From: a virus
Lineage: Duplodnaviria; Heunggongvirae; Uroviricota; Caudoviricetes
Strand: one strand, 5' to 3'
DNA length: 22,366 bases
Virus record (IMG/VR): IMGVR_UViG_2861079508_000002
Part shown: in pieces, positions 1 to 22,366 of the stretch
How the letters are laid out: the number at the start of each line of letters is the position of its first letter
Position numbering within the stretch: position 1 is the stretch's first letter
Program-made: the position numbers and the translations under genes
Notes under the pieces: generated by a model
What the model was told of the DNA's origin: nothing
The model's database searches: none
The model's input: the letters and a program-made list of their open reading frames with translations, nothing else

Positions 1-228
1 ATGTTCAGGCTTGTTGTCCTGCGCGCGCGTATTGCTCGTGAAATTGCTGTACCCAATAGTGATGTCCGAAAAAACCTCCGTTCTCACATGAAACAGCCAT
101 ATGCAACTGGTAACTGAACAGACTGGTAGACCGTTCGTTCAGTAAATACCTGATATTTTCGCCAACGAGAAATTGCGTTGGCTGGCAGGGTGCAAATTTG
201 CACGATGGACTAACCCATTGATTCTTTC

Positions 229-250
229 GAAAACCCCCATTGGGGGAAAA
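229..250 (-). terminator. weak hairpin (CCCCC-ATT-GGGGG) flanked by A/T runs, about 115 nt downstream of the PerC-like gene
   Basis: Sequence GAAAACCCCCATTGGGGGAAAA at 229-250; on the minus strand the stem is followed by TTTTC. Short stem and short T-run. Confidence 0.3.
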
Positions 251-362
251 GCCTAACTCATTGGTTTTCCCACAATCCTCAATTTGAGGAATGTACCTAA
301 AACCATTTTTATAGCTCCGATCCCTTCAAAGTGAGGGGTAATTTGCCAAAACAGAGAGAGCA

Positions 363-650
363 TTACTGTCTCTGGCAATCTTTATCGCGATAACGCCTGA
401 AGTACCCTCTCGCTTCCTCATCCATACCAAGAGCCGAATGAGTCCGCTTAACTGCCTGTCTTAAATCTCCGAATCTGTCTGTAGTTGCTGGTGGGCGTGC
501 CGCCTTACGGATACATTCAGAGCGTCTGTTTGCTGCATGTTCACGTTCTTTATCGCCATCTGCCAGCATCATGACTTCTGCCCATCGTGCGGCAGCTCTC
601 CGGTATAGCCCTTTTGACTCCAGCTCTTCAGCTTTCCTGTCCCTTATCAT
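363..650 (-). CDS. PerC/Pch-family transcriptional activator-like protein (95 aa)
   Basis: ORF-track ORF; SD-like GAGAGG 5 nt upstream of the ATG. N-terminal LESKGLYRRAAARWAEVMM resembles the conserved PerC-family core as recalled from memory, not searched. Confidence 0.45.
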   Translation of the reverse strand: MIRDRKAEELESKGLYRRAAARWAEVMMLADGDKEREHAANRRSECIRKAARPPATTDRFGDLRQAVKRTHSALGMDEEARGYFRRYRDKDCQRQ

Positions 651-686
651 TTCTGCCTCTCAGATTATATAGATAAGCAAAAAGGT

Positions 687-807
687 GTTGGTTCAGTTGG
701 TTCAGTTGGTTCAATTTGTAAAGATCGTTGTTTTTATTGTGTTTTTTCTGAAATATTGAACCAACATCAACTCATTTTGAACCAACACAGCCCAGCTCTG
801 AACCAAC
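687..807. promoter_or_regulatory. phased 9-mer repeat array: three tandem GTTGGTTCA copies followed by three inverted copies at exact 21-bp spacing
   Basis: GTTGGTTCA at 687-695, 696-704, 705-713; TGAACCAAC at 757-765, 778-786, 799-807. Lies between divergent genes 363-650 (-) and 910-1353 (+). Confidence 0.6.
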
Positions 808-860
808 AACACAGCGATAGCTTTGTGATTGGCCCGTTATTTTCTGGCTGATATTTGAGC

Positions 861-891
861 GTATAACAGTGTTATACAGTGGTATACTGTA
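861..891. promoter_or_regulatory. overlapping inverted repeats with a -10-like TATACT, putative operator/promoter of the RHH gene
   Basis: GTATAAC-AGT-GTTATAC at 861-877 and ATACAGT-GGTAT-ACTGTAT at 873-891; TATACT at 883-888, about 20 nt upstream of the ATG at 910. Confidence 0.4.
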
Positions 892-909
892 TGGATATTA
901 CTCACTGAT

Positions 910-1353
910 ATGGTCTTTGCAATGAGCAAATCTAATCTGGTCGCGTTCCGCATCCCATCTGAATTGCAGGATGAGTTTAATCGGTCTGTTCTCGCTTCTG
1001 GAGGGGATAAAACCTCCTGGCTTGTTGATGCGATTCGCATGAAGCTGGGACAGCCGGAAAAGTCTATTGATTCACGAATGCTTGGGCTGGTGGAGCGCAT
1101 GGAAAAAGCCGCTGCGTCGCTTATTGCCGGAAAGCCGAACATCCCACCAAAGCCATATAACGAAACGGCAGTTATAAAGATCATTGCCGATACCATCCGA
1201 CAGGGATTTGATAATGGGCGTGTGATAGCGGAACGGCTCAATGAAGCAGGCTATCAAACAAAAGCTGGTAAAGCATGGGATAAAGACATTTACAGCGCGT
1301 GGAAGCGTCAGGGAAGCAATGCTGAAAAGTTATCAGTGGCCCTAAGAATGTAG
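910..1353 (+). CDS. ribbon-helix-helix (Arc/Mnt/CopG-like) DNA-binding protein with C-terminal extension (147 aa; alternative ATG at 922)
   Basis: N-terminal SNLVAFRIPSELQDEFNRSVLASGGDKTSWLVDAIRMKL fits a beta-strand/helix/helix RHH pattern like Arc/Mnt; adjacent repeat array fits RHH operators. No clear SD. Confidence 0.5.
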   Translation: MVFAMSKSNLVAFRIPSELQDEFNRSVLASGGDKTSWLVDAIRMKLGQPEKSIDSRMLGLVERMEKAAASLIAGKPNIPPKPYNETAVIKIIADTIRQGFDNGRVIAERLNEAGYQTKAGKAWDKDIYSAWKRQGSNAEKLSVALRM

Positions 1354-1369
1354 CCCTATATTTTGATTT

Positions 1370-1747
1370 TTAGACGTGCTTGGAGAACAGGTAGCGTGCC
1401 ATCACTAAAACAATGCCAAAGACTTCAGCGAGGGTTCCCCCCATAAATAGGTTTATAACGAAATCACTAAAATGGAGCAGTTTTGCTCCAATAAGGACAA
1501 AAATCCCATTCATAACTAATAGCTGGCCTATCAGAATGCCGATAAACCACCGAGCAAACATTTTTTTCAGTTTTGTGTCTGTTTTTAAATCTTTTGTTTT
1601 TGCACGCTGATGGGCTTTGGCTGGATCCTCATCATTTAGATGTGTGAGGGTTTTTGCTGATGGTGATGAGCCAGAGGCTGGTTCACCTCTGGCTTGTCTT
1701 GCCGCTTGCTTTAGTTTTTCAGATATAGCGTAAGATCTAGACGTCAT
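1370..1747 (-). CDS. small membrane protein, basic hydrophilic N-terminus and two predicted C-terminal TM helices (125 aa)
   Basis: ATG at 1745-1747 lies 3 nt after the TGA of the upstream ImmA-like gene (translational coupling). Hydrophobic segments FIGILIGQLLVMNGIFVLIGA and LFMGGTLAEVFGIVLVMA. AT-rich. Confidence 0.5.
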   Translation of the reverse strand: MTSRSYAISEKLKQAARQARGEPASGSSPSAKTLTHLNDEDPAKAHQRAKTKDLKTDTKLKKMFARWFIGILIGQLLVMNGIFVLIGAKLLHFSDFVINLFMGGTLAEVFGIVLVMARYLFSKHV

Positions 1748-1750
1748 TAC

Positions 1751-2233
1751 TCATCGAAGCCCTAAATTCTTTAGGCGATAACGTATAGCATCATCGGATA
1801 CACCAAAATAGGAAGCCATCATTACTGGTGCATATCCTGCATTGTTGAGGCGTCGAACCTCTTTTTCTGGCATGAGAAGACATGCTGCAAAGTTATTGGC
1901 GAATATTTCTTCGCTGTCTACACCTTGGCTTGCCAGTTTTCCGCGGTAATCAACAAACTCATATTCAAGTGGCTGACCGTTCTCAGTTCGTTTGACGTAA
2001 TGCCCTAACTCATGCGCACACGTAAATCGTTTGCGCACGTTACTATCATTACGATTGAGTATGATTACTGGATCTTGTTCTGGCTCTTTCAGCAATGCGC
2101 CTGAAACATCATCATCAAGCGTGGTTTCAACAACATCCAACCCTAACTCATTGGCAATCCATACTGGATCAACCGGGAATTTCCTATCGCCCCAGATATC
2201 TTTCAAGAGGGCATGTGCAGATGTATTCGACAT
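1751..2233 (-). CDS. ImmA/IrrE-family (COG2856-like) zinc metallopeptidase (160 aa from the ATG)
   Basis: HEXXH motif in CAHELGHY, with a downstream acidic stretch typical of this family. The ORF-track start at 2239 is GTG; the ATG at 2231-2233 has GGAGG 5 nt upstream and is preferred. Confidence 0.7.
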   Translation of the reverse strand: MSNTSAHALLKDIWGDRKFPVDPVWIANELGLDVVETTLDDDVSGALLKEPEQDPVIILNRNDSNVRKRFTCAHELGHYVKRTENGQPLEYEFVDYRGKLASQGVDSEEIFANNFAACLLMPEKEVRRLNNAGYAPVMMASYFGVSDDAIRYRLKNLGLR

Positions 2234-2927
2234 GTTCACCTCCTTTGATTATGGTTAAATAGTCGAAATTTTCACCACTTCCCTTGTGGATATATTTACA
2301 TATAAAAGGTAACTAGTCACTAACCAACACAAATCTTTTTGAAGACAGATGGGGGGTGTTGAACGGTTTTTAAATGATTTCTTTGATTTTTAACAGCAAT
2401 AAGGAGCATTTTTAATGAAATTAGACGTTGATAATAACTTTTTGAGCAATCTTTACATATCATGGTAGCCTTCTATGCTGTTTTTCCAACTAAAAGATTG
2501 GCACATTTATCCGCTGGTAGTGGCGTTTTTTCGCCGCCAGCGCCTCTCTGGTTCCATTCCTTACATCTGTTCAAATTCAGCAACCCTTGCCGCGATCTTG
2601 CCGTTATCGAGAAGCTCTTTCGCTTTTCGGTTAATACTATCGGTCTTCATATTGCCAGCAGCATACGCCATCCGATAATTTCGATGCTACGCGCGCGTAC
2701 TTGTCGCAAAATATCAGGCAAAGGCCAGATTCAGAAAGTCGTGATAACCACCAGCACAACATGAGAGGTCATGTAACGCGATTTATCACACCAGATACAT
2801 GTGATTGGTGTACCCGCATAAAACATCGTCATAGCGCGTCCTGTGCGCATATACGCCGATAATCAACACATCACCACCACTCTGTCTTATGTAGAGAACA
2901 GTTTTATGGTGCTCCCCGCCATCGTGT

Positions 2928-2991
2928 GCGTACTGGTCGGACGCAGTTGCAAAAAATTTTGCAACTGATACCCCTCGCGCGCGTACTGGTC
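2928..2991. repeat. 11-bp inverted repeat CAGTTGCAAAA-aa-TTTTGCAACTG flanked by direct repeats GCGTACTGGTC
   Basis: Inverted repeat at 2944-2967; GCGTACTGGTC at 2928-2938 and 2981-2991; related GCGTACTTGTC at 2695-2705 and GCGTACTGTAA at 3061-3071. No convincing ORF with an SD covers the region. Confidence 0.5.
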
Positions 2992-3182
2992 ACGAAATTG
3001 GTGTTTTGCTGTGGCAGTGATATCAGAAAAATCTTCCTGTTTCACATAAAGCGGATATGCGCGTACTGTAACGACCCCATCAACGGGGATCGGATTTGAA
3101 ATCCCGACCCAAGCTATGTACCAAATGCCATGTCTTGGATATATGATGATTGCCATTCTAAACAACGCTAAAGGGGGTTGGT

Positions 3183-3797
3183 GTGAGCAGAAAAGATACT
3201 AAAGAATTGCTAACTATCTGCATGGTGTACTTTTCAATTTATTTTTGTGCATACATGATAGTCCCAGACGAGTTTGAACATGGCAGTATTATTTATTCCA
3301 TAACATTCTATTTTTTAGAGCTAACACCAATTTTGGCTATCCTTTTGGCAATACATATTTATTTTTCCTTAAAAAAAGAATCGACTAATTGGGAGAAGGT
3401 ATGGAGAGACAGAGGATTTCTAACATCACCTAAAGATGATGCATATGAGAGTGATTTTTCTGACTTTATAACAAACTACTACTCCAGCGAACAATTCAAA
3501 AATAGACTGTCTGATGTTTGGGAAACAGCAATGTATTCCATAGGGATTACATTATTGATACTTACTGGTATTGCTCAATATGTTTTTAACATTGACTTAT
3601 CATTAAATCCTGAAAATTTAATATCGCCATTGATTTTTGGTGAGATATTGATCTTCTCATTCGGAATTTTCTTGAGTGTTGTTCTCTGCTCATTATGCAA
3701 ACTACTGACTAACAGGTATCCAGGTGAAGCAAGGAGAGCAAGAAAGGCAAATCCATATTATCTTTTATTTCCTAATGGAGACAGCAGAGATATCTAA
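3183..3797 (+). CDS. AT-rich predicted four-TM inner-membrane protein (204 aa, GTG start)
   Basis: GGGGG SD 5 nt upstream of GTG at 3183. Four hydrophobic segments (about residues 10-28, 36-61, 116-135, 148-176). Markedly lower GC than flanking DNA; convergent with the ejection-like operon. Confidence 0.55.
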   Translation: MSRKDTKELLTICMVYFSIYFCAYMIVPDEFEHGSIIYSITFYFLELTPILAILLAIHIYFSLKKESTNWEKVWRDRGFLTSPKDDAYESDFSDFITNYYSSEQFKNRLSDVWETAMYSIGITLLILTGIAQYVFNIDLSLNPENLISPLIFGEILIFSFGIFLSVVLCSLCKLLTNRYPGEARRARKANPYYLLFPNGDSRDI

Positions 3798-3816
3798 GCC
3801 ATCCATGGCTAACCAG

Positions 3817-4159
3817 TTATTGAGCTTCTTTTTGTGATGCCTGTGCGACTCTGGTGAGCGATTGTGTGACCGTACTGATCGCTCTGTCATATGCTGTGCT
3901 ACCTTTTGGCGTATTTGCCAGACGTAACAAGGCATTTCGTATAACAGGGCTTTCGTATGCCTTCGCTGCTCCGCCTACGGCACCAGCAGCAGGAACAACA
4001 AACGCAGCCGTTTTTAGCATCCCCGCTAATACTGCTGCGTTTATGATGCCACCACCAACTAACAATCCATAAAGCTGCTGACCATTTAAGTTTTGAACGT
4101 TCGCTTTTGCCGCGTGTCTTGTATCGTTGAGGTATTTAATAACGCCGTCCAGTTCCTTT
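3817..4159 (-). pseudogene. 3' fragment (about 111 codons) of the gene split by the IS66-family insertion
   Basis: ORF-track ORF 3817..4191 runs into the IS; its first 11 codons are IS-derived. Frame is continuous with 6686..8456 once the IS and one TSD copy are removed. Confidence 0.75.
4152..4159. repeat. 8-bp target-site duplication GTTCCTTT, left copy
   Basis: Identical octamer abuts both IS ends (4152-4159 and 6686-6693). Confidence 0.8.
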
Positions 4160-4244
4160 GTAAGCGTAAACCGACCGCCGTATGTAGCCATTAGACAAGA
4201 ATTGGTAACTTAGACGCCCATCTGACACAGACGGACATCTAAGT

Positions 4245-4664
4245 ATGGAATTACAGGACTGGCGAAAAGAACCTCGTAAAAAGTATTCGAATGAATTCAA
4301 ACTTCGTATGGTTGAACTGGCATCACAACCCGGTGCTTGTGTGGCCCAGATTGCTCGAGAAAATGGCGTCAATGATAATGTTATTTTCAAATGGCTCAGA
4401 CTCTGGCAAAACGAAGGGCGTATATCGCGGCGTCTTCCGGTAACAACCTCTTCTGACACTGGCGTTGAATTATTACCAGTGGAGATAACGCCGGATGAGC
4501 CGAAAGAACCGGTGGCTGCTCTTACTCCGTCTTTATCCACCCAGACTACTGTCAGTGCCAGCTCCTGCAAGGTGGAGTTCCGTCACGGTAACATGACGCT
4601 GGAAAATCCTTCACCAGAGCTGCTCACTGTGTTGATCCGTGAACTGACCGGGAGGGGACGATGA
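4245..4664 (+). CDS. tnpA: IS66-family accessory protein TnpA (Orf1), 139 aa
   Basis: First ORF of the IS; overlaps the next ORF by 4 nt; size and position typical of IS66 orf1. Confidence 0.85.
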   Translation: MELQDWRKEPRKKYSNEFKLRMVELASQPGACVAQIARENGVNDNVIFKWLRLWQNEGRISRRLPVTTSSDTGVELLPVEITPDEPKEPVAALTPSLSTQTTVSASSCKVEFRHGNMTLENPSPELLTVLIRELTGRGR

Positions 4665-5011
4665 TCTCACTCCCGTCAGGCACCCGCATCTGGCTCGTTG
4701 CCGGCGTTACCGATATGCGTAAATCCTTCAACGGACTGGGAGAACAGGTACAGCATGTGCTGAATGATAATCCCTTCTCCGGTCACCTGTTCATCTTCCG
4801 TGGCCGACGGGGTGACACGATTAAAATCCTGTGGGCTGATGCTGATGGTCTGTGCCTGTTCACCAAACGCCTGGAGGAAGGCCAGTTTATCTGGCCTGCG
4901 GTACGTGACGGCAAGGTATCCATTACCCGTTCGCAACTGGCAATGCTCCTCGATAAGCTGGACTGGCGTCAGCCAAAAACATCCCGTCTTAACGCACTGA
5001 CAATGTTGTAA
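4661..5011 (+). CDS. tnpB: IS66-family TnpB (Orf2), 116 aa
   Basis: Second ORF, ATGA overlap with orf1; size and sequence character typical of IS66 Orf2 (recalled). Confidence 0.85.
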   Translation: MISLPSGTRIWLVAGVTDMRKSFNGLGEQVQHVLNDNPFSGHLFIFRGRRGDTIKILWADADGLCLFTKRLEEGQFIWPAVRDGKVSITRSQLAMLLDKLDWRQPKTSRLNALTML

Positions 5012-5041
5012 AAATGTCATGGCCGGATTATAAAAACGGTC

Positions 5042-6655
5042 ATGAGTCAGAAATACCTCATTCGGATCACTGAGCTGGAAAGGTTGCTCTCTGAGCAGGC
5101 TGAAGCCCTCCGTCAGAAAGACCAACAACTGAGTCTGGTTGAAGAGACGGAGGTCTTCCTGCGTTCTGCGCTGGCACGTGCCGAAGAAAAGATCGAAGAA
5201 GATGAGCGGGAAATAGAGCATCTGCGGGCCCAGGTGGAAAAACTGCGCCGGATGCTGTTCGGTACCCGTTCTGAAAAACTGCGTCGTGAAGTTGAACAGG
5301 CTGAAGCCCTGCTGAAACGACGCGAACAGAACAGCGATCGTTACAGCGGGCGTGAGGATGACCCGCAGGTTCCCCGCCAGTTGCGACAGTCGCGTCATCG
5401 TCGCCCGTTACCGGCGCATCTGCCCCGCGAAATAAACCGCCTGGAGCCAGAAGAAAGCTGTTGCCCGGAGTGTGGTGGTGAGCTGGATTATCTGGGGGAA
5501 GTCAGCGCAGAACAACTGGAACTGGTGAGCAGCGCCCTGAAAGTGATCCGCACAGAACGGGTAAAAAAAGCCTGTACAAAATGTGACTGCATCGTTGAAG
5601 CACCGGCACCGTCCCGTCCGATAGCGCGTGGTGTCGCGGGCCCGGGGTTACTTGCCCGCGTGTTAACGGGAAAATACTGCGAACACCTGCCACTGTATCG
5701 TCAGAGTGAAATCTTTGCCCGTCAGGGTGTCGAACTGAGCCGTGCGTTACTCTCCAACTGGGTTGACGCGTGCTGCCAGTTAATGACGCCGCTGAATGAT
5801 GCCCTGTACCGTTACGTGATGAACACCCGCAAGGTTCACACTGATGACACACCAGTAAAAGTGCTGGCACCGGGCAGGAAGAAGGCGAAAACAGGATATA
5901 TCTGGACGTATGTCCGGGATGACAGGAATGCCGGTTCGCCAGAGCCTCCGGCGGTCTGGTTCGCCTACTCACCGGATCATCAGGGGAAACATCCGGAGCA
6001 GCACCTTCGTCCCTTCCGGGGTATCCTGCAGGCAGATGCGTTTAATGGCTACGATCGGCTGTTCAGTGCCGGACGTGAAGGCGGCGCGTTGACGGAAGCA
6101 GGATGCTGGGCTCATGCGCGACGTAAAATCCACGATGTATATATCAGTACCAAAAGCGCGACAGCGGAAGAAGCCCTGAAACTAATCGGTGAACTGTACG
6201 CCATCGAGCACGATATACGCGGGTTACCGGTGTCTGAACGCCTGGCGGTCAGGCAAATGCAGAGTAGACCGCTCCTGACTTCCCTGTATAAGCTGATGCA
6301 GGAGAAAGAACACACGTTATCGAAGAAATGTCGTCTGGGAGATGCGTTCCGGTATATCCGGAAGCACTGGGCTGCGTTGTGCAACTTCTGTGATGATGGC
6401 CTGGCTGAGGTAGATAATAATGCCGCAGAAAGAGCGCTTCGTGCAGTCTGTCTCGGGAAGAAAAATTATGTGTTCTTCGGCAGCGATCACGGTGGCGAGC
6501 GTGGAGCACTGTTGTACGGGCTGATCGGCACCTGCCGACTGAACGGTATAGATCCGGAAGCGTATCTGCGCCATATCCTGGGTGTACTGCCGGAATGGCC
6601 TTCCAACCGTGTTGACGAGCTCCTGCCATGGAACGTAGCACTCACCAATAAATAA
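5042..6655 (+). CDS. tnpC: IS66-family transposase TnpC (Orf3), 537 aa
   Basis: Large third ORF with N-terminal coiled-coil-like region, Cys cluster CPECGG...CTKCDC and a long catalytic domain; ends 30 nt before the right IR. Confidence 0.9.
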   Translation: MSQKYLIRITELERLLSEQAEALRQKDQQLSLVEETEVFLRSALARAEEKIEEDEREIEHLRAQVEKLRRMLFGTRSEKLRREVEQAEALLKRREQNSDRYSGREDDPQVPRQLRQSRHRRPLPAHLPREINRLEPEESCCPECGGELDYLGEVSAEQLELVSSALKVIRTERVKKACTKCDCIVEAPAPSRPIARGVAGPGLLARVLTGKYCEHLPLYRQSEIFARQGVELSRALLSNWVDACCQLMTPLNDALYRYVMNTRKVHTDDTPVKVLAPGRKKAKTGYIWTYVRDDRNAGSPEPPAVWFAYSPDHQGKHPEQHLRPFRGILQADAFNGYDRLFSAGREGGALTEAGCWAHARRKIHDVYISTKSATAEEALKLIGELYAIEHDIRGLPVSERLAVRQMQSRPLLTSLYKLMQEKEHTLSKKCRLGDAFRYIRKHWAALCNFCDDGLAEVDNNAAERALRAVCLGKKNYVFFGSDHGGERGALLYGLIGTCRLNGIDPEAYLRHILGVLPEWPSNRVDELLPWNVALTNK

Positions 6656-6685
6656 GTATCAATACGGCACTCCGTTAACGCTTAC

Positions 6686-6693
6686 GTTCCTTT
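6686..6693. repeat. 8-bp target-site duplication GTTCCTTT, right copy
   Basis: Identical to 4152-4159. Confidence 0.8.
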
Positions 6694-8456
6694 CCATGTA
6701 CGCCTTTAAAGAAAGTTGCTGATTGCTTCCTGTTCCGGTGTAACGCATTAATAAACTTCTCAACACTGATATTTCCAGACGGATCAGTCGCCTTATCTAC
6801 AGCATTCTGAACTATGGCTGCTCGTGCGTTTTGCCTACCATTGTCATCCAGAAGCCTGTAAAGCTGAGAACGTTCTGATGGGCTTTGGCTAAAAACGAGT
6901 TTTGTTACATCCTCAGGCGTGGCCTTGCCGCTGGCTATTGCCTTTTGAACGCGCGTTCTTCCCATCATGTCATTGAATTTAGACCATGAGCGATCAACCC
7001 TTGCCATATTAATGGCTTCGTCTGCTCCAAGATTTTTGGCTACGGCTTTTTTCATATCCGCCGTATATGCCTTATAGATAATATCGCTGGCTTTCTGGAG
7101 CGTATCTTTATCAACAGTGTCAGATGACGCCATAAATCGCTTTCGAAGATCGGTTCTGTTTTCCCTCGCCAGACGCAGGTCATTTGGTCCGCTGGTGATA
7201 TCGTCTTTAAATTGCTGCAAGACTTTTACCGCGGCTCTATCCTGAGATTTACCCGGGCGGCTTAACACGGCAATCTGATTGTCGATAGCTTTTACCGTGT
7301 TTGAGAGATCGACAGGGGTATCCCCCATAGCGTCAATTATGCGGTTATATCGCTTTCCTGCTGCCTCAATGAATTTTTGTTGCCCTTTAGTCGCAGATTC
7401 ATAAAGCTGTTTATCAGAAATGCCACCCAGACCATCGCTAAATGTTCTGACTAAATTTTCTCGTGCTTGTTGTTGATTCAGCCGATTCTTACCGGTTCCA
7501 AAAAAAGGAACTCTTTCGCCTAATGTCTGAGCCTGACTCTGCATAAAGGTTTTATCTTTCAGCATGTCACTGGTCATTAACGGCAGATTTCTTTCCGATG
7601 CAAAGTCGACAGCAGCCTTTGCTTCAGGCGACATATCACCACGAACAGCCCTCGAAACCGCACTCGCTGTATTTTCCAGCCCCTTACCAATACCACCAAT
7701 GCCAGCAGAAATTACCGTTTGTAACGGATCAATATCTTCTCCACCAGCGAGGCTGGTGGCTCCCTGTAGTGCTAAATCTGTAGCTGCTGATTTCCCTATG
7801 GCCCCCAGCACCGTTCCGGCCCTGCCCGCTGGTGTAAACGCCAGCGCATTAGCCAGAAACGATGCCACGTCTTGCGGCGATAAACCCGGCTTGTTCAGAG
7901 CATAATCACCGGATGGCAGGGAAACGATAGTGTTACCCTTCTCATCCTGCCTTAATTTCGCTCCCATGCTCTGAAGAATCTTTTCCTGAGATGCGTCAGA
8001 GCCGAAAAGTTGAGACCATCGAGCTTTTAGAGCATCCATGCTGAGTGAGGTTAACTCTGGGGCAAGGTCGACATTTTGCAGTCTCTCCATCTCTGGAGTC
8101 ATTCGGCTTTCGCCTGTTATAGCATCGCGCATCGCAGCCCCAAGGCTGGCTCCCTGTTCTGCTGAACGCTCAAGCCCCTCTCTTTGCTGAGTAGCTAACT
8201 TTGCATACCCTGACGCAAGAGAATTATCAGATGATGTATGTTGAATATTTTGAGTTGCTGATTGGGATCGGTCTATTTCATTCGTTGATGGTAGTGGATA
8301 GGCAGCATAAAAAGCCTGCTTAGCCTGCTCTACACTTTCTCCGGCTTGCGGGGCCACGACTTCATTGAAGTATTGCTCCTGAGCCTGCGCTTTTTGTTCT
8401 GGTGCTAACGCCTGATACTGTGGAGAGGCGATAACATCTTTCCATGCTTTAGCCAT
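6686..8456 (-). pseudogene. 5' fragment (about 590 codons) of the IS-disrupted gene; large Gln/Ala-rich virion/ejection-like protein (P22 gp16-position)
   Basis: ORF-track ORF 6675..8456; its last 3 codons and stop are IS sequence. Start overlaps the upstream stop as TAATG at 8454-8458. Confidence 0.7.
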
Positions 8457-9877
8457 TAATCACCCCATAGTGAAGAAAAGTTACTGCTGGCTGCTGGCTG
8501 TGATACCTGCTCAGATTGCGGCAATGTCTGCGACGAAGAAGAAGTTCCTCTGTCAACTGCTAAAATAACCCGCAAAGCATCATAAGCTCGACCAGAAGCA
8601 GCTTTCAGCGAATTGAACTGGTTTTCCATCTTCCGGCGCTTGGTATCAATGGTTTTTGTGGAGTCGCCAGGCTGAGGGAAATACATTTGATAATATTTTG
8701 ACATTTCAGCAGGTACGATAGCTGCCCCTGTTTCCTGACGGAGTATTGCCATTATTGCGTCATTAGCATTAACAACGTATTGCTGCTCTGTTGGGCTGAG
8801 CGTTAAGTTAGCCAGCGTCCCATTACCCAAAGCATTATTAATGACCGCCACTCGCTGTGGGCTAAGCTGGTCTTTCAGTGTATCTATTGAATCAAGAGCA
8901 TCCCTAACCCTGTATGCAAATCCAGCAGCTTTTTTAGCCCCTTCTGGCGACTTTTCCATGATCTTTTGGGCTGTTGGCAAAGCTATTGGACGAAATCCAT
9001 CTCCAGATATTGGCTGGTTTAGTTTTCCCTGCTCTTCACTTCCGTCTGTGTAGTATTTTGTGACAGTGCCATCATCGTTTTCTCTAACACTCATTAATTT
9101 TTTGGCGTTTGTATTAATTCCAGCCGCTGCCGCAAATGCCGCCGCCCCCTCTGGATCCGCCTTTAACATTTGAGCGTACTGATTGTAATTCTGCATTGCT
9201 GCTGTTGGTGCATATGCTGACGTTAACGCATTTGCTCGGCTAATATCCTGCCCTCTCGCCTGAAGTGCTTCGCCAGCCTGATTGCTGCGGATTGTCTCTG
9301 CCAACTTGCCACGCTCAATATCCCGACCTTCCATTTGATCTTTGATATCGAAATACTTCTCATGACCGAGAGAAAACAGTGCCATACTACCAGCAAGCCG
9401 CTGGAACCCCTGTGGATCATTAACATGCATTTCGGCAACAGACTCAGGAGAAATTCCCAAGCGACGCATTTCATCTTCGTTATCTGCTATGAATTTTCCA
9501 AATGCCCCAGTTCCGAGCGAAGATGCGATTTGAGCACTAGTCGCAAGATGACCAATAGAATTTCTCTGGTCGTCATCAATAAAGCCCATCCCTTTCTGAA
9601 CGCTTTCAAATTCTTCTGGATACTCAGAAATAAGACTGCGCATTTTGTTTCTGTCTCCAGACTCAAAAGCCCCGGCATATGCTTTCTGAAACTCTGCTTT
9701 ACGCTGTTGTTGACGTGCCTGCTGATTAATCTCAGCAACGCCTCTTAGCCCCTGTAGCGCCATTAAACCTACGTTTGGCTGCTGCTGATACTGCACAGGC
9801 TGAGGAACGGAAGAACGAGGAGCATTATCATTTTGCGGTGCCATGCTAGGCAGCCCGCCAAGTTGCCATGTCGCCAT
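8456..9877 (-). CDS. 473-aa protein, candidate P22 gp20-like ejection protein
   Basis: Translationally coupled at both ends (TAATG). Size matches P22 gp20 (471 aa, from memory); Gln/Ala-rich. No profile search done. Confidence 0.5.
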   Translation of the reverse strand: MATWQLGGLPSMAPQNDNAPRSSVPQPVQYQQQPNVGLMALQGLRGVAEINQQARQQQRKAEFQKAYAGAFESGDRNKMRSLISEYPEEFESVQKGMGFIDDDQRNSIGHLATSAQIASSLGTGAFGKFIADNEDEMRRLGISPESVAEMHVNDPQGFQRLAGSMALFSLGHEKYFDIKDQMEGRDIERGKLAETIRSNQAGEALQARGQDISRANALTSAYAPTAAMQNYNQYAQMLKADPEGAAAFAAAAGINTNAKKLMSVRENDDGTVTKYYTDGSEEQGKLNQPISGDGFRPIALPTAQKIMEKSPEGAKKAAGFAYRVRDALDSIDTLKDQLSPQRVAVINNALGNGTLANLTLSPTEQQYVVNANDAIMAILRQETGAAIVPAEMSKYYQMYFPQPGDSTKTIDTKRRKMENQFNSLKAASGRAYDALRVILAVDRGTSSSSQTLPQSEQVSQPAASSNFSSLWGD

Positions 9878-10554
9878 TAGAATCCAAGCCCCCCAACAAG
9901 ACCAATAAGCCCACCACCAATAGCGCCGGCCGCAGTTCCTATTCCAGGAACAACGGAACCAAGTTGCGCACCCGCTAAAGCGCCTGATGCTGCCCCACCA
10001 ATACCACGCGCAAGACTGGATGGCTGCTGCGCCTGACCTGCACGAATAGCGCCAAGCCCCTGCAAGAGTTGTCCGGTATTATTGGCGTAGTTTTGCCCTG
10101 CCGTTGCCTGCCCTGATGCCGCATTCATCCCGACATTTAGCAGGTTTCCATAATTTTGCATTTGCCCACTAAGCCAATTGTTATAAAGCATGGGCGCAAT
10201 GGAAGATAACTGGTTACTGGTAGCTGTTGAGCCAAGCCCCCCGGTAGCTTCTGCTGAGACAAGGTTCTGATAACGGGCCTGATCTGCCTGTGTTTTATAT
10301 AAACCAGAACCAAAGAAATCATTCGCGGCTTTATTCTGCCCTTCCAGAGTCATCAGTCCTTGTAGTTGTTGTAAAGCAGGCAATCCGACTTCTGCATACG
10401 GCTTGAGATTATTCATCACCGTATTCCACTGCTCGCGCTGCAAATCAATTGCCTGCTGCTGGGCCTTCGCCTGAGCTTTAGAGGCACCACCATCACCGCC
10501 TTTTTCGTATACGGCACGATTGAGATGTTTATGAGCTATATGGGTAATTAACAT
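9877..10554 (-). CDS. 225-aa Gly/Ala/Gln-rich protein with glycine-zipper-like C-terminus, candidate P22 gp7-like ejection protein
   Basis: Start overlaps the upstream stop (ATGTTAA). N-terminal YEKGGDGGASK and C-terminal GIGGAASGALAGAQLGSVVPGIGTAAGAIGGGLIGLVGGLGF; size close to P22 gp7 (229 aa, recalled). Confidence 0.5.
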   Translation of the reverse strand: MLITHIAHKHLNRAVYEKGGDGGASKAQAKAQQQAIDLQREQWNTVMNNLKPYAEVGLPALQQLQGLMTLEGQNKAANDFFGSGLYKTQADQARYQNLVSAEATGGLGSTATSNQLSSIAPMLYNNWLSGQMQNYGNLLNVGMNAASGQATAGQNYANNTGQLLQGLGAIRAGQAQQPSSLARGIGGAASGALAGAQLGSVVPGIGTAAGAIGGGLIGLVGGLGF

Positions 10555-11009
10555 TCGCTGAATTCCTTATATTGTTGCCGAGTTAACTGATAAAGCGTTA
10601 CGCCGACGGGTTTACCACATCTGATATAAGCATCATCAAGGTGACCAACACGGGTAGCGCCAAGCAAACGGATAATTGCCCGTCCGTATTTCGTGGTGTC
10701 AGGAACCATGGTAATGCTGTTAAGGAATGGTGAGTTTTCGAGAAGCCATTTGCAGAATAATCGATGCCCTTGCAGTGCATATTCACCACGGAATCCGGGG
10801 TCGTACACCGCATGGCATTCAACAACGCTATGCCAGAAGTTACGCACTTCATGAACGCCAGCCAGCACCAATCCTTCGTAGATGCCGAGATATACCGCAT
10901 CAGGCTTGATGTAGTACGTGTGCCCCGGCTCAACAATATTTTCGGTATTGGCAGGCTCGTTAAGAAAGGCCTGTAATCGCACCGGGTTATCAATAAATTT
11001 TAGTTCCAT
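10548..11009 (-). CDS. 153-aa protein, first large gene of the operon (P22 gene-14 position)
   Basis: ATG at 11007-11009 with GGATGG about 10 nt upstream; stop overlaps the next start. Assignment by synteny only. Confidence 0.45.
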   Translation of the reverse strand: MELKFIDNPVRLQAFLNEPANTENIVEPGHTYYIKPDAVYLGIYEGLVLAGVHEVRNFWHSVVECHAVYDPGFRGEYALQGHRLFCKWLLENSPFLNSITMVPDTTKYGRAIIRLLGATRVGHLDDAYIRCGKPVGVTLYQLTRQQYKEFSEC

Positions 11010-11026
11010 GCGGTGCCATCCATTTT

Positions 11027-11188
11027 CACATACAGCCTGCCAGCGCCTTATCTATTAACCCTCGTGCAATTTCATGCAGAGTTGGCGCTACTCCAATTCC
11101 TGATTTTTTACGCTGCTCTTCCTGAATTTTCTTTATCGCTTCCATTTGCTTCTCACTTATCAATACCGGCTTTACTGAAATAGCCATA
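11027..11188 (-). CDS. 53-aa small protein, possible RHH/Arc-type regulator (below the ORF-track size cutoff)
   Basis: My own translation MAISVKPVLISEKQMEAIKKIQEEQRKKSGIGVAPTLHEIARGLIDKALAGCM; GGGGG SD 4-5 nt upstream of the ATG; TGA lies 16 nt before the next ATG. Minus-strand TATAAT at 11221-11226. Confidence 0.35.
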
Positions 11189-11280
11189 ACGCCCCCTTAG
11201 AACTGTATAAAACAACAGTTATTATAGTTTCACAAATCGCAATATTCATCATCGTAATTGCAAAATATGAAACAAATAGC

Positions 11281-11315
11281 ACAAAAAAATGCCACCGCTC
11301 AGTAGCTGGTGGCAT
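11281..11315 (-). terminator. Rho-independent terminator (8-bp stem ATGCCACC/GGTGGCAT, 11-nt loop, T6-7 run on the minus strand)
   Basis: Plus strand AAAAAAATGCCACCGCTCAGTAGCTGGTGGCAT; hairpin then T-run when read on the minus strand. Separates the primase island from the ejection-like operon promoter. Confidence 0.55.
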
Positions 11316-11681
11316 CGTTCTGTGTGTCAGGTTTTGACAGGTTTTTTATGGACTCTAAAAACTATATTTATGGTATCGCATTACTCTTCACGGCAGGCGC
11401 TTTTCAGTTCTGCCCTTGCTTCTGGCTCCATTGGTAATTTGATTCGCGATCAGCTATGCGGATGGTTTGCTGAACAGGCATAACAACATCTCAGAGGCTA
11501 TTTTTTGAACTACGAAAATTTCGTAGGTCTCTCCTTCAAAAACGTCACGCCCTTGTACACTGGATTTTACAAAAGTCTCGTAAAACTCTTTCCTGTTCTG
11601 GGCTATGTGCCAAACCGCAGCGAATACCTCCGTCTGCCAGATGAGCAAAACATACCTTATAAAGAAAATCGCTGTTTTTGC

Positions 11682-11786
11682 TGTACCACCTGTACCACCA
11701 TGTCACAAACCCTTGTGTGGCGCGGCCTGTAGGTGGTACAGGTGGGTAAAAATGACCTCTCCCCACCTGTACAGACCTGTACCATT
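11682..11786. repeat. iteron-like cluster B: direct and inverted copies of core GGTGGTACAGGT
   Basis: ACCTGTACCACC at 11688-11699 (partial TGTACCACC at 11682-11690), GGTGGTACAGGT at 11732-11743, partial inverted copies near 11765-11772 and 11776-11785. Immediately after the stop of gene 11790..12527. Confidence 0.6.
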
Positions 11787-11789
11787 TAT

Positions 11790-12527
11790 TTAATTTTTAC
11801 CCATAGCAGCACATAATCCCTTTTTTGAAATATTGAAAAATGCGTTCATTCTTCCCGCTGGCTTAACCTTGTAGCCGCTTGCCACCATCGCCGCAATAAA
11901 TGCTCCGTTGGGGATATAGTGCGGGTGATCACTGTGCTGGTGGTTTATCTGGTTATATCGCTCCACTTCATGCTTCAACGTGTCAGATGTGGGGTTATCC
12001 TGCGGGAAGCTCTCAATCTGGGCATTACTCATCCCGTTGTCTCTGATCCATCTCAGGCAGCTTTTCGCCGATACGATAAATGACGGGTTATCAAGCGGGT
12101 TTTCCCAGTCCGCATTCCGGTTGTGGAGCGCCAGTCCGTCAAGGTTAAATTGTGGGTATTCAGCGGTAATTACTGTCACTGCGTGGCGGATTTCAGTCTC
12201 GTCACAACATGGCTCATCTCCCACACCAGCAGGGTAATAATCTGAACCACCGGGACTGATACAGCGTTTACCACTGAAAGGCCATTGCTTCGCCATTTCG
12301 GGTGTTGAGTGATTACCGTCGCTCCGTTCGCGCTGTGCCTCTGTCCACTGGCTGGCATATTCAGTAAATGAAACCCTTTGCCCCTGGCGCATCCAGTGCG
12401 CAATCATAATTAAAGTGCGTTCCAGACTTTGGATGTCGCCAGCATTCCCGCACTGTGTAGCGAAACTTTTTAATTCTTCGCGCTCCGTTCTGGTCATTCC
12501 CTGCGGTATGCAATAGTTATTGTTCAT
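11790..12527 (-). CDS. 245-aa hypothetical protein (Cys/His-containing)
   Basis: ORF-track ORF; ATGA overlap with the upstream 78-aa gene; bracketed by iteron clusters. No recognisable motif by eye. Confidence 0.55.
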   Translation of the reverse strand: MNNNYCIPQGMTRTEREELKSFATQCGNAGDIQSLERTLIMIAHWMRQGQRVSFTEYASQWTEAQRERSDGNHSTPEMAKQWPFSGKRCISPGGSDYYPAGVGDEPCCDETEIRHAVTVITAEYPQFNLDGLALHNRNADWENPLDNPSFIVSAKSCLRWIRDNGMSNAQIESFPQDNPTSDTLKHEVERYNQINHQHSDHPHYIPNGAFIAAMVASGYKVKPAGRMNAFFNISKKGLCAAMGKN

Positions 12528-12760
12528 GTTTTACCTCTCTGTTTTACCTCTCTGATTTCTGCTGCCATATCTGTTGGCTCTATACAGCCGTCCCGACTTG
12601 CCACGCAGGGAATAATGATTTCAACGGTATCGCCGTCAATACACATTTCAACATTCGCCCATGCCGCAATGGGTAGCCAGTCTGAACGCCCCTCAAACCG
12701 TAGCTGCCAGCCAGAGGAAGAAGCTAACTGGCGCACTTTGTAAAATGGTGTGCTCATCAT
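12524..12760 (-). CDS. 78-aa hypothetical protein
   Basis: ATG-ATG start at 12755-12760; coupled to the 245-aa gene. The intergenic region upstream holds iteron cluster A. Confidence 0.5.
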   Translation of the reverse strand: MMSTPFYKVRQLASSSGWQLRFEGRSDWLPIAAWANVEMCIDGDTVEIIIPCVASRDGCIEPTDMAAEIREVKQRGKT

Positions 12761-12801
12761 TGGTTGTTCCCTCTCAGCCAGCCAGAAGAAATGCGTTTGT
12801 T

Positions 12802-12907
12802 AATGGTATAGGTGGTACAGGTCTGGTATAGGTAAGATATTGACCTGTACCACTATAACGCACTGTTTTTAATACTGAATTAGCAAAATGGTATAGGTGG
12901 TACAGGT
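12802..12907. repeat. iteron-like cluster A: exact 21-mer AATGGTATAGGTGGTACAGGT twice plus an inverted copy between
   Basis: 21-mer at 12802-12822 and 12887-12907; partial copy 12825-12834; inverted ACCTGTACCACTATA at 12843-12857. Between the primase stop (12937) and gene start (12760). Confidence 0.65.
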
Positions 12908-12936
12908 AAAAACGTTCTTCTTGTAAAAAGACTATA

Positions 12937-15291
12937 TTAAAAAACATCATAACCCCCCATACCGATCAGACGTGCAAACGCAGCCTGTAGAACTCCGACC
13001 TCTGGTAGTTCGTAGAACACGCCATTCCCACGGTCTGGTCTTCCATGCTTCACCAGTCCCATTTGTGCAAGTGATTTACCCAGTAGTGATCTGGCTGCTG
13101 GTTCTTTAAGCTTTTCCCCACGCTCAAGCGACCACGCTACAAATCGACTAACCATATCCTTTGCAAACAAACGGACTTCGCCATTAAACGGAGGTTCATT
13201 GATTAGCTCGCCATAAAGAAACAATTCAACGCCAGACAGCCCCAGCAAGATTTCTTCACGTAAGGCATCGGTCTGTGGCGCTCGTTGAGGGTCAAAACCT
13301 GAGAGATCCACCCCTTTAAGATGCCAAAGCAACTTTGCGGCACCGCCATCATTAAGCCAACTGTACAGCCGATCAAAATACTCCCGGCTCTGTGCTTTTT
13401 CAGGAGATGGCTCAAGCACGAGATAGCGGCGCTCTCTTATCCCTGCCTGTAATACCTGTGTGCTGTTACTGGCAAATATCAACCGGGCAAAATTCGGCAT
13501 TGGTTCAGCATCAATTCCCTTGCGCTCAAGGTTAAACGTCGGTTCGCTAATAATCGCTTTAAGTCTGTCAGCTTCAGACGGCTTGTGGATCGTCACTTCG
13601 TCAGCAAATACCAGTAGCTTGTTAGCAAGTATTGAATTGAAGCGCCCTGAAATATGTCCCGCCCCGTTAATGTGGGCGGCGTACTGCCCCAGTATTTGCA
13701 GCAGCGGTTTAACCGTTGTGCCTTTCCCTGTGCCCGGGACAGATTTCATCACGATTGCCACGGACGGTTTTTCATCAGGCTTTTGGATAATGTGCGCCAT
13801 CCACTGGATAAGATATTGGTATGCCTCTTCATTACCGGCACAGACAACCTGCAACAGGTGATTAAGGTATACCGTGCAATCTCCTTCAATTGGTTCCAGT
13901 GCCAGCCCCTCATACAGATTAAAAACATCGTCAGGGCATTTGTCTGGTACTGGATAAAATCCTACGCCTCCTGGCTTGTAGTTCTTCCCACTCCATGACA
14001 GCCACGCCGATCCCGCCAGCTTTCTGGCGACTCTCGGTTTATGATGAAAATAATGCTGAAATTGTGATAAATCCTCGAAAACGTGCGATACACCGCCGGT
14101 TTGAGAAGGCTTTAGCGACACCACCTTGTGTTTCCCGCCGATGGTGACATGCGTAAACGTCCGGTTGATTTCTTCGAGGACAGCAATTTCATCATCGCTT
14201 AACACCTCGCCAGAACTGATCTCATTCAGCGCCCCGACTGACTGTTTGTGATTTTTCACCTGCGCCCCTTTCCCCCGTGGCTGGTACATCGAATCTTTAA
14301 ATGCTGCTGTGGCTGCCGCCAGCCCGTGTTGTTGGTGATAGTCGTTCCAGTCGGCTTTATAGTCAGTCGGTGGCAGAGACACCCAGCCAGCTACGGAAAT
14401 AGCGGCCCTCTCTGCGGCATCTTTCCCCGTGTTGATCCCTCCACTTTCGGAGTTTCCTTGCTGGTGATCGTTATCTGCGGCAATGATGATTTGTGCCTGT
14501 GGATATGTTCTGCGCATGACTTCCGCTACTGGCAACAGGTTGCCAGCGTCGATTGCTGCCACTGTCATTGCGTCAGGGCGAATTAAATGGCACGACAGGG
14601 CGGTAGCCACCCCCTCAGCAATTATGATGCTGTGAGGTCGTTTCTGTGCGTTTATGGCGTGATATGCCCCCCGCTTTGCTGAACCTGTCAGGAGTCTTTT
14701 TTCACCATGTGAGGTAATTGTCTGTGCTGCTGTGACTGCGCCGGATTTATCCACCAGCGCCAGCAACAGAGATCCATCGGGCAACACGGGGAATGTAAAA
14801 TCACCTACCCCTTTCGCAACCAGATAATCAGATTTGCCGTTTACAGCCTTTCTGCGCATGTCATCAAACTGACGGGAAAACGTATCCCGTCTTTGTTGTT
14901 CGTCCTTCTCTGCCCTTTTCAGGCGCTCCTGTTCGCGTCGCTGGCGCTCGGTTTCCAGTTGTTCCCGTTTCTGGCTGGTGGCTTCTGGTGTTTCCGTTGT
15001 CCGGTAATCAATACCCAGAACATCAGCGGCAAGCAGCGCCGCCTCTGTTGTGTCGCAGTTATTTACGCGTTTAATTAAATCCAGCCCATCACCAGCGCCG
15101 CACTGATTACAGATGAAGCTACCGCGCCCGTTGTCATCGAACCGGAATCGATCTTTGCCCCCACATGCAGGGCAGGGAGCATGACGGCGCGGAGAGTCAG
15201 GGACATTTATGTTCAGGCAGCCCAGCACATGAGGCCAGTTGTTTTCAGACGCACTGATAACCTGACGGATAAGATCAATGTTTCGCATCAC
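12937..15291 (-). CDS. P4 alpha-type primase-helicase (784 aa)
   Basis: N-terminal Zn-ribbon CPACGGKDRFRFDD...CNQCGAGDG; central toprim-like region; C-terminal Walker A VPGTGKGTT. Architecture typical of P4 alpha / PICI Pri-Rep proteins. GTG start at 15291, ATG one codon later. Confidence 0.9.
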   Translation of the reverse strand: MMRNIDLIRQVISASENNWPHVLGCLNINVPDSPRRHAPCPACGGKDRFRFDDNGRGSFICNQCGAGDGLDLIKRVNNCDTTEAALLAADVLGIDYRTTETPEATSQKREQLETERQRREQERLKRAEKDEQQRRDTFSRQFDDMRRKAVNGKSDYLVAKGVGDFTFPVLPDGSLLLALVDKSGAVTAAQTITSHGEKRLLTGSAKRGAYHAINAQKRPHSIIIAEGVATALSCHLIRPDAMTVAAIDAGNLLPVAEVMRRTYPQAQIIIAADNDHQQGNSESGGINTGKDAAERAAISVAGWVSLPPTDYKADWNDYHQQHGLAAATAAFKDSMYQPRGKGAQVKNHKQSVGALNEISSGEVLSDDEIAVLEEINRTFTHVTIGGKHKVVSLKPSQTGGVSHVFEDLSQFQHYFHHKPRVARKLAGSAWLSWSGKNYKPGGVGFYPVPDKCPDDVFNLYEGLALEPIEGDCTVYLNHLLQVVCAGNEEAYQYLIQWMAHIIQKPDEKPSVAIVMKSVPGTGKGTTVKPLLQILGQYAAHINGAGHISGRFNSILANKLLVFADEVTIHKPSEADRLKAIISEPTFNLERKGIDAEPMPNFARLIFASNSTQVLQAGIRERRYLVLEPSPEKAQSREYFDRLYSWLNDGGAAKLLWHLKGVDLSGFDPQRAPQTDALREEILLGLSGVELFLYGELINEPPFNGEVRLFAKDMVSRFVAWSLERGEKLKEPAARSLLGKSLAQMGLVKHGRPDRGNGVFYELPEVGVLQAAFARLIGMGGYDVF

Positions 15292-15646
15292 CGTACCCCA
15301 CGTGGTCTATAGCGTTTGCGATATGGCTAACCAGCATCTGCCACTTGGTTATTCCGTAATCAGTCAGCATGCCATCATTGTTTAGCCACATATCAAATTC
15401 AGCGGTTGTCGCAAGTTTCCACTTATCGCCGTGGACAGTCCTCATTGCTGGGTACATGAATGCGCAAATCAGATCACAAACATCTGACGGCTTCAGAGAT
15501 GTAGTAATGGTGCGTCCCTCTGGCGTCTGAATTGCCATTTTCTCTTCACCAGTAGAATGAAGGTTATGAATCCACACAGCACCAGCAATCTTTGCCACCT
15601 GCTCTCCGATTGCGGAGCTAAGCGCCATTTCTGCATTTTCACGCAT
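15275..15646 (-). CDS. 123-aa hypothetical protein
   Basis: ATG with GGGAGG upstream; overlaps the primase start by 17 nt. Confidence 0.5.
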   Translation of the reverse strand: MRENAEMALSSAIGEQVAKIAGAVWIHNLHSTGEEKMAIQTPEGRTITTSLKPSDVCDLICAFMYPAMRTVHGDKWKLATTAEFDMWLNNDGMLTDYGITKWQMLVSHIANAIDHVGYGDAKH

Positions 15647-15980
15647 GAGAACCTCCCGCTACAGTTGCGCCCATGTCATTAACCATGCTTTGCCATATCT
15701 CACGCCCGACGTCAGTCAATCCGTCCTTAGTGACGCAACGCTCAATAAGCTCGATCCCCACGGTTTCCCACTGCGGGTAGAACACTTTCATGGCTGCCAG
15801 TGTGTAGCTATCGATCAGGCTGCGAACGCCTTTTACTCCATTGACGATTTCCACACGTACGGCCTCGCCGTCCGCATCAACCATGAAATAGTCCCCTCCG
15901 CTGGTGGAGGTAATGTGGTTATACAGTGCCGACGCATACTTATTTGCCAGCGCATTCAGTCGGAAATTTTTAGTAATCAT
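15639..15980 (-). CDS. 113-aa hypothetical protein
   Basis: ATG at 15978-15980 with GAGGA 7 nt upstream; stop overlaps the next gene start. Confidence 0.5.
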   Translation of the reverse strand: MITKNFRLNALANKYASALYNHITSTSGGDYFMVDADGEAVRVEIVNGVKGVRSLIDSYTLAAMKVFYPQWETVGIELIERCVTKDGLTDVGREIWQSMVNDMGATVAGGSHA

Positions 15981-15990
15981 GGTTCCATCC

Positions 15991-16593
15991 TCAGTGCGTC
16001 ACTGGTTCCGATGGCATGCCGTTTTCATTCAGTTCAGCTATAAAGCTGTTGTGAAGTTCAGCAAGCGTTTCACGACCAAATGGAGTCAGTGCTCCTTGTT
16101 CCACATCCATCATGGCTCTGTAGAAAATGATGGAGCGTTCTGTGCCAGACTCGATGCCAAAACGTTCTATCATCGCGCCCTCAATGTTGTTTGCCATAGC
16201 GAGGCGCTCTGCTACTGGATACAGCGGCATGGCAACGATGCCGTTGGAATAAACAGCCACTTCGGAAGGATTGCCAGTATCATCAATGATGCTGACAGTG
16301 CCGTTTTCCTCTCTCATTTCCAGCATGAATACTGTTGCGATCAGCCATCTCCACATAATGACGTTATGCTGTGATGTGTAATCGAAATATCCCTGGTTGC
16401 CGCCATCGGCTATAGCGAGATGTATTGACATACCTTCATCTGGTTTATCGTCATAATCCCCGGCATCCAGACGATTTACGGCATCAATATATGAGACGGC
16501 CTCAACGCGTTCTGTCATGCCATCGTTGCTGCGGCACATGATGTTTACGCCGTCAGGCGTTGCTTCTGCATGGAAAGTTAAGAAATTATTCAT
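15991..16593 (-). CDS. 200-aa hypothetical protein (preferred ATG at 16593; ORF track extends to 16698)
   Basis: The ATG at 16591-16593 forms an ATGAATAA overlap with the stop of the upstream ORF; the longer track version would overlap that ORF by about 110 nt. Confidence 0.5.
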   Translation of the reverse strand: MNNFLTFHAEATPDGVNIMCRSNDGMTERVEAVSYIDAVNRLDAGDYDDKPDEGMSIHLAIADGGNQGYFDYTSQHNVIMWRWLIATVFMLEMREENGTVSIIDDTGNPSEVAVYSNGIVAMPLYPVAERLAMANNIEGAMIERFGIESGTERSIIFYRAMMDVEQGALTPFGRETLAELHNSFIAELNENGMPSEPVTH

Positions 16594-16807
16594 GTTTCGC
16601 CTCGCCTGAATGATTCTGTAACTCATATTTGCCCAACAATTCGTCCGCTTCCTGAATAGCTTCTGGTACGCCATTGAGCAGTGACATAACCGCGCCAATC
16701 ATTAACTTGTCTCTGTTGCTTGGGCTGGCCCCTTCAAGCCAGAACCCTAAAACAGTCTGAACCTGTTCAATGCGACATTGCGCTTCAATGAGCTGGATGT
16801 TGGTCAT
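16586..16807 (-). CDS. 73-aa hypothetical protein
   Basis: ORF-track ORF, coupled to neighbours by overlapping stop/start. Confidence 0.45.
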   Translation of the reverse strand: MTNIQLIEAQCRIEQVQTVLGFWLEGASPSNRDKLMIGAVMSLLNGVPEAIQEADELLGKYELQNHSGEAKHE

Positions 16808-17067
16808 TTCGCACTCTCCACATCGATTAAACTGATATCTATCAGGGAGGTAACTTTTTGTAGCCAGCTATTGATTACTGTCGCCTGTTCCCCTCCCACC
16901 GAGGGAATAATCTCATTCATCACATGAACCAGACCTGTGCGCGCTCTGGTAAGCCGTTCAGTCGCGCAATCTGCGGGAGTGAATGTGTCTGGATATGGCT
17001 CTTCGCGCCCCAGCAATGATTCAATTTCCAGCTCACACGGATGACGATAAATTAAGTTGATATTCAT
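16804..17067 (-). CDS. 87-aa hypothetical protein
   Basis: ORF-track ORF, ATGA-type overlaps at both ends. Confidence 0.45.
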   Translation of the reverse strand: MNINLIYRHPCELEIESLLGREEPYPDTFTPADCATERLTRARTGLVHVMNEIIPSVGGEQATVINSWLQKVTSLIDISLIDVESAK

Positions 17068-17258
17068 TTTTCACCACCAAGAATTACCAGCTCTGCACGG
17101 GCATCGTTAACCAAAGATGAGCACGCTTTAATCGCATCCACGACATCAGCAGCGTCCATTTCTTCAGCCGAAAGACTGACAGCAACCAGGACAGCCGCTG
17201 CTTGCTCGATTAATTGAAGTGCGGACGTAAGGCGAGGGGTATTAATTGAGTTATTCAT
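17064..17258 (-). CDS. 64-aa hypothetical protein (preferred ATG at 17258; track start 17315 is GTG)
   Basis: ATG at 17256-17258 has GGGGG about 7 nt upstream and forms an ATGAATAA overlap with the upstream stop. Confidence 0.45.
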   Translation of the reverse strand: MNNSINTPRLTSALQLIEQAAAVLVAVSLSAEEMDAADVVDAIKACSSLVNDARAELVILGGEK

Positions 17259-17469
17259 TGGTTGCCCCCGTTTTGCATGGCATTTGTCCACCTTCCAGCA
17301 GGAAATGAACGTCACGAACGGCGAGATCCAATATCGCGAGTAACGCCTTCAGTTTTTCGTCTCGTGAGGGAGAGTTGCTCACCAGAATGTCATTAATCAC
17401 TTCTGTCAGTGTGATGATCTGGCTTGTGCGTTCGAGGGGATCCATATGCACATCGTAGGTTTTAATCAT
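17251..17469 (-). CDS. 72-aa hypothetical protein; may be an independent gene or the C-terminus of the long ORF from 18282
   Basis: ATG at 17467-17469 with strong GGAGGTG SD; balanced helical-looking composition (MIKTYDVHMDPLERTSQIITLTEVINDILV...). In frame with ORF 17251..18282. Confidence 0.5.
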   Translation of the reverse strand: MIKTYDVHMDPLERTSQIITLTEVINDILVSNSPSRDEKLKALLAILDLAVRDVHFLLEGGQMPCKTGATNE

Positions 17470-17656
17470 GTGCCACCTCCATGCGGATACGACCAGCAAA
17501 AAAGCAGACGTGATCGCGCACCAGAGAACGGCGAGCATCGCGTTCAGACTCGGCAGCAATATGATGAATTTTGGCGGTAATTGTCGGGCAATCGCGGCGA
17601 ACTGCGGCGATAATCCAGATAAATTGCGGTTTTTGGGTAGGGGTAGTAGCCAGCAT
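17462..17656 (-). CDS. 64-aa hypothetical protein, overlaps the long ORF in another frame
   Basis: GGAGG 7 nt upstream of the ATG at 17654-17656; stop overlaps the ATG of the 72-aa gene. Conflicts with the long-ORF model. Confidence 0.4.
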   Translation of the reverse strand: MLATTPTQKPQFIWIIAAVRRDCPTITAKIHHIAAESERDARRSLVRDHVCFFAGRIRMEVAHD

Positions 17657-18282
17657 GTGGCATCCTCCGATAACGTTGGCTTGTTATAACCACCGCAGAA
17701 GAGACCAATCTTGCTGGCGGTGGACTGTACGGAGTTGGCCTTACTGGCGTTATCGGAAACCAGCCTACCCGAAGGTAGCCCCATACAGCCCACCATTGAT
17801 AAGGTGTGCGTGTGCGCCGATACAAAAAAAGACGCTGGCGCGTCATGTATCGCCGATAACTCCAGCAGGAGGCCAATCCCGGCACCCGTTTTATGAGGTG
17901 CCTTATAACCATAAACCGTGTTGCCGCATAACGGCAAGCTCTTTTTTATGGACTCCGAAAACTCACTATTGGAAGAACCAGAAGCACAGTACATCGCGCT
18001 CATTTCGTTAACGTCACGCGCATGGACGAAGGTTTTTGTGGAGTCACTACGCGAGAAGAGAAAGCCATCTACGACCAGAAATTCTCTGGCGCAGCCGCTG
18101 ACCTTCTCAACGCTAACACCATCGACCGTAATTTCTGACATGGTTAAGGCATCCGCTCCTACCACCAGCAAATGACAAACTTTGCTTGTATCTGCTGTAT
18201 TAATGCCTGACTTTGCTGTCATATTGCTGGATTTTGGCGACATACCAGCCAGTGAAAATATCTTCTTCTGGACGGTTAGCAT
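17470..18282 (-). other. ambiguous stretch: upstream part of ORF 17251..18282 (strong GGAGG SD at 18282), no in-frame stop, contains terminator-like hairpins
   Basis: Start at 18280-18282 overlaps the upstream stop by 7 nt. Minus-strand hairpin GACGC-GCCA-GCGTC plus T7 at 17824-17844; plus-strand hairpin TTGCCG-CATAA-CGGCAA plus T6 at 17921-17947. Several frames open on both strands. Confidence 0.3.
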
Positions 18283-18458
18283 TTGTTAACCTCCGCGAAC
18301 TCCTTCATGAAACGTGCCAGCGGTTGTACGCATGGCGATTGATACCCGTCGCGATAAAACGTCACTCGGTTGTGAGACACGCTTTCGACAGTAACGAGTG
18401 CTCCGTGGGCATCTTTGTAGCGTTTTTGAGGTTGTGGTGTTCCTGTCGGCTTAAACAT
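18276..18458 (-). CDS. 60-aa hypothetical protein (ATG at 18458; track start 18545 overlaps the upstream gene)
   Basis: ATG at 18456-18458 with GGAGG upstream, 5 nt after the stop of the antirepressor-like gene. Confidence 0.5.
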   Translation of the reverse strand: MFKPTGTPQPQKRYKDAHGALVTVESVSHNRVTFYRDGYQSPCVQPLARFMKEFAEVNKC

Positions 18459-19284
18459 GGACCGCCTCCAGACGCTTAGCGAGCCAGCGTTGCGACAGGC
18501 GGGTGAGTTCTCCTTTGCGCTGCTCATATTCCATGCCCATATCAATTAACGTGATATTGGTGCTTTCGAGATATGAGAGGTGCTCAAGCTGTTCTGCGTT
18601 CATATGGTCGCGAGGTTCGCCAGAATAGCCATTTATCCGCGCCCACTGCTTAGCAGTTAGCCCACCAAGAACGATACGAGAAATCATATTGCTCTCGTTT
18701 GTGTAGTGGTGTTGCTGCGTCATTTTCCCCATCTCGGCACGGGCCATATTCAGCGCATCGCACATTGGCTTAAAGTTGTTTGCGGCACTAATACGGGCTT
18801 TTAGCTGGCGACGATAGCGGGCGGCGATTTCAGGCACGGTACGCTGTAATTCTTCCTCGCACTGGATGAAATAACGGCGGATAGCGCGACCCTGATCATT
18901 GCGTTCGATCATTGCCAGTTCTTTCGCCATTCCGACACTTAACAGATAGTCTTTGCCGGGTCTGCCAGAGTGCTTAATCTTGCTGTAAGCCGCGCCATTC
19001 GGGCTTTTCCCCAAATTTGGGGAAATAGTTTTATGGACTGAGTAATCGTGCCCAATGGTGAAGTCATATTCAGAGATGCGATCAGTGATCCATGTAGAGA
19101 AGTCTTTTCCCACGCCCAACGCTTTGTGTAACGCTTTTGCGCTAACAATATTGGTTTCACGCCCACCGATATGACCAGGAATAACCGGGACAATTGCGGC
19201 AAATTCATTACCGTTAATTGTGCCCTGATAGGCGTTCAGATGAGGGGCGGCCTCAGAAATTAATCTGCTTTTTTCGATGTTCAT
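18451..19284 (-). CDS. phage antirepressor-like protein (Bro-N/AntA-like N-terminal region), 277 aa
   Basis: GGAGA SD 8 nt upstream of the ATG. Segment GKDYLLSVGMAKELAMIERNDQGRAIRRYFIQCEEEL resembles the conserved core of Bro-N/antirepressor domains (by eye). Confidence 0.5.
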   Translation of the reverse strand: MNIEKSRLISEAAPHLNAYQGTINGNEFAAIVPVIPGHIGGRETNIVSAKALHKALGVGKDFSTWITDRISEYDFTIGHDYSVHKTISPNLGKSPNGAAYSKIKHSGRPGKDYLLSVGMAKELAMIERNDQGRAIRRYFIQCEEELQRTVPEIAARYRRQLKARISAANNFKPMCDALNMARAEMGKMTQQHHYTNESNMISRIVLGGLTAKQWARINGYSGEPRDHMNAEQLEHLSYLESTNITLIDMGMEYEQRKGELTRLSQRWLAKRLEAVHV

Positions 19285-19296
19285 TTTCAGTCTCCG

Positions 19297-19728
19297 TTAG
19301 GCGGCGGTGAGATTGTCCGGGTATAGATTGAGAATGTCGGCAATTTCCTGCTGAGAAAGTCCGTTGTGATCATTTATGTTCGCAAGATGGTTAACATGAG
19401 TGATCACTTTCAGAACATCACCACGGCAGGAGAAACGGTAGCGAAGGTGTGTTCCGATACCATCAGGATTCTTTTCGTCGATACGCTCCAGAGTGATTCC
19501 AAGCTGGCGTTCTAACTCTGTTGCATAGTTACGACCAGAAGACAGACGGCAGTAGCGAAGAATGTCATTTTCTGTCCATCCCTCTATACCAGTACGCAGC
19601 ATATAGACTCTGGCACGATGCTTTTTCGGTGTGCGCTTTGGTGCTTGAAGGGATTTTGTCAGGGGCGTAACATCAGATACGCGAATATCTGAATTAGCCG
19701 CCTGTAATGGGCGGTTTTTCTTTTCCAT
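19297..19728 (-). CDS. 143-aa hypothetical protein, possibly DNA-binding
   Basis: ATG overlaps the alpA-like stop (ATGA); AAGGTGG SD. Basic N-terminus. Confidence 0.5.
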   Translation of the reverse strand: MEKKNRPLQAANSDIRVSDVTPLTKSLQAPKRTPKKHRARVYMLRTGIEGWTENDILRYCRLSSGRNYATELERQLGITLERIDEKNPDGIGTHLRYRFSCRGDVLKVITHVNHLANINDHNGLSQQEIADILNLYPDNLTAA

Positions 19729-19931
19729 CAGGCCACCTTCCCGCGGCGTTCTGCCAGCCAGTTGTGAATCTCAACCGCATCAAACGCAGTTATTTTTTCT
19801 CCCAGCTTTACCGGACGTGGTAGTGAACCGTTTCTTACTTTACGGTCGATGGTGGATACACTAACGCCCAGCAATTCAGCCAGGCGGAAGCGTCTGATAT
19901 AGCCTTTTGTAGGAATAGTGTCGGTGTTCAT
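19728..19931 (-). CDS. alpA: AlpA/Vis-family HTH regulator (excisionase-like), 67 aa
   Basis: Short protein with RFRLAELLGVSVSTIDRKVRNGSLPRPVKLGEKITAFDAVEIHNWL, matching the AlpA-type motif; canonical position near a P4-type integrase. Confidence 0.7.
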   Translation of the reverse strand: MNTDTIPTKGYIRRFRLAELLGVSVSTIDRKVRNGSLPRPVKLGEKITAFDAVEIHNWLAERRGKVA

Positions 19932-20000
19932 GCTTCCCGTAACCTCTTAGCGATAGTTGTTGCTTCGTTACGGGAGGAAGTATCTGTACATATATGAACA

Positions 20001-20029
20001 ATAAAAAGGCACAGTAATGATACTGTGCC
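20001..20029 (-). terminator. Rho-independent terminator (9-bp stem GGCACAGTA/TACTGTGCC, 4-nt loop, T5 run on the minus strand)
   Basis: Plus strand ATAAAAAGGCACAGTAATGATACTGTGCC; on the minus strand the hairpin is followed by TTTTTAT. Lies 17 nt downstream of the stop of gene 20046..21011. Confidence 0.6.
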
Positions 20030-20045
20030 TGAATAGTTAGCTACT

Positions 20046-21011
20046 CTACCCCTTACCGTTGGCGGCAGCACGTAAGTGTCTCAAAATCACATCTTCATTT
20101 GTGATTGCTAACGGTGGAATTTCGTCTTTATGAGCCACTATGCAATCCCGCCACTTCTCAGGGCTTATTTCTTTCTTTTTGCCACGGCATTCATCAGGAT
20201 ACTTTGACAAAAGATATATTGCAGATTTGAAAAGTTTTTCCCTGTTTTCAGCATGTCTCTCGGCATTATGGTTGCTATTTTTTATTTCAGGTATTAGTTC
20301 CTGTTCTACCGCCATTTCGTATCGTTTTTTGCTCTTAGCTGCGTCAAAACTTCCATTAACCTTTGCGTCATGAAGGTATTCTAAATCAGCCTTTGTTATA
20401 TAAATGTTTTTATCTGACAGGCTACTCAGGTGAATTTGGGAACTTTGCATTTTGAATTTATATAGATCACAATCAAATGTTGCTTCAAGTCGCACATATG
20501 GTTCTCCACATTCTTGTGAATGATAATGTCGTGTTGTTCTACCGCGTACACGCAACAATCCACATGCAATTGATTTTCTTACAATAAAAGAGTTTTTGCC
20601 AATTTGTTCAAAAACATTTTTATTGTCGCTGTCTTCAACTGTCAGTGGTTTATGTGCATAAAATAGCTCATAAGCACCGCTTTCAGATGCTGGGATATAA
20701 ACTTCGTTGCTTGCGCTGGTAATAAGAAAAGGAAATGTAAACCTTACTTCTTCTGGGTACATAAGTAATAAATCAGTTATAAAATTAGCATCTTTTTTGA
20801 AGTGGATGGTGGCATCAGATTCAATGAAATCAAGAAAGTCAGCATAGACATAAAAGTCTATATGTAGTCTATCTTTCCAATGCCATATATCATCAATTTC
20901 ACAATTTAATAATTTTGATGCTCGCTCTATCGTGCAGTAGTCCAAAGGTGGAATACCTGATTCCTGCCATAAATTTCTATGCACCACTGTTGTTTCATGA
21001 GAGTCGTTCAT
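20046..21011 (-). CDS. AT-rich 321-aa cargo protein of unknown function between integrase and alpA
   Basis: ORF-track ORF; AAGGTGA SD-like sequence upstream of the ATG; own terminator. Visibly lower GC than the flanking integrase and alpA. No motif recognised. Confidence 0.6.
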   Translation of the reverse strand: MNDSHETTVVHRNLWQESGIPPLDYCTIERASKLLNCEIDDIWHWKDRLHIDFYVYADFLDFIESDATIHFKKDANFITDLLLMYPEEVRFTFPFLITSASNEVYIPASESGAYELFYAHKPLTVEDSDNKNVFEQIGKNSFIVRKSIACGLLRVRGRTTRHYHSQECGEPYVRLEATFDCDLYKFKMQSSQIHLSSLSDKNIYITKADLEYLHDAKVNGSFDAAKSKKRYEMAVEQELIPEIKNSNHNAERHAENREKLFKSAIYLLSKYPDECRGKKKEISPEKWRDCIVAHKDEIPPLAITNEDVILRHLRAAANGKG

Positions 21012-21106
21012 TGCGTCACCTTTTACGCTGCGCCTTATTTTGTGATTGAGCCAGGCGGTAAGGCTTCCCGCTTTTCGCCCCGTCGAGCTAGGCTCAATCT
21101 ATTCAG

Positions 21107-22366
21107 TTAGTTCGCCCTTCTGAGAGGCGTTACGTTGTAGTCTTTTCCGCTTTCCAGTGCCACCAGCAGATCAGCCCACTGTGCCAGTGCTGCTTTACGC
21201 TCATCAAAATACTGATGGCGGTTATAAATCCCCTCTACGCCCTTAATGCGATGATTGAGGCATCGTTCCGCCACGACAGGATCAACACCCAACGCTGCTA
21301 AATGAGTACGTGCGGTGCGTCGGAAGTCGTGAATCGTGAAATTAGGCACATCCGGCATTTCGGCGCGAACCTTAGCCAGTGCTACGGGCAAAGTGCTTTC
21401 CTGAATATGTGGGATCATTCTGTTTTGCATCTTCCTGGCTGGAAGCACCCATGCGCTATTACATGAAAAGGTGTGTAGCTCTCTCAACCATTCAACGGCT
21501 GGGGAAGGTAGAGGTATATCAATAGGGTCTCCGTTTTTGCTGCGTTCTTCCGGCAAATGCCATACCGCACCATCTAAATCAAACTCTTCCCATCGTGCGG
21601 CGCATAACTCCATCTTACGAACGCATAGTGCCAGCAATAGCTTAAATGTCAGTTCGTTCTGGCGGCTGAATCCTTTTGCGGTGCGCATAGCCTCGAATAG
21701 CCTGATAAGCTCATCGCGAGTTAGCCAACGGTCGCGGGAAACCTCTTTACCACCAGCATCAGATACTTCAAACGCTGAACAAGGGTTTATCTCCAGAGCG
21801 TGGCGTTTTATCCCGTAGTCAAAGATACGGCGTGTCCAGCGTAATACATCTGTTGCTATCGTTGGTGCTCCTCGGTCAACGATACCTTTCAACATGTCGT
21901 CAATGTGGCGTGGCTTAACGTCCTCTACCTTCATATGCCCAATGCAGGGGTTAATATCCTTATCAATTCTCCGGCGAAGGATATCGGGATGTTTCCATCT
22001 CGGAAGTATCTGGCGCTCGAAGTATTCGGAGGCCAGATCTGAAACACGCATGGCGTTTTTCTCAGCCTCCATTTTTGCCAGTGCTTCAGCTTTTCGTTCC
22101 TGTTTCTCTGCTGCTACGTCATAGCCAAGAGCAACTCTGGCTGACAGCTCTTTTGCTGTTTCTCTGGCTTTTGATAGTGACAGTTCGGAGTAAGAGCCTA
22201 TAACCATAGCCCGCTGCTTTCCTGCGAGCTTATAGCGGAATCGCCAGAACGGGGCTGTGTAGTTTTTGGGGTAGCAAATATAAAGGCCGTTGCCGTCTGC
22301 CTTGCCATCAAATCTGTCTCCCGCCTTTATCCATGCGCGGATCTGCATATCTGTGAGTTTTGGCAT
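21107..22366 (-). CDS. int: P4-type tyrosine integrase (419 aa), start codon at the window edge
   Basis: N-terminal MPKLTDMQIRAWIKAG...GNGLYI...FWRFRYKLAGKQR typical of P4-family arm-binding domain; C-terminal catalytic motifs HDFRRTARTHL and GIYNRHQY. Promoter and att site lie beyond the window. Confidence 0.9.
   Translation of the reverse strand: MPKLTDMQIRAWIKAGDRFDGKADGNGLYICYPKNYTAPFWRFRYKLAGKQRAMVIGSYSELSLSKARETAKELSARVALGYDVAAEKQERKAEALAKMEAEKNAMRVSDLASEYFERQILPRWKHPDILRRRIDKDINPCIGHMKVEDVKPRHIDDMLKGIVDRGAPTIATDVLRWTRRIFDYGIKRHALEINPCSAFEVSDAGGKEVSRDRWLTRDELIRLFEAMRTAKGFSRQNELTFKLLLALCVRKMELCAARWEEFDLDGAVWHLPEERSKNGDPIDIPLPSPAVEWLRELHTFSCNSAWVLPARKMQNRMIPHIQESTLPVALAKVRAEMPDVPNFTIHDFRRTARTHLAALGVDPVVAERCLNHRIKGVEGIYNRHQYFDERKAALAQWADLLVALESGKDYNVTPLRRAN

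Follow-up and report, generated by a model that had tools for sequence, protein, structure and literature searches.

Three tandem and three inverted copies of the 9-mer GTTGGTTCA stand upstream of a ribbon-helix-helix (RHH) gene in the window, by which we mean the whole stretch of 22,366 bp analysed here. We hold it likely, at a probability of about three in four, that this array is a PICI iteron-origin unit orphaned by the swap to a DUF5906 module, and that the RHH protein represses its own gene through a palindrome at 861-877. The PICI iteron origin unit and the RHH autorepressor are both kinds of feature that are already known.

Anatomy of the array

The original prediction described three head-to-tail 9-mers followed by three inverted ones in 21-bp steps, and this description holds. 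Direct reading and repeat search place GTTGGTTCA contiguously on the + strand at 687-695, 696-704 and 705-713, and the repeat search finds its reverse complement, TGAACCAAC, at 757-765, 778-786 and 799-807, with start-to-start distances of 21 and 21 bp. These six are the only exact copies, in either orientation, in the window; when one mismatch is allowed, 14 matches are found in the window against 5.25 +/- 2.43 expected, a number reached in 0 of 100 shuffles. The 43 bp between the two sets have a GC content of 21%, compared with 47.6% for the window, so that two sets of exact short repeats surround an AT-rich region, as in an origin of this type. The array measures 121 bp in total (687-807), and a further 115 bp separate its end from the start codon of the RHH gene. 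It consists of the following parts.

687..713, + strand: tandem iterons of putative origin unit A, three contiguous GTTGGTTCA; identical in all 14 units aligned, which come from 8 genera
714..756, no strand: AT-rich spacer, candidate DNA-unwinding element by its composition; its length and a AATTTGTAAAGA..TTGTTTT motif are conserved
757..807, - strand: phased iterons, TGAACCAAC on the + strand at 757, 778 and 799; 21-bp period, unconserved 12-bp spacers

Across the alignment of these 14 units it is the 9-mers and their phasing that stay invariant, and the 12-bp spacers between the phased copies drift. The spacings of the window's unit (9, 9, 52, 21 and 21) define type A; type B is mirrored, with spacings of 21, 11, 52, 9 and 9, and lies 2-10 kb from type A where a locus has both. 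Many loci have two arrays, and elsewhere A and B are fused into a composite of ~260-290 bp that does not adjoin an RHH gene. In the alignment, the difference between units B and A amounts to about one helical turn, and the 21/11 spacing of unit B in the siblings indicates that helical phase is kept. Invariant iterons and phasing, together with the association of the array with a primase gene, are the behaviour expected of iterons to which an initiator binds.

Association with the DUF927 primase-helicase

As the RHH gene had served to select the earlier loci, an independent sample was drawn by scanning viral contigs for GTTGGTTCAGTTGGTTCA alone, which yielded 55 contigs with a two-orientation array. 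A DUF927 primase tail ends within 200 bp of the array in 48 of them (median 63 bp), so that the array family lies where an origin directly 3' of pri-rep would lie: the array stands ~60 bp past the stop codon of a Toprim-DUF927 primase-helicase whose tail in those contigs reads "GRGYQRKSPR". In L042 the composite array starts 24 bp past the stop of a 937-aa Zn-ribbon/Toprim/DUF927 primase-helicase and is followed by perC. Every primase-bearing locus selected through the RHH gene has an array of the same geometry directly 3' of the stop, and its word varies with the C-terminal tail of the primase, as listed here.

Tail ..GRGYQRKSPR(I/V)xGRQxNV..: iteron GTTGGTTCA, 7 loci
Tail ..GDKGRYKKRTITVDG..: iteron AGTGTGTCA, L026 and L038
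Tail of L050: iteron AGACAACA, L050
Tail of L047: iteron CCGGTTCA, L047
Tail of L043: iteron TGGGATAA, L043
Primase type of 783-795 aa: iteron ATGAACAC, L035 and L044
DUF5906 tail: CTGTACC words, the window and L022

At least six tail classes are thus matched with six words under a constant geometry, as iteron words matched to initiator alleles would be. From this co-location and covariation we infer that the DUF927 tail binds the iterons. PDB sequence searches with both primase tails gave no match to any solved origin-binding domain, so a winged-helix origin-binding domain is not demonstrable for the tail.

How might such a unit work? It is composed of three iterons in direct contact and three others spaced by two helical turns, arranged around the 43-bp AT-rich stretch. 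We propose that the C-terminal tail of the Toprim-DUF927 primase-helicase (Pri-Rep) would bind them, contacting the contiguous copies to one side of that stretch and, to the other side, copies that share one helical face. The bound Pri-Rep would melt the AT-rich stretch and load itself there. Complete elements have one such unit, B, directly 3' of the pri-rep stop codon, and in many of them there is also a unit A in mirrored form, which is fused with B or lies several kb off beside perC. The distal unit is probably dispensable, given that relatives exist with a single unit beside the primase (L071, L076, L086, L094, L100, L101, L107, L124 and L130).

The nearest described counterpart is the E. 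coli PICI origin, in which two iteron sets flank an AT-rich region (PMC6092414, Fig. 2 legend). Gram-negative PICI origins of the EcCICFT073 type (Fillol-Salom et al. 2018, PMC6092414) share with the array family two sets of short iterons with an AT-rich putative melting region, a position directly 3' of the primase-helicase gene in an int/alpA-like/pri-rep/perC island, and initiator alleles paired with different iteron words. Unlike these origins, the window's unit has no adjacent primase, its cognate initiator is absent, and the siblings have two mirrored units, fused or split by ~8 kb of cargo. A literature search with the literal 9-mers returned unrelated papers only, a comparison outside which the iteron sequences in the figure of PMC6092414 lie. 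Megablast of positions 300-1800 against the phage collection gave no match.

Two further origin systems bear comparison. The origin of P4, made up of ori and crr and served by the alpha protein, is reportedly bipartite. It has two separated clusters of the same octamer/nonamer iteron, bound by the C-terminal domain of the primase-helicase. The window's own DUF5906 (P4-family) primase resembles it in having two TGGTAYAGGT clusters ~1.1 kb apart, and the putative origin is bipartite in the array family too, with two separated clusters of one iteron. The family differs from P4 in that GTTGGTTCA units go with a DUF927-type helicase and not with D5/DUF5906, in that the tail has no similarity to solved structures, and in that some GTTGGTTCA relatives have a single unit. 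In SaPI origins, iterons flank an AT-rich region 3' of rep, and Rep-ori specificity is matched. The array family is similar in its iterons around an AT-rich region and its initiator-matched word; however, the initiators are unrelated, and SaPIs belong to Gram-positive hosts. To our knowledge, no split or mirrored duplicate origin unit has been described for SaPIs.

Exchange of the replication module in the window

In E. coli, the window is an island inserted between yicG and yicC. Among its genes are those for a tyrosine integrase (21107-22366), an HTH regulator, an AntA/B antirepressor and an Ash-family protein, P22-type DNA-ejection and DUF2824 genes and ImmA/IrrE, with the RHH gene and perC at the far end; the RHH gene has perC, a 125-aa membrane protein and ImmA/IrrE as neighbours. 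Its gene set is that of Gram-negative PICIs and is similar to the one of EcCIMP1 (PMC11773190). The divergent PerC-like gene that had been proposed on the other side of the array is borne out by its Pfam match, and the module of perC and unit A also occurs in L057, L072, L088, L120, L131, L024, L030, L032 and L042. The features that concern replication are listed together with perC.

363..650, - strand: perC-family gene (Pfam PerC, E = 2.6e-33), start codon 37 bp from the first iteron
12937..15291, - strand: primase-helicase, Zn-ribbon/Toprim/DUF5906, P4-alpha type by Pfam; its tail differs from the GTTGGTTCA-associated tail
12804..12907, no strand: own iteron cluster 1, six TGGTAYAGGT in both orientations, ~30 bp past the primase stop
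11688..11784, no strand: own iteron cluster 2, three TGGTACAGGT, beyond genes of 245 aa and 78 aa
11593..14266, no strand: replication-module swap relative to L051 by blastn, replacing unit B and the DUF927 helicase and tail

TGGTAYAGGT occurs in nine exact copies in these two clusters and nowhere else in the window, and 0 of 100 shuffles reach that count. A sibling element, L051 (E. coli F374), occupies the same yicG/yicC site. It begins with perC, followed by unit A and the RHH gene, then by ~8 kb of cargo and, behind this, by unit B at 11930-12040; the stop codon of a DUF927 primase (12066-14822) with the cognate tail lies 26 bp from unit B. The L051-type Pri-Rep has the accession WP_001555747.1. 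In blastn the window matches L051 at 99.8% over 1-3186, at 99.4% over 6686-11592 and at 96.1% over 14267-22366. The segment 11593-14266 is unmatched; in it lie the DUF5906 helicase and tail together with two small genes and both TGGTAYAGGT clusters. The window's array lies ~12 kb from the primase gene, and the element has, in place of the cognate initiator, one of DUF5906 type with another tail and iterons of its own.

Recombination has thus put a DUF5906 (P4-alpha-type) module, with TGGTAYAGGT iterons of its own, in the place of unit B and of the helicase and tail cognate to it. The loss of unit B and the cognate primase in this swap leaves unit A orphaned, and the presence of the TGGTAYAGGT clusters with the DUF5906 module suggests that the window's replicon is complete without GTTGGTTCA. 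Perfect conservation of the array in the window is uninformative, because the swap is recent, as seen from flanks that are 99.4-99.8% identical to L051. The orphan unit A is probably a recent relic that would have no replication role unless the cognate Pri-Rep were supplied in trans. Among E. coli genomes, 509 have the cognate primase with unit B, 364 of them at a coverage of at least 80%, and A and B stand ~9.5 kb apart in strains such as CRE1540, AH25 and EC28; at least 80% of the window is covered by six records. The two-unit form is therefore common and the window-type recombinant rare. Four of the six window-type records (NZ_CP160112, CP160108, CP160104 and AP045773) have a single array place each, which suggests that no cognate origin exists elsewhere in those genomes.

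The position of the array near the int-distal end of the element, adjoining perC, would also suit arm-type sites of the integrase, excisionase sites, or binding sites of PerC. This is highly improbable. The same array occurs with integrases that are only 24-90% identical to the window's, it lies more than 1 kb from the yicG junction, most arrays adjoin primase genes and not att sites, and in many loci the perC homologues beside the same array are only 38-54% identical. Integrase arm sites and PerC sites were rejected on these grounds.

The RHH gene and its product

The gene behind the array exists as predicted, but its start was placed too far upstream: in place of position 910 and 147 aa, the most likely start is the ATG at 922, giving 143 aa (MSKSNL...). 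The latter is preferred because all homologues begin with MSKS and because PGAP annotates it in identical E. coli records.

922..1353, + strand: 143-aa protein with a predicted RHH domain at about residues 4-45, a linker helix and a recombinase-like HTH at about 78-143

In the AF2 monomer model, residues 1-12 are extended or disordered, helices 13-25 and 32-42 are predicted at low confidence, and the C-terminal domain (78-143) is confidently helical. A low-confidence N-terminus in a modelled monomer is the look expected of an obligate-dimer RHH protein. The hhalign alignments of the family keep the register of Arc (E = 0.0076) and, across the full RHH domain, that of Mnt (E = 0.0041). An exhaustive profile search retrieved remote relatives of the family, which were then classified by Pfam. 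One of these (P0204) has two copies of the N-domain and scores 24.1 bits against RHH_1, for which the cut-off is 20.5; another (P0199) has three copies and matches RHH_1, Arc and HicB. Among relatives of the C-domain, P0211 matches HTH_62 (E = 2.5e-11) and P0207 matches Recombinase (26.8 bits, cut-off 21.1).

Searches with the window protein itself were less telling. Pfam and NCBIfam gave sub-threshold Recombinase/HTH_62 matches in the C-terminal part only and no RHH match; PDB sequence searches with the protein and with the family profile returned only noise; the N-terminal 52 aa, used in a word-indexed search, retrieved truncated copies only; and Foldseek of the AF2 monomer model against the PDB found nothing at E <= 0.001, as is expected when an obligate-dimer fold is modelled as a monomer. 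The AF2 pattern, the hhalign alignments and the Pfam matches of the remote relatives together point to an RHH domain fused to a recombinase-like HTH, and membership of the window protein in the RHH group is supported through its remote relatives, not through a Pfam match of its own. The Arc/Mnt/omega-type N-terminus that had been predicted is in this way upheld by secondary structure, by the Arc and Mnt alignments and by relatives above the RHH_1 cut-off, and the RHH profile search suggested as a check favours it for the remote relatives, the window protein itself giving no Pfam RHH match.

With Arc/Mnt/CopG-type autorepressors the protein has in common an N-terminal beta-strand followed by two helices, an FRxPxEL signature, a putative operator over its own promoter, and a change of operator with the beta-strand residues. 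Unlike them, it has an extra C-terminal recombinase-like HTH (HTH_62), nearly invariant among homologues, and no Pfam RHH match of its own, being placed via remote relatives.

Probable operator of the RHH gene

Between the array and the gene, the repeat search finds a perfect palindrome, GTATAACA/TGTTATAC, at 861-868/870-877 and a 10-bp direct repeat, ACAGTGTTAT/ACAGTGGTAT, at 866-885. Two overlapping palindromes had been described at this place; the repeats are real, but there is a single palindrome, for which two to three 10-bp direct repeats are an alternative reading. The -10-like TATACT reported upstream of the gene is present at 883-888, and with the TG at 880-881 it forms an extended -10.

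861..877, no strand: palindromic operator GTATAACAgTGTTATAC, candidate RHH site; sole copy in the window, follows the beta-strand class
880..888, + strand: extended -10 TGgTATACT, candidate RHH promoter; TGnTATAAT/TGnTAAAAT at the same position in 42 loci

We base the proposed promoter on this conserved extended -10, since a strict consensus scan of 600-960 for two-hexamer promoters and terminators gave no sites.

For comparison, 49 homologous RHH loci were fetched from species-representative genomes, and the 42 with an intact N-terminus were compared. All 23 proteins of the class S(N/T)L(V/I)AFR have GTATAACAnnGTTATAC, two bases on TGnTATA(A/C)T, and all 19 of the class S(L/I)SVTFR have TGTCTTACAnTGTCTTAC(A/G)gTGnTAAAAT at the equivalent position. 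The cross-table of beta-strand class and proximal repeat type is 23/0/0/19 (Fisher p = 2e-12), a value that overstates independence because the loci are phylogenetically related. Both proximal repeat types share GT...ACA and differ in the central triplet, a difference consistent with two to three altered DNA-facing residues of the strand. The proximal repeats at 861-885 thus covary with the DNA-reading beta-strand, as an RHH operator should. We consider it most likely that the RHH protein represses its own extended -10 promoter via the palindrome at 861-877, in a site that may extend up to 888. To this extent the original prediction, which had noted palindromes just upstream of a putative RHH gene, gains support from the perfect covariation with the beta-strand class.

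Dissociation of the array from the RHH gene

The other part of that prediction, that the six 9-mers form a cooperative omega/ParG-like operator array of the RHH protein controlling both its gene and perC, has to be judged very unlikely. It has in its favour that the protein is predicted to be RHH, that the array lies 115 bp 5' of its start codon, that a type A unit lies at a fixed distance upstream of an RHH homologue in about 15 loci, which belong to different genera, and that the array is enriched with one beta-strand class, being found upstream of 12 of 19 genes of the S(L/I)SVTFR class versus 2 of 23 of the S(N/T)L(V/I)AFR class. However, the 9-mer array at 687-807 does not covary with the strand: the identical 9-mer stands with both classes, and it is the proximal repeats that switch. 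The array is missing upstream in 28 of 42 homologous loci, though their proteins are 60-77% identical, and lack of conservation at homologous loci had been named beforehand as an outcome that would speak against the operator. Conversely, the RHH gene is missing from 23 of the 25 array-selected loci that extend for 3 kb or more on both sides, L120 has perC and unit A without it, and among the 55 iteron-selected contigs the RHH protein is encoded anywhere in the fetched DNA in five and adjoins the array in one. It is the DUF927 primase-helicase that the array tracks, and changes in the word of the array accompany changes in the primase tail, not changes in the RHH protein.

RHH homologues recurrently lie beside origin-like or other repeat arrays with several different words. 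The array beside the RHH gene of L009 has the word of the L043 origin, and in L028, L021 and L044 triplets of TGGATACC or TGGAAACC stand beside RHH-like genes.

A partition centromere, in which a ParR/ParG-like RHH protein would bind two repeat blocks flanking its promoter, is barely credible. Two blocks of short repeats by an RHH gene do resemble parC/ParR of plasmid R1; however, the repeats are all upstream of the RHH promoter and do not flank it, the array and the RHH gene dissociate, and the annotation of the identical E. coli element contains no ParA/ParM-type NTPase. A type Ib/II partition centromere was rejected, there being no partner ParA/ParM NTPase beside the RHH gene.

One could also imagine dual use, with a Pri-Rep-bound unit kept mainly as a switch, through which binding of the initiator or firing of the origin after induction would turn perC and RHH on or off, and with the orphan sensing an incoming cognate PICI. 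The perC start is 34-67 bp from the array in many loci, the RHH promoter lies at a fixed distance of 40-60 bp past the last phased iteron, and the origin-like arrays beside RHH genes differ in their iteron word, as L009 exemplifies. We nevertheless regard dual use as unlikely, as many elements have a single unit and no RHH gene, perC is adjacent in only some, and the adjacency may come from shared origin sequences acting as recombination joints, as in the swap seen in the window.

Implications

It is doubtful, though worth stating for what it would entail, that the orphan unit has been kept for an action in trans, as a decoy or incompatibility determinant titrating the GTTGGTTCA-specific Pri-Rep or as a sensor, with the mirrored units serving as recombination joints. 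As a decoy, it would titrate the Pri-Rep of competing GTTGGTTCA-specific PICIs, which abound in E. coli, where at least 364 genomes have the cognate primase with unit B; as a sensor, it would couple the expression of perC and the RHH gene, or the amplification of the island itself, to the arrival of a PICI. The mirrored origin units may be joints at which PICIs exchange replication and cargo modules.

For the reading that we prefer, an orphaned PICI origin unit beside an RHH gene with its own proximal operator, a specialist would find none of it surprising. Its dissociation from the RHH gene corrects a plausible misreading: phased short repeats beside a small DNA-binding gene in a mobile element are not necessarily the operator of that gene. 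The family offers two specificity series from which recognition rules might be derived, one of DUF927 Pri-Rep tails versus iteron words and the other of RHH positions 5, 6 and 8, N-L-A versus L-S-T, with GTATAAC versus GTCTTAC (GTATAACA versus GTCTTACA). The swap that left an orphan origin in a PICI bears on the recombination of satellites and possibly on the competition between them.

Exchange of the replication module

The element in the window and L051, its sibling at the same yicG/yicC site in E. coli F374, differ in the replication module, which occupies 11593-14266 in the former and 11887-13815 in the latter. It is this module that has been swapped between two PICIs whose remainder is near-identical. 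The exchange joint falls within the coding sequence of the primase: both elements share its N-terminal ~340 aa, with the Zn-ribbon and Toprim, and beyond the joint the helicase and tail diverge, with DUF5906 in the window versus DUF927 in L051.

The DUF5906 primase of the window has iterons of its own, with nine exact copies in all:

11688-11784, TGGTAYAGGT iteron cluster
12804-12907, TGGTAYAGGT iteron cluster

Between the clusters lie a 245-aa gene and a 78-aa gene, and the two-cluster layout of this primase module is reminiscent of the ori and crr of P4.

Insertion, accessory genes and regulatory RNAs

Further features of the window are as follows:

1370-2239, - strand, ImmA/IrrE metallopeptidase gene, then the gene of a 125-aa protein
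~4160-6685, IS66-like insertion with three ORFs (139, 116 and 537 aa)
6675-11009, genes for P22-type DNA-ejection proteins plus a DUF2824 gene, within the PICI
17713-17800, - strand, C4 antisense RNA (Rfam)
17825-17901, - strand, isrK (Rfam)
21032-21098, - strand, int-alpA RNA (Rfam)

The insertion interrupts a 701-aa gene that is annotated intact in L051 and in the homologous locus L001, both of which are missing the insertion; in one related record an ISEc23-family transposase is annotated at the site. All three RNAs exceed their gathering scores (77, 62 and 61 bits, respectively). They are regulatory RNAs of kinds characteristic of P1/P7/P4-like and island immunity regions.

The ImmA/IrrE gene and its 125-aa neighbour are convergent with the RHH gene. 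This neighbour (phrog_5346) has a hydrophobic C-terminus and occupies the place of the usual HTH partner of ImmA/IrrE. Between ImmA/IrrE and a SieA-like 204-aa gene, about 940 bp (2240-3182) bear no gene annotation. The presence of ejection-type genes in a PICI has been discussed for EcCIMP1 and its P22-like helper phage Kapi1 (PMC11773190).

Homologues of the RHH gene

Other repeat sets lie upstream of RHH homologues in three compared loci:

L028, 9560-9830
L021, 1600-1640
L044, 9605-9645

They include TGGATACC and TGGAAACC, three times each, and GTGCCACATG palindromes that recur every 44 bp. None of these sets represents the iterons of the nearby primase. In Pantoea coffeiphila (L006, 9712-12312) the phased 9-mer array (origin unit A) and the RHH gene form a module in tandem repeat: the unit recurs at 9712, 10963 and 12214, and there are two RHH hits, identical to each other.

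In the remote relatives P0199, P0204 and P0208 the RHH-like domain occurs two or three times in tandem within a single chain; in P0208 Pfam additionally matches a GIY-YIG nuclease motif, below threshold (19.2 bits against a cut-off of 22.6). These tandem domains would be covalently linked RHH 'dimers'.

Follow-up and report, generated by a model that had tools for sequence, protein, structure and literature searches.

We examine here two adjacent genes at positions 1370 to 2233 of a stretch of 22,366 nucleotides, which is called the window below. The first gene to be read codes for a peptidase and the second for a small membrane protein. We will argue that the two genes probably form an autonomous toxin-antitoxin/phage-defence cassette of the RosmerTA family, in a minimal form like the pair RmrA_D25/RmrT_D5 of Gordonia phage Kita. 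We infer that the E. coli proteins would act like the Kita pair, and that the peptidase would target the cytoplasmic tail of its partner, under a control that would be lifted by infection.

The starting point was a sequence-only reading of the window, the title of which stressed a membrane protein in place of the usual HTH partner of ImmA-like peptidases. The pair is less novel than this title implied, because the arrangement has already been described as RosmerTA. The pair thus belongs to a described class, and it is the enterobacterial member itself, here that of E. coli, which is uncharacterised so far. In RefSeq the two products are named "ImmA/IrrE family metallo-endopeptidase" and "hypothetical protein", and a literature search for the accessions of either protein found no citing paper. 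With the assignment, a gene pair whose toxin gene no PADLOC model recognises can be labelled by function. The E. coli copy could also serve as a native-host model of how a peptidase with no DNA-binding domain restrains, and upon infection releases, a membrane-depolarising toxin.

Organisation of the gene pair

The features on which the discussion is based are the following.

910-1353, plus strand: convergent gene for a 147-aa protein, 16 bp from the module, with a ribbon-helix-helix look by eye
1370-1747, minus strand: rmrT-like gene for a predicted membrane-depolarising toxin of 125 aa (RefSeq WP_000204054.1)
1394-1462, minus strand: membrane helix 2, residues ~96-118, with invariant G104, T105 and E108 (hydropathy, conservation, AlphaFold2)
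1481-1549, minus strand: membrane helix 1, residues ~67-89, with invariant Q75 and near-invariant N80 (hydropathy, conservation, AlphaFold2 helix 42-87)
1562-1591, minus strand: juxtamembrane motif D53-x3-D57-x2-L60-K-K62, just N-terminal to helix 1 (alignment A1)
1748-1750, minus strand: spacer of 3 nt (gta) that separates the stop codon TGA of the peptidase from the ATG of the membrane protein
1751-2233, minus strand: rmrA-like gene for a predicted antitoxin, a standalone 160-aa M78/ImmA-family zinc peptidase (stop codon at 1751-1753)
1907-1909, minus strand: codon of Glu109, the predicted third ligand of the peptidase (conservation)
2000-2014, minus strand: codons of the zinc-binding/catalytic motif HELGH, with His74, Glu75 and His78 (read from the sequence; conservation)
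2239-2244, minus strand: Shine-Dalgarno sequence of the peptidase gene, AGGAGG, 5 nt before the ATG (read from the sequence)
2245-2500, minus strand: AT-rich upstream region, presumed to bear the promoter, ~32% GC, with one weak sigma-70-like match at 2275-2248

The junction reads TGA-gta-ATG, exactly as expected from the earlier statement that the 125-aa protein begins 3 nt after the peptidase. From the stop of the peptidase gene to the start of the membrane-protein gene there are between -4 and +15 nt in 47 of 48 homologous loci, with a median of 0.5, and this tight spacing suggests translational coupling. The module and the region upstream of it had both been called AT-rich, and their GC contents are indeed 43.2% and, for 2234-2500, 31.8%, compared to 47.6% for the whole window. 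Scans for promoters, terminators and repeats near the module gave nothing above chance: five sigma-70-like hexamers were found upstream, compared to 6.3 expected, and a search for an operator or inverted repeat upstream of the peptidase found none that was convincing.

The peptidase

The longest open reading frame of the peptidase covers 1751-2239, with a GTG start two codons above the ATG, while RefSeq (WP_000072645.1) starts at the ATG at 2233, which gives the 160-aa protein considered here. It matches Pfam Peptidase_M78 (PF06114) with an E-value of 9.6e-20 and 71 bits (cutoff 22), over positions 2-123 of the 123 in the profile. Among the PADLOC models, that of capP (4.9e-25) scores better than those of RmrA (down to 9e-14). 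The capP match spans positions 5-150 of 242 only, and the RmrA models are matched in their peptidase segment alone, roughly positions 165-292. The NCBIfam spr1629 model gives 36 bits, compared to a cutoff of 335.

An AlphaFold2 model of the peptidase has a pLDDT of 88. Its top Foldseek matches in the PDB are CapP (7t5t), IrrE/PprI (3dte and 8sln) and an M. tuberculosis M78-domain regulator, all with a probability of 1.0 and a query-normalised TM-score of 0.6-0.67. These targets are 240-330 aa long, and the target-normalised TM-score is ~0.4. The fold is thus that of the M78 family, and the description of the protein as an ImmA-like peptidase with an HEXXH motif is confirmed. Judged from its sequence, the 160-aa protein is a bare catalytic domain that has neither an HTH nor a C-terminal regulatory/sensor domain.

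The catalytic residues H74, E75, H78 and E109 are at least 98% conserved among 43 homologues and invariant in an alignment of 36 sequences (A2), and Glu109 lies in the usual context E-x2-A-N-x-F-A-x2-L-L-M-P. Because of this strict conservation, catalysis and not merely binding seems to be under selection.

The membrane protein

The partner has an N-terminal tail that is variable, basic and disordered, followed by a conserved membrane hairpin of two helices at the C-terminus. With 14 K+R and 7 D+E, the first 62 residues of the protein are net basic. In the AlphaFold2 model, helices run over residues 42-87 and 95-122, the pLDDT of the hairpin is near 80 and the N-terminus is disordered. The earlier description of a basic N-terminus with two C-terminal TM helices therefore agrees with composition, hydropathy and model alike.

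We collected 60 homologues of close to moderate similarity, and an exhaustive profile search of the family yielded 1489 cluster representatives at E<=1e-3. The N-terminus differs in both sequence and length within the family, whereas the last ~65 residues are highly conserved, including D57, Q75, N80, G104, T105 and E108. In the juxtamembrane motif, D57 and L60 are invariant and D53, K61 and K62 are at least 90% conserved (alignment A1), and this motif is a candidate docking or cleavage site.

The protein matches phrog_5346 at 6.7e-23, and has no match in the Pfam, PADLOC or NCBIfam models. A Pfam search of the family members with long N-termini for a sensor domain found none. Another option considered was a holin or other phage lysis protein. 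This was rejected, as there is no Pfam match and lysis genes adjoin the membrane gene in a single locus only.

Homology to the Kita pair

We now come to the evidence that connects the pair to a system studied by experiment. When the peptidase was compared by tblastn with the phages of GenBank, a match was found to gene 32 of Gordonia phage Kita, the product of which is 43% identical over 160 aa (full length), with an E-value of 3e-44. The next gene of this phage, gene 33 (119 aa), overlaps gene 32 by 4 nt. The same tblastn search with the membrane protein found nothing, and its link to Kita gp33 required profile methods. An alignment of the membrane family compared to gp33 by hhalign gives a probability of 75% and an E-value of 2.5e-5 over the whole hairpin. 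An HMM of the family (~190 members) finds gp33 with 37.9 bits and an E-value of 2.8e-10, as the sole off-family match among 3857 ORFs, and plain phmmer gives 3e-4. Among the aligned residues are the invariant Asp before helix 1 and the Asn within this helix, and in helix 2 the motif T-x2-E-V-x-G; the Glu of helix 2 (E108) is also present in gp33.

Kita gp32 and gp33 are RmrA_D25 (YP_009301393.1) and RmrT_D5 (YP_009301394.1) of Ernits et al. 2023 (PMC10440598). According to that study, RmrT_D5 on its own blocks growth, with translation, transcription and replication all abolished, and it depolarises and permeabilises E. coli membranes on a par with polymyxin B. RmrA_D25 neutralises it, although incompletely, and AlphaFold predicted no complex for the pair (pDockQ 0.05). 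The operon protects E. coli against a few BASEL Myoviridae, namely Bas54 and either Bas59 or Bas60, since text and figure legend disagree on this point (PMC10440598). The earlier guess of a protease plus membrane effector, acting in abortive infection or toxin control, is supported by this homology.

Rosmer was defined by Millman et al. 2022 as the pair of a toxin whose function is unknown and a Zn-peptidase as its antitoxin. In the presence of the E. coli E101 Rosmer system clpP becomes essential, and with RipAB/spr1629-1630 of S. pneumoniae it is clpX; in other Rosmer systems rmrA is essential or undeletable. The possibility that the E101 system is the same pair as ours was rejected, as its toxin gene lies upstream and the accessions are different.

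If the membrane family as a whole is recognised as being of the RmrT_D5 type, the annotation of RosmerTA would be widened considerably, since this family is large and present in many phyla and in prophages.

Pairing across genomes

The sequence-only reading had proposed a survey of co-occurrence, which shows the downstream reading frame to be a strictly conserved partner of the peptidase. Scanning one genome per species gave 30 loci of the membrane family, which span Gamma- and Betaproteobacteria, Nitrospirota, Desulfobacteraceae, a Bacillota MAG and Balneola. In all 30 of them a peptidase homologue (E-values of 1e-29 to 1e-63) is located directly upstream on the same strand. The same is true for the 15 loci with full-length membrane-protein matches on viral contigs (15/15). 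Starting instead from the peptidase, a gene of the membrane family was found downstream of 4/4 homologues (~50-53% identity, on long contigs). Both genes are hence present in 49/49 independent loci, a pairing far beyond chance.

The surroundings of the pair, on the other hand, are not conserved. All-against-all clustering of the neighbour genes found nothing common to the loci beyond the two module genes themselves. Ten upstream genes were examined with Pfam, and among the upstream genes are ppiD-, thiDE-, phoA-, gltX- and rpoD-like ones as well as a Mu portal gene. Many copies of the module sit amid housekeeping genes and not in defence islands. We also searched with Pfam for a conserved third gene or HTH among the 86 immediate neighbours at 33 non-redundant loci, and no DNA-binding family is enriched there; the commonest family is phage integrase, at 3 loci. 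Strict pairing together with unrelated flanks means that the pair is an autonomous, mobile two-gene cassette.

The absence of an adjacent HTH gene, which had been claimed for the window, holds insofar as no HTH partner is conserved. It is less certain for the convergent 147-aa gene, which resembles a ribbon-helix-helix protein by eye, with weak database support from phrog_30270 (E-value 2.6e-4) and a sub-threshold Pfam HTH_62 match; a sequence search of the PDB with this protein gave nothing. The gene is present in sister islands that do not have the module and is absent from all foreign loci, and it is for this reason considered to be island backbone and not a partner of the module. The 147-aa protein was accordingly rejected as the substrate of the peptidase.

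A repeat array was observed upstream of this gene, in the divergent intergenic region 685-811 between perC (363-650, minus strand) and the 147-aa gene. Three tandem 9-bp units of GTTGGTTCA at 687-715 are followed by three inverted copies, TGAACCAAC, at about 757, 778 and 799. The array is likely an operator or iteron array for an island regulator.

Two related arrangements are worth describing. A second enterobacterial variant of the module is found in lambdoid prophages near the Q antiterminator region (IMG/VR loci L038-L044, and L034, which is Escherichia phage vB_EcoM-705R4, ON470624.1, whose record stops right after the peptidase gene). Here the peptidase has 55% identity, and the membrane protein, of the phrog_5346 type, is longer (201 aa). 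The Peduovirus P2 variant NC_070905.1 (L035, 31040-32216) carries a standalone M78 peptidase with 36% identity in the P2 cargo region, and 212 nt further a 159-aa protein that is outside the membrane family. This latter pair is consistent with partner swapping among Rosmer-like pairs.

The host island in E. coli

The window belongs to the E. coli chromosome, and 68 complete genomes match bases 1300-2500 across 80% or more of this length. The module is present in 68 of 5426 complete E. coli genomes, always as a single chromosomal copy and with an identity of 99.5-100%, while its flanks are found in many more E. coli genomes than the module itself. The host is an integrase-bearing island of ~20 kb between yicC and yicG/dinD, whose genes include the P22-type DUF2824, gp7, gp20 translocase and gp16-like genes as well as primase-helicase, Ash, AntA and PerC. 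Genes for a capsid or tail are absent from the window. In sister islands the slot of the module is either empty or occupied by a 325-aa AbiD protein (PADLOC E-value 6e-58), and this alternation of module, AbiD and empty slot is the signature of a defence-cargo hotspot. The module is thus accessory cargo in the defence slot of a P22-related integrative island, and it marks this slot as one for RosmerTA or AbiD.

A number of further observations were made on the island. Region 6675-22366 contains the integrase, an HTH gene, AntA, Ash, the primase-helicase (Zn-ribbon, Toprim, DUF5906) and a P22-type ejection block, and no capsid, tail or lysis genes were found in it. The island has the appearance of a P22-related element, satellite-like or strongly reduced, in which only the ejection proteins have been kept. 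An IS66-family element of 2526 bp occupies 4160-6685 (ORFs 4245-4664, 4661-5011 and 5042-6655), with an 8-bp target duplication on its two sides (4152-4159 and 6686-6693). It interrupts a 701-aa gene, of which ORFs 3817-4191 and 6675-8456 are the remnants; this gene is intact in strain 723_010814_2_1 and annotated as P22-gp16 family in one sister island.

Adjoining the ejection block at 3183-3797 (plus strand) is a gene for a 204-aa multi-pass membrane protein, with a weak SieA-like match (phrog_7745, E-value 1.9e-4) and no support from Pfam, PADLOC or NCBIfam. In the gene order of P22, sieA comes after gene 16, and the position of the 204-aa gene corresponds to that of sieA. The short ORF MAYAAGNMKTDSINRKAKELLDNGKIAARVAEFEQM at 2561-2671 (minus strand) resembles by eye the N-terminus of a phage small terminase subunit. 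It lies within 2240-3180, a region of ~940 bp without annotation that gives the impression of decayed phage DNA. Finally, the part of the window with the highest AT content (35-38% GC) contains a 321-aa ORF beside the integrase (20046-21011, minus strand). Pfam, PHROG and PADLOC gave no match for this ORF, which may be a further cargo gene.

Proposed mechanism and alternatives

In the mechanism that we propose, the two genes would be co-transcribed and translationally coupled, as suggested by the 3-nt gap and the conserved tight spacing. The two-helix hairpin would bring the 125-aa product into the inner membrane, both termini probably facing the cytoplasm, and the product would oligomerise via the invariant or near-invariant polar residues within the helices (Q75, N80, T105 and E108). 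By analogy with the Kita homologue, the toxin would then depolarise or permeabilise the membrane. The catalytically intact M78 peptidase would neutralise it, and the likeliest route for this may be that it binds or cuts the cytoplasmic N-terminal tail or the juxtamembrane motif. Phage infection would upset this balance, and the freed toxin would arrest or kill the infected cell before phage release.

It should be stressed that direct binding or cleavage of the toxin is put forward as a proposal only, because neutralisation in the Kita pair is partial and AlphaFold gave no complex (PMC10440598). We consider it possible, although doubtful, that the membrane toxin is the direct target of the M78 peptidase, which would cut the cytoplasmic tail or juxtamembrane motif. 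If this is true, the widespread subclass without an HTH would be the first ImmA-family protease with a pore-forming membrane protein, and not a transcription repressor, as its natural substrate, and infection would be sensed via lost or inhibited proteolysis.

The same components could also work in the opposite sense, with the membrane protein as an inactive pro-form whose variable N-terminal tail is trimmed when the peptidase senses infection, akin to the protease-activated bacterial gasdermins. The signal could be ssDNA, as for CapP and IrrE. The strictly conserved catalytic site is in line with such an activation, since proteolysis rather than binding alone has apparently been selected, and so is a tail that is variable and disordered whereas the juxtamembrane motif is invariant. 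The nearest solved structures are moreover those of the signal-activated proteases CapP and PprI, and a PprI entry holds ssDNA. We nevertheless judge proteolytic activation to be quite improbable, as the full-length Kita toxin is toxic alone and the peptidase lowers this toxicity (PMC10440598), and as rmrA cannot be dispensed with in other Rosmer systems, being essential or undeletable there. The 160-aa peptidase also does not have the C-terminal sensor domains of CapP and IrrE.

Two other scenarios were considered. The pair might be a plain addiction/stabilisation module, or a regulated membrane stress/lysis switch, of mobile elements, with no role against phages. The two-gene cassette does move alone, often beside integrases and prophage genes, and many copies lie amid housekeeping genes outside defence islands. 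However, the Kita homologue defends against phages (PMC10440598), the E. coli slot alternates with AbiD, and no endolysin or lysis gene is a conserved neighbour, which makes this scenario unlikely. In the other case, the peptidase would be a classical ImmA-type anti-repressor that acts on a DNA-binding repressor encoded elsewhere; examples would be the 147-aa protein and a repressor of the island or of a prophage. The membrane protein would then serve as an anchor or accessory only. The M78 fold is common to ImmA, IrrE and CapP, a possible ribbon-helix-helix gene lies convergently 16 bp away, and the island carries the regulators AntA and Ash. This reading is highly improbable given that no DNA-binding family is enriched among the 86 immediate neighbours at the 33 non-redundant loci, and that the 147-aa gene is missing from all foreign loci and present in module-free islands. 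The hairpin moreover bears invariant polar residues and is homologous to a proven toxin.

Comparison with known systems

The closest relative is the Kita pair. In both cases a standalone M78 peptidase comes first and a small protein with a C-terminal hairpin second, with a tight or overlapping junction; the sizes are 178/119 aa in Kita and 160/125 aa in E. coli, and both pairs are carried by mobile elements. With respect to the Kita-type subclass (NetFlax D25 antitoxin and D5 toxin), the membrane protein shows the expected homology to the RmrT_D5 hairpin. The differences are that Kita is a phage of Actinobacteria whereas the E. coli pair resides in a chromosomal island of Enterobacteria, and that the two membrane proteins are ~25% identical, with a remote homology limited to the hairpin and unrelated N-terminal tails. 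Furthermore, the Kita pair is known from experiment, while that of E. coli is known here from its sequence.

Common to the pair and to canonical RosmerTA, which has a role in phage defence or as toxin-antitoxin, are an M78 zinc-peptidase antitoxin and a variable toxin of otherwise unknown family; the partner gene is adjacent and co-oriented, and the two genes move together as one unit. A typical RmrA has ~360-400 aa and an N-terminal XRE-type HTH, whereas this domain, which is typical and not universal, is absent from the E. coli peptidase. RmrA_D25 of Kita, an accepted member of RosmerTA, has no HTH domain either. Gene order and toxin families also differ, the toxin gene of E101 being located upstream.

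With ImmA/ImmR, IrrE(PprI)/DdrO and CapP/CapH the peptidase shares its M78 fold and its HExxH + Glu active site. In contrast to these systems, it has no linked gene for an XRE/HTH substrate, and the conserved partner is a membrane protein. The C-terminal regulatory/sensor domain of IrrE and CapP is likewise missing from the 160-aa protein. Panacea (PanA) with toxins such as PanT_D11 (Kurata 2022, Ernits 2023), finally, also combines a soluble antitoxin with a small toxin, and this toxin too has a cytoplasmic N-terminal region followed by membrane helices, with depolarisation as its toxic activity. The antitoxin folds are unrelated, however, being DUF4065 in Panacea and an M78 peptidase here.

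Follow-up and report, generated by a model that had tools for sequence, protein, structure and literature searches.

A repeat-rich block without a stable gene, beside a small-terminase remnant in EcCIMP1-like islands, as a candidate packaging signal

The pac of phage SPP1 covers the promoter and RBS as well as the DNA-binding-domain part of gene 1 (PMC6316719), and P22-like phages have theirs within terS (PMC8022706, PMC9611059). Within the EcCIMP1-like family of satellites, helper-dependent excision and transfer have been shown for EcCIMP1 in E. coli MP1 only; the source paper gives the packaging mechanism of the family as unknown and notes its lack of terminase genes, transduction of EcCIMP1 by the helper phage Kapi1 is reported to be very inefficient, and the published kanamycin marker was placed "between EcCIMP1_022 and _023" (PMC11773190). 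We describe here a half-kilobase, motif-rich block of an island of this family that holds no stable gene and is a candidate signal, though not a proven one, for packaging into helper capsids. About 10% of complete E. coli genomes harbour an EcCIMP1-like island, with PerC-type virulence regulators and changing defence-like cargo among its genes, and a candidate cis element of ~430 bp makes the packaging question directly testable.

The DNA analysed here (the window, 22.4 kb) holds, between yicC and yicG, a phage-inducible chromosomal island (PICI) of the EcCIMP1-like kind, ~20 kb long. Its genes comprise an integrase, an AlpA-like HTH protein, a primase and, downstream of the primase, P22-type ejection genes, with Pfam matches to Phage_integrase, Toprim/DUF5906, DUF2824, P22_gp7 and Inj_translocase. 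Capsid, lysis, terminase and tailspike genes were sought in the island annotation and none was found, so the element is a PICI-type satellite and not a P22-like prophage. The layout is that of EcCIMP1 in MP1 and fits the published description, and the RefSeq annotation of an identical locus agrees; the yicC-yicG site differs from the EcCIMP1 site in MP1, and an IS66 insertion lies in the gp16-like gene. PerC and variable cargo lie between the block and the island boundary. The features on which the argument draws are as follows.

22-37, minus strand: repeat c0 (GAGCAATACGCGCGCG), a sixth copy, outside the block and downstream of PerC.
2561-2690, minus strand: terS pseudogene fragment, the 5' helix-turn-helix part, Terminase_2 (PF03592), with in-frame stops and indels.
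2681-3110, no strand: conserved core block, from the alignment and 13 distinct alleles; in every island examined.
2688-2699, no strand: perfectly alternating pyrimidine-purine palindrome TACGCGCGCGTA, an insertion relative to intact terS genes.
2690-2712, minus strand: repeat c1 (minus strand ATTTTGCGACAAGTACGCGCGCG), where the block meets the terS fragment.
2748-2755, minus strand: Chi site GCTGGTGG, within the block; the window has 13 such sites in all.
2834-2843, minus strand: repeat c2, a short degenerate copy (plus strand GCGCGTCCTG).
2887-3165, minus strand: 92-aa ORF, the frameshifted form of an ORF that a minority of alleles keep open.
2923-2945, minus strand: repeat c3 (minus-strand core GACCAGTACGCACACG).
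2926-2978, no strand: 53-bp segment, one repeat and the palindrome, lost in ~5% of islands.
2944-2967, no strand: perfect palindrome with 11-bp arms, CAGTTGCAAAA-aa-TTTTGCAACTG, around an A6T4 tract between c3 and c4.
2976-2998, minus strand: repeat c4 (minus strand AATTTCGTGACCAGTACGCGCGCG; other alleles read GACAAG).
3059-3068, minus strand: repeat c5, a short copy (plus strand GCGCGTACTG).
3092-3104, no strand: palindrome GGATTTGAAATCC, overlapping a TTGAAA hexamer upstream of the membrane gene.
3111-3182, plus strand: right extension of the block, kept only where a plus-strand membrane "moron" follows.
3183-3797, plus strand: flanking membrane gene, 204 aa, with a weak SieA-like match (phrog_7745, E 1.9e-4).

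The block carries five same-strand copies of a 16-23-bp unit, each of which reads F-R/C-D-K/Q-Y-A-R in some frame, and the unit (minus strand, TTTYGNGACMAGTACGCGCGCG) stands on the same strand in every copy found. With at most one mismatch, GCGCGTACTG occurs seven times in the window against 0.96 expected, a count that none of 100 shuffles reaches, and five of the seven matches fall in 2693-3068 on a single strand. The direct repeats GCGTACTGGTC at 2928-2938 and 2981-2991 that had been picked out from the letters are there, as are the related copies at 2695-2705 (GCGTACTTGTC) and 3061-3071 (8 of 11 positions), to which c2, missed at the time, is added; the unit is also longer than first noted, at 23 nt, with 87% identity between 2690-2712 and 2976-2998. 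The spacings between successive copies from c1 to c5 are 141, 92, 53 and 80, which puts them in different frames. Beyond PerC, c0 lies 43 nt past the PerC stop in MP1 and other islands and has ~33 of 36 nt in common with c1, the two forming direct repeats that flank PerC and the variable cargo. This copy lies 1.7-2.7 kb from the block.

Between c3 and c4, which are 53 bp apart, stands the long inverted repeat at 2944-2967, present as described and the sole perfect one in the window (arms ≥11 nt, loop ≤10 nt; mean 0.05 in 40 dinucleotide shuffles). Its arms carry uncompensated substitutions in other alleles. The direct repeats c3 and c4 delimit a 53-bp deletion or duplication, and the palindrome is missing from the deleted alleles, a class taken as the 80-90% identity band and comprising 29 of 545 E. 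coli records. The TACGCGCGCGTA palindrome was likewise correctly noted, and the length of its (CG) run is not the same in c1 and c0. The GGATTTGAAATCC palindrome is real as well, one base away from where it had been placed; it may serve as a promoter or operator, by inference only, and a promoter scan gave no good promoter at it. An IHF consensus was sought in the block and is absent.

Conservation of the block is set apart from that of its surroundings. At ~430-500 bp (2681-3110/3182) it is present in 544 of 5,426 complete E. coli genomes and in the experimentally validated EcCIMP1 of E. coli MP1 (chromosome 3,569,015-3,569,529); 545 E. coli records carry it, the core 2681-3110 is kept in more than 95% of these loci, and no record seen has a CDS annotated over the core. 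Five breakpoints, spread over 180 bp, mark replacements of the left flank and two mark those of the right, all of them sparing 2681-3110, and block identity stays at 95-99% between islands while both flanks are repeatedly replaced. Neighbouring ejection genes are ~72% identical or unalignable where the block stays at 96-99%. In two of three comparable pairs its divergence (0.016 and 0.022) is below the synonymous divergence of adjacent genes (0.04-0.06 and 0.18-0.22), whereas in the third (PEC301) it is conserved no better than synonymous sites. A more diverged copy was sought in Salmonella, where the contigs retrieved belong to the same allele class and add no divergence. Rare alleles lack the interval from c4 to c1, there is one fusion to a gp20-like gene at c4, and one metagenomic contig has the block behind a complete P22-like virion module. 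On the right, the EcCIMP1/JA0265 type loses homology at 3110 and the other islands at 3182-3187; the extension includes the RBS of the membrane gene and, for most alleles, its first ~13 codons (MMIAILNKAKGRVGV). The CDS of this gene starts inside the block in records L003, L008 and L017, and its position is taken by other proteins in other islands.

The left edge of the block abuts, in the same orientation, a segment that by its sequence is clearly a Terminase_2-type small-terminase pseudogene (2561-2690). By tblastn it matches 93 phage TerS records (best E 5e-9, 63% identity over 41 aa), and 2574-2678 has 84-88% DNA identity to intact Yersinia and Enterobacter terS genes, which themselves score 5.5e-17 on PF03592. 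Relative to these it is interrupted by two in-frame stops, has lost ~19 nt at one place and gained ~10 nt at another, and ends after about residue 65; a second allele has an 11-bp deletion. The remnant is absent from H10407-type islands and missing from many others, and no E. coli genome yielded an intact terS close to it. An intact terS with a homologous block upstream was looked for in Enterobacter, Yersinia and Providencia, which share the coding part 2574-2678 only, their upstream DNA being unrelated. The suggestion that the block is a decayed element end is thus right as to partly decayed DNA, which the terS fragment supplies, and wrong as to an end, PerC and the cargo lying beyond.

The terS hypothesis was set before the comparison with Kapi1 terS was run. 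The best local alignment of the block against the whole Kapi1 genome is 19 of 20 positions inside terS, on the coding strand (c1 against terS nt 169-189), and the motif core occurs exactly once in that genome, in terS; none of 300 shuffles reaches this score against Kapi1 terS, while 16 of 250 equal it anywhere in the genome. EcCIMP1 carries two near-copies of the terS 20-mer. Kapi1 TerS is of the Sf6 type (PF20901), whereas the adjacent remnant is of the Terminase_2 type. In Sf6-type terS the 20-mer lies where the variable portion of the gene, which encodes the DNA-binding domain, gives way to the conserved portion, and since the 20-mer encodes a conserved peptide there, shared coding ancestry could explain the match. 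A decayed Sf6-type DNA-binding domain upstream of c1 was also considered and rejected (weak tblastn hints at E 0.04, no profile support), as was the P22 pac sequence, which is absent from the block. The block co-occurs with a resident prophage bearing an Sf6-type terS in 78 cases against 50 expected (1.56-fold, uncorrected for clonality), and 86% of block carriers are without such a prophage.

From these data we tentatively read the block as a terS-derived, cis-acting packaging (pac-like) region of the island, which we regard as possible rather than probable. That it is the packaging signal of EcCIMP1-class satellites, with a pac made up of several ~20-bp terS-coding copies and recognised by the terminase of a P22-like helper, is somewhat doubtful. 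On this proposal the block would be built from DNA descended from the 5' end of terS genes, and the helper small terminase would bind its repeated units, an interaction that the A6T4 palindrome, prone to bend and lying between units 53 bp (about five helical turns) apart, might assist; once bound, it would recruit the large terminase, and replicated island DNA would be packaged by headful into P22-like capsids. The distant c0 copy might take part through synapsis or looping. The repeats, the conservation, the missing stable ORF, the terS remnant and the Kapi1 terS match are observations. Both terminase binding and any packaging role of the block are what we infer from its presence in the experimentally mobilised EcCIMP1, in a family that has no terminase genes, from a core that survives every flank breakpoint and is less diverged than adjacent synonymous sites in two pairs of three, and from the Kapi1 terS match. 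The block also stands where a pac is expected, in or next to the 5' part of terS and co-oriented with the remnant, it has no stable ORF, RNA family or unusual RNA stability, and the origin of replication is accounted for by iterons near the primase gene. Against the packaging reading stand the mismatch in type between the remnant and the TerS of Kapi1, the only known helper; the many islands in which the remnant is missing; the shared coding ancestry that could explain the 20-mer, whose score 16 of 250 shuffles equal genome-wide; the place of c0 that far away and beyond PerC, outside a simple pac model; the loss of one repeat and the palindrome in ~5% of islands, and of the c4-c1 interval in rare alleles; the weak co-occurrence with Sf6-type terS prophages, which most carriers lack; the metagenomic contig with a complete virion module; and the very inefficient transduction by Kapi1.

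That an unannotated minus-strand gene of ~126 aa spans the region, its repeats being codon repeats, is highly unlikely. The frame is indeed open over 126 aa in one allele (L015/L017/L018/L019) and over 122 aa in another (P0004), and in L008, P0005 and P0006 it is shortened in frame by 54 nt to 105-108 aa, but it is broken at homopolymer runs in the window and most database members; among the 13 alleles there are frameshifts at 2912 and 3085 in addition to the 53-bp indel, and 6 of 21 substitutions fall at third positions, which is no bias. The repeat copies stand in different frames, PGAP calls no gene here, the ORFs of the block match no Pfam, NCBIfam or PHROG family, tblastn of the block ORF against 50,697 phage records gave no match, the 40 database "homologues" are identical DNA read in shifted frames, and the AlphaFold pLDDT is 32.6 (shallow alignment). 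A conserved protein gene was rejected on the family and tblastn searches, the shifted-frame "homologues" and the pLDDT, which upholds the earlier judgement that no ORF here is convincing, and the counter-case it had named, a conserved gene spanning the region with repeats explained by codons, fails on a frame that is not kept among the 13 alleles. The open frames in some alleles, frameshifted in most, also speak for functionless debris of one or two decayed genes (the ~126-aa ORF and terS), with repeats from old internal duplications, which we consider rather unlikely; such debris would persist only through the youth of the islands and its use as a homology patch for recombination. The terS fragment is clearly a pseudogene, deletions between repeats do occur, each copy reads as the same peptide in some frame, and in the PEC301 pair the block is no better kept than synonymous sites. 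Debris accounts poorly, however, for five left and two right independent breakpoints that all spare 2681-3110, for a divergence 2.5-9 times below that of adjacent synonymous sites in the two other pairs, for retention in more than 95% of 545 loci beside a rapidly changing cargo flank, and for repeats that lie in different frames on one strand only.

Function of another kind would follow if the repeats were operator sites for a DNA-binding protein of the island or helper, controlling the membrane "moron" to the right and cargo and PerC to the left, which is unlikely. Evidence for control comes from the right end of the block, which contains the RBS and the 5' end of the membrane gene, from the TTGAAA hexamer overlapped by the GGATTTGAAATCC palindrome and from a promoter-like site at 2652-2679 pointing into the block, and because c0 follows directly on the PerC terminator, the accessory region has sites on both sides. 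Yet EcCIMP1-type islands, which have no plus-strand membrane gene, keep the core equally well, the number of sites from the promoter scan did not exceed that in shuffles, neither the alpA promoter region nor the remainder of the island holds the motif, and the 24-bp palindrome is dispensable in ~5% of islands and changes without compensation. As to the regulator-binding region proposed earlier, an array bound by some protein is still a live idea. The bracketing of PerC and variable cargo by c0 and c1 could instead reflect recombination anchors, homologous or site-specific, for exchange of PerC and defence cargo, with the block copies as by-products, a reading we find quite improbable. Homology breakpoints cluster beside c1, repeat-mediated deletions and fusions have occurred at c3/c4 and c4/c1, including the gp20-like fusion at c4, and the 20-mer marks a mosaic boundary in Sf6-type terS; nevertheless, the left breakpoints spread over 180 bp and not at the motif, no dedicated recombinase is evident, PerC is conserved though inside the bracket, and the conservation of 430 bp around the motifs is left unexplained. 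Very improbable, finally, is a replication origin or a structured non-coding RNA, for which iteron-like direct repeats on one strand, in an unannotated region between genes, would be the argument. A far better iteron system, TGGTAYAGGT in at least 11 copies (11681-11784 and 12802-12910), flanks the gene just downstream of the primase gene, itself ~10 kb from the block, and because this system lies there the origin reading was rejected; as to RNA, Rfam yields no match, folding gives z-scores of -1.1 and -1.5, and the palindrome shows no compensatory changes.

Whichever reading holds, the block has a practical bearing. The EcCIMP1_022/_023 marker site falls within or next to the 1.07-kb gap in the annotation where the block lies, and the kanamycin insertion there could have contributed to the very low transfer reported. 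Even as debris, the block would be of use for recognising the family and the edge of its cargo hotspot.

Compared with described systems, the likeness to P22 immI (mnt-arc-ant, sar RNA), the position first suggested for this region, is one of map position only: the block does lie just past gp16-like and SieA-like genes, as immI lies past gene 16 and sieA, but there are no mnt, arc or ant genes and no tailspike downstream, the DNA beyond holding cargo, PerC and the island end. Kapi1 has Arc, Arc and Ant at 33.5-35 kb, and the block has no DNA similarity to the Kapi1 immI region (33.3-35 kb) or to any phage of the collection searched. In lambda, cosB comprises R sites for gpNu1 with an IHF bend between, just upstream of the Nu1 gene; the block shares the scheme of repeated elements, here putative sites for a small terminase, around a bend directly ahead of the terS start, and differs in having no IHF consensus, in a bend that would be intrinsic (A6T4) and in being pac-like and not cos. 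In SPP1, pacL-pacC-pacR spreads several small-terminase elements over a few hundred bp, upstream of and in the DNA-binding-domain part of gene 1, much as the units are spread here, and SPP1 G1P belongs to PF03592, the Pfam family of the remnant. There is no sequence similarity between the block and SPP1 pac, and, unlike in SPP1, terS is a dead fragment, no large terminase is present, the element is a satellite, and the block is known from sequence alone.

P22 pac is a 22-bp site inside gene 3, and Sf6 pac reportedly lies inside the DNA-binding-domain part of gene 1 (Leavitt et al. 2013). With these P22-like pac sites the block has in common the helper family and a unit that matches terS coding DNA, at 19 of 20 positions in Kapi1; unlike them it has no match to P22 pac, its 20-mer falls at the edge of the domain and not clearly inside, and it has several copies in place of one. 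Finally, in EcCICFT073-like PICIs of E. coli and in SaPIbov5 the cos sites are said to be the helper's own (Fillol-Salom et al. 2019). Those cos sites are identical to the helper's, whereas here the helper packages by headful and the similarity is confined to the 20-mer; what the two have in common is that a satellite without terminase must carry a cis signal recognised by its helper, and that the block occupies a comparable position, after the morphogenesis module and before the accessory genes.

Apart from an IS66-family insertion, the window is identical to the yicC–yicG interval of E. coli NZ_CP160112.1, and the element is an island of ~20 kb. Its genes encode a tyrosine integrase, a small HTH protein, an AntA/B antirepressor, an Ash-family protein, a Toprim/DUF5906 primase, DUF2824, P22 gp7-like, gp20-like and gp16-like ejection proteins and a membrane protein, on the plus strand, that weakly resembles SieA; an unannotated gap (2240–3182), an ImmA/IrrE peptidase, two hypotheticals and PerC complete the inventory. 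Family searches and annotation revealed no genes for capsid, terminase, lysis or tailspike proteins in the island. This architecture is that of EcCIMP1, the PICI of E. coli MP1, whose excision and transduction have been demonstrated with the P22-like helper phage Kapi1 (PMC11773190). In fact, EcCIMP1 itself carries the repeat-rich block studied here (4016–4530 in L130, the retrieved MP1 locus), within a 1,072-bp unannotated gap. The sequence-only reading had likened the position of the block to that of the P22 immunity I region; that placement, beyond gene 16 and sieA, is correct. The element, however, is not a P22 prophage; it is a satellite, and neither family searches nor comparison with Kapi1 gave any likeness to mnt, arc or ant in the region.

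The IS66-family insertion (4245–6655: tnpA 4245–4664, tnpB 4661–5011, tnpC 5042–6655) splits the gp16-like ejection gene (3817–4191 and 6675–8456), which is unbroken in NZ_CP160112.1. The stretch from PerC to the block (window 650–2500 and its equivalent in the retrieved sequences L002–L012) is a cargo hotspot whose content varies by island: ImmA/IrrE and a membrane protein in the window, and an Abi protein, a Doc-type toxin, an alpA_1-type HTH protein or small hypotheticals in others. In the yicG–island interval (L001 vs L002), dinD is absent from the window's strain and present in strain EA13; in other strains the island family occupies an alternative site, tRNA-Thr near paoD/yagU. The 22.4 kb window also holds 13 Chi sites (GCTGGTGG; 7 plus, 6 minus), against 0.64 expected from shuffles (maximum 3). 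This density, ~1 per 1.7 kb, is well above that usual in E. coli.

All the repeats and palindromes that had been described from the sequence are present, exactly where they had been placed or within one base. The inverted repeat at 2944–2967 is the sole perfect one of such size in the window (0.05 expected from shuffles), and GCGCGTACTG, allowing one mismatch, occurs seven times against 0.96 expected, five of the seven being confined to 375 bp of a single strand. The repeat unit proved longer than first described, at 23 nt (2690–2712 and 2976–2998 are 87% identical), and further copies were found, including one outside the block in a wider motif search.

Copies of the repeat in the window
22–37, minus strand: c0, sixth copy of the repeat core (L130 2354–2369), directly past the PerC terminator hairpin
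2690–2712, minus strand: c1, unit ATTTTGCGACAAGTACGCGCGCG
2834–2843, minus strand: c2, additional (fifth) copy, degenerate
2923–2945, minus strand: c3, degenerate copy
2976–2998, minus strand: c4, unit AATTTCGTGACCAGTACGCGCGCG; GACAAG in other alleles
3059–3068, minus strand: c5, degenerate copy

Successive copies in the block are spaced by 141, 92, 53 and 80 nt and thus fall in different frames. The window and the MP1 island each hold just four matches to the 16-nt core with up to three substitutions (0.18 expected), on the minus strand in every case. c0 and c1 are direct repeats with ~33 of 36 nt in common, and an alternating (CG) run varies in length between them.

The block was found in 545 records, representing 544 of 5,426 complete E. 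coli genomes; it is chromosomal in every case, its loci use at least two integration sites, and no annotated CDS covers it in the dozen loci inspected. Relative to the window, homology starts at 2499, 2574, 2597, 2620 or 2681 and stops at 3110 or about 3186, so that 2681–3110 is common to all compared loci. Identity of the block holds at 96–99% even in comparisons in which that of the gp20-like gene falls to ~72% and the gp16-like gene cannot be aligned. For three pairs, its divergence is 0.016, 0.028 and 0.022, against synonymous divergences in the adjacent ejection genes of 0.037–0.057, 0.006–0.061 and 0.18–0.22, respectively, a comparison that suggests constraint on the block and is confounded by mosaic recombination. 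In most alleles the right 40 nt (3144–3182) supply the membrane gene with its RBS and initial codons; in the EcCIMP1 type this gene is missing and homology ends at 3110, and its promoter thus cannot explain conservation of the core.

Immediately to the left, the minus strand of 2561–2690 holds the 5′ portion of a small-terminase gene of the Terminase_2 type. Matches to it were found in 93 phage TerS records (best E 5e-9), and 2574–2678 has 84–88% DNA identity to intact terS of Yersinia pekkanenii, Enterobacter cloacae and Y. nurmii. Two in-frame stops interrupt the remnant, which also ends prematurely; it has lost ~19 nt and gained a ~10-nt GC insertion, the origin of TACGCGCGCGTA, and a second allele lacks 11 bp more. 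Likeness to real terS ends at 2678, where the conserved block starts.

The terS/pac idea predates the comparison of the block with Kapi1. When the block is aligned locally to the whole Kapi1 genome, the top match, ATTTT-GCGACAAGTACGCG against ATTTTCGCGACAAGTACGCG (19/20), sits within terS on the coding strand, where the motif core has its single Kapi1 occurrence. That score was equalled by 0 of 300 shuffles against terS and by 16 of 250 anywhere in the genome. In 57 distinct Sf6-type terS genes (L049–L128), a variable stretch of ~170 nt at the start, encoding the DNA-binding domain, gives way to a nearly invariant remainder; the 20-mer lies exactly at this switch, which resembles a mosaic joint where the DNA-binding and oligomerisation domains meet. 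The 20-mer encodes FRDKYA, and the island copies all read F-R/C/H-D/E-K/Q-Y-A-R in some frame; the match may thus reflect shared coding ancestry instead of functional mimicry. A decayed Sf6-type domain upstream of c1 found no support in profile searches.

A real small gene in the block is scarcely credible. A minus-strand ORF is open for 126, 122 or 105–108 aa (in frame, 54 nt shorter), depending on allele class; however, in the window and most database members a shift at a C-run (2912) or G-run (3085) breaks its frame, the 40 "homologues" retrieved from a collection of 5.8 billion proteins are this very DNA translated in shifted frames, only 6 of 21 substitutions fall on third codon positions, the AlphaFold pLDDT is 32.6 and the repeats lie in differing frames, all of which speaks against a conserved protein gene across the block. 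Block ORFs had no match in Pfam, NCBIfam or PHROG, nor in a phage tblastn; the initial impression of a block lacking a convincing protein-coding gene thus stands. An origin or RNA function is just as improbable. For RNA, the unannotated position between genes invites the idea, but there is no Rfam match, folding is unremarkable, arm changes among alleles are uncompensated, and ~5% of islands lack the palindrome, exactly 53 bp between two repeat copies being missing. For replication, the same-strand repeats resemble iterons, but a strong iteron system, TGGTA(C/T)AGGT (TGGTAYAGGT), is the natural origin instead: its two clusters (11681–11784 and 12802–12910; at least 11 copies, both orientations) flank an ORF (11790–12527) directly downstream of the DUF5906 primase gene and are likely the PICI origin, reminiscent of P4 ori/crr.

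A satellite requires att sites, an origin, promoters and a packaging signal, and the last is the sole requirement unaccounted for in the EcCIMP1-like family. SPP1 pac spans a promoter, an RBS and the gene 1 portion for the DNA-binding domain (PMC6316719), and in P22-like phages pac lies inside terS (PMC8022706, PMC9611059). Given these placements and its own features, the block fits a pac-like site best, which we propose tentatively: this conserved, frame-free stretch adjoining the terS 5′ remnant offers same-strand unit copies matching the helper's terS, two of which lie five helical turns apart and flank a bend-prone A6T4 palindrome. Against a pac-like site, the remnant's TerS family is not that of the known helper, many islands lack the remnant, a simple pac model does not predict c0, and deletion alleles exist (repeat-mediated at c3/c4 and c4/c1). 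Resident Sf6-type terS prophages co-occur only weakly with the block (78 genomes vs 50 expected). Furthermore, the metagenomic IMG/VR contig 3300045988_004969 (L019, L092) carries an Sf6-type terS and an entire P22-like virion module, with 90% identity to Kapi1, and after them a gp16–membrane gene–block segment that is 99.9% identical to a PICI; this contig is either a genuine phage–satellite recombinant or an assembly chimera. Functionless debris, with the decayed remnant and deletions on its side and the apparent constraint against it, is possible though doubtful. A regulator-binding array, as the sequence-only reading had suggested, would use the same-strand repeats and lose its palindrome in some islands; we consider it unlikely. 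Cassette boundaries, in keeping with one recorded fusion at c4 and with the likeness of c0 and c1, which thus bracket PerC and the variable cargo, would leave the four copies inside the block aside and are more improbable still.

The published EcCIMP1::kan insertion, "between EcCIMP1_022 and EcCIMP1_023", is in or beside the block-holding gap (L130 3560–4632; NZ_CP139039.1 3,568,559–3,569,631), and this is a caveat when reading the reported low transduction frequency; the block is unmentioned there (PMC11773190). Among 50,697 phage records, the block has no match except for the terS piece. Satellites carrying helper packaging sites are already known, and the candidate block opens the packaging of these common islands to direct testing.

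Follow-up and report, generated by a model that had tools for sequence, protein, structure and literature searches.

A probable SieA-family gene next to ejection-protein genes on an EcCIMP1-like satellite element of Escherichia coli

The DNA analyzed here (the window) is a stretch of 22,366 nt from the viral entry IMGVR_UViG_2861079508_000002, and the feature under study, the sieA-like gene, is an intact ORF of 615 bp and 204 codons with a GTG start in the mechanical ORF list (Table 1). The GTG start was supported by the alignment with a Citrobacter homologue, which begins at residue 1, and by RefSeq, where the same 615-bp ORF is annotated in other E. coli genomes as a "hypothetical protein" (WP_021521930.1 and WP_000087355.1). 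The G+C content of the gene is 33.2%, compared with 47.6% for the whole window and 47–48% for the flanking ejection genes, the gp16-like gene included. It was the lowest-G+C region among all segments of 615 bp (mean 0.476, sd 0.046, minimum 0.332 at position 3191), in line with the strong AT-richness claimed in a preliminary description of this locus.

Table 1. Genes and elements located in the window of 22,366 nt.
Feature	Position	Strand	Description and evidence
PerC	363-650		
Shine-Dalgarno-like AAGGGGG	3171-3177	+	5 nt 5' of the GTG; read from the sequence
sieA-like gene	3183-3797	+	predicted four-helix membrane protein, 204 aa; ORF, homology, hydropathy
gp16-like gene, 3' fragment	3817-4159	-	approximately the last 114 codons; PHROGs phrog_770 "DNA transfer protein", phrog_29117
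IS66-family element	4160-6685	+	blastn against the uninterrupted copy L002; Pfam HTH_Tnp_1, TnpB_IS66, DDE_Tnp_IS66
tnpA of the IS66-family element	4245-4664		
tnpB of the IS66-family element	4661-5011		
tnpC of the IS66-family element	5042-6655		
gp16-like gene, 5' part	6686-8456	-	ORF listed as 6675-8456, 593 codons; phrog_770, 2e-125
gp20-like ejection protein gene	8456-9877	-	Pfam Inj_translocase 4.5e-58, phrog_917
Gene 7 homologue	downstream	-	Pfam P22_gp7 6.6e-73
Gene 14 homologue	downstream	-	Pfam DUF2824 4.2e-62
Primase	12937-15291		DUF5906 or DUF927 type
AlpA	19728-19931		
Integrase	21107-22366		

Four hydrophobic segments (about residues 10–27, 37–61, 116–135, and 149–175) and a polar loop of 54 aa (residues 62–115) were predicted by Kyte-Doolittle hydropathy. 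An AlphaFold2 model built from 12 sequences (pLDDT 75.7) agreed with these segments, placing long helices at residues 3–30, 36–64, 105–133, and 149–176, while a model built from 3 sequences (pLDDT 49) was unusable. The earlier reading of a 204-aa protein with four hydrophobic helices and a loop of roughly 55 residues is therefore borne out at the level of prediction. The Lys and Arg residues are located at the N-terminus (three), in the long loop (eight), and in the C-terminal tail (six), with none in the two short connecting loops. Since this distribution fits the positive-inside rule, a cytoplasmic location is predicted for the N-terminus, for the 54-residue loop, and for the basic C-terminal tail carrying TNRYPGEARRARK.

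The sieA-like gene stands as the sole plus-strand gene between minus-strand genes on either side and converges with the gp16-like gene, with a stop-to-stop gap of 19 nt. The description of a stand-alone gene facing a gp16-like gene was thus correct in orientation and spacing, but the gp16-like gene proved to be split by an IS66-family element. The roughly 100 nt preceding the sieA-like gene yielded no convincing promoter, the best promoter-like site being a putative one at 2652–2679, approximately 500 nt upstream; nor did terminator scanning and RNA folding find an intrinsic terminator in the 19-nt gap. Hence, the expression of this gene can only be inferred.

The gp14, gp7, gp20, and gp16 genes together span positions 6686–11009. 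The 3' fragment of the gp16-like gene is collinear with the intact 2106-bp gene of another E. coli copy of the island, L002, and the 5' part shares 72% identity with the gp16 counterpart in the podophage Escherichia phage N7. The IS66-family element between them is flanked by an 8-bp target duplication (4152–4159 and 6686–6693). The IS66/gp16 junction was absent from all of the complete E. coli genomes of the collection, so the insertion looks strain-specific, and the disruption of the gp16-like gene shows that the copy of the element present in the window is decaying. In the copy L008, the island carries an IS3 element and a deletion. Moreover, copies L001, L002, and L009 do not contain gp7 and gp14 (positions 9742–11039 of the window), with gp20 and gp16 being the only ones kept and a 174-bp ORF lying in between; thus, the set of ejection genes is not uniform among the satellites.

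Judged from its sequence, the window is essentially one EcCIMP1-like satellite, a phage-inducible chromosomal island (PICI), and not a P22-like prophage. The order of the island is integrase, AlpA, a 143-aa ORF, AntA/AntB, the ash/Icd region with the C4 and isrK RNAs, small genes, and the primase, followed by gp14 and gp7 (when present), gp20, gp16, the sieA-like gene facing gp16, a variable cassette, a 147-aa ORF, and PerC; the element lies at thrW or beside yicC. The only virion-related genes in the window are gp14, gp7, gp20, and gp16. Coat, portal, terminase, tailspike, and lysis genes were found neither among the larger ORFs of the window nor in the annotation beside the E. coli copies L001, L002, L008, and L009. 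The gene 16 homologue adjoins the sieA-like gene, and no gene 9 is present there. Three more E. coli copies, in the IMG/VR contigs L014–L016, could be aligned with the island of the window. Every E. coli copy of the sieA-like gene that was examined lay in an EcCIMP1-like satellite, and none in a P22-like prophage.

EcCIMP1, a PICI of 20 kb found in E. coli MP1, is induced, packaged, and transduced by the P22-like phage Kapi1, and its ejection genes were labelled "DNA transfer" (Pick et al., 2025, PMC11773190). It adds to the superinfection immunity against Kapi1, and the PADLOC and DefenseFinder analyses of EcCIMP1 were empty (PMC11773190). EcCIMP1 and the window have in common the order int, AlpA, antA/B, ash/Icd, primase, ejection genes, and PerC, and their identity is 98% over positions 9717–11586, 97% over 14454–19738, and 95% over 2597–3110. 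These near-identical stretches include the gp14/gp7 region and a longer segment that takes in the 5' part of the primase gene, the small genes, ash, and antA/B and reaches as far as the 143-aa ORF by alpA. In contrast, the integrase and the helicase half of the primase differ between the two elements, and the window lies beside yicC whereas EcCIMP1 is located at thrW. Furthermore, the block 3110–9717, comprising the sieA-like gene, gp16, and most of gp20, is replaced as one unit in EcCIMP1, which has there a gene for a 232-aa lipoprotein, a gp16 with an SLT domain, and a different gp20. Since EcCIMP1 does not contain the sieA-like gene, its superinfection immunity cannot be credited to that gene. 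In both elements, however, the slot after gene 16 holds a gene for an envelope protein.

The EcCIMP1 gene in this slot (L013, 12632–13330, minus strand) is on the same strand as its gp16 and encodes a predicted lipoprotein with the lipobox LLAGC. No match to it was found in Pfam, PHROGs, NCBIfam, or PADLOC. This lipoprotein is a candidate for the source of the superinfection immunity of EcCIMP1.

Other parts of the island were also inspected. The variable cassette, at 1333–2680, lies between the 147-aa ORF by PerC and the sieA-like gene. In the window it encodes a stand-alone M78/ImmA-like peptidase (1751–2239, minus strand; PADLOC CapP, 4.9e-25) and a 125-aa membrane protein (1370–1747, minus strand), in L008 and L009 it carries AbiD (7e-58), and in L001 and L002 a 222-bp ORF; by these contents, it resembles a hotspot for defence genes. 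A 430-bp segment located immediately before the sieA-like gene (2681–3110) has no annotated gene and no phage match. It is present at ≥95% identity in 522 of 5426 complete E. coli genomes and in EcCIMP1 too, and might serve as a pac site, an origin, or a promoter region or contain a small gene. Matches at the Rfam gathering score were obtained for a C4 antisense RNA (17713–17800), isrK (17825–17901), and an int-alpA RNA (21032–21098), all of them on the minus strand. A 343-codon ORF (17251–18282) overlaps the C4 and isrK RNAs; it is probably not a gene, and related islands are annotated with ash/Icd-like genes at this place.

SieA is the best-understood prophage protein stopping the entry of phage DNA at the inner membrane. 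In BLASTP comparisons, the sieA-like protein was 33% identical to HS1 SieA over 118 aa (E = 1e-9) and 29% identical to P22 SieA over the C-terminal 108 aa (E = 3e-8). The comparison of a profile of its clade with a profile of P22, HS1, and Morganella SieA by hhalign yielded a probability of 98.6% (E = 1.1e-15) over 121 columns, spanning the loop, helices 3–4, and the tail. Its single match in PHROGs was phrog_7745, "superinfection exclusion SieA-like" (E = 1.9e-4, residues 91–186). The detectable similarity to the SieA proteins that have been assayed spares helices 1–2, and the N-terminal half is unrelated to them in sequence. In the multiple alignment, the three helices of P22 SieA correspond to helices 2–4 of the sieA-like protein; its extra helix is N-terminal, as in SieA types B and C, which have one additional helix at this end (PMC10883804). 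Low G+C is also common to the family, with 33.7% for P22 sieA and 36.3% for HS1 sieA.

Two motifs are shared with the known proteins. The published motif of the SieA family, FxRYPxEAxxFNK, is predicted to be cytoplasmic (PMC10883804). The corresponding stretch of the sieA-like protein, TNRYPGEARRARK (residues 176–188, with RYPGEA at 178–183), keeps the RYPxEA core and the final K, with T in place of the first F and AR in place of FN. An exhaustive HMMER profile search of 1.84 billion representative proteins yielded 42 clusters at E ≤ 1e-3, nearly all of which end in LT[GN]RYPG[EQ]A..RK. The second motif, (Y/F)S(S/P/N)Exx.NR(I/L/V)(S/T)D, was common to the sieA-like protein, P22 SieA, and HS1 SieA in the multiple alignment, and reads YSSExxxNRLSD in the loop of the sieA-like protein (NRLSD, residues 107–111). 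Taken together, these comparisons make it very probable that the sieA-like protein belongs to the SieA superinfection-exclusion family, and the homology to SieA that had been proposed for checking was positive in each of them.

Other searches delimited this result. The word-indexed protein search reached only the E. coli and Citrobacter relatives, and the remaining family was reached by the HMMER profile search. No match was obtained by tblastn against 50,697 phage records, so this branch appears to be absent from sequenced phages. No model of Pfam, NCBIfam, or PADLOC matched any SieA, that of P22 included, which accounts for the "hypothetical protein" label; PADLOC-DB 2.0.0 likewise gave no match for the sieA-like protein and also missed the EcCIMP1 lipoprotein. 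A precomputed Pfam tag, PF26849, is attached to two relatives and was not reproduced by our own Pfam search. Foldseek searches of BFVD and PDB with the AlphaFold2 model of pLDDT 75.7 returned nothing below E = 0.5 and the PDB sequence-profile search gave no match; hence, structural corroboration of the SieA assignment is absent. No loci were confirmed when the species genomes of GTDB were scanned with the alignment of the clade. The literature search found no paper connecting SieA with PICIs and none mentioning the accessions of the sieA-like proteins.

Within the family, the sieA-like protein has an overall identity of 15–21% to types A and B (15–17% to the two assayed proteins), and its identity to a Providencia/Morganella group is about 30%; for comparison, P22 SieA (type A) and HS1 SieA (type B) are 27% identical in the same identity matrix. 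A neighbour-joining tree placed the sieA-like protein with those of Citrobacter and Serratia in a sub-branch sister to the Providencia/Morganella group. The SieA-like proteins of Providencia, Morganella, and Proteus are presumably type C of Leavitt et al., an equation made from the genus names only, and the sieA-like protein would accordingly belong to a fourth type or else to a deep branch of type C comprising E. coli, Citrobacter, and Serratia. The homologues of Citrobacter freundii (49% identity), Serratia fonticola (39%), and Providencia rettgeri and Proteus mirabilis (about 30–34%, varying with the alignment) are all encoded in full P22-like prophages, and relatives in two IMG/VR contigs are found in the same arrangement. 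Around these nearest relatives, the genes run from tailspike through (ant, arc) and mnt to the sieA-like gene; gene 16, which faces it, comes next, then gene 20, gene 7, and so on to the coat gene. These relatives thus occupy exactly the sieA slot of the P22 record, between genes 16 and 9. Additionally, a 199-aa member of the SieA clade (about 30–37% identity, varying with the alignment) was observed in L018 (7266–8594) and L017. It lies directly 3' of a cI-type (HTH plus S24) repressor, a position expressed in lysogens, and adjoins O-type and DnaB-type replication genes rather than gene 16. This location suggests that SieA-type genes also fill the slots for morons in immunity regions.

The function of the SieA family has been established with two of its members. 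P22 SieA acts alone, being sufficient for exclusion without other phage genes, and HS1 SieA, which is 24% identical to it, was shown experimentally to exclude P22-like phages (Leavitt et al., 2024, PMC10883804). At this level of identity, the exclusion phenotypes of types A and B were indistinguishable (PMC10883804). Both are inner-membrane proteins that block DNA injection by P22-like phages only, and the escape mutations of P22 fall in gp16 and gp20, which are therefore the genetic targets (PMC10883804). A high multiplicity of infection partly overcomes SieA, which suggests the titration of a scarce protein, and an alternative model proposes the occlusion of a host partner such as YajC (PMC10883804).

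By analogy with these proteins, the sieA-like protein would exclude P22-like phages at DNA entry, a reading to which we assign a probability of roughly 0.7. As for P22 and HS1 SieA, the resident element would express the protein constitutively but sparingly, and the protein would reside in the inner membrane, where it would halt the DNA delivery of incoming P22-like podophages before completion. Its target may be the trans-envelope conduit of gp20 and gp16, or the docking of this conduit at the inner membrane; the adsorption of the phage would be unaffected and the cell would survive. The host of the satellite would be protected from superinfection by the class of phages on which the satellite depends. 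Since P22-like helpers mobilise the EcCIMP1 family, the sieA-like gene would guard the host against the satellite's own class of helpers.

It is unlikely that a membrane protein of SieA fold performs another job here, either as an abortive-infection or toxic effector or by assisting or discriminating the gp20/gp16 conduit of the satellite itself instead of obstructing foreign conduits. Such a role would be favoured by the physical linkage of the gene to satellite-borne alleles of ejection proteins, the defence-type neighbours (AbiD in L008 and L009, the CapP-related M78 peptidase in the window), the slower growth upon overproduction of P22 SieA, as given for Hofer et al. in the supplement of PMC10883804, and an N-terminal half with no sequence relation to the assayed SieA proteins. 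However, P22 SieA acts at DNA entry and does not kill the host (PMC10883804), for which reason abortive infection is not favoured. The conserved cytoplasmic motifs are kept in the sieA-like protein, and its closest relatives occupy lysogen-expressed prophage positions typical of exclusion genes. Of the two possibilities raised in the preliminary description, an exclusion or an abortive-infection determinant, the former is upheld by the homology to SieA and the latter recedes.

The distribution of the gene bears on a further alternative, that of a passive hitch-hiker, brought in with the gp20–gp16 block when the island recombined with a P22-like prophage, and either without a role in the satellite or silent there. 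The gene is accessory and confined to mobile elements, being present in 101 of 5426 complete E. coli genomes (1.9%), always on the chromosome and at 98.9–100% identity. The eight E. coli copies compared represent six alleles, all of them intact and free of stop codons, with five synonymous and two non-synonymous differences. The exchange of the block 3110–9717 as a single unit relative to EcCIMP1, the signs of decay among the island copies (IS66 in gp16, the IS3 element and deletion of L008, the missing gp7/gp14 of L001, L002, and L009), and the lack of a clear promoter are what would be expected of such a passenger. Nevertheless, the ORF stayed intact in 8/8 copies although the neighbouring ejection genes are broken, and the ratio of five to two, small as these counts are, points to purifying selection even beside damaged genes. 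Its retention in 101 genomes at near identity and the ability of P22 SieA to function without other phage genes argue in the same direction, and a passenger without function is considered quite improbable.

A housekeeping membrane transporter or antiporter subunit, which the earlier description had named as the finding that would speak against its proposal, was sought and rejected as hardly conceivable, given the homology to SieA and a gene that is accessory, AT-rich, and carried only by mobile elements, whereas the one pointer to it, a weak Pfam MnhB match (E = 0.027, 15.1 bits against a cut-off of 22.5), is under the curated threshold and found no support in NCBIfam, PDB sequences, or Foldseek.

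Exclusion at DNA entry thus remains the preferred reading, and the linkage with gp20 and gp16, as the sole support, leads to a doubtful but possible extension of it: satellites that depend on P22-like helpers may carry matched sets of ejection proteins and an entry blocker. In such a set, the SieA homologue borne by the PICI would close the inner membrane to phages of the helper type, and the co-inherited gp20/gp16 alleles would still admit satellite-loaded particles into cells carrying the sieA-like gene. The idea fits with the position of the SieA-escape mutations of P22 in precisely these two genes. EcCIMP1, with its lipoprotein and its different gp20/gp16 pair, would then offer another, non-homologous version of the set, which could underlie the immunity that this element confers.

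If the assignment is correct, the SieA family gains a deep branch that includes an unannotated gene of about 2% of the complete E. coli genomes, and obvious targets for mutagenesis emerge in the loop motif NR(I/L)(S/T)D and the tail motif RYPGEA, both of which the sampled branches have kept. All of the sieA genes examined by Leavitt et al. sat in P22-like prophages (PMC10883804). The unexpected feature of the present locus is a SieA-family gene carried by a PICI alongside satellite-borne genes for ejection proteins, so that sieA-type genes would not be confined to P22-like prophages. The locus also suggests a candidate mechanism by which satellites could make their hosts immune to superinfection by P22-like phages, in a family that gave no match with PADLOC or DefenseFinder.

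Among the closest parallels to this locus are the sieA genes of P22 and HS1. The sieA gene of P22 (type A) is also small, AT-rich, and convergent on gene 16, with 22 nt between them in the record NC_002371, which confirms the position of sieA after gene 16 given in the preliminary description. Its product is a helical inner-membrane protein, as is predicted for the sieA-like protein, and likewise has the loop motif (F/Y)S.E...NR(I/L)(T/S)D and a C-terminal RYPGEA. P22 SieA differs in having 164 aa, whereas the sieA-like protein has 204 aa with an additional N-terminal helix; their overall identity is about 16%, the tail reads FNK in P22 and ARK here, and the carrier is a phage in one case and a PICI in the other. 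HS1 SieA (type B, EcHS_A0321) is similar in length, with 212 aa as annotated, and has four predicted helices. It shares with the sieA-like protein the sequence NRYPGEAR, the host species E. coli, and the convergent layout (a gap of 21 nt), with an overall identity of about 17%; HS1, however, sits at thrW as a complete P22-like prophage that includes coat, portal, tailspike, and mnt/arc/ant genes, unlike the element of the window. The greatest likeness is found in the proteins of Providencia, Morganella, Proteus, Citrobacter, and Serratia, which form the closest clade in the tree, align over the full length at 30–49%, and have four helices, both motifs, and the C-terminal tail P(Y/F)(Y/F)L(L/I) in common with the sieA-like protein. 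The genes of Citrobacter, Serratia, and Providencia follow mnt within complete P22-like prophages, in contrast to the sieA-like gene of the window.

Follow-up and report, generated by a model that had tools for sequence, protein, structure and literature searches.

An IS66-family insertion sequence splits a predicted P22 gp16-type ejection gene in a putative EcCIMP1-type satellite island

The insertion sequence and its ends

The window, i.e., the whole 22,366-nucleotide stretch of viral DNA that was analysed (IMGVR_UViG_2861079508_000002), carries a complete insertion sequence (IS) that separates one minus-strand gene into two parts (Table 1). The three open reading frames of the element have no internal stops and stand in the order tnpA-tnpB-tnpC, with the accessory genes upstream of the transposase, which is the IS66 arrangement; tnpA and tnpB overlap by 4 nt (ATGA). 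Pfam and NCBIfam matches were above the curated cut-offs for all three products, namely PF01527 (E = 7e-13) and NF047595 (82.8 bits, cut-off 74) for TnpA, PF05717 (E = 8.6e-37) and NF033819 (121 bits, cut-off 50) for TnpB, and PF03050 (DDE_Tnp_IS66; E = 3.6e-96, 322 bits, covering 2-283/284) and NF033517 (446 bits, cut-off 180) for TnpC, in which Pfam also identified the LZ_Tnp_IS66, zf-IS66 and DDE_Tnp_IS66_C domains.

The terminal inverted repeats, delimited by an inverted-repeat search and direct comparison, are 24 nt long, complementary at 20 of the 24 positions (83%), and both start with GTAAGCG. Imperfect terminal inverted repeats with a 5'-GTAAGCG start are the consensus for IS66/IS679 elements. 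Directly outside them, the two copies of the target-site duplication (TSD) are identical and the repeat stops at 8 bp, with no extension on either side; with both positions set by the IS ends, an exact 8-mer match would occur by chance with a probability of 4^-8, or ~1.5e-5. DNA alignment of five independent copies from other E. coli replicons placed their termini at the same bases as here, and each of these copies is flanked by an 8-bp TSD of its own, all of them different (CCTTATCC, TCCTATGT, GGAGAAAC, CTCCTGAA and GCCTTCAG). An earlier reading of this DNA, made from the sequence only, had given the limits of the element and of both TSD copies exactly, together with imperfect repeats initiated by GTAAGCG and three intact reading frames in IS66 order, and its placement of the IS ends agrees with the five independent copies.

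Based on the DDE transposase TnpC, the tnpA-tnpB order, the GTAAGCG repeats and the 8-bp TSD, the element belongs to the IS66 family. The three ORFs, the ATGA overlap, the TnpC domains, the repeats of ~24 nt, the 8-bp TSD and the length of 2.5 kb are all in common with IS66, IS679 and ISEc8; no structural difference to the family was found and the insertion site alone is new. For the assignment to a specific element, the NCBIfam search of the IS ORFs returned family-level models only, none of which names one. In the 90% protein cluster of TnpC, NCBI calls other members "IS66-like element ISEc43 family transposase", and from these names the element is probably ISEc43. The literature on ISEc43, which has once been reported inside another island gene flanked by an 8-bp direct repeat (PMC6531882), confirms the 8-bp repeats and gives no sequence or length.

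The element is widespread in enterobacteria. Full-length copies (query coverage 1-2526, 99.3-99.8% identity) are carried by numerous chromosomes and plasmids of E. coli, the best complete-genome copies differing from the present one by ~0.2%. The IS66 element is multi-copy in E. coli, with a median of 3 matching places per positive genome and up to 46. In a public protein collection, the exact TnpA, TnpB and TnpC proteins were found on 964, 162 and 128 contigs, respectively, those with TnpC representing many different sites. The copy in the window is apparently functional.

Table 1. Coordinates of the insertion sequence, the split gene and the ejection operon within the window
Feature	Coordinates	Strand	Details
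3' part of split gene	3817..4159	-	last 111 codons and stop; KE codons of the TSD repeated
TSD, left copy	4152..4159		GTTCCTTT
IS66-family insertion sequence, ISEc43-like	4160..6685	+	2526 bp
Left terminal inverted repeat (IRL)	4160..4183	+	GTAAGCGTAAACCGACCGCCGTAT
tnpA, IS66 accessory protein with HTH domain (HTH_Tnp_1)	4245..4664	+	139 aa
tnpB, IS66 Orf2-like accessory protein (TnpB_IS66)	4661..5011	+	116 aa
tnpC, IS66-family DDE transposase	5042..6655	+	537 aa
Right terminal inverted repeat (IRR)	6662..6685	+	ATACGGCACTCCGTTAACGCTTAC
TSD, right copy	6686..6693		GTTCCTTT
5' part of split gene, predicted P22-gp16-type ejection (injection) gene	6675..8456	-	590 native residues + RKR
gp20-like gene	8456-9877	-	PF16928 Inj_translocase, E = 4.5e-58
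gp7-like gene	9877-10554	-	PF25688 P22_gp7, E = 6.6e-73
DUF2824/gp14-like gene	10548-11009	-	PF11039 DUF2824, E = 4.2e-62

The interrupted gene and its operon

The IS lies in codons 588-591 of the gp16-type gene, antisense to it. When 4160-6693 are excised, minus-strand 6694-8456 becomes continuous with 3817-4159 in a reading frame of 2106 nt, encoding 701 aa with one terminal stop, in which ...FFKGVHGKE is directly followed by LDGVIKYL.... An in-frame product of about 701 aa with this very junction had been predicted in the sequence-only reading, and it is identical to the uninterrupted alleles: six complete E. coli genomes contain the gene with the predicted junction, 100.0% identical in DNA, and in the public protein collection exactly this protein of 701 aa occurs on 792 contigs under the name "injection protein".

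Pfam and NCBIfam searches of the reconstructed protein gave no match in either collection, and a sequence search for solved structures yielded none; the protein was placed using PHROGs and tblastn. Residues 19-700 align to 3-667/668 of phrog_770, "DNA transfer protein" (E = 3e-161), and residues 1-700 align in one piece with Sf6 gene 13 (E = 4e-79), ST64T gene 16 (E = 8e-75) and the corresponding gene of phage L, with identities of 31-33% to the proteins of these three phages. The closest phage copy is that of phage N7, with 67% identity over residues 69-701. Among sequenced phages, near-identical DNA is limited to the ~170 nt at the start of the gene, so the allele is known from islands and not from isolated phages.

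The genes upstream of the target (8456..11009) and the target itself are arranged on the minus strand as DUF2824(gp14)-gp7-gp20-gp16; the presence of gp7 and gp20 homologues directly upstream is the synteny expected of a P22 gp16-type gene. The split gene is the last one of this ejection-like operon, as had been read from the sequence alone, and the gene that follows (3183-3797, plus strand) is convergent. The full-length alignment and the place after gp14-, gp7- and gp20-like genes are shared with P22 gp16 and Sf6 gp13, of which the target is a full-length homologue; as gp16 in P22, it is located before a SieA-like gene. It differs from both in being encoded by a satellite island rather than by a phage and, in the window, in being cut at residue 590.

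The island carrying the split gene

In comparison with K-12, ~20.2 kb are found between yicC and dinD, and the homology to K-12 ends at the yicC stop, where the overlap is only 6 bp. A 12-bp direct repeat, GGTGTACATAAT, found near both island ends in NZ_AP045773.1, was considered as the att site and rejected, as both copies lie inside the island. Based on Pfam and the RefSeq annotation of an identical island, integrase, AlpA regulator and primase follow each other in this order, and no capsid, tail or lysis genes are present. At the DNA level, the window matches EcCIMP1 in two blocks (~7.4 kb), with 98% identity over 9717-11592 and 94% over 14267-19738. EcCIMP1 is a phage-inducible chromosomal island (PICI) of E. 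coli MP1 and is mobilised by the P22-like phage Kapi1 (Pick, Stadel & Raivio, ISME J 2025, PMC11773190).

The gene order is common to the two islands, from int, AlpA, AntA/AntB, DUF4222, Ash, small ORFs and primase on to DUF2824, gp7-like, gp20-like, third ejection gene and PerC, and capsid, tail and lysis genes are missing from both. However, the integrases differ, and so do the locations, yicC-dinD for the island in the window and tRNA-Thr near proA for EcCIMP1. The C-terminal part of the primase is DUF5906 in the former and DUF927 in the latter, and the third ejection gene is a different allele, encoding 701 aa here, whereas that of EcCIMP1 encodes 906 aa and is annotated with a lytic transglycosylase domain. 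In addition, the accessory genes are unlike those of EcCIMP1, and the copy in the window carries the IS. Judged by gene content and DNA identity, the host element is best described as an EcCIMP1-type PICI satellite of ~20 kb and not as a P22-like prophage; its length agrees with the ~10-20 kb of such satellites. Helper-dependent excision, packaging and transfer have been proven experimentally for EcCIMP1 with Kapi1 alone (PMC11773190).

Origin, age and effect of the insertion

The structure of the locus is almost certainly the result of the transposition of a full-length IS66-family element into the gp16-type gene of an EcCIMP1-type island, by which the gene was cut short. As expected from the family, the DDE transposase TnpC, together with TnpA and TnpB, would have made a staggered 8-bp cut in the target, and its repair would have produced the duplication of GTTCCTTT; staggered cuts of 8 bp are typical of IS66 elements. 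The empty site is known from NZ_AP045773.1 (strain 23CRST013), where a single TSD copy is present and the alignments of the two flanks overlap by 8 bp; strain 2016C-3878 has an empty site as well. After removal of the IS and one TSD copy, the window is 100.000% identical to this sequence over 19,832 bp, with neither mismatch nor gap, and since the flanks do not show any difference from 23CRST013, the IS is the only one. The left IS junction, in turn, had zero matches in 5,426 complete E. coli genomes and is absent from the GTDB species representatives, so it could serve as a strain or lineage marker; the ten places listed from the 22 contigs read among those with the exact TnpC are all at other sites. 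The suggestion of a recent insertion, previously made from the intact TSD and transposase genes, is upheld by these comparisons, and on the scale of island divergence the event is very recent.

The interrupted gene ends at a TAA stop (6675-6677, minus strand) supplied by the IRR, and the truncated product consists of 590 native residues followed by Arg-Lys-Arg (593 aa), the last 111 of the 701 residues being lost. According to hydropathy, the sole strongly hydrophobic stretch of the protein comprises residues ~617-650, in the lost 3' part, and this segment is probably membrane-inserting. Of the proposal that the insertion had inactivated the gene, the truncation at residue 590 of 701 and the removal of the hydrophobic segment were observed; from these, we infer that gp16 function is lost through the insertion, although some activity might remain with the N-terminal product of 590 residues. 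A search of the public protein collection for the truncated protein found none. The insertion has no polar victim, as the gene that follows is convergent.

Instead of being lost, the function might have changed, with the truncated gp16 packaged as a dominant-negative protein or the C-terminal hydrophobic fragment expressed alone. A mechanically called ORF (3817-4191, 124 aa) starts at an in-frame ATG inside the IRL and includes the hydrophobic segment, and EcCIMP1 contributes to immunity against superinfection (PMC11773190). It is thus conceivable, with very little probability, that a truncated gp16, competent for assembly and defective in ejection, poisons the virions of P22-like helpers, or that the C-terminal fragment, freed as a small membrane protein, blocks incoming DNA, either of which would make it an anti-phage interference factor created by an IS. 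However, no sigma-70-like promoter site was found upstream of the ATG in the IRL, the ORF being purely mechanical, and an outward IRL promoter driving the C-terminal fragment was rejected, as there is no consensus site. Moreover, the allele is unique, being present in none of the 5,426 complete genomes, and thus shows no sign of spread or selection. A change of function is therefore regarded as highly improbable.

Even less probable is an old insertion, or one into a long-dead, already decaying pseudogene of a degraded prophage remnant, although the PGAP annotation calls the uninterrupted allele of NZ_AP045773.1 a pseudogene ("missing C-terminus") and genes for capsid, tail and lysis are missing from the island. 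In its uninterrupted form, the gene is an intact ORF of 701 aa whose exact product is that found on the 792 contigs, and it can be aligned over its full length with phage gp16 proteins; a gene-poor island, on the other hand, fits the experimentally mobilised satellite type EcCIMP1 and not a decayed prophage. An old event is also opposed by the perfect TSD, the three intact IS ORFs and the flanks without a single substitution over 19.8 kb in relation to the empty-site island, and an old or decaying origin is largely refuted. Lastly, a copy misplaced by an error in repeat resolution has to be considered, as multi-copy elements such as IS66 in E. coli are the usual cause of misjoins, yet it is just as improbable, since a misjoin would neither place an exact 8-bp target duplication on either side of a complete element nor keep the flanks perfectly collinear with the empty site.

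The insertion is real, recent and ordinary, an event of a known and well-understood kind, and its importance beyond annotation is small. For annotation, the two gene parts belong to a single disrupted "injection protein" gene, and the region is a predicted PICI rather than an incomplete prophage. The locus also provides a clean example of IS66-family transposition for which the exact empty site is known in another strain, and the natural truncation of the third ejection gene could show whether a satellite needs its own gp16 for transduction by P22-like helpers.

Ends and identity of the inserted element

The sequence-only reading had described an IS66-family element with imperfect inverted repeats beginning GTAAGCG, three intact ORFs in IS66 order and a perfect 8-bp target-site duplication (TSD), and all of these features were recovered on recomputation and by the Pfam and NCBIfam IS66 models (see table). 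The match between the two TSD copies extends 0 bases further on either side, the chance of an exact 8-mer match at two positions set by the element ends being 4^-8 (~1.5e-5), and the inverted repeats were also recovered independently by a repeat finder (pair I2). All three proteins score above the cut-offs of the curated NCBIfam IS66 models (TnpA, TnpB and transposase), with the DDE_Tnp_IS66 match spanning 2-283 of 284 profile positions. In the public protein collection, the exact TnpA sequence is present on 964 contigs, that of TnpB on 162 and that of TnpC on 128; these are, therefore, common protein forms, not decayed ones.

Features of the insertion and its surroundings in the window
Feature	Coordinates	Strand	Description
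IS element	4160-6685		2526 bp, between the two TSD copies
TSD	4152-4159 = 6686-6693		GTTCCTTT
Terminal inverted repeats			24 nt, 20 matches; GTAAGCGTAAACCGACCGCCGTAT / GTAAGCGTTAACGGAGTGCCGTAT
IS ORF 1 (tnpA)	4245-4664	+	HTH_Tnp_1 (Pfam); IS66 TnpA model NF047595 (NCBIfam)
IS ORF 2 (tnpB)	4661-5011	+	TnpB_IS66 (Pfam); overlaps ORF 1 by ATGA
IS ORF 3 (tnpC)	5042-6655	+	LZ_Tnp_IS66, zf-IS66, DDE_Tnp_IS66, DDE_Tnp_IS66_C (Pfam)
Split ejection gene (gp16)	6694-8456 joined to 3817-4159	-	
124-aa ORF	3817-4191	-	mechanical ORF
SieA-like ORF	3183-3797	+	204 aa, membrane, multi-hydrophobic, convergent on gp16
Metallopeptidase and following ORF	1370-2239	-	162-aa ImmA/IrrE (PF06114), then 125-aa ORF with hydrophobic C-terminal half

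A megablast search of 5,426 complete E. coli genomes returned full-length copies (query 1-2526, 99.3-99.8% identity) on chromosomes and plasmids. Five independent copies were taken with 60-bp flanks and aligned to both ends in the window. In all five, identity starts exactly at GTAAGCG (window 4160) and stops exactly at CGCTTAC (window 6685), the flanks are unrelated, and the 8-bp duplication differs from copy to copy (CCTTATCC, TCCTATGT, GGAGAAAC, CTCCTGAA and GCCTTCAG); two of the copies interrupt recognizable genes, one of them tnsE and the other the transposase gene of an IS21 element. The agreement of the five copies shows that both the termini and the length of the duplication are intrinsic to the element and not a coincidence of the window. 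Several members of the TnpC 90% cluster bear the NCBI name "IS66-like element ISEc43 family transposase," and ISEc43 has been reported within an SGI1 gene with an 8-bp direct repeat at its flanks (PMC6531882); the cluster names provide a lead for calling the element ISEc43-like. Two copies of the IS, possibly a single shared insertion, lie in or directly adjoining PerC-family regulator genes (L006 1-60, NZ_CM135810.1; L010 1601-2120, GCA_019300155.1), which suggests that the element is frequent in PICI-like islands.

The interrupted ejection gene and its product

Excising 4160-6693 yields an ORF of 2106 nt (701 codons) on the minus strand, in which ...FFKGVHGKE is joined to LDGVIKYL..., the junction predicted beforehand. 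Uninterrupted homologues carrying it do exist: six complete E. coli genomes contain a gene that equals the reconstructed DNA from end to end (100.0% identity), 132 records match it at 99% or more, and the exact protein is found on 792 contigs of the public protein collection, named "injection protein." Residues 19-700 match PHROG 770, "DNA transfer protein" (profile 3-667/668, E 3e-161), and residues 1-700 align in one piece, at 31-33% identity and with E values as low as 8e-75, with Sf6 gene 13, ST64T gene 16 and the injection protein of phage L. The nearest phage copy is that of Escherichia phage N7 (67% over residues 69-701), and Pfam, NCBIfam and PDB sequence searches with the 701-aa protein gave no match. 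Upstream on the same strand are homologues of P22 gp20 (Inj_translocase), gp7 (P22_gp7) and gp14 (DUF2824), and the downstream ORF is convergent. As proposed, the split gene is the last of an ejection-like operon, so there is no co-directional gene beyond it on which the IS could have a polar effect. In E. coli 23CRST013 (NZ_AP045773.1; L001 9291-11106), PGAP calls the 100% identical uninterrupted allele a pseudogene ("missing C-terminus") with the 701-codon ORF intact, and other genomes label it "injection protein" or "hypothetical protein"; the call looks like an annotation artefact caused by a shorter P22-gp16 model.

Translation of the interrupted gene now runs through 590 native residues, adds Arg-Lys-Arg and stops at a TAA within the right inverted repeat. 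Kyte-Doolittle hydropathy exceeds 1.6 in a single stretch of the protein (hydropathy-window centres 626-640, roughly residues 617-650), which lies within the 111 residues lost. P22 gp16 is a membrane-associating ejection protein required for DNA to reach the cytoplasm, and thus losing this hydrophobic C-terminal segment would probably abolish function. Of the earlier statement that the gene was inactivated, the truncation is observed directly, while loss of function is its probable consequence. The 124-aa ORF has its ATG inside the left inverted repeat (MATYGGRFTLTKELDGV...) and continues, in frame, into the C-terminal fragment of gp16 that carries the hydrophobic segment; as no sigma-70-like site was found upstream, it was given no weight as an expressed product.

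A young insertion in a PICI satellite

Once the IS and one TSD copy are taken out, the remaining 19,832 bp of the window match NZ_AP045773.1 5180252-5200083 (E. coli 23CRST013) at 100.000% identity, with 0 mismatches and gaps, and the alignments of the two flanks share exactly 8 bp, the target site. The left junction is absent from the 5,426 complete E. coli genomes, where no place covers at least 80% of a 601-bp probe (best, 53%), and from the GTDB species representatives; likewise, the public protein collection has no entry for the truncated protein. Given the identical empty site, the junction absent elsewhere, the perfect TSD and the intact transposition genes, sequence comparison shows a very young insertion relative to island divergence. 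The earlier observation is confirmed in full and its interpretation as a recent insertion supported, with two refinements: the element carrying the split gene is a PICI satellite, not a prophage, and inactivation is the probable outcome of a truncation. This is a routine IS insertion: only its site is new, since the IS itself, the family to which the target gene belongs and the type of island were already known. The junction is modestly useful as a strain marker, and the truncated gp16 is a natural knock-out for asking what purpose a satellite's own ejection proteins serve.

The window (1-22366) lies entirely within an ~20.2-kb EcCIMP1-type island, which comparison with K-12 places between yicC and dinD, directly adjoining the stop codon of yicC. 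Domain scans, together with RefSeq annotation of the identical island, give the order integrase, 321-aa protein, AlpA-type HTH, PM1773-family protein, AntA/AntB antirepressor, DUF4222, Ash-family protein, several small ORFs, 784-aa zinc-ribbon/Toprim/DUF5906 primase, two further proteins, DUF2824, gp7, gp20, gp16, SieA-like ORF, ImmA/IrrE peptidase, two further proteins and PerC, with no capsid, tail, terminase or lysis genes; the part from DUF2824 (gp14) to the SieA-like ORF is a P22-like block. A 12-bp direct repeat, GGTGTACATAAT, occurs at NZ_AP045773.1 5180183 and 5200159 (the second 76 bp past the left edge of the window), ~120 bp and ~80 bp inside the respective island ends, with ~0.02 chance matches expected in the stretches searched; it was ruled out as the chromosomal junction, where, in the K-12 comparison, the overlap at the yicC stop amounts to just 6 bp.

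EcCIMP1, from E. coli MP1, is a phage-inducible chromosomal island that excises only upon induction of the P22-like phage Kapi1 and is transduced by it; the DUF2824 and "DNA transfer" genes 3' of its primase were remarked on by its authors (PMC11773190). It has the same architecture as the window island, with 98% identity over window 9717-11592 and 94% over window 14267-19738, but differs in the integrase, gp16, the accessory genes and the C-terminal parts of the primase and gp20. Based on these blocks of 94-98% identity and the differing genes, the window island is a mosaic relative of this published satellite type. The mosaic breakpoint lies inside gp20, given the 98% identity of the adjacent gp7 and DUF2824 genes. 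The third ejection gene encodes 906 aa with an annotated lytic transglycosylase domain in EcCIMP1 (NZ_CP139039.1; L008 13481-16201), compared with 701 aa without such a Pfam domain in the window, and is an allelic cassette.

The SieA-like ORF has a weak match (phrog_7745, E 1.9e-4) to superinfection exclusion proteins of the SieA type and occupies the position of sieA after gene 16 in P22, making it a candidate for the superinfection immunity reported for EcCIMP1. A PADLOC scan of eight island proteins of unassigned or accessory function gave no match besides a CapP-like one, the best match of the ImmA/IrrE metallopeptidase (E 4.9e-25); together with the 125-aa ORF, this peptidase could form a regulatory or defence-associated pair at the accessory end of the island.

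Follow-up and report, generated by a model that had tools for sequence, protein, structure and literature searches.

Ejection genes in a satellite island

Why would a phage satellite without capsid, tail or terminase genes carry genes for DNA ejection? The question is raised by a minus-strand operon at 6686-11187 of the window (the whole stretch of 22,366 nucleotides that was analysed), which encodes a 53-aa protein followed by homologues of the P22 proteins gp14 (DUF2824), gp7, gp20 and gp16. The operon and the features that interrupt or follow it are:

11026-11187, minus strand: p53, 53 aa, first gene of the operon
10548-11009, minus strand: gp14-like protein (DUF2824, PHROG 651 'head morphogenesis'), 153 aa; Pfam 4e-62, phrog_651 3e-67
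9877-10554, minus strand: gp7-type ejection protein, 225 aa; P22_gp7 PF25688, 7e-73
8456-9877, minus strand: gp20-type ejection protein (periplasmic conduit), 473 aa; Inj_translocase PF16928 5e-58, phrog_917 4e-112 over the full length
6686-8456, minus strand: gp16-type ejection protein, codons 1-590, cut by IS66
4160-6677, plus strand: IS66-family element (Pfam matches; boundaries by comparison with an identical IS-free island)
4245-4664, 4661-5011 and 5042-6655, plus strand: IS66 genes tnpA, tnpB and tnpC
3817-4159, minus strand: gp16 codons 591-701, displaced C-terminal piece with the hydrophobic segment LYGLLVGGGIINAAVLAGMLKTAAFVVPAAGAVGGAA
3183-3797, plus strand: SieA-family inner-membrane protein, 204 aa, four predicted transmembrane segments; phrog_7745 'SieA-like' 2e-4

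To judge from these matches, which are far above chance level, the block is a genuine P22-type DNA-ejection gene set, and the likeness to P22 genes 14-7-20-16 proposed in the original prediction is borne out by Pfam and PHROG for all four proteins. Overlapping stop/start junctions had been proposed for all five genes; they are present at gp14/gp7 (7 nt, ATGTTAA) and at gp7/gp20 and gp20/gp16 (1 nt each, TAATG), whereas a 16-nt gap separates p53 from gp14. Synteny with P22 reaches further than had been noted, to a sieA homologue that follows gene 16 and, as in P22, is convergent with it. Its product shares 29% of 108 aa with P22 SieA (E 2e-7) and 33% of 118 aa with HS1 SieA, an experimentally tested protein (E 1e-9); it has the conserved NRYPGEA motif described previously (PMC10461980). 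Families, order, sizes and junctions thus match the 14-7-20-16-sieA region of Lederbergvirus P22; unlike in P22, however, no gene 26, 10, 4 or coat cluster lies upstream and no tailspike gene downstream, and the block has its own promoter and a non-phage 53-aa gene ahead of it, whereas the P22 block is part of an antitermination-driven late operon.

The whole window lies in an island of ~20.2 kb inserted between dinD and yicC, with the yicC 3' end as attachment site; comparison with other strains revealed this site to be vacant in strain SMS-3-5. When 16 P22 proteins were searched by tblastn, only gp7, gp20 and gp16 matched the window, and terminase, portal, scaffold, coat, gp4, gp10, gp26 and tailspike were not found. 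Since the core genes dinD and yicC bound the island and its site is empty elsewhere, the absence of capsid, portal, terminase and tail genes, correctly noted before, is no edge effect. Psu, Delta and Sid had no matches among the island ORFs scanned. The block had been placed beside a P4/PICI-type island, separated from it by a terminator and iterons; these two elements are real, but the block lies inside the island.

The island is a member of the EcCIMP1 family, sharing with EcCIMP1 from E. coli MP1 a backbone (int, alpA, antA, ash, primase, perC) at 96-100% identity. EcCIMP1 is a PICI satellite whose helper in experiments is the P22-like phage Kapi1: it excises solely in the presence of Kapi1, which induces and transduces it (Pick, Stadel and Raivio, ISME J 2025, PMC11773190). 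The family is thus already published and the satellite status of its type member experimentally established, which had escaped the original prediction; Pick et al. mention "DNA transfer"/DUF2824 genes merely in passing, as possible packaging factors (PMC11773190). Both islands share the order int, alpA, antA, ash, primase, p53, DUF2824, gp7, gp20, gp16, envelope protein, perC, are of similar size (EcCIMP1, 19,963 bp) and have identical p53 proteins (100%). They differ in integrase and attachment site (yicC 3' end versus tRNA-Thr in EcCIMP1), primase type (DUF5906, 784 aa, versus DUF927, 918 aa), the gp20/gp16 pair (473 and 701 aa versus 439 and 906 aa with a lytic transglycosylase domain), the envelope slot (SieA homologue versus a 232-aa lipoprotein) and the IS66 in gp16, which EcCIMP1 lacks. 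The envelope-protein slot adjoining the ejection module is variable, the SieA homologue being one of its occupants.

The gp14-like protein is 97% identical to the EcCIMP1 copy, 85% to Kapi1 gp14 and 24% to P22 gp14. The gp7-type protein shares 99% with EcCIMP1 and 56% with P22 gp7, its top phage match being 70% identical across 60% of its length, and the nearest full-length phage relatives of the gp20-type protein, in APSE phages, are 53% identical. Overall, the block's proteins are 24-56% identical to P22, with a ceiling of 53-85% for any sequenced phage.

Interruption of gene 16

The protein predicted at about 701 aa has exactly this length in the uninterrupted gene, but is split by IS66 in the window. 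An 8-bp target duplication, GTTCCTTT, flanks the element (4152-4159 and 6678-6685), and the remaining ORF (6675-8456) encodes 593 aa including three foreign codons; an otherwise identical island without the IS (L001) has an uninterrupted ORF of 701 codons. The match of gp16 to phrog_770 'DNA transfer protein' is strong (2e-125), and its two pieces cover consecutive stretches of this family (3-555 and 552-667 of 668). From end to end, the intact protein aligns with the gp16 of ST64T-type phages at 31% identity; the gp16 of phage N7 is closer, at 67%. The 701-aa protein in the same position of sampled islands belongs to PF26808 (Phage_P22_gp16), its gene having 97.9-99.1% nucleotide identity to that of the window. 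Gp16 is broken in three sampled islands: in the window by IS66, in L019 by IS1203 and in L027 by a frameshift. Because IS66 removed the last 111 residues of gp16, the ejection module is probably crippled in the window copy.

Control region and the first gene

Upstream of the operon, the following elements were identified:

11201-11220, minus strand: LexA/SOS-box-like palindrome AACTGTTGTTTTATACAGTT (CTGT-N8-ACAG), between -10 hexamer and ribosome-binding site
11221-11226, minus strand: TATAAT -10 hexamer, invariant in the island alignment, without a good -35 hexamer
11227-11272, minus strand: long palindromic operator-like element TTTCAT-TTTTGCAAT-N13-ATTGCG-TTTGTGAAA, covering the promoter -35 region
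11291-11324, minus strand: intrinsic terminator (GCCACC...GGTGGC stem and T-run), kept across E. coli islands
11680-11785: iteron cluster (GGTACAGG/CCTGTACC) upstream of the block, from a repeat search
12814-12906: second iteron cluster

The terminator ends the replication module and acts as an insulator for the ejection operon; Leclercia islands keep the GGTGGC-T run but have a different stem. The window contains seven iteron matches versus 0.33 expected, and the cluster at 11680-11785 is likely part of the island's replication origin. The long palindrome emerged from aligning the E. coli and Leclercia islands, and its architecture is the same in Citrobacter and Serratia. Because a simple sigma-70 scan gave no full consensus promoter, the operon promoter is probably factor-dependent. 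The window's sole CTGT-N8-ACAG, AACTGTTGTTTTATACAGTT, agrees at 17 of 20 positions with the palindrome that precedes dinD, an SOS gene adjoining the island; its arms are invariant and its spacer variable across the E. coli, Leclercia, Citrobacter and Serratia islands, a pattern and conservation that make it a candidate LexA box. Terminator, TATAAT and CTGT-N8-ACAG lie upstream of p53 in all four genera.

The identical p53 is listed in 22,141 assembly blocks and has homologues in Citrobacter, Serratia, Klebsiella and Leclercia, with no match among 50,697 phage genomes; it is specific to satellites. Its dN/dS is 0.03. The AlphaFold model, an extended N-terminus followed by two helices, is compatible with the RHH-like protein originally proposed, but Pfam, PDB, Foldseek and hhalign (against Arc and Mnt) lent this family no support. 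It may be a small DNA-binding regulator.

Conservation and selection

In all 22 sampled islands from E. coli, Leclercia, Citrobacter and Serratia, which were compared for the same block, p53 is followed by gp20 and gp16, with or without gp14 and gp7. The minimal module is therefore gp20 plus gp16, and the alleles of this pair co-vary: the 473-aa gp20 and 701-aa gp16 always occur together in the sampled islands, and proteins of 439 and 906 aa form the other pair. The block's marker region is present in 503 of 5426 complete E. coli genomes. Within E. coli its dN/dS is 0.07-0.26 versus 0.23-0.30 for backbone genes, and between E. coli and Leclercia 0.03-0.08 at a dS of at least 1. The block is under purifying selection (0.03-0.26 overall, to which selection in phages could contribute partly if alleles recombine with phages). 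It is a conserved, selected core module of the EcCIMP1-like PICI family, and the suggestion of an island that kept only DNA-injection proteins holds as a trait of this whole family.

The original prediction had also considered that a satellite might have fused with a decayed P22-like prophage. An inert remnant of this kind, recombined with the satellite or decayed beside it, would be in keeping with the gene order of the P22 late region including sieA, with the IS in the window's gp16 and with short patches that are 86-95% identical at the DNA level to P22-like phages. This reading is scarcely tenable, and the data already contradict it: the island encloses the block rather than adjoining it, the arrangement recurs in each sampled island across four genera and several integration sites, most islands have intact ORFs, and the dN/dS values are those of selected genes. 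Moreover, the operon has a dedicated conserved promoter and a first gene absent from phage genomes, its alleles are far from those of sequenced phages (gp20 at most 53%, gp7 at most 70% identical), and no further prophage debris was found in the window.

Comparison with other satellites

The SaPI packaging operon I is under LexA control (PMC5052747), a parallel to the island operon, for which an SOS operator is only predicted. Both are separate transcription units downstream of a primase/replication-origin module and encode proteins acting on the helper's virion (PMC5052747). Their cargo differs: SaPI operon I encodes small terminase, capsid-size redirection and late-transcription interference proteins, whereas the window's operon encodes ejection proteins and has no terminase or capsid-remodelling gene. 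P4-like satellites share with the island an integrase, an AlpA-type regulator and a large primase, the island enzyme having a zinc ribbon, Toprim and the P4-type C-terminal region; their helper, however, is a P2-like myovirus, compared with a P22-like podovirus for EcCIMP1-type islands.

The operon sits where other PICIs have their packaging module, in Klebsiella relatives the p53-headed operon instead holds small-terminase and other virion-delivery-type genes, and PHROG labels gp14 and part of gp16 'head morphogenesis'. All this would suit the suggestion of Pick et al. that DUF2824 and DNA-transfer proteins help to package the island in helper capsids. We nevertheless regard it as highly improbable. 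P22 mutants in gene 7, 16 or 20 make DNA-filled virions and fail at delivery only (PMC10461980), so gp7, gp16 and gp20 are not packaging factors, and no terminase-like protein was found in the E. coli islands.

A probable role in satellite DNA delivery

Most likely, the satellite puts its own ejection proteins into helper capsids for DNA delivery. The block would then be a late 'hijack' operon of an EcCIMP1-type PICI, a reading to which we assign a probability of about 0.6. A satellite without its own capsid, tail and terminase genes would be mobilised by P22-like (Lederbergvirus) helpers. Its operon has a regulated promoter behind its own terminator, and the LexA-box-like operator in this promoter makes it probable that the SOS signal which induces the helper prophage also activates the operon. 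The products would be the satellite-specific p53, a gp14-like assembly factor and the ejection proteins gp7, gp20 and gp16, which helper-built procapsids would take up. After adsorption, the ejection proteins would be expelled and form a conduit across the envelope, letting the packaged island DNA pass into the next cell. Foreign E-proteins do assemble and function in P22, whose virions tolerate very divergent ones, and gp16 and gp20 are functional solely as a cognate pair, gp7 being interchangeable (PMC10461980); this rule matches the islands, where gp20 plus gp16 is the minimal module and the alleles co-vary.

The cognate-pair rule could also serve interference, if satellite gp20 and gp16 mixed with the helper's non-cognate proteins and the resulting dead conduits poisoned helper progeny. 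P22 with foreign gp16 alone or gp20 alone indeed forms assembled but non-infectious particles (PMC10461980), gp20 and gp16 of EcCIMP1 share just 24-26% identity with their counterparts in its helper Kapi1, and PICIs often interfere with helpers (PMC5052747). EcCIMP1, however, makes no difference to the titres of induced Kapi1 (PMC11773190), the satellite's own particles, sharing the poisoned capsids, would be disabled too, and a dominant-negative effect would not need the full cognate set (gp7, gp20, gp16, gp14) that is kept intact. Such a weapon is therefore unlikely.

EcCIMP1, in which no known defence system was detected, contributes to immunity against superinfection by Kapi1 (PMC11773190). 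This contribution would be accounted for if E-proteins made in the island-bearing cell occupied or distorted envelope conduit sites and so blocked P22-like phages, and the module does adjoin the variable envelope-protein slot. The SieA homologue or other proteins in this slot are simpler candidates for the phenotype, though, a terminator-insulated and probably LexA-repressed promoter argues for silence without induction, and the three proteins, made in the cytoplasm and lacking signal peptides, would need to get to the envelope from within. Defence of the resident cell is thus rather improbable.

Loading of helper capsids with the island's ejection proteins, the reading we prefer, has its own bounds. 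The module is insufficient for efficient transfer with Kapi1 as helper, since this phage transduces EcCIMP1 at very low efficiency (about 5e3 particles per ml; PMC11773190). E-proteins enter procapsids before DNA packaging, so helper- and satellite-filled particles would both receive them and the benefit would not be particle-specific. Among hybrids exposed to SieA of P22 and HS1, those with four highly divergent E-protein sets were excluded, and the HK620 set alone escaped (PMC10461980); allele diversity alone is therefore no guarantee of SieA evasion. Because gp20 and gp16 must be cognate and are targets of SieA-type exclusion, a gp20 and gp16 pair of its own would free the satellite from dependence on helper alleles. 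This pair may admit satellite particles to cells that exclude ordinary P22-like phages, and the neighbouring sieA homologue would shut out incoming phages.

The Ejection Operon

Five ORFs with the same orientation lie between 6675 and 11187, the last of them split by an insertion sequence:

11026-11187, minus strand: p53, the first gene of the operon, 53 aa
10548-11009, minus strand: gp14-like (DUF2824), 153 aa; Pfam PF11039, E = 4e-62
9877-10554, minus strand: gp7-type, 225 aa; Pfam P22_gp7, PF25688, E = 7e-73
8456-9877, minus strand: gp20-type, 473 aa; Pfam Inj_translocase, PF16928, E = 5e-58
6675-8456, minus strand: gp16-type, as interrupted, 593 aa; phrog_770, 'DNA transfer protein', E = 2e-125
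4160-6677: IS66-family element flanked by an 8-bp duplication, splitting gp16 after codon 590
3817-4159: the displaced 111 gp16 codons, matching the end of the same PHROG profile (phrog_770)

The original prediction had likened this operon to the 14-7-20-16 ejection block of P22. Pfam and PHROG profile searches bear this out, matching all four proteins in the same order. The overlapping junctions that had been proposed for all five genes apply to the last three, which are tightly coupled (ATGTTAA for gp14/gp7, TAATG for both gp7/gp20 and gp20/gp16), whereas p53 is separated from the gp14-like gene by a 16-nt gap. For gp16 and p53 no match was obtained in the local Pfam copy or in NCBIfam; the identity of gp16 was settled by PHROGs and by the precomputed annotation PF26808, which is recorded on a 701-aa protein at the gp16 position in sampled islands. 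An IS-free island otherwise identical to that of the window (L001) contains an uninterrupted gp16 ORF of 701 codons, so that the size of about 701 aa predicted for the large protein is exact for the intact gene. Its product and the gp16 of ST64T-type phages can be aligned from end to end, at 31% identity; with the gp16 of phage N7 the identity is 67%. In RefSeq, this homologue is labeled a pseudogene 'missing C-terminus' (L001 12107-13922; NZ_AP045773, AC6I3H_RS25555). The ORF extends as far as 11817, and phage gp16 profiles also cover its C-terminal part; the label is an annotation artefact. Pseudogene is the wrong term for an intact 701-aa gp16. Packaging within the virion and expulsion to form the DNA conduit are traits of the P22-type module and are predicted for the island proteins.

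The ejection set of the window is not fully intact, as the IS66 element removes the last 111 codons of gp16 including a hydrophobic segment, but the gene is intact in identical IS-free islands and in most relatives. Independent gp16 disruptions occur in three sampled islands whose other ejection genes are intact: by IS66 in the window (4160-6677), by IS1203 in the island of strain MDR_56 (L019, 4770-5983) and by a 1-nt frameshift in a third island (L027, 12732-14836). They may simply reflect the size of the target, or gp16 may occasionally be selected against.

Genomic Context and Relation to EcCIMP1

In E. coli chromosomes, the counterpart of the window is found between dinD and yicC. With strain SMS-3-5 as the empty-site reference, the island is delimited as an insertion of 20,176 bp directly adjoining the 3' end of yicC. 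In the window copy, the IS66 element has enlarged the island from ~20.2 to ~22.7 kb. The whole window is situated within this insertion and core genes flank the island; therefore, no morphogenetic genes are hidden just outside the window. When 16 P22 proteins were compared with the window by tblastn, no further P22 homologues were found beyond the block, and terminase, portal, scaffold, coat, gp4, gp10, gp26, and tailspike gave no match, in agreement with the lack of head, tail, and packaging genes noted in the original prediction. The ejection proteins are nevertheless virion components, encoded in an island otherwise devoid of P22 morphogenetic homologues. In a Lederbergvirus prophage, by contrast, the genes just named flank the ejection genes, and the genuine P22-like prophages retrieved by our gp7 query (loci L004-L014) do carry morphogenetic genes.

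In its organization the element corresponds to a PICI: it is a discrete insertion within the size range of ~10-20 kb at a specific site, lacks capsid, tail, terminase, and lysis genes, has an integrase gene at one end followed by an AlpA-family regulator, and encodes a primase/replication initiator next to a predicted origin. P4-like satellites differ by encoding Psu, Delta, and Sid and by using a P2-like helper; no match to these three proteins was found with Pfam and PHROG profiles among 26 of the larger island ORFs.

21107-22366: int (Arm-DNA-bind_3, Phage_int_M, Phage_integrase)
19728-19931: alpA (PF05930)
11680-11785 and 12814-12906: two GGTACAGG clusters, bracketing small ORFs and a 245-aa ORF downstream of the primase gene
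363-2239: accessory end, with a PerC-family regulator (363-650), an ImmA/IrrE M78 peptidase (1751-2239), and two small unknown ORFs

Further island genes encode an AntA/B antirepressor and an Ash-family protein. The primase (784 aa) combines Zn_Ribbon_Prim, Toprim_3, and DUF5906 domains. Just downstream of its gene are the clusters of the iteron-like octamer GGTACAGG, which occurs seven times in the window (0.33 copies expected; one isolated copy lies inside IS66), and these clusters probably belong to the replication origin of the island. In the small accessory region PADLOC detected no known defence system except a capP/RmrA-like match on the M78 peptidase. In other islands, Abi, Fic, RnlAB, GmrSD/HEPN or SLFN genes are found at this end or farther out, so the end may be a hotspot for defence cargo. 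An imperfect 24-bp direct repeat (ATTATGTACACCyyTATGTACACG; L001 7914-7937 and 27890-27913, just outside the window ends) was considered as attachment site and rejected, because the empty-site comparison places the junctions further out; the repeats are located ~70 and ~110 bp inside the two island ends and may be arm-type sites of the integrase.

The closest described element is EcCIMP1, a 19,963-bp PICI of E. coli MP1, which is excised only in the presence of the P22-like phage Kapi1, needs its own alpA and int, and is transduced by Kapi1 at low frequency (PMC11773190). The PerC-family homologue in EcCIMP1 was reported to repress LEE. The gene order at the MP1 locus (L002) is that of the window island, including p53, DUF2824, gp7, gp20, and gp16. 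Protein identities between the two are 100% for p53, 97% for gp14, and 99% for gp7, and DNA identities are 98% for antA and 96.5% for p143. The element is thus a member of the published EcCIMP1-like PICI family and not a new kind of element. Helper-dependent excision, replication, and packaging have been demonstrated for EcCIMP1 with Kapi1 and are predicted from relatedness for the window island. The EcCIMP1 authors mentioned the 'DNA transfer' and DUF2824 similarities in one paragraph and proposed a role in packaging (PMC11773190). No other paper in the literature searched links satellites with ejection proteins, nor does that literature contain the complete 14-7-20-16-sieA module, its family-wide conservation and selection, its two-/four-gene modularity, or the SOS-box promoter.

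Conservation and Selection

A decayed P22-like prophage fused to a satellite was originally considered as the source of the block. Of 5426 complete E. coli genomes, 503 (~9%) contain p53 with its upstream spacer, an island-specific region, and an exact match to the p53 protein is indexed for 22,141 assembly blocks. In every sampled island (16 from E. coli, one from Leclercia, three from Citrobacter, and two from Serratia), p53 is followed by gp20 and gp16, usually together with gp14 and gp7; the 16 E. coli islands occupy several integration sites and have differing integrases and primases. The operon consists only of p53-gp20-gp16 in both Serratia islands and in some of those from E. coli (three-gene operons with p53/p57 and without gp14 and gp7: L020 7505-9149, L022 5526-9149, and L033/L034 10001-14357), which fits the published rule that gp20 and gp16 must be cognate and gp7 is interchangeable. 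Two recurrent gp20/gp16 allele pairs, always co-varying, were found in ten p53-anchored E. coli contexts: a 473-aa gp20 with a 701-aa gp16, and a 439-aa gp20 with a 906-aa gp16 that contains a lytic transglycosylase domain.

Pairwise Nei-Gojobori estimates of dN/dS within the E. coli islands were 0.07 for gp14 and gp7, 0.26 for gp20, and 0.16 for gp16 (backbone genes antA 0.23, p143 0.30), and 0.03-0.08 for all five operon genes between EcCIMP1 and the Leclercia island (dS >= 1), with the provisos that the pairs are not independent and that phage recombination could import variation selected elsewhere. Among 50,697 phage genomes, p53 had no match, the best full-length match of gp20 was 53% identical, and identities reached at most 70% for gp7 and 67% for gp16. 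The gp14 protein is 85% identical to that of Kapi1, and DNA identities of 86-95% to phages occur in short patches only. This distance from sequenced phages argues that the block genes represent long-resident satellite lineages. A gp7 scan of genome contigs yielded at least 14 loci; the matches listed include one island (Leclercia) and 11 P22-like prophages, ordinary or decaying, while L015 and L016 gave no usable match.

Given the presence of the block throughout the family, purifying selection (dN/dS 0.03-0.26), and the distance from phage alleles, the fusion of a decayed prophage with a satellite is not tenable, and we rank the related view of the block as an inert prophage remnant lower and reject it. 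The other possibility raised originally, an island that kept only the injection proteins, is the correct one and proves to be a family trait; a check for the same block in related islands showed p53, gp20, and gp16 in all those sampled.

Other cargo is found in Klebsiella michiganensis, in operons that likewise begin with a p53 homologue (70-77% identical): a 605-aa phrog_7694 protein, whose PHROG matches are of the injection-transglycosylase and tape-measure-like types, together with a small-terminase-like protein (L035/L036, 10001-13800), or a baseplate-hub-like protein with a Terminase_2 small terminase and DUF2280 (L037/L038, 10001-16222). These different genes behind p53 point to the p53-headed operon as the helper-exploitation slot of the family, and suggest that its content follows the helper type.

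Predicted SOS Control

The region upstream of p53 contains:

11291-11324, minus strand: terminator, the element farthest from p53
11227-11272, minus strand: long 46-nt palindrome covering the -35 region
11221-11226, minus strand: invariant TATAAT, without a good -35 hexamer
11201-11220, minus strand: AACTGTTGTTTTATACAGTT, LexA-box-like, followed by the ribosome-binding site

CTGT-N8-ACAG is the pattern of the E. coli LexA box (SOS box). It occurs once in the window, at 11203-11218, where it overlaps the core promoter, and AACTGTTGTTTTATACAGTT agrees at 17 of 20 positions with the palindrome that precedes dinD, an SOS gene next to the island. The entire promoter architecture (46-nt palindrome, TATAAT, CTGT-N8-ACAG) is kept in E. 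coli, Leclercia, Citrobacter, and Serratia islands, the arms of the CTGT-N8-ACAG motif being invariant and its spacer differing. The LexA-like palindrome of K. michiganensis has a spacing one base shorter (CTG-N9-CAG). We infer that the block is under SOS control via this predicted LexA box. A parallel is operon I of the SaPIs, the packaging module of staphylococcal PICIs, which PMC5052747, citing Ubeda et al. (2007), describes as LexA-controlled.

The product of p53 had no Pfam match at E <= 1, no PDB match by sequence or profile, and no Foldseek match to its AF2 model, and hhalign probabilities against P22 Arc and Mnt were below 1%. The model (pLDDT 75) consists of an extended N-terminus and helices at 12-29 and 37-52; it would fit the topology of an RHH monomer, a label that is a guess.

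The Slot Downstream of gp16

Convergent to gp16, a 204-aa ORF (3183-3797, plus strand) encodes a SieA homologue (phrog_7745) that is 29% identical to SieA of P22 and 33% to the experimentally validated SieA of HS1. Members of this family span the inner membrane several times, have a cytoplasmic (F)nRYPnEA motif, and are encoded directly behind gene 16 (PMC10461980). The island protein has four hydrophobic segments and a conserved NRYPGEA motif, and thus agrees with the family in motif, membrane segments, and position; an exclusion activity is predicted. Since sieA was previously reported only in P22-like prophages (Leavitt et al., PMC10461980), the satellite context is new. In other islands (L002, L003, L019-L025) the same slot is occupied by multi-pass proteins of 129-131 aa, a secreted 145-aa protein, or lipoproteins, that of EcCIMP1 being a lipoprotein of 232 aa. 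The N-terminus MIAILNNAKGRVGV is common to several of these proteins and suggests that cassettes are exchanged downstream of a constant start. For the superinfection immunity that EcCIMP1 was reported to add (PMC11773190), this variable envelope-protein slot offers the simplest candidate.

A search for the P22 pac site gave only matches at 16 of its 22 positions. One of these, GAAGATTTTTCTGATATCACTG (3015-3036, minus strand), is situated in a conserved non-coding block of ~250 nt (~2880-3170) that also contains three CAGTACGC repeats; all 17 E. coli island sequences examined have GAAGATTTTTCTGATATCACTG without change, irrespective of the neighbouring genes. Citrobacter islands have related copies, a tandem pair in L039 and a single one in L041, and the block shares a 12-nt exact match (E = 0.07) with the small-terminase gene of Kapi1. 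Both matches are too weak to call a pac site, and the block may be a packaging or regulatory site. Two IS-free island copies (~40 kb) approximate one P22-like genome (Kapi1 39.4 kb, P22 41.7 kb); that headful packaging as a dimer constrains island size is speculation.

A Model for Island-Encoded Ejection Proteins

To our knowledge, the known satellite strategies concern helper induction, packaging specificity, capsid size, and late transcription, and none acts at the ejection step. The genetics of the ejection (E-) proteins gp7, gp20, and gp16 allow several functions of the block to be weighed. Virions without gp7, gp16 or gp20 are assembled and DNA-filled but defective in delivery (Leavitt et al., PMC10461980), and a role as packaging aid is accordingly ranked lower and rejected. 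Poisoning of the helper by the island proteins is also ranked lower, as Kapi1 titres were unchanged with versus without EcCIMP1 (PMC11773190), and so is exclusion exerted by the E-proteins in the resident cell. Very divergent foreign E-proteins assemble into P22 and function there, and gp16 and gp20 work only as a cognate pair, gp7 being interchangeable (PMC10461980). The islands mirror these P22 genetics, with gp20 and gp16 as the indispensable unit whose alleles co-vary and with gp7 and gp14 as optional genes.

In the best-supported model, the satellite would express its own ejectosome upon SOS induction, the island proteins would be loaded into helper procapsids, and, once another cell is reached, the loaded proteins would form the conduit that admits island DNA. 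As an advantage, the satellite would no longer depend on helper alleles and might also enter cells excluding P22-like phages. SieA blocks the gp20/gp16 conduit, and escape maps to the C-terminal regions of these proteins or is conferred by the HK620 set (PMC10461980). Against this three-step model stand the inability of loading to discriminate satellite-filled from helper-filled capsids, the inefficient transfer of EcCIMP1 (PMC11773190), and the exclusion by SieA of four of five divergent E-protein sets (PMC10461980).

A broader proposal is that satellites of podoviruses hijack the DNA-delivery step besides packaging and capsid size. It has four parts, to which jointly we assign a probability of only about 0.3. 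Firstly, EcCIMP1-like islands would equip helper capsids with their own SOS-induced, cognate gp20 and gp16, gp7 and gp14 being optional additions. Secondly, the satellite particles would cross envelopes that exclude the helper and other P22-like phages, such as those of SieA-bearing lysogens. Thirdly, the SieA-type protein of the island would bar competitors and form with the ejectosome a satellite-encoded lock-and-key pair. Fourthly, the delivery-type cargo in Klebsiella may point to 'bring your own injection machinery' as a strategy that satellites use generally and that has yet to be described.

The family is common, with its marker in ~9% of complete E. coli genomes and members in Citrobacter, Leclercia, and Serratia, and its ejection set is under purifying selection; in annotation, loci of this kind are not to be counted among defective P22-like prophages. 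If the proteins are used, they would constitute a new point of helper exploitation and a determinant of the cells that a satellite enters, including those protected by superinfection exclusion, and would bear on the spread of island-borne virulence regulators (PerC/ANR) and defence genes. Ordinary as an element, the island opens the question of satellites acting at the DNA-ejection step, which is directly testable with EcCIMP1 and Kapi1 as an established experimental pair and the mature genetics of the P22 ejection proteins.

Follow-up and report, generated by a model that had tools for sequence, protein, structure and literature searches.

Satellite origins and the island under study

In P4, the alpha protein binds octamers via its C-terminal winged helix, Rep-bound arrays that lie kilobases apart work, and the two sites ori and crr cooperate by looping. 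The SaPI origins of S. aureus are reportedly located 3′ of rep, where an AT-rich region lies between two iteron sets, and their specificity is said to be matched to the Rep allele. Compared to the island described here, SaPIs are Gram-positive elements that reportedly have iterons of 6–8 bp, a Rep that is not related, and an origin free of genes. In Gram-negative PICIs, the origin is located 3′ of pri-rep and contains two iteron sets flanking an AT-rich region (PMC6092414). For example, Fillol-Salom et al. showed that the pri-rep-ori of EcCICFT073 replicates a plasmid (Fillol-Salom et al. 2018, PMC6092414). Another PICI, EcCIMP1 of E. coli MP1, is excised and transferred by the P22-like phage Kapi1, and the paper on it describes no origin (PMC11773190).

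The DNA analyzed here, a stretch of 22,366 nucleotides referred to as a whole as the window, is an integrated phage satellite, an EcCIMP1-like PICI of E. coli. Over the 1.6 kb tested, the window is 100% identical to a locus of E. coli G749, which is flanked by the yicC side and the yicG/ligB side and carries, in this order, genes for a tyrosine integrase, an antirepressor, Ash, an Icd-like protein and a primase, followed by P22-type ejection-protein genes and a PerC regulator. Rfam matches in the window are int-alpA RNA, C4, and isrK, and all genes in the part of the window studied here are on the minus strand. The context is that of a PICI, with an integrase, alpA-type regulation, unidirectional genes and PerC, and with no full phage.

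Comparison by blastn showed that the window is 94–98% identical to EcCIMP1 (L045) and to locus L004 at positions 9717–11592 and 14267–19738. Synteny, regulatory genes, P22-like ejection-protein genes, and PerC are common to the window and EcCIMP1. The homology to EcCIMP1 breaks exactly over 11593–14266 (blastn), and the corresponding interval of EcCIMP1 contains a DUF927-type helicase half and 189 bp with six TGAACCAAC iterons. EcCIMP1 therefore differs from the window in its Toprim-DUF927 Rep, in its iterons, and in being without the 78-aa and 245-aa genes. The integration sites differ as well, as the window is at the yicC side and EcCIMP1 at the tRNA-Thr gene beside proA. The features of the differing interval and of the initiator that extends into it are as follows.

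11593..14266, minus strand: replication-specificity cassette of 2.7 kb, consisting of the helicase/C-terminal half of Rep, cluster B, the 78-aa gene, the 245-aa gene, cluster A, and 86 bp, which stands in place of the DUF927-type cassette of EcCIMP1
11679..11783: cluster A, the second iteron array
11790..12527, minus strand: 245-aa orphan gene
12524..12760, minus strand: 78-aa orphan gene between the iteron arrays
12805–12907: cluster B as a whole, six iterons
12937..15291, minus strand: Pri-Rep initiator of 784 aa, with a zinc-ribbon and Toprim primase (aa 1 to about 340), a DUF5906/NrS-1-like SF3 helicase, and a C-terminal domain
12940..13434, minus strand: C-terminal 165 aa of Rep, a predicted winged helix and candidate iteron reader

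Both clusters are inherited together with the differing half of the initiator, as expected of a Rep-origin specificity unit. The cassette was found in 129 of 5426 complete E. coli genomes, and the common allele among these 129 genomes differs at 22 positions, none of which is inside an exact iteron. An orphan origin-like cluster of the other type (TGAACCAAC) is located next to PerC, at window positions 687–807.

In all probability, clusters A and B represent the iteron arrays of the replication origin of this EcCIMP1-like PICI, split by two genes. This is a known kind of origin; it has an iteron for which nothing relevant was found in the literature searched, and it is unusual in having two genes between the arrays.

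Iteron arrays and the layout of the probable origin

The repeats are built from a 9-mer that reads GGTAYAGGT on the plus strand and ACCTRTACC on the coding strand and usually recurs every 9 nt. Nine exact copies of GGTAYAGGT occur in the 22-kb window and all nine are within clusters B and A, against a shuffle expectation of 0.11 copies and a shuffle maximum of 2; none of 100 shuffles reached nine copies. With up to two mismatches allowed, the 12-mer gave 9 matches vs 0.98 expected from shuffles. A chance origin of the repeats was ruled out by these shuffles. The preliminary description of the window had reported a 21-mer that occurs twice with an inverted copy between its two occurrences, a second cluster with further copies of the 12-mer, and the position of the clusters on either side of the 78-aa and 245-aa ORFs, which follow the primase-helicase. 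These observations were all confirmed, the ORFs being directly downstream of the 784-aa primase-helicase, and the copies are located as follows.

12802–12822 and 12887–12907: exact 21-mer AATGGTATAGGTGGTACAGGT, from the repeat search
12843–12854: inverted 12-mer copy between the 21-mers
12824–12833: additional direct copy, absent from the preliminary description
11688–11699 (minus strand) and 11732–11743 (plus strand): exact 12-mers of the second cluster
11679–11690 and 11775–11786: 12-mer copies with two mismatches, second cluster

Cluster B begins beside the initiator gene, with its first iteron 29 nt past the primase-helicase stop codon, and falls within the leader of the 78-aa gene, which is 176 nt long. 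All relatives show this placement directly 3′ of the initiator gene. On the coding strand, cluster B consists of two direct iterons, an AT-rich spacer, one inverted iteron, and three direct iterons.

12889..12907, minus strand: proximal pair, direct iterons ACCTGTACC and ACCTATACC, 9 nt apart
12855..12888: AT-rich spacer of 34 nt, 26% GC, a candidate DNA-unwinding element
12843..12851, plus strand: lone inverted iteron, ACCTGTACC on the plus strand and thus GGTACAGGT on the coding (minus) strand
12805..12833, minus strand: distal triple, direct iterons spaced 11 and 9 nt

The counterpart of the spacer is AT-rich in all relatives despite its diverged sequence. A TATAGT −10-like hexamer abuts the inverted iteron of cluster B, but the hexamer is not conserved among relatives, and a consensus scan found no promoter or terminator between the Rep stop codon and the 78-aa start codon. 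As cluster B is in the leader of the 78-aa gene, it may have a second, regulatory role.

Cluster A begins 6 nt past the 245-aa stop codon and is 1021 nt away from cluster B, with the two genes in between. On the coding strand, its first part contains two inverted iterons (10 apart) and one direct iteron with a degenerate neighbor, and the remainder contains a GC-rich spacer with CCGCGCC, an inverted pair (9 apart), and an A-run. About 600 nt without annotated genes are found downstream of the 245-aa ORF. The possibility of a C4 antisense RNA acting on the conserved 11300–11700 region was considered and rejected, as the duplex energy was no better than that of shuffles. In a phage database, the repeat region had no match except for 39 nt at 11501–11539, which are similar to the P1-like ant1 leader.

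The layout of the two arrays can be compared directly with that of other satellites. In the following lines, offsets are counted from the first iteron, > denotes a direct and < an inverted iteron, and the second array is given after the semicolon.

Window: >0 >9 <56 >74 >85 >94; <1124 <1134 >1164 <1211
P4 ori: >0 >10 <53 >75 >86 >96; second array not applicable
EcCICFT073: >0 >9 <58 >77 >88 >97; <131 <142 .. <210 <219
Kluyvera: >0 >9 <57 >75 >86 >95; <120 <129 >145 <206
Yersinia: >0 >9 <57 >75 >84; <110 <119 >135 >149 <195 <204

The spacing of cluster B is within 3 bp of that of both P4 ori and EcCICFT073 ori, and the Kluyvera origin is reproduced when about 1004 bp are subtracted from the offsets of the second array of the window. 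The arrays are contiguous in Kluyvera, Yersinia, Methylomonas, and EcCICFT073, and 16–30 nt separate B from A in relatives. In layout, the window is thus a canonical origin extended by about 1004 bp.

Compared to EcCICFT073, the window exhibits several common features and three differences. The site order, the orientation of the sites, and a CCGCGCC-containing spacer are common to both origins, and the two islands share an integrase, int-alpA RNA, Icd-like and DUF4222 genes, PerC, and unidirectional transcription. Among the properties that characterize Gram-negative PICI origins, the position 3′ of pri-rep, an AT-rich region between iteron sets, and the EcCICFT073 layout are found here. First among the differences, the iteron is ACCTRTACC in the window and CTRTCTACC in EcCICFT073. 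Second, the Rep of the window fuses Toprim and DUF5906 and shows no resemblance to EcCICFT073 Rep by BLASTP (E = 1.1). Third, the arrays are separated by 1021 nt and two genes in the window vs about 30 nt in EcCICFT073.

P4 and the window each encode an initiator in which primase and helicase are fused, the primase domains being homologous (33% identity), and both have two iteron arrays set apart by gene-carrying DNA. Cluster B has the arrangement of P4 ori (two direct iterons, an AT-rich spacer, one inverted and three direct iterons), and the pattern of cluster A is similar to that of a single crr unit (< > > gap < <, followed by a run of A). However, the P4 iterons are type I octamers, TGTTCACC, rather than ACCTRTACC, and the helicase/C-terminal half of the initiator is from another family. 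The positions differ as well: in the P4 record, crr is located directly after alpha and ori is 4.7 kb from crr across the alpha operon, whereas in the window cluster B, the ori-like array, takes the place of crr, with the second array 1 kb downstream of it. No sid, delta, or psu genes were seen in the window. The element is not a member of the P4 family; its place is with the PICIs, although it would work like P4.

The preliminary description had proposed that the two clusters are a pair of replication sites analogous to ori and crr. Their position, layout, conservation, co-inheritance with the helicase half, and the predicted winged helix of Rep argue for replication sites, but not for an ori/crr pair that evolved independently. 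The clusters are better described as two arrays of one canonical PICI origin, separated by gene insertion, because relatives have the two arrays side by side, as does the validated ori of EcCICFT073.

The initiator and the distribution of its iteron

Pri-Rep matched Zn_Ribbon_Prim, Toprim_3, and DUF5906 in Pfam, and its residues 476–655 matched the NrS-1 primase-helicase 6k9c in the PDB. Its earlier designation as a P4-alpha-type primase-helicase holds for the N-terminal primase, which is 33% identical to P4 alpha over aa 8–338 only (BLASTP), but not for the helicase half, which is DUF5906/NrS-1-like and could not be aligned with P4 alpha by BLASTP. In agreement with this, the match of Pri-Rep to TIGR01613 primase_Cterm (P4 family) reached 20.4 bits, compared to a cut-off of 108.7.

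The C-terminal domain of Rep is predicted to be a winged helix, which is also the fold of the P4 origin-binding domain, whose solved structure is PDB 1ka8. We infer that this domain reads ACCTRTACC, because the DUF5906 helicase with its C-terminal domain is the only constant companion of the iteron and because P4 alpha binds via a winged helix. The number of sites in array B, six, would fit an SF3 helicase that acts as a hexamer.

The distribution of the iteron among relatives follows the helicase half rather than the primase. A primase search with one genome per species yielded 27 loci, and GGTAYAGGT was present at two of them, Buttiauxella and Pantoea, which are the two that share the C-terminal half of Rep (64% identity to the window over the full length in Buttiauxella and 76% over aa 308–784 in Pantoea). 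About 25 loci (L004–L028) share the primase domain only (aa 1–341) and lack GGTAYAGGT. Nearly all of these primase-only loci have iterons of their own about 25 nt past their own stop codon, including GAACCAAC, GAGACAAC, ACGGGTTA, and TCCCTACC as well as the further types CGGTCACA, TTATCCCA, and AATTCGCA.

When the C-terminal half of Rep was used as a protein query, followed by contig look-ups, nine more genera were found. The iteron also follows the helicase gene in Raoultella, Enterobacter, Salmonella, Xenorhabdus, Arsenophonus, Yersinia, Kluyvera, Enterovibrio, and Methylomonas, down to 50% Rep identity. The preliminary description had stated that absence of the repeats from homologous islands with the same primase would speak against its proposal; they are present at 11 of the 13 loci that share the helicase half, and two Shewanella loci (L044 and L052) have no recognizable array though they share it. 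Both arrays are kept in Buttiauxella and Raoultella, and cluster B is kept in Pantoea, Enterobacter, Salmonella, Xenorhabdus, Yersinia, Kluyvera, and Methylomonas. Multiple alignments of relatives showed conserved iterons and diverged spacers. Cluster B is found alone in the Pantoea and Salmonella relatives and an A-type array alone in Arsenophonus and Enterovibrio, indicating that neither array is universally required.

Loci of Yersinia, Kluyvera, and Methylomonas (L042, L043, and L051) carry the same iterons without encoding a homolog of either the 78-aa or the 245-aa protein, which leaves the DUF5906 helicase as the only constant companion of the iteron. The Yersinia and Kluyvera loci resemble capsid-forming PICIs, with AlpA, a helicase-only DUF5906 Rep, an HK97 capsid, and an S78 protease, and the PICI-like locus of Kluyvera also has a portal gene.

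Iteron specificity could be mapped further in the DUF927 class, where it maps to the Rep C-terminus. In this class, proteins that are 90–100% identical through the helicase and are associated with GAACCAAC vs GAGACAAC differ mainly in the last 110 aa or so, and a basic segment (YQRKS-PRI vs YQGRV--RE) tracks the iteron type. Covariation was not obtained inside the DUF5906 class, where the iteron core CTGTACC is constant to 50% Rep identity. Since the iteron is nearly invariant in this class, Rep-iteron covariation is visible only between Rep classes.

The enclosed genes, a proposed mechanism, and other explanations

The dN/dS values vs relatives were 0.09–0.26 for the 78-aa gene and 0.08–0.16 for the 245-aa gene, and these low values indicate that both ORFs are real genes. 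An exhaustive HMMER search found 12 representatives of the 78-aa protein among 1.8 billion proteins, while the 245-aa family comprises 29 clusters, from Enterobacterales wherever the source names the organism. The 78-aa protein had no significant match in Pfam, PHROGs, NCBIfam, PADLOC, or PDB sequences. For the 245-aa protein, Pfam, NCBIfam, PADLOC, and PDB sequences likewise gave no significant match and PHROGs gave a single weak one (E = 7e-4); its model has weak matches to DNA-binding winged helices, and the C-terminal part is possibly winged-helix-like. That the 245-aa protein is a paralog of the Rep C-terminal domain was considered and rejected (hhalign probability of 0.1%). Homologs of the 78-aa gene follow cluster B in L002, L003, and L037–L040, and both genes co-occur with the repeats in six genera. 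In Xenorhabdus, the order is cluster B, 78-aa homolog, cluster A, and 245-aa homolog, so that the 245-aa homolog is outside the array pair. By analogy with Cnr of P4, one may speculate that the 78-aa and 245-aa proteins have a role in replication control.

The sequence data allow a mechanism to be proposed. The C-terminal winged helix of Rep would read the 9-bp ACCTRTACC, and Rep assembled on the six cluster B sites would melt the AT-rich spacer and load itself as helicase-primase. Cluster A would be the second array of the same origin, needed for its function and displaced by an insertion of about 1 kb with the 78-aa and 245-aa genes. With cluster A moved away by the insertion, A and B presumably act together via DNA loops formed by Rep, as is the case for ori and crr of P4. 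The split origin could also be impaired. On the other hand, the split may itself be functional, although we consider this unlikely: the two orphan genes would have been domesticated within the origin, Rep bound to B and A would loop out and control the 78-aa and 245-aa genes, and the 245-aa protein would feed back on Rep-iteron binding in a Cnr-like manner affecting copy number or incompatibility. If true, the locus would represent a self-regulating "origin with cargo" that is conserved in at least six enterobacterial genera. Linked to this idea, the orphan TGAACCAAC array could allow the Rep of a co-resident EcCIMP1-type satellite to replicate the island in trans.

A different role for the repeats was raised in the preliminary description, namely that of operators for helper-dependent control of the enclosed genes. 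In general terms, the 245-aa protein, the 78-aa protein, or a helper-phage factor would bind the repeats and control the two-gene module. The location of cluster B in the 176-nt leader of the 78-aa gene with TATAGT beside the inverted iteron, the weak winged-helix matches of the 245-aa model, and the co-occurrence of genes and repeats in six genera are all compatible with this explanation. However, the full two-array layout exists without either gene in Yersinia, Kluyvera, Methylomonas, and, with its own iteron, EcCICFT073, and the Xenorhabdus 245-aa homolog is outside the array pair. Furthermore, the leader contains no promoter according to the consensus scan, conservation of the −10-like hexamer is lacking, and in EcCICFT073 an origin with this layout has been validated (PMC6092414). 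Relatives that are without both genes and yet keep the iterons thus indicate that the repeats are not primarily operators of these genes, and we regard operators as a very unlikely explanation of the clusters; a secondary, Rep-mediated effect on the expression of the 78-aa and 245-aa genes is possible.

It is equally improbable, in our view, that the clusters are relics of an origin that was inactivated by the insertion, in which case the island would not replicate from them or would use helper or host replication. A canonical contiguous origin is indeed interrupted here by about 1 kb, one array is lost in some relatives, and the orphan cluster of the other type at 687–807 shows that such arrays can outlast the replacement of their Rep. 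Against this, exact iterons and their spacing persist in the split arrays of E. coli, Raoultella, and Buttiauxella although the flanking spacers have diverged. In addition, Rep is encoded by an intact gene, purifying selection acts on the enclosed genes, and the arrays of P4, which are kilobases apart in the P4 feature table, function at that distance.

Finally, the outermost arms of the clusters make up an inverted repeat of 23 nt, with 87% complementarity and a distance of 1191 nt between the arms, and the presence of the two genes varies among relatives. This might be expected if the arms were the inverted termini, or the sites of recombination, of a small mobile two-gene cassette, but such an explanation is hardly credible. 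Neither protein has a transposase or recombinase domain, and the exchange boundaries with EcCIMP1 are not at the repeats but within the Rep gene on one side and 86 bp past cluster A on the other. The inverted symmetry is already present in contiguous, insert-free origins, and cluster A fragments on plasmids beside IS3 are debris. Moreover, no 78-aa/245-aa pair with the same terminal repeats and target-site duplications was found at unrelated loci.

The reading of the clusters as two arrays of one split PICI origin has several implications. First, it would locate the origin of a widespread satellite type together with the element that probably determines Rep specificity. Second, one site layout is common to satellites with unrelated initiator helicases and iterons, including P4, EcCICFT073, and the DUF5906-type islands from E. 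coli to Methylomonas, and this shared layout may serve as a practical rule for finding origins and for predicting replicon compatibility among satellites. Third, the helicase half and the iterons have been replaced together as one specificity cassette, and the two conserved orphan genes inside the origin would be candidates for replication control.

An orphan origin-like array beside PerC, and arrays that occur singly

The window carries an origin-like array of a different type immediately upstream of the PerC gene. This array contains six exact TGAACCAAC iterons, arranged as three tandem copies (9-nt period), an AT-rich spacer and three oppositely oriented copies 21 nt apart. The iteron TGAACCAAC belongs to the DUF927-type Rep found in EcCIMP1 and not to the window's Rep, and the array is therefore an orphan in the window. 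EcCIMP1 (locus L045) has two TGAACCAAC arrays, one after the primase and one upstream of PerC, which are ~83% identical, inverted relative to each other and 8.5 kb apart, a pairing that recalls ori and crr of P4. The orphan may have been left behind by the cassette swap, or it may be a target for the Rep of a co-resident satellite.

Arrays of the TGAACCAAC type and the neighboring gene
687-807, window: orphan array
363-650, minus strand, window: PerC gene
18393-18506 and 9853-9966, L045: paired arrays of EcCIMP1

The two array types associated with DUF5906-type islands are also found singly. The second (A-type) array stands alone after the helicase gene in islands of Arsenophonus (L041, 5354-5457) and Enterovibrio (L050, 4255-4370), and the first (B-type) array stands alone in Pantoea and Salmonella relatives; thus, each type can persist alone. 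Fragments resembling cluster A, the A-type array of the window, with ~77% identity, were found on large conjugative plasmids. One, on the Salmonella IncFIB plasmid NZ_CP092862 (L046, 5001-5129), adjoins an IS3-family element, and two matches on Klebsiella variicola plasmids also cover the 3′ portion of the 245-aa gene. These plasmid-borne fragments look like satellite debris.

Gene junction, virion genes and regulatory RNAs

The 78-aa and 245-aa genes meet at a 13-bp tandem duplication (TGTTTTACCTCTC x2, 12527-12552), which gives the small protein a different C-terminus (78 aa vs 76 aa) and alters the overlap between the two genes. Five genomes match the window sequence exactly, including the duplication. 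The duplication is missing in MS 21-1, the only genome with the common cassette allele that was aligned, and the matches of 98% identity are all 13 bp shorter.

As in EcCIMP1, P22-type virion and ejection genes are present, a gene set that fits a P22-like helper; blastn found no similarity to EcCIMP1 across ~3110-9717 of the window.

Virion and ejection genes, all minus strand
10548-11009: DUF2824/gp14-like gene
9877-10554: gp7
within ~5800-11009: gp20-like gene
within ~5800-11009: large protein with a lytic-transglycosylase domain

Three Rfam matches above the gathering score, placed upstream of the Icd-like/Ash region and beside the integrase, are regulatory RNAs of the kind that P4-like and PICI-like islands typically carry.

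Rfam matches, all minus strand
17713-17800: C4 antisense RNA
17825-17901: isrK
21032-21098: int-alpA RNA

A 39-nt stretch with the palindrome CTACGAAAATTTCGTAG (11501-11539), within the intergenic part common to the window and EcCIMP1, shares 95% identity with the ant1 region found in P1-like phages (RCS47, phi456); its predicted pairing with the C4 RNA of the island did not surpass that of shuffled controls.

A motif common to second arrays

The motif (A)AGCCGCGCCA(TT)NCTGG, for which a small hairpin is often possible, occurs in the second array ~30 nt ahead of the last inverted iteron pair.

Positions of the motif in the window and compared loci (L-numbers)
Window: ~11716-11727
L002: 7609
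L037: 6969
L051 (Methylomonas): 4218
L015: 6664
L013: 7869
L043 (Kluyvera): 4873, 5117, 5206
L049 (EcCICFT073): 12190, 12329

It is kept across E. coli, Kluyvera, Methylomonas and EcCICFT073 despite unrelated iterons and Reps, so the motif is not Rep-specific. It could be a site for a host factor or a priming signal.

What the first reader, a model, noticed from the sequence alone, without database searches (positions are those of the whole stretch)
17462..18282. Ambiguous stretch in the early operon: long ORF, embedded SD-equipped small ORF and convergent terminator-like hairpins
A gene clearly starts at 18282 (GGAGG SD, coupled to the upstream stop) but has no in-frame stop for 343 codons. 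Its middle is low-complexity, and it contains a minus-strand hairpin plus T7 (17824-17844) and a plus-strand hairpin plus T6 (17921-17947). A 64-aa ORF with its own GGAGG overlaps it out of frame, and the last 72 codons have their own strong SD. This could be a frameshifted or decaying gene, or a non-coding regulatory locus. By analogy, P4 controls its replication operon with a small immunity RNA upstream of the primase.
Basis: inference. Interest (0 to 1): 0.5.

Follow-up and report, generated by a model that had tools for sequence, protein, structure and literature searches.

The report
P4-type RNA immunity switch inside read-through ORF
The ambiguous stretch is the immunity switch of a phage satellite island: a promoter, a leader RNA with a terminator and a C4/CI antisense RNA, all embedded in a long open reading frame as in satellite phage P4, so it is a well-understood kind of element and not a decaying gene.

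Summary
Rfam finds a C4/CI antisense RNA (17800-17713, 77 bits) and an IsrK-type leader RNA (17901-17825, 62 bits). The 64-aa ORF is an Icd/Kil-family cell-division inhibitor.

Two C4 segments are complementary to sites in the leader and to sites just before icd, one covering its ribosome-binding site. All three partners co-vary in 47 of 48 related loci.

The 343-codon ORF is not decaying. It corresponds to P4 eta, which starts upstream of the internal promoter and is translationally coupled to the preceding gene. It stays open in every satellite locus examined, across four different RNA cassettes. Its Pfam "Ash" domain is simply the translation of the RNA genes.

Unlike P4, the ORF crosses icd one base out of frame and joins the next gene in frame.

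The plus-strand "terminator" is the -35 hexamer, spacer and upstream A-tract of the internal promoter.

Side observation: the ORF's N-terminal part contains an antisense copy of the phage P22 pac-site region.

Verdict: a new member of a known kind; modest interest.

The parts
17251..18282 (-). Long eta-like ('Ash family') ORF of 343 codons. It starts upstream of the internal promoter and is coupled to the DUF4222 gene. It reads through the leader, terminator t1, C4, the icd region (shifted one base from the icd frame) and the next 72-aa gene (in frame).
   Evidence: The Pfam Phage_ASH match covers aa 124-220, i.e. nt ~17913-17623. P4 Eta gives the same domain. The ORF is intact in 5/5 relatives. 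It has 0 stops against 7 and 9 in the other sense frames of the N-terminal part.
17908..17947 (-). Inferred constitutive internal promoter, equivalent to P4 PLE. A-tract AAAAAAGAG 17947-17939; -35 TTGCCG 17937-17932; 18-nt spacer; -10 TATGGT 17913-17908; 6 nt to the RNA 5' end at about 17901.
   Evidence: The same -35/17-18 nt/-10/6-7 nt geometry precedes the leader in P4, in about 40 P4-type loci and in a Stx2 phage. The consensus scan did not call it.
17921..17947 (+). It is formed by the -35 hexamer, the complementary CGGCAA in the promoter spacer, and the complement of the A-tract. It is probably incidental.
   Evidence: The hairpin is not conserved in P4-type promoters.
17825..17901 (-). 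Leader RNA (Rfam isrK; P4 seqA leader) ending in intrinsic terminator t1.
   Evidence: Rfam RF01394, 61.9 bits against a gathering score of 50. The P4 leader gives 60.8 bits.
17870..17877 (-). a1 target ATTGGCCT, complementary to C4 a'.
17853..17860 (-). b1 target GTTATCGG, complementary to C4 loop b'.
17824..17844 (-). t1-like intrinsic terminator: stem 17844-17831 plus U7 17830-17824.
17713..17800 (-). C4/CI-type antisense immunity RNA. Specificity segments: b' CCGATAAC 17756-17749 (loop of hairpin 2) and a' AGGCCAA 17741-17735 (junction).
   Evidence: Rfam RF01695, 77.1 bits against a gathering score of 45. My own covariance model gives 104.8 bits. The structure is 99.7% paired, with 13 of 27 pairs showing compensatory changes.
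17702..17709 (-). a2 target ATTGGTCT, starting 4-5 nt after C4.
17664..17675 (-). b2 target CGTTATCGGAGG, which covers the icd Shine-Dalgarno sequence GGAGG (17668-17664).
17462..17656 (-). icd/kil-like gene (64 aa), the first gene translated from the internal promoter.
   Evidence: NCBIfam phage_ICD_like, 71.7 bits against a cutoff of 25. P4 Kil scores 76.1 bits and P1 Icd 52.6 bits.
17251..17469 (-). 72-aa ORF with its own SD (17480-17476). Its ATG overlaps the end of icd. It is in frame with the long ORF and forms its C-terminus.
   Evidence: A Klebsiella homologue keeps a similar sequence (P0078). No Pfam or PHROG family matches. PGAP does not call it separately.
18028..18134 (+). Fragment homologous to phage P22 gene 3 (small terminase), starting exactly at the pac site. 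It lies antisense inside the N-terminal part of the long ORF. The pac-like 22-mer is 18028-18049.

Best explanation
The stretch is the immunity and early-control region of an EcCIMP1-like phage-inducible chromosomal island (a phage satellite). It is built like the P4 PLE-seqA-t1-cI-seqC-kil region embedded in eta.

The RNA switch. An internal promoter (-35 at 17937-17932, -10 at 17913-17908; inferred) starts a leader RNA at about 17901. The leader carries target sites a1 and b1 and ends at intrinsic terminator t1 (17844-17824). Read-through transcripts contain the C4/CI-type RNA (17800-17713), which by analogy with P1 and P4 is cut out and accumulates.

The C4 segments a' and b' pair with a1/b1 in the leader and with a2/b2 downstream; this complementarity and its covariation are shown. 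Pairing with b2 should cover the icd ribosome-binding site. The expected result (inferred) is no icd translation, premature termination, and silent downstream replication genes including the primase. Pairing with a1/b1 should enhance termination at t1 and so autoregulate C4 (inferred from P4).

The long ORF. The 343-codon ORF is the eta counterpart. It begins upstream of the internal promoter and is translationally coupled to the alpA-AntA-DUF4222 gene chain, so it can be translated only on transcripts from an upstream promoter. Ribosomes crossing t1, C4 and the icd region would prevent terminator formation and Rho action, making upstream-initiated (induced) transcription insensitive to immunity. 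This step is inferred from P4.

The ORF appears to be kept for being translated, not for its product.
For: RNA genes:
- Rfam gives C4 77.1 bits and isrK 61.9 bits. P4, P1, a Punavirus and a Stx2 phage show the same pair in the same order.
- A covariance model found C4 upstream of icd, with icd starting about 55 nt after C4's end, in 42 of the 43 loci retrieved from other species. The structure is 99.7% paired, 13 pairs have compensatory changes, and 0 of 500 shuffles reach the observed values.

Targets:
- In 47 of 48 loci, a' and b' match a1/b1 and a2/b2 at fixed positions. There are 10 a-types, 18 b-types and 29 combinations. The method recovers the annotated P1 sites.
- A 97%-identical island (L002) has a different b' with matching changes at b1 and b2.
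- b2 overlaps the icd SD.

icd: it scores 71.7 bits for the Icd family, and P4 Kil belongs to the same family.

Promoter: its geometry is conserved across three sequence families.

Long ORF:
- All 45 satellite loci (the window, P4, L002 and the 42 species loci with C4) keep one frame open across C4. In the 42 whose held sequence reaches far enough, it runs from at least 111 nt (at least 214 nt in 41 of them) upstream of C4 to the icd stop or beyond.
- Five of five E. coli relatives keep a 342-355-aa ORF over four different RNA cassettes, one of them 36 nt longer.
- The N-terminal part has 0 stops against 7 and 9 in the other sense frames.
- Substitutions there are spread evenly over codon positions (52/52/66), with a nonsynonymous:synonymous ratio of 2:1.
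- In the captured P22 fragment, the in-frame stop present in P22 is mutated away.

P4 precedent: PMC10111431 summarises the P4 mechanism and notes that the C4 and isrK profiles hit satellite 'Bro' genes.
Against: - There is no expression data. The promoter, RNA processing, termination and anti-termination are all inferred by homology.
- The consensus promoter scan did not call the internal promoter.
- The open frame is partly a property of the cassette itself. P1-like phages carrying the same C4 type also have a frame open 128-200 nt upstream of C4, so openness alone does not prove selection in satellites.
- The codon-position test rests on few substitutions.
- Unlike P4, icd is not the in-frame end of the long ORF, so the P4 model does not transfer exactly.
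- In Gifsy-1 the homologous leader, IsrK, acts as an activator in trans (PMC4825925), so the sign of leader action here is uncertain.
Confidence: 0.8

Rival explanations
1. The long ORF is an accidental open frame with no function. The locus is purely non-coding between the DUF4222 gene and icd, and 'Ash family protein' is an annotation artefact caused by translating conserved RNA genes.
For: - The Phage_ASH domain maps exactly onto the leader-C4-icd-leader stretch.
- The amino-acid sequence across it changes completely between cassette types.
- The N-terminal part has no family hit and shows no amino-acid constraint.
- PGAP is inconsistent, calling an ORF that I found intact a pseudogene in two relatives.
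- Phage copies of the cassette also lack stops in one frame.
Against: - The ORF has an SD and a start that overlaps the upstream stop.
- It has 0 stops against 7 and 9 in the other sense frames over 345 nt that are not RNA-constrained.
- The frame is preserved across cassette swaps, including one of +36 nt.
- An open frame across C4 is present in all 45 satellite loci.
- A stop present in the P22 source sequence has been removed.
- P4 eta is reported to be translated and to prevent termination (PMC10111431).
Confidence: 0.12
2. The long ORF encodes a genuine regulatory protein (an Ash/'Bro network' factor) whose sequence matters. The RNA matches are secondary.
For: - The ORF is conserved in length in many E. 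coli and Klebsiella clusters.
- PHROG hits carry labels such as 'transcriptional regulator/repressor'.
- Some relatives fuse an AntA domain to the Ash domain (P0010 and P0019).
- The N-terminal motif QK..FSLAG recurs, including in P4 Eta.
Against: - RNA covariation, not codon conservation, explains the conserved core.
- Different cassettes give unrelated peptides in otherwise 95-97% identical islands.
- The N-terminal part contains an antisense terminase fragment.
- Substitutions there look neutral.
- The PHROG labels trace back to the historical annotation of the P4 'cI gene product'.
Confidence: 0.05
3. The locus works the Gifsy-1 IsrK way. The short leader RNA acts in trans as an activator. 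It pairs with the long transcript or with C4, opens the structure and turns on translation of the downstream genes. It does not serve mainly as a C4 target for termination.
For: - The leader is an Rfam isrK member.
- In Gifsy-1, IsrK in trans activates anrP translation 140-fold through an ORF that overlaps the C4-like STnc1160 RNA (PMC4825925).
- The predicted fold of the window transcript pairs the leader's a1/b1 region with C4 in cis.
Against: - Here the gene order (C4, then icd with b2 over its SD, then the primase operon) matches P4 and P1, where C4/CI is the repressor.
- The two models are compatible: a leader that titrates C4 would be an anti-repressor.
Confidence: 0.25

Closest known systems
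Satellite phage P4 immunity region: PLE - seqA - t1 - cI (CI RNA) - seqC - kil, nested in eta
   Same: - Same order of elements and the same two Rfam hits.
- Same promoter geometry.
- A Kil/Icd-family first gene.
- A long ORF starting upstream of the internal promoter, coupled to the upstream gene and carrying the Phage_ASH domain.
- A primase operon downstream.
   Different: - In P4, kil is the in-frame end of eta. Here the long ORF crosses icd shifted by one base and ends with the next gene.
- The leader-to-C4 spacing is 24 nt here against about 107 nt in P4.
- The C4 stem sequence is of the type found in P1-like and Stx phages.
- About 345 nt of extra mosaic sequence lie between the ORF start and the promoter.
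- Three extra genes lie between alpA and the ORF.
Phage P1/P7 immI: a1 b1 - c4 - a2 b2 - icd - ant
   Same: - Two-part antisense recognition (a', b') with duplicated targets, and b2 over the icd RBS.
- The window cassette is 85% identical at nucleotide level to that of a Punavirus.
   Different: - The gene controlled downstream is a replication operon, not the ant antirepressor. Here an AntA gene lies upstream.
- P1 has no long ORF spanning c4.
Salmonella Gifsy-1 IsrK - orf45 (STnc1160) - anrP
   Same: The leader belongs to the same Rfam family, ends in the same terminator and is followed by a C4-like RNA.
   Different: - In Gifsy-1 the described role is activation in trans of an antirepressor.
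- No eta-like ORF starts upstream of the promoter in lambdoid contexts, where the frame closes 71-122 nt before C4.
E. coli PICI EcCIMP1 (helper: P22-like phage Kapi1), PMC11773190
   Same: The same island gene set is reported: integrase, AlpA, antirepressor, Ash family protein, primase, and DUF2824 / DNA-transfer-like genes.
   Different: - Identity to EcCIMP1 was not tested at sequence level.
- In the passages I searched, that paper lists the Ash gene as a conserved protein gene, the term 'antisense' does not occur in its text, and its packaging signal is left open.

Membership tests
C4 antisense RNA (Rfam RF01695; P1 C4 / P4 CI) | Covariance-model score at or above the gathering threshold | tested here: met
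   77.1 bits against 45, full-length match 1-87.
C4 antisense RNA (Rfam RF01695; P1 C4 / P4 CI) | Long outer stem enclosing two hairpins, supported by compensatory changes | tested here: met
   On 47 distinct sequences, 99.7% of cells are paired and 13 of 27 pairs change on both sides. Slid controls give 30-51% paired. The alignment was fitted to the model, which favours the structure.
C4 antisense RNA (Rfam RF01695; P1 C4 / P4 CI) | Two specificity segments complementary to targets on the same transcript, one target covering the RBS of the downstream icd/kil gene | tested here: met
   a' pairs with a1 and a2 (7 nt each); b' pairs with b1 (8 nt) and b2 (12 nt, covering GGAGG). The partners co-vary in 47/48 loci.
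C4 antisense RNA (Rfam RF01695; P1 C4 / P4 CI) | Mature RNA is processed from a longer transcript and represses downstream genes | not testable with these tools
   Needs Northern blots, RACE and reporter assays.
isrK / P4 seqA leader (Rfam RF01394) | Covariance-model score at or above the gathering threshold, ending in an intrinsic terminator | tested here: met
   61.9 bits against 50. The terminator stem plus U7 lies at 17844-17824.
isrK / P4 seqA leader (Rfam RF01394) | Sigma-70 promoter directly upstream of the RNA 5' end | tested here: inconclusive
   TTGCCG-18 nt-TATGGT-6 nt-G has the same geometry as in P4-type loci and a Stx2 phage. It falls below the threshold of the consensus scan. 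No transcription start data are available.
P4 eta/kil nested-gene arrangement | Long ORF that starts upstream of the internal promoter, is coupled to the upstream gene, and reads through the leader, the RNA gene and the downstream target | tested here: met
   ATG at 18282 with an SD, overlapping the DUF4222 stop; open through to 17251. P4 eta spans 8767-8168 in the same way.
P4 eta/kil nested-gene arrangement | kil/icd is the in-frame C-terminal part of the long ORF | tested here: not met
   The icd ATG at 17656 falls on codon position 3 of the long ORF, which continues 72 codons past icd in frame with the next gene. All 42 species loci with C4, and P4, are in frame. Many E. coli and Klebsiella ORFs share the window's arrangement.
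P4 eta/kil nested-gene arrangement | Translation of the long ORF prevents termination of transcripts started upstream | not testable with these tools
   Known for P4 only through the summary in PMC10111431. The primary papers were not available.
Icd/Kil cell-division inhibitor (NCBIfam NF033153) | HMM score above the curated cutoff | tested here: met
   71.7 bits against 25. P4 Kil scores 76.1 and P1 Icd 52.6.
Pfam Phage_ASH (PF10554) | HMM score above the gathering threshold | tested here: met
   37.3 bits against 26, at aa 124-220. The matched DNA is the promoter, leader, C4 and icd leader, so membership reflects RNA-gene conservation and not a protein fold.

The most novel reading that the evidence does not exclude
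The eta-like ORF is a 'translated spacer', selected only so that ribosomes travel across the immunity terminators. Because its peptide does not matter, it has become a landing pad for other cis elements.

In this island lineage it has absorbed the pac-site region of a P22-type small-terminase gene in antisense orientation. The one in-frame stop codon of that fragment, which lies inside the pac 22-mer, has been mutated away.

If that fragment still works as a packaging signal, it would be the missing packaging site of EcCIMP1-like islands mobilised by P22-like phages. One kilobase would then combine immunity, anti-termination and packaging.
Probability: 0.2. Interest if true: 0.5.

Novelty: new member of a known kind. 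Interest (0 to 1): 0.25.

Why it matters
- Annotation. RefSeq labels this kilobase 'ash family protein', or a pseudogene plus Icd, and omits two RNA genes, a promoter, a terminator and a 72-aa gene. The Pfam Ash domain turns out to be the translation of RNA genes.
- Satellite biology. Closely related islands differ mainly in the a'/b' specificity cassette. Together with the matched targets, this marks the cassette as the immunity-type determinant and makes cross-immunity between islands predictable from sequence.
- The out-of-frame variant of the eta/kil arrangement. It is a natural test of whether only ribosome transit, and not the Eta peptide, is needed for read-through.
- None of this changes the established P4/P1 picture.

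Tried and rejected
1. My first reading was that the 343-aa ORF is a spurious frame over RNA genes. I dropped it after finding uninterrupted 329-376-aa homologues, P4 eta and the frame statistics.
2. I argued that the open frame is specific to satellites (0 of 3 phage contexts). A larger sample weakened this. Lambdoid phages close the frame 71-122 nt before C4, but P1-like phages with this cassette keep it open 128-200 nt upstream.
3. The codon-position and dN/dS-like test on the N-terminal part is consistent with no amino-acid constraint, but it rests on at most 27 substitutions per pair.
4. Pfam and PHROG searches of the N-terminal 115 aa and of the 72-aa ORF found nothing.
5. The Rfam c4-a1b1 family hits P1 and P4 but not the window at E <= 1.
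6. The primary P4 papers (PMC94026, PMC176756) are not held. P4 mechanism statements therefore rest on PMC10111431 and on my own recollection.
7. The plus-strand hairpin as a real terminator: rejected, because it is made of promoter elements and is not conserved.
8. PGAP 'pseudogene' calls in relatives as evidence of decay: rejected, because the ORF is intact in those sequences.
9. I looked for helper phage Kapi1 among the carriers of the pac-like fragment. It was not in the rows shown, so the question stays open.
Full report
**Observation.**
- The ORF 18282-17251 has 343 codons.
- Its ATG is preceded by GGAGG (18294-18290) and overlaps the stop of the upstream DUF4222 gene.
- The hairpin at 17844-17831 plus T7, and the plus-strand hairpin at 17921-17937 plus T6, are both found by the scan.
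- The 64-aa ORF (17656-17462) and the last 72 codons (from the ATG at 17469) each have their own GGAGG.

**The RNA genes.**
- An Rfam scan at gathering thresholds gives C4 antisense RNA at 17800-17713 (77.1 bits) and isrK at 17901-17825 (61.9 bits). Both are full-length and on the minus strand.
- P4 gives the same two hits in the same order at its cI locus, and so do P1, a Punavirus and a Stx2 phage. One Stx2 record already annotates both RNAs.
- The window cassette is 85% identical at nucleotide level to the c4-icd region of a P1-like phage.
- The 64-aa ORF belongs to the Icd family (71.7 bits). P4 Kil and P1 Icd belong to it too.

**Evidence that the RNA works as an antisense regulator.**
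- I retrieved 43 icd-encoding loci from other enterobacterial species.
- I then built a covariance model for C4. It found C4 in 42 of those 43 loci, with icd starting about 55 nt after C4's end.
- The three-helix structure is 99.7% paired. Thirteen of 27 pairs show changes on both sides. Controls with slid partners give 30-51% pairing.
- The variable parts of C4 are the loop of hairpin 2 (b') and the junction after it (a').
- In 47 of 48 loci, a' has a 7-nt complement in the leader (a1) and another 3-5 nt after C4 (a2).
- In the same loci, b' has an 8-9-nt complement in the leader (b1) and an 8-12-nt complement 33-38 nt after C4 (b2). In most loci, including the window, b2 runs into the icd Shine-Dalgarno sequence.
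- There are 10 a-types and 18 b-types in 29 combinations. The procedure recovers the annotated P1 sites.
- In the window the sites are a1 17877-17870, b1 17860-17853, b' 17756-17749, a' 17741-17735, a2 17709-17702 and b2 17675-17664.
- An island 97% identical to the window carries a different b', with matching changes at b1 and b2.
- This three-way covariation is the strongest evidence that the locus is a working immunity determinant.

**Promoter and the plus-strand hairpin.**
- Upstream of the leader lies TTGCCG, then 18 nt, then TATGGT, then 6 nt to the RNA 5' end.
- The same geometry precedes the leader in P4, in about 40 P4-type loci (TTGC.., 18 nt, TATAGT) and in a Stx2 phage.
- The plus-strand 'terminator' is made of the -35 hexamer, a complementary CGGCAA in the spacer, and the complement of an upstream A-tract (AAAAAAGAG, 17947-17939).
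- That hairpin is not conserved in the P4-type promoters, so I treat it as incidental.
- The promoter itself is inferred. The consensus scan did not call it.

**The long ORF.**
- I first took it for an artefact. The Pfam Phage_ASH match covers aa 124-220, which is nt ~17913-17623: exactly the promoter, the leader, C4 and the icd leader.
- A protein search then returned many uninterrupted relatives of 329-376 aa.
- P4 has the same thing. Its eta ORF (8767-8168) starts at the stop of orf88, reads through the leader and the CI RNA gene, and ends as kil. It carries the same Ash domain.
- PMC10111431 summarises the P4 work as follows:
  - the constitutive promoter is internal to eta;
  - its transcript is terminated through CI/seqA interactions;
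  - Kil is a truncated Eta;
  - full-length Eta is translated only from an upstream late promoter;
  - its translation prevents termination.
- That paper also notes that the C4 and isrK profiles hit such genes in Gram-negative PICIs.
- In my sample, all 45 satellite loci (the window, P4, L002 and the 42 species loci) keep one frame open across C4. Where the held sequence reaches far enough (42 loci), that frame runs from at least 111 nt upstream of C4 (at least 214 nt in 41 of them) to the icd stop or beyond. In every locus but the window, both other frames stop inside C4 or within 5 nt of its end; in the window one of them stays open for 166 nt past C4.
- Five of five E. coli relatives keep a 342-355-aa ORF although they carry four different RNA cassettes, one of them 36 nt longer. 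This includes two relatives where PGAP calls a pseudogene.
- The N-terminal 345 nt, which no RNA gene constrains, have 0 stops in frame against 7 and 9 in the other sense frames.
- Substitutions there are spread evenly over codon positions (52/52/66), with a nonsynonymous:synonymous ratio of 2:1.
- No protein family matches that part.
- My reading is that the ORF is kept open in order to be translated, and not for its peptide.
- Counted as a gene, it closes an otherwise ~620-nt untranslated gap in a chain of overlapping ORFs running from alpA to the primase.

**Caveat on the open frame.** P1-like phages carrying the same C4 type also have a frame open 128-200 nt upstream of C4, whereas lambdoid phages close it 71-122 nt upstream. 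Part of the openness is therefore a property of the cassette itself.

**Difference from P4.**
- In P4 and in all 42 species loci with C4, the long ORF is in frame with kil/icd and ends at its stop.
- In the window the icd ATG falls on codon position 3 of the long ORF. The ORF therefore crosses icd shifted by one base and joins the next 72-aa gene in frame.
- The shift arises from an indel in the few bases between the SD and the first icd codons.
- The arrangement is common among E. coli, Klebsiella and Pluralibacter ORFs in the database, with at least two different downstream genes.
- The +1 frame over icd is free of stops in 37 of 45 loci, against 2 of 45 for the +2 frame. I did not establish whether that reflects selection or composition.

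**Context.**
- The island carries an integrase, an int-alpA RNA, AlpA, an AntA antirepressor, DUF4222, this locus, a primase-helicase, and then DUF2824, P22 gp7-like and gp20-like ejection genes and an IS66 element.
- It sits next to yicC in an identical E. coli genome.
- This gene set matches the description of EcCIMP1, a PICI mobilised by the P22-like phage Kapi1, whose packaging mechanism is unknown (PMC11773190).

**Side observation inside the finding.**
- Plus-strand 18028-18134 is 87% identical to phage P22 gene 3, beginning exactly at the annotated 22-bp pac site.
- It lies antisense inside the long ORF.
- The pac 22-mer itself has 6 changes in 22 positions. The rest of the aligned fragment is about 90% identical, with a 47-nt core that is fully conserved.
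- In P22 the corresponding antisense frame has a TAA inside pac. In the window that stop is gone.

**Verdict.** This is a P4-type RNA immunity switch nested in an eta-like read-through ORF. It is a new member of a known kind, with a frame variant and a few annotation lessons.
- The 'decaying gene' alternative was wrong.
- The RNA locus and the long ORF coexist.
- Expression, processing, termination and anti-termination are all inferred by homology and remain to be tested.

Noticed in passing
window 18028-18134 (+): A 107-nt fragment is 87% identical to phage P22 gene 3 (small terminase), starting exactly at the annotated pac site. It lies antisense inside the long ORF. The pac 22-mer is 16/22 identical, and the in-frame TAA present in P22 is absent here. 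It could be the packaging signal of this EcCIMP1-like island, or a relic.
   Followed up: partly
window 6675-11009 (-) and 5042-6655 (+): The island carries P22-type DNA-ejection genes (DUF2824, gp7-like, gp20-like Inj_translocase, then a 593-aa ORF), followed by an IS66 transposase. This fits a satellite of P22-like phages.
   Followed up: partly
window 21032-21098 (-): Rfam int-alpA RNA (60.6 bits) lies between the integrase gene and the next ORF.
   Followed up: no
window 17251-17469 (-); L002 ~2629-2847; L053: The 72-aa ORF after icd has a strong SD and a conserved Klebsiella homologue. PGAP does not annotate it as a separate gene in relatives, which leaves a ~200-nt gap. No family matches it.
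   Followed up: partly
L028 (Mangrovibacter yixingensis), leader upstream of C4 at 181-268: This is the only locus of 48 in which the leader a1/b1 sites do not match its own C4. They match another immunity type, while a2/b2 do match. It looks like a recombinant with a mismatched leader.
   Followed up: no
L002, L050, L051, L053 versus window 17660-17900: Islands that are 95-97% identical in the flanks carry four different leader/C4 cassettes, one of P4 type and 36 nt longer. The immunity cassette is exchanged as a unit.
   Followed up: partly
L075 (IMG/VR contig), 1019-1038 and 2585-2604 (-): Two copies of the window-type C4 lie 1.5 kb apart on one viral contig, each followed by a P1-type icd.
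   Followed up: no
icd/kil genes of 45 loci: The +1 frame across icd has no stop in 37 of 45 loci, against 2 of 45 for the +2 frame. This holds even where the long ORF does not use the +1 frame. The cause was not determined.
   Followed up: no

What the first reader, a model, noticed from the sequence alone, without database searches (positions are those of the whole stretch)
20001..21106. AT-rich single-gene cargo insulated by its own terminator between the integrase and alpA
The 321-aa ORF (20046-21011) has visibly lower GC than the integrase and alpA on either side. A strong minus-strand terminator (9-bp stem plus T-run, 20001-20029) sits 17 nt after its stop, so it forms its own transcription unit. 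An inverted repeat (TTGAGCC...GGCTCAA) lies in the 95-bp spacer upstream. The protein has no motif I can recognise. Integrase-proximal variable slots in P4-like and PICI-like islands are known hotspots for anti-phage and other accessory genes, and E. coli CP4-57 carries an uncharacterised gene of similar size in the same int-X-alpA position (recalled). This is a prime candidate for an uncharacterised single-gene defence or exclusion function.
Basis: partly seen in the sequence, partly recalled or inferred. Interest (0 to 1): 0.65.

Follow-up and report, generated by a model that had tools for sequence, protein, structure and literature searches.

The report
Swappable cargo gene in a phage satellite
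The AT-rich 321-aa gene is real, exchangeable cargo sitting between the integrase and the alpA master regulator of an E. coli phage satellite; it founds an undescribed three-part protein family found almost only in that slot, and an anti-phage role is plausible but untested.

Summary
ORF X (20046-21011, minus strand, 321 aa) has GC 0.369 and GC3 0.292, against about 0.50 for int and alpA. A strong intrinsic terminator follows it. A 9-bp inverted repeat lies upstream.

Two corrections apply. The inverted repeat is the curated Rfam motif "int-alpA RNA" (RF02996), which is a backbone element. No promoter was found, so only the 3' end of X is shown to be insulated.

The host element is a PICI/P4-type satellite next to yicC. 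Near-identical islands in E. coli carry at least seven different genes in this slot, and six alleles are each present in 24-112 of 5,426 genomes.

X has an acidic MerR/Xis-like winged helix, a hypervariable centre and a strongly conserved C-terminal helical module. That module is rare. In every assessable metagenome locus it sits in the order int, X-like, alpA.

X has no enzymatic fold, no reproducible defence-HMM match and no phage homologue. YfjH of CP4-57 is unrelated.

Best reading (0.45): a non-enzymatic protein that binds a phage protein and interferes with phage growth, carried in the known 5' accessory region of PICIs. Main rival (0.22): a helper-phage sensor that modulates AlpA-driven induction.

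The parts
21107..22366 (-). P4-type tyrosine integrase (419 aa). It forms the upstream backbone flank of the slot. The window ends at its start codon.
   Evidence: Pfam Arm-DNA-bind_3, Phage_int_M and Phage_integrase. 95-99% identical in E. coli islands L002-L005 that carry other slot genes.
21032..21098 (-). int-alpA RNA motif (Rfam RF02996).
   Evidence: 60.6 bits against a gathering score of 35.8, full length 1-71. The same motif lies upstream of different slot genes in L003, L004 and L008, and in Buttiauxella, Pectobacterium and Intestinirhabdus. Backbone homology runs up to the ATG of X.
20046..21011 (-). ORF X, 321 aa, the exchangeable slot gene.
   Evidence: GC 0.369, GC3 0.292. This allele is in 77 of 5,426 E. 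coli genomes.
20832..20960 (-). N-terminal module (about aa 18-60). It has a MerR/excisionase-like winged-helix fold and is acidic, with net charge -5.
20412..20831 (-). Hypervariable, beta-rich central module (about aa 61-200), the presumed specificity determinant.
   Evidence: 7-14% identity to most family members. It falls to 35% in P0005, whose two ends are 83% and 86% identical to X. No fold match was found.
20049..20279 (-). Conserved C-terminal helical module (aa 245-321), with core ERHAxNRExLxKSAIxxLSKYPDECRGxxKEISPEKW...
19996..20030 (-). Intrinsic terminator of the cassette: 10-bp stem, 4-nt loop and a U-run.
   Evidence: z = -5.6. It lies inside the exchangeable segment, because backbone homology to L003 and L008 resumes only at 19974. 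The stem sequence is conserved across five genera while the loops vary, with compensatory and wobble changes.
19935..19975 (-). alpA-leader hairpin (TCCCGTAAC ... GTTACGGGA), ending 3 nt before the alpA ATG. It is a backbone element at the downstream edge of the slot.
   Evidence: I3. Compensatory variants occur in L020 and L005. Analogous hairpins of unrelated sequence occur in L026, L028 and L013.
19728..19931 (-). alpA (67 aa), the AlpA/HTH_17 master regulator. It forms the downstream backbone flank.
   Evidence: Pfam Phage_AlpA, E = 2.2e-8. The same protein accession is annotated in islands carrying X and the L003 allele.

Best explanation
X is the exchangeable cargo gene of the 5' accessory slot (int to alpA) of a PICI/P4-type phage satellite integrated next to yicC.

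Shown:
- The slot is bounded by two backbone elements, the int-alpA RNA motif and the alpA-leader hairpin.
- The segment between them, consisting of the ORF and its terminator, is swapped among near-identical islands.
- X belongs to a three-module family: an acidic Xis/MerR-like winged helix, a hypervariable centre and a strongly constrained C-terminal helical module. It has no enzymatic fold.

Inferred:
- X is expressed in the quiescent island, probably on the int transcript through the int-alpA RNA leader.
- The terminator stops that transcription before alpA, so that expressing the cargo does not set off AlpA-driven induction.
- The hypervariable centre binds a phage-encoded protein, and the conserved ends provide a constant function such as oligomerisation or docking to a conserved partner.
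- The outcome is stoichiometric interference with a competing or helper phage. In other words, this is satellite-encoded immunity that works by binding rather than by catalysis.
For: - Satellite identity: int, alpA, PM1773-like gene, AntA, DUF4222, Ash with C4/isrK RNAs, a Zn-ribbon/Toprim/DUF5906 primase and captured P22-type late genes. This matches the four-zone organisation of Gram-negative PICIs (PMC10111431).
- Slot variability: seven different occupants of 208-321 aa, GC 0.35-0.44, in islands whose integrases are 79-99% identical to this one.
- Unrelated occupants exist: L004, L005, L009 and L025 show no relation to the X C-terminal module.
- Allele frequencies are intermediate: 77, 41, 38, 24, 112 and 34 of 5,426 genomes.
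- Old alleles sit on young backbones: pS is 0.75 between X and L002 although their integrases are 99% identical.
- The centre diverges fastest.
- The same AlpA protein and a 99%-identical integrase accompany the very different X and L003 alleles, so the cassette does not co-vary with the backbone.
- The terminator travels with the cassette.
- Literature: PICIs carry immune systems at their 5' and 3' ends (PMC11364771). PICI genes unknown to PADLOC and DefenseFinder have proved to be defences that act by binding, such as Tai (same paper).
- A characterised PICI, EcCICFT073, is helper-inducible apparently without a slot gene, which fits an accessory role (PMC6092414).
Against: - There is no experimental or homology link to any defence system. 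PADLOC gives only one sub-threshold hit that relatives do not reproduce.
- Known defence genes usually appear in several genomic contexts. This family is confined to the int-alpA slot: 13 of 13 metagenome loci with enough upstream sequence have int upstream, and 17 of 17 with enough downstream sequence have alpA downstream. Other genera show the same.
- It is absent from phages.
- No effector domain was found.
- Expression in the quiescent state is assumed. No promoter was found.
- The central-domain model is only moderately confident, with pLDDT 55-86.
Confidence: 0.45

Rival explanations
1. X is a helper-phage sensor that modulates satellite induction. It would keep AlpA-driven induction low, either by acting on the alpA leader or terminator region or by binding AlpA or RNA polymerase. 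It would release that hold when its hypervariable centre binds a helper-phage protein. This is a functional analogue of the SaPI Stl repressor with an unrelated architecture.
For: - The family is strictly linked to alpA. alpA lies 98-135 nt downstream in 17 of 17 assessable metagenome loci and in distant members. In L026 other genes separate the X-like gene from int but none separates it from alpA.
- The position next to int mirrors stl (PMC6092414).
- A hypervariable module flanked by constant ones is the pattern expected of a sensor under an arms race.
- The N-terminal fold is the same class as AlpA/Xis.
- A conserved hairpin core lies between X and alpA.
- How helpers induce alpA in Gram-negative PICIs, and whether a repressor exists, is stated to be unknown. 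No later paper on this was found.
Against: - X is co-oriented with alpA and separated from it by a terminator, not divergently transcribed as stl is.
- The winged helix is acidic and lacks the basic recognition helix of AlpA.
- Cassettes with different N- and C-terminal modules sit on an identical AlpA and alpA leader, so there is no co-variation of protein and target.
- Unrelated proteins occupy the slot in sister islands.
- EcCIMP1, and apparently EcCICFT073, are helper-inducible without an X-family gene.
- L018 and L019 carry an X-like gene with no alpA.
Confidence: 0.22
2. X is an accessory factor for integration or excision. It would act as a cofactor or directionality modulator of the adjacent P4-type integrase through its Xis-like N-terminal domain.
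For: - X is immediately downstream of int and co-oriented with it in nearly all loci.
- X is possibly co-transcribed with int.
Against: - A 99%-identical integrase works with very different or unrelated slot proteins.
- AlpA already fills the excisionase/regulator role in these elements.
- The winged helix is acidic, which is unlike DNA-bending Xis proteins.
- Hypervariability of the centre has no rationale for a recombination cofactor.
Confidence: 0.08
3. X is another kind of moron, or a selfish or neutral passenger. Examples would be a regulator of host genes, like the PerC-like gene of EcCIMP1, or a gene kept only by hitch-hiking in a recombination hotspot.
For: - PICIs carry non-defence accessory regulators.
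- X has no recognisable effector.
- Low GC and a terminator are generic features of morons.
Against: - Strong purifying selection acts on the C-terminal module across genera, with pN 0.10-0.25 at saturated pS.
- Intact ORFs are kept at intermediate allele frequencies.
- Diversification centred on one module points to a selected, antagonistic interaction rather than to neutrality or host regulation.
Confidence: 0.15

Closest known systems
5' accessory (immune) region of phage-inducible chromosomal islands (Fillol-Salom et al., Cell 2022, as cited in PMC11364771); int-stl accessory region of SaPIs (PMC6092414)
   Same: A variable single-gene slot next to the integrase of a satellite, with low GC, its own terminator and rapid allele turnover on a conserved backbone.
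   Different: No anti-phage activity has been shown for X or any relative. Unlike typical hotspot cargo, the family is not found in other contexts. I could not read the Cell 2022 paper, so its gene list was not compared.
Tai (tail assembly inhibition) and similar non-enzymatic PICI defences (PMC11364771)
   Same: Single PICI genes unknown to PADLOC and DefenseFinder that act by binding a phage component. This is the kind of mechanism proposed for X.
   Different: Tai lies downstream of pri in PICIs and is mostly phage-borne. X has no phage homologues, and sequence similarity to Tai was not tested.
Stl/Rpr master repressors of Gram-positive PICIs
   Same: Adjacent to int, with highly polymorphic alleles, each thought to recognise a different phage protein. 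A constant part is joined to a variable sensing part.
   Different: Stl is divergently transcribed from the operon it represses, has a basic XRE-type HTH and co-varies with its operator. X is co-oriented with alpA behind a terminator, has an acidic winged helix and swaps independently of the alpA leader.
YfjH of E. coli K-12 cryptic prophage CP4-57 (intA-yfjH-alpA)
   Same: Similar size (318 aa) and the same position between a P4-type integrase and alpA. Its function is also unknown.
   Different: No sequence similarity (best E = 0.44) and the opposite strand. It is another occupant of the same kind of slot, not a homologue.
Rfam RF02996 int-alpA RNA motif (recalled: Weinberg et al. 2017 candidate structured RNAs)
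   Same: The inverted repeat upstream of X is a full-length member.
   Different: Its function is unknown. Here and in 7 other loci (two of them the same Pectobacterium contig) it precedes a slot gene rather than alpA itself.
MerR / excisionase (HTH_17, AlpA) winged-helix superfamily
   Different: No Pfam HMM match. The surface is acidic rather than basic. The CbpM-like protein-binding members of the fold are as good a model as the DNA-binding ones.

Membership tests
Cargo of the PICI/satellite 5' accessory slot | Lies between int and the master regulator of a satellite that has int, alpA and a primase | tested here: met
   The order is int, X, alpA, PM1773-like gene, AntA, Ash, primase.
Cargo of the PICI/satellite 5' accessory slot | Occupancy varies among otherwise syntenic, closely related islands | tested here: met
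   Seven occupants in yicC islands whose integrases are 79-99% identical to this one. Unrelated occupants were confirmed by hhalign.
Cargo of the PICI/satellite 5' accessory slot | Composition departs from the backbone | tested here: met
   GC 0.369 and GC3 0.292 against about 0.50; lowest 0.7% of windows.
Known anti-phage defence systems (PADLOC-DB v2) | Significant HMM match that is reproduced in relatives | tested here: not met
   Only PDC-S31 at E = 0.002 for X. No hits for 4 relatives and 6 alternative slot proteins.
Known anti-phage defence systems | Protects against phage infection | not testable with these tools
   This needs plaque or efficiency-of-plating assays.
Stl/Rpr-type satellite master repressor | Adjacent to int, with polymorphic alleles | tested here: met
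Stl/Rpr-type satellite master repressor | Divergently transcribed from the operon it controls, sharing a promoter-operator region with it | tested here: not met
   Same strand as alpA, with a terminator between them.
Stl/Rpr-type satellite master repressor | Basic DNA-binding HTH that co-varies with its operator | tested here: not met
   The N-terminal module has net charge -5, against +6 for AlpA. Different cassettes sit on an identical alpA and leader.
MerR/excisionase HTH_17 family | Pfam HTH_17, MerR or Phage_AlpA match | tested here: not met
   No such hit for X.
MerR/excisionase HTH_17 family | Winged-helix fold of that superfamily | tested here: inconclusive
YfjH (CP4-57) | Sequence homology | tested here: not met
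   BLASTP best E = 0.44, and the opposite strand.
Rfam RF02996 int-alpA RNA (for the upstream inverted repeat) | Covariance-model score above the gathering threshold | tested here: met
   60.6 bits against 35.8, model positions 1-71 of 71.
Intrinsic (Rho-independent) terminator | GC-containing stem-loop followed by a U-run, more stable than chance | tested here: met
   10-bp stem, TTTTTATTGTT tail, z = -5.6. Termination itself was not measured.

The most novel reading that the evidence does not exclude
X-family proteins could be the missing helper-phage sensors of AlpA-controlled islands. They would hold AlpA-driven induction in check through their conserved ends, acting on AlpA, RNA polymerase or the transcript or DNA between X and alpA. 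They would release it when the hypervariable centre captures a helper-phage protein. This would be an Stl-like logic built from an unrelated, non-XRE architecture, and it would explain why the family occurs only directly upstream of alpA.
Probability: 0.18. Interest if true: 0.85.

Novelty: new member of a known kind. Interest (0 to 1): 0.5.

Why it matters
Satellites such as PICIs are a proven reservoir of new anti-phage systems. Their 5' region is a known accessory site, but this protein family has no annotation, no Pfam or PADLOC model and no paper that I could find.

It offers a compact natural experiment. Two constant modules frame a swappable, fast-evolving centre. Several alleles are kept at intermediate frequency in E. 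coli on nearly the same backbone.

If X is a defence, it adds a non-enzymatic, binding-type immunity family with built-in specificity variants. If instead it tunes alpA, it bears on an open question stated in the literature: how helper phages induce Gram-negative PICIs, and whether a repressor exists.

The work also places the orphan Rfam motif int-alpA in a defined position, as the leader of the slot gene.

Tried and rejected
- **PADLOC hit PDC-S31 (E = 0.002).** Rejected as idiosyncratic, because none of 10 related or alternative slot proteins hit anything.
- **Zinc-finger idea for the C-terminal module (C275, C290, H294, H312).** Dropped, because C290 is replaced in L013, L003 and several distant members.
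- **Homology to YfjH.** Rejected.
- **C-terminal conservation caused by recent DNA exchange.** Rejected, because synonymous sites are saturated.
- **N-terminal motif as bait in the protein database.** It returned only short fragments and was uninformative.
- **Genome-contig scan.** It gave only 3 loci.
- **PDB sequence search with the C-terminal profile.** Nothing found.
- **Foldseek against viral structures.** Nothing below E = 0.07.
- **afdb50 library.** Not available.
- **Cell 2022 PICI-immunity paper and the supplement of Weinberg 2017.** Not held. What I say about them rests on citing papers and memory.
- **Two attempts to fetch EcCICFT073 from the CFT073 genome.** Both missed it. The statement that it lacks a slot gene rests only on the paper naming the gene after alpA as 'ORF3'.
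- **Palindrome after X as a DNA operator.** Judged less likely than an RNA hairpin, because G-U wobbles keep RNA pairing where the DNA symmetry is broken.

Full report
**1. The observation.**
The ORF exists as described, at 20046-21011 on the minus strand, with an ATG start and 321 aa. Its GC is 0.369 and its GC3 is 0.292. The integrase has 0.498/0.486 and alpA has 0.505/0.500. Only 0.7% of equally sized windows in the 22-kb sequence are as AT-rich.

Fifteen nucleotides after the stop codon lies a 10-bp stem with a 4-nt loop followed by TTTTTATTGTT, at 20030-19996 on the minus strand. Its folding energy is 5.6 standard deviations below that of shuffled sequence. The inverted repeat GATTGAGCC/GGCTCAATC is present at 21044-21052 and 21091-21099.

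**2. What the inverted repeat is.**
It is the outer stem of a full-length match to the curated Rfam family RF02996, 'int-alpA RNA'. The match covers 21032-21098 on the minus strand and scores 60.6 bits against a gathering score of 35.8.

The same motif sits between int and the downstream gene in E. coli islands with different slot genes (L003, L004, L008). It also does so in Buttiauxella, Pectobacterium and Intestinirhabdus. Backbone homology between islands runs through this motif and stops exactly at the ATG of X. The motif is therefore a backbone element that serves as leader to whatever gene occupies the slot. It is not part of X.

No sigma-70-type promoter was found in the spacer or in the int 3' end. 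That X forms its own transcription unit is thus shown only for the 3' end.

**3. The element.**
Identical DNA occurs in complete E. coli chromosomes next to yicC. On the minus strand the gene order is:
- int
- X
- alpA
- a 'PM1773 family' gene
- an AntA antirepressor
- DUF4222
- Ash, with P4-type C4 and isrK immunity RNAs inside it
- small ORFs
- a Zn-ribbon/Toprim/DUF5906 primase
- P22-type ejection-protein genes cut by an IS66

The layout matches the Integration/Bro/Replication/Late organisation described for Gram-negative PICIs, including captured helper late genes (PMC10111431).

**4. The slot is variable.**
A 3-kb query spanning int, X and alpA matches 687 E. coli genomes, but only 75 over at least 80% of its length. 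Islands sampled at the same yicC site have the same flanks and a different gene of 208-321 aa between them, always of low GC, 0.35-0.44.

Homology ends either at the ATG of X or at the int stop codon. On the other side it resumes at about 19974, upstream of alpA but downstream of the terminator. In L004 and L005 it resumes only at 19918, inside alpA. In L002 and L007 it already resumes at 20246, so those islands share the C-terminal module and terminator with X. The exchangeable unit is thus the ORF plus its terminator.

Allele-specific probes give the following counts among 5,426 genomes:

| Allele | Genomes |
|---|---|
| X | 77 |
| L002-type | 41 |
| L003-type | 38 |
| L004-type | 24 |
| L005-type | 112 |
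| L008-type | 34 |

Each allele is essentially single-copy and chromosomal. Profile comparison shows that L003 is a true relative of X, L008 is at most a partial one, and L004, L005, L009 and L025 are unrelated in the C-terminus. YfjH of CP4-57 occupies the same kind of position, but it is unrelated and on the other strand.

**5. The protein.**
X has no Pfam, NCBIfam or PHROG family. Its homologues are all about 200-380 aa and share an unusual pattern.

- **Centre (about aa 61-200).** It is hypervariable, at 7-14% identity to most relatives. It drops to 35% in a protein whose ends are 83% and 86% identical to X.

**6. Distribution.**
The C-terminal module is rare. It is found in 38 clusters at 50% identity among 1.84 billion representatives, and it is C-terminal in the full-length hits. 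It occurs in 3 of about 185,000 species-representative genomes. It has no homologue in 50,697 phage genomes and no viral structural match.

Wherever context could be read, the gene follows an integrase and precedes alpA, co-oriented with both. This holds in Buttiauxella, Pantoea and Pectobacterium. It also holds in a Klebsiella 22-kb circular satellite filed as a plasmid and in two very distant members.

In a metagenome scan, 13 of 13 loci with enough upstream sequence had int upstream. In the same scan, 17 of 17 loci with enough downstream sequence had alpA 98-135 nt downstream.

There are two partial exceptions. In L026, other genes lie between int and the X-like gene. In an Enterobacter island embedded in a prophage, the X-like gene has no alpA next to it.

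**7. Interpretation.**
The slot behaves as published PICI accessory regions do. PICIs are reported to carry immune systems at their 5' and 3' ends (PMC11364771). SaPIs carry accessory genes between int and stl (PMC6092414).

The features of X fit a moron-like cargo gene engaged in an antagonistic interaction:
- low GC
- a terminator that travels with the gene
- several alleles kept at intermediate frequency
- diversification centred on one module
- independence from the backbone, since the same AlpA and integrase accompany very different alleles

Because no catalytic domain is present, the most economical mechanism is stoichiometric binding of a phage protein by the variable centre, with the conserved ends supplying a constant function. 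I give this 0.45. It rests on inference, because no defence HMM supports it.

The main rival, at 0.22, is that the family tunes AlpA-driven induction in response to a helper phage. The strict linkage to alpA supports this. So does the stated ignorance of how Gram-negative PICIs are induced. Several findings weaken it:
- the co-orientation with alpA behind a terminator
- the acidic winged helix
- the lack of co-variation with alpA or its leader
- helper-inducible PICIs that have no such gene

A role as integrase cofactor (0.08) or another kind of passenger (0.15) is less likely still.

**8. The terminator in context.**
The hairpin stem after genes with the X-type C-terminus is almost identical in five genera, while the loop is free. 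L002 shows one compensatory change, and G-U wobbles preserve RNA pairing. A good U-run follows only in the E. coli alleles X and L002/L007.

In this window it is a credible intrinsic terminator. Its likely job is to stop transcription from int and X from reaching alpA, whose expression alone induces a PICI. That step is inferred and has not been measured.

**9. Verdict.**
The feature is real and the 'variable slot' reading is right. The 'defence gene' reading remains plausible and untested. The gene is a new, uncharacterised member of a known kind of locus. Its one unusual property, strict confinement to the position directly upstream of alpA, keeps a more interesting regulatory reading alive.

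Noticed in passing
window 17713-17800 (-) and 17825-17901 (-): Full-length Rfam matches to C4 antisense RNA (77 bits) and isrK (62 bits) lie inside the Ash-family ORF (17251-18282). This is a P4-type CI/seqA immunity RNA pair. The same pair occurs in the Pantoea (L016) and Enterobacter (L018) islands.
   Followed up: partly
window 19935-19975 (-); also L020, L005, L026, L028, L013: A hairpin ends 3 nt before the alpA start codon and spans its RBS region. Compensatory variants occur (CCCCATAAC/GTTATGGGG in L020; AGTAAC/GTTACT in L005). In distant islands, hairpins of unrelated sequence occupy the same place. It could be a translational or autoregulatory element of alpA. An RNA structure and a DNA palindrome cannot be told apart here.
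   Followed up: partly
window 6675-11009 (-) and 4245-6655 (+): The satellite's late zone carries P22-type DNA-ejection genes (gp7-, gp20- and gp16-like, plus DUF2824). The gp16-like gene is truncated by an IS66 element (HTH_Tnp_1, TnpB_IS66 and DDE_Tnp_IS66 ORFs).
   Followed up: partly
window about 3000-3800 and 1751-2239 (-): A second strongly AT-rich stretch (GC 0.32-0.375) contains a 204-aa ORF (3183-3797, +) with no Pfam match. It lies near a Peptidase_M78/IrrE-type ORF (1751-2239). It may be further accessory cargo beyond the IS66.
   Followed up: no
window 20581-20626, and 20645-20573 (-): Inside X there is an 18-nt imperfect inverted repeat (ACAATAAAAGAGTTTTTG / CAAAAACATTTTTATTGT, 89% complementary). 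There are also two promoter-like sites on the coding strand. Both may simply reflect AT-richness.
   Followed up: no
L018 and L019 (Enterobacter cloacae complex), 1-12963: An island carrying an X-family gene is inserted directly after prophage terminase, portal and Mu-F-like genes. It has no alpA between the X-like gene and Bro-N. This resembles the helper-embedded PICIs of PMC10111431.
   Followed up: no
L029 (CP031371.2, 21,845 bp, Klebsiella pneumoniae 'plasmid' pKpvST101_4): A circular record of about 22 kb filed as a non-mobilizable plasmid has the gene order X-like, alpA, antirepressor, DUF4222. It is probably an excised or episomal satellite, and two similar records exist.
   Followed up: partly
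L005 and L022, locus coordinates 932-1403 and 2354-2826: The most frequent slot allele, a 216-aa protein found in 112 genomes, overlaps the int stop codon. It is followed by a non-coding, AT-rich stretch of about 470 bp before alpA. It occurs with two different downstream modules.
   Followed up: no
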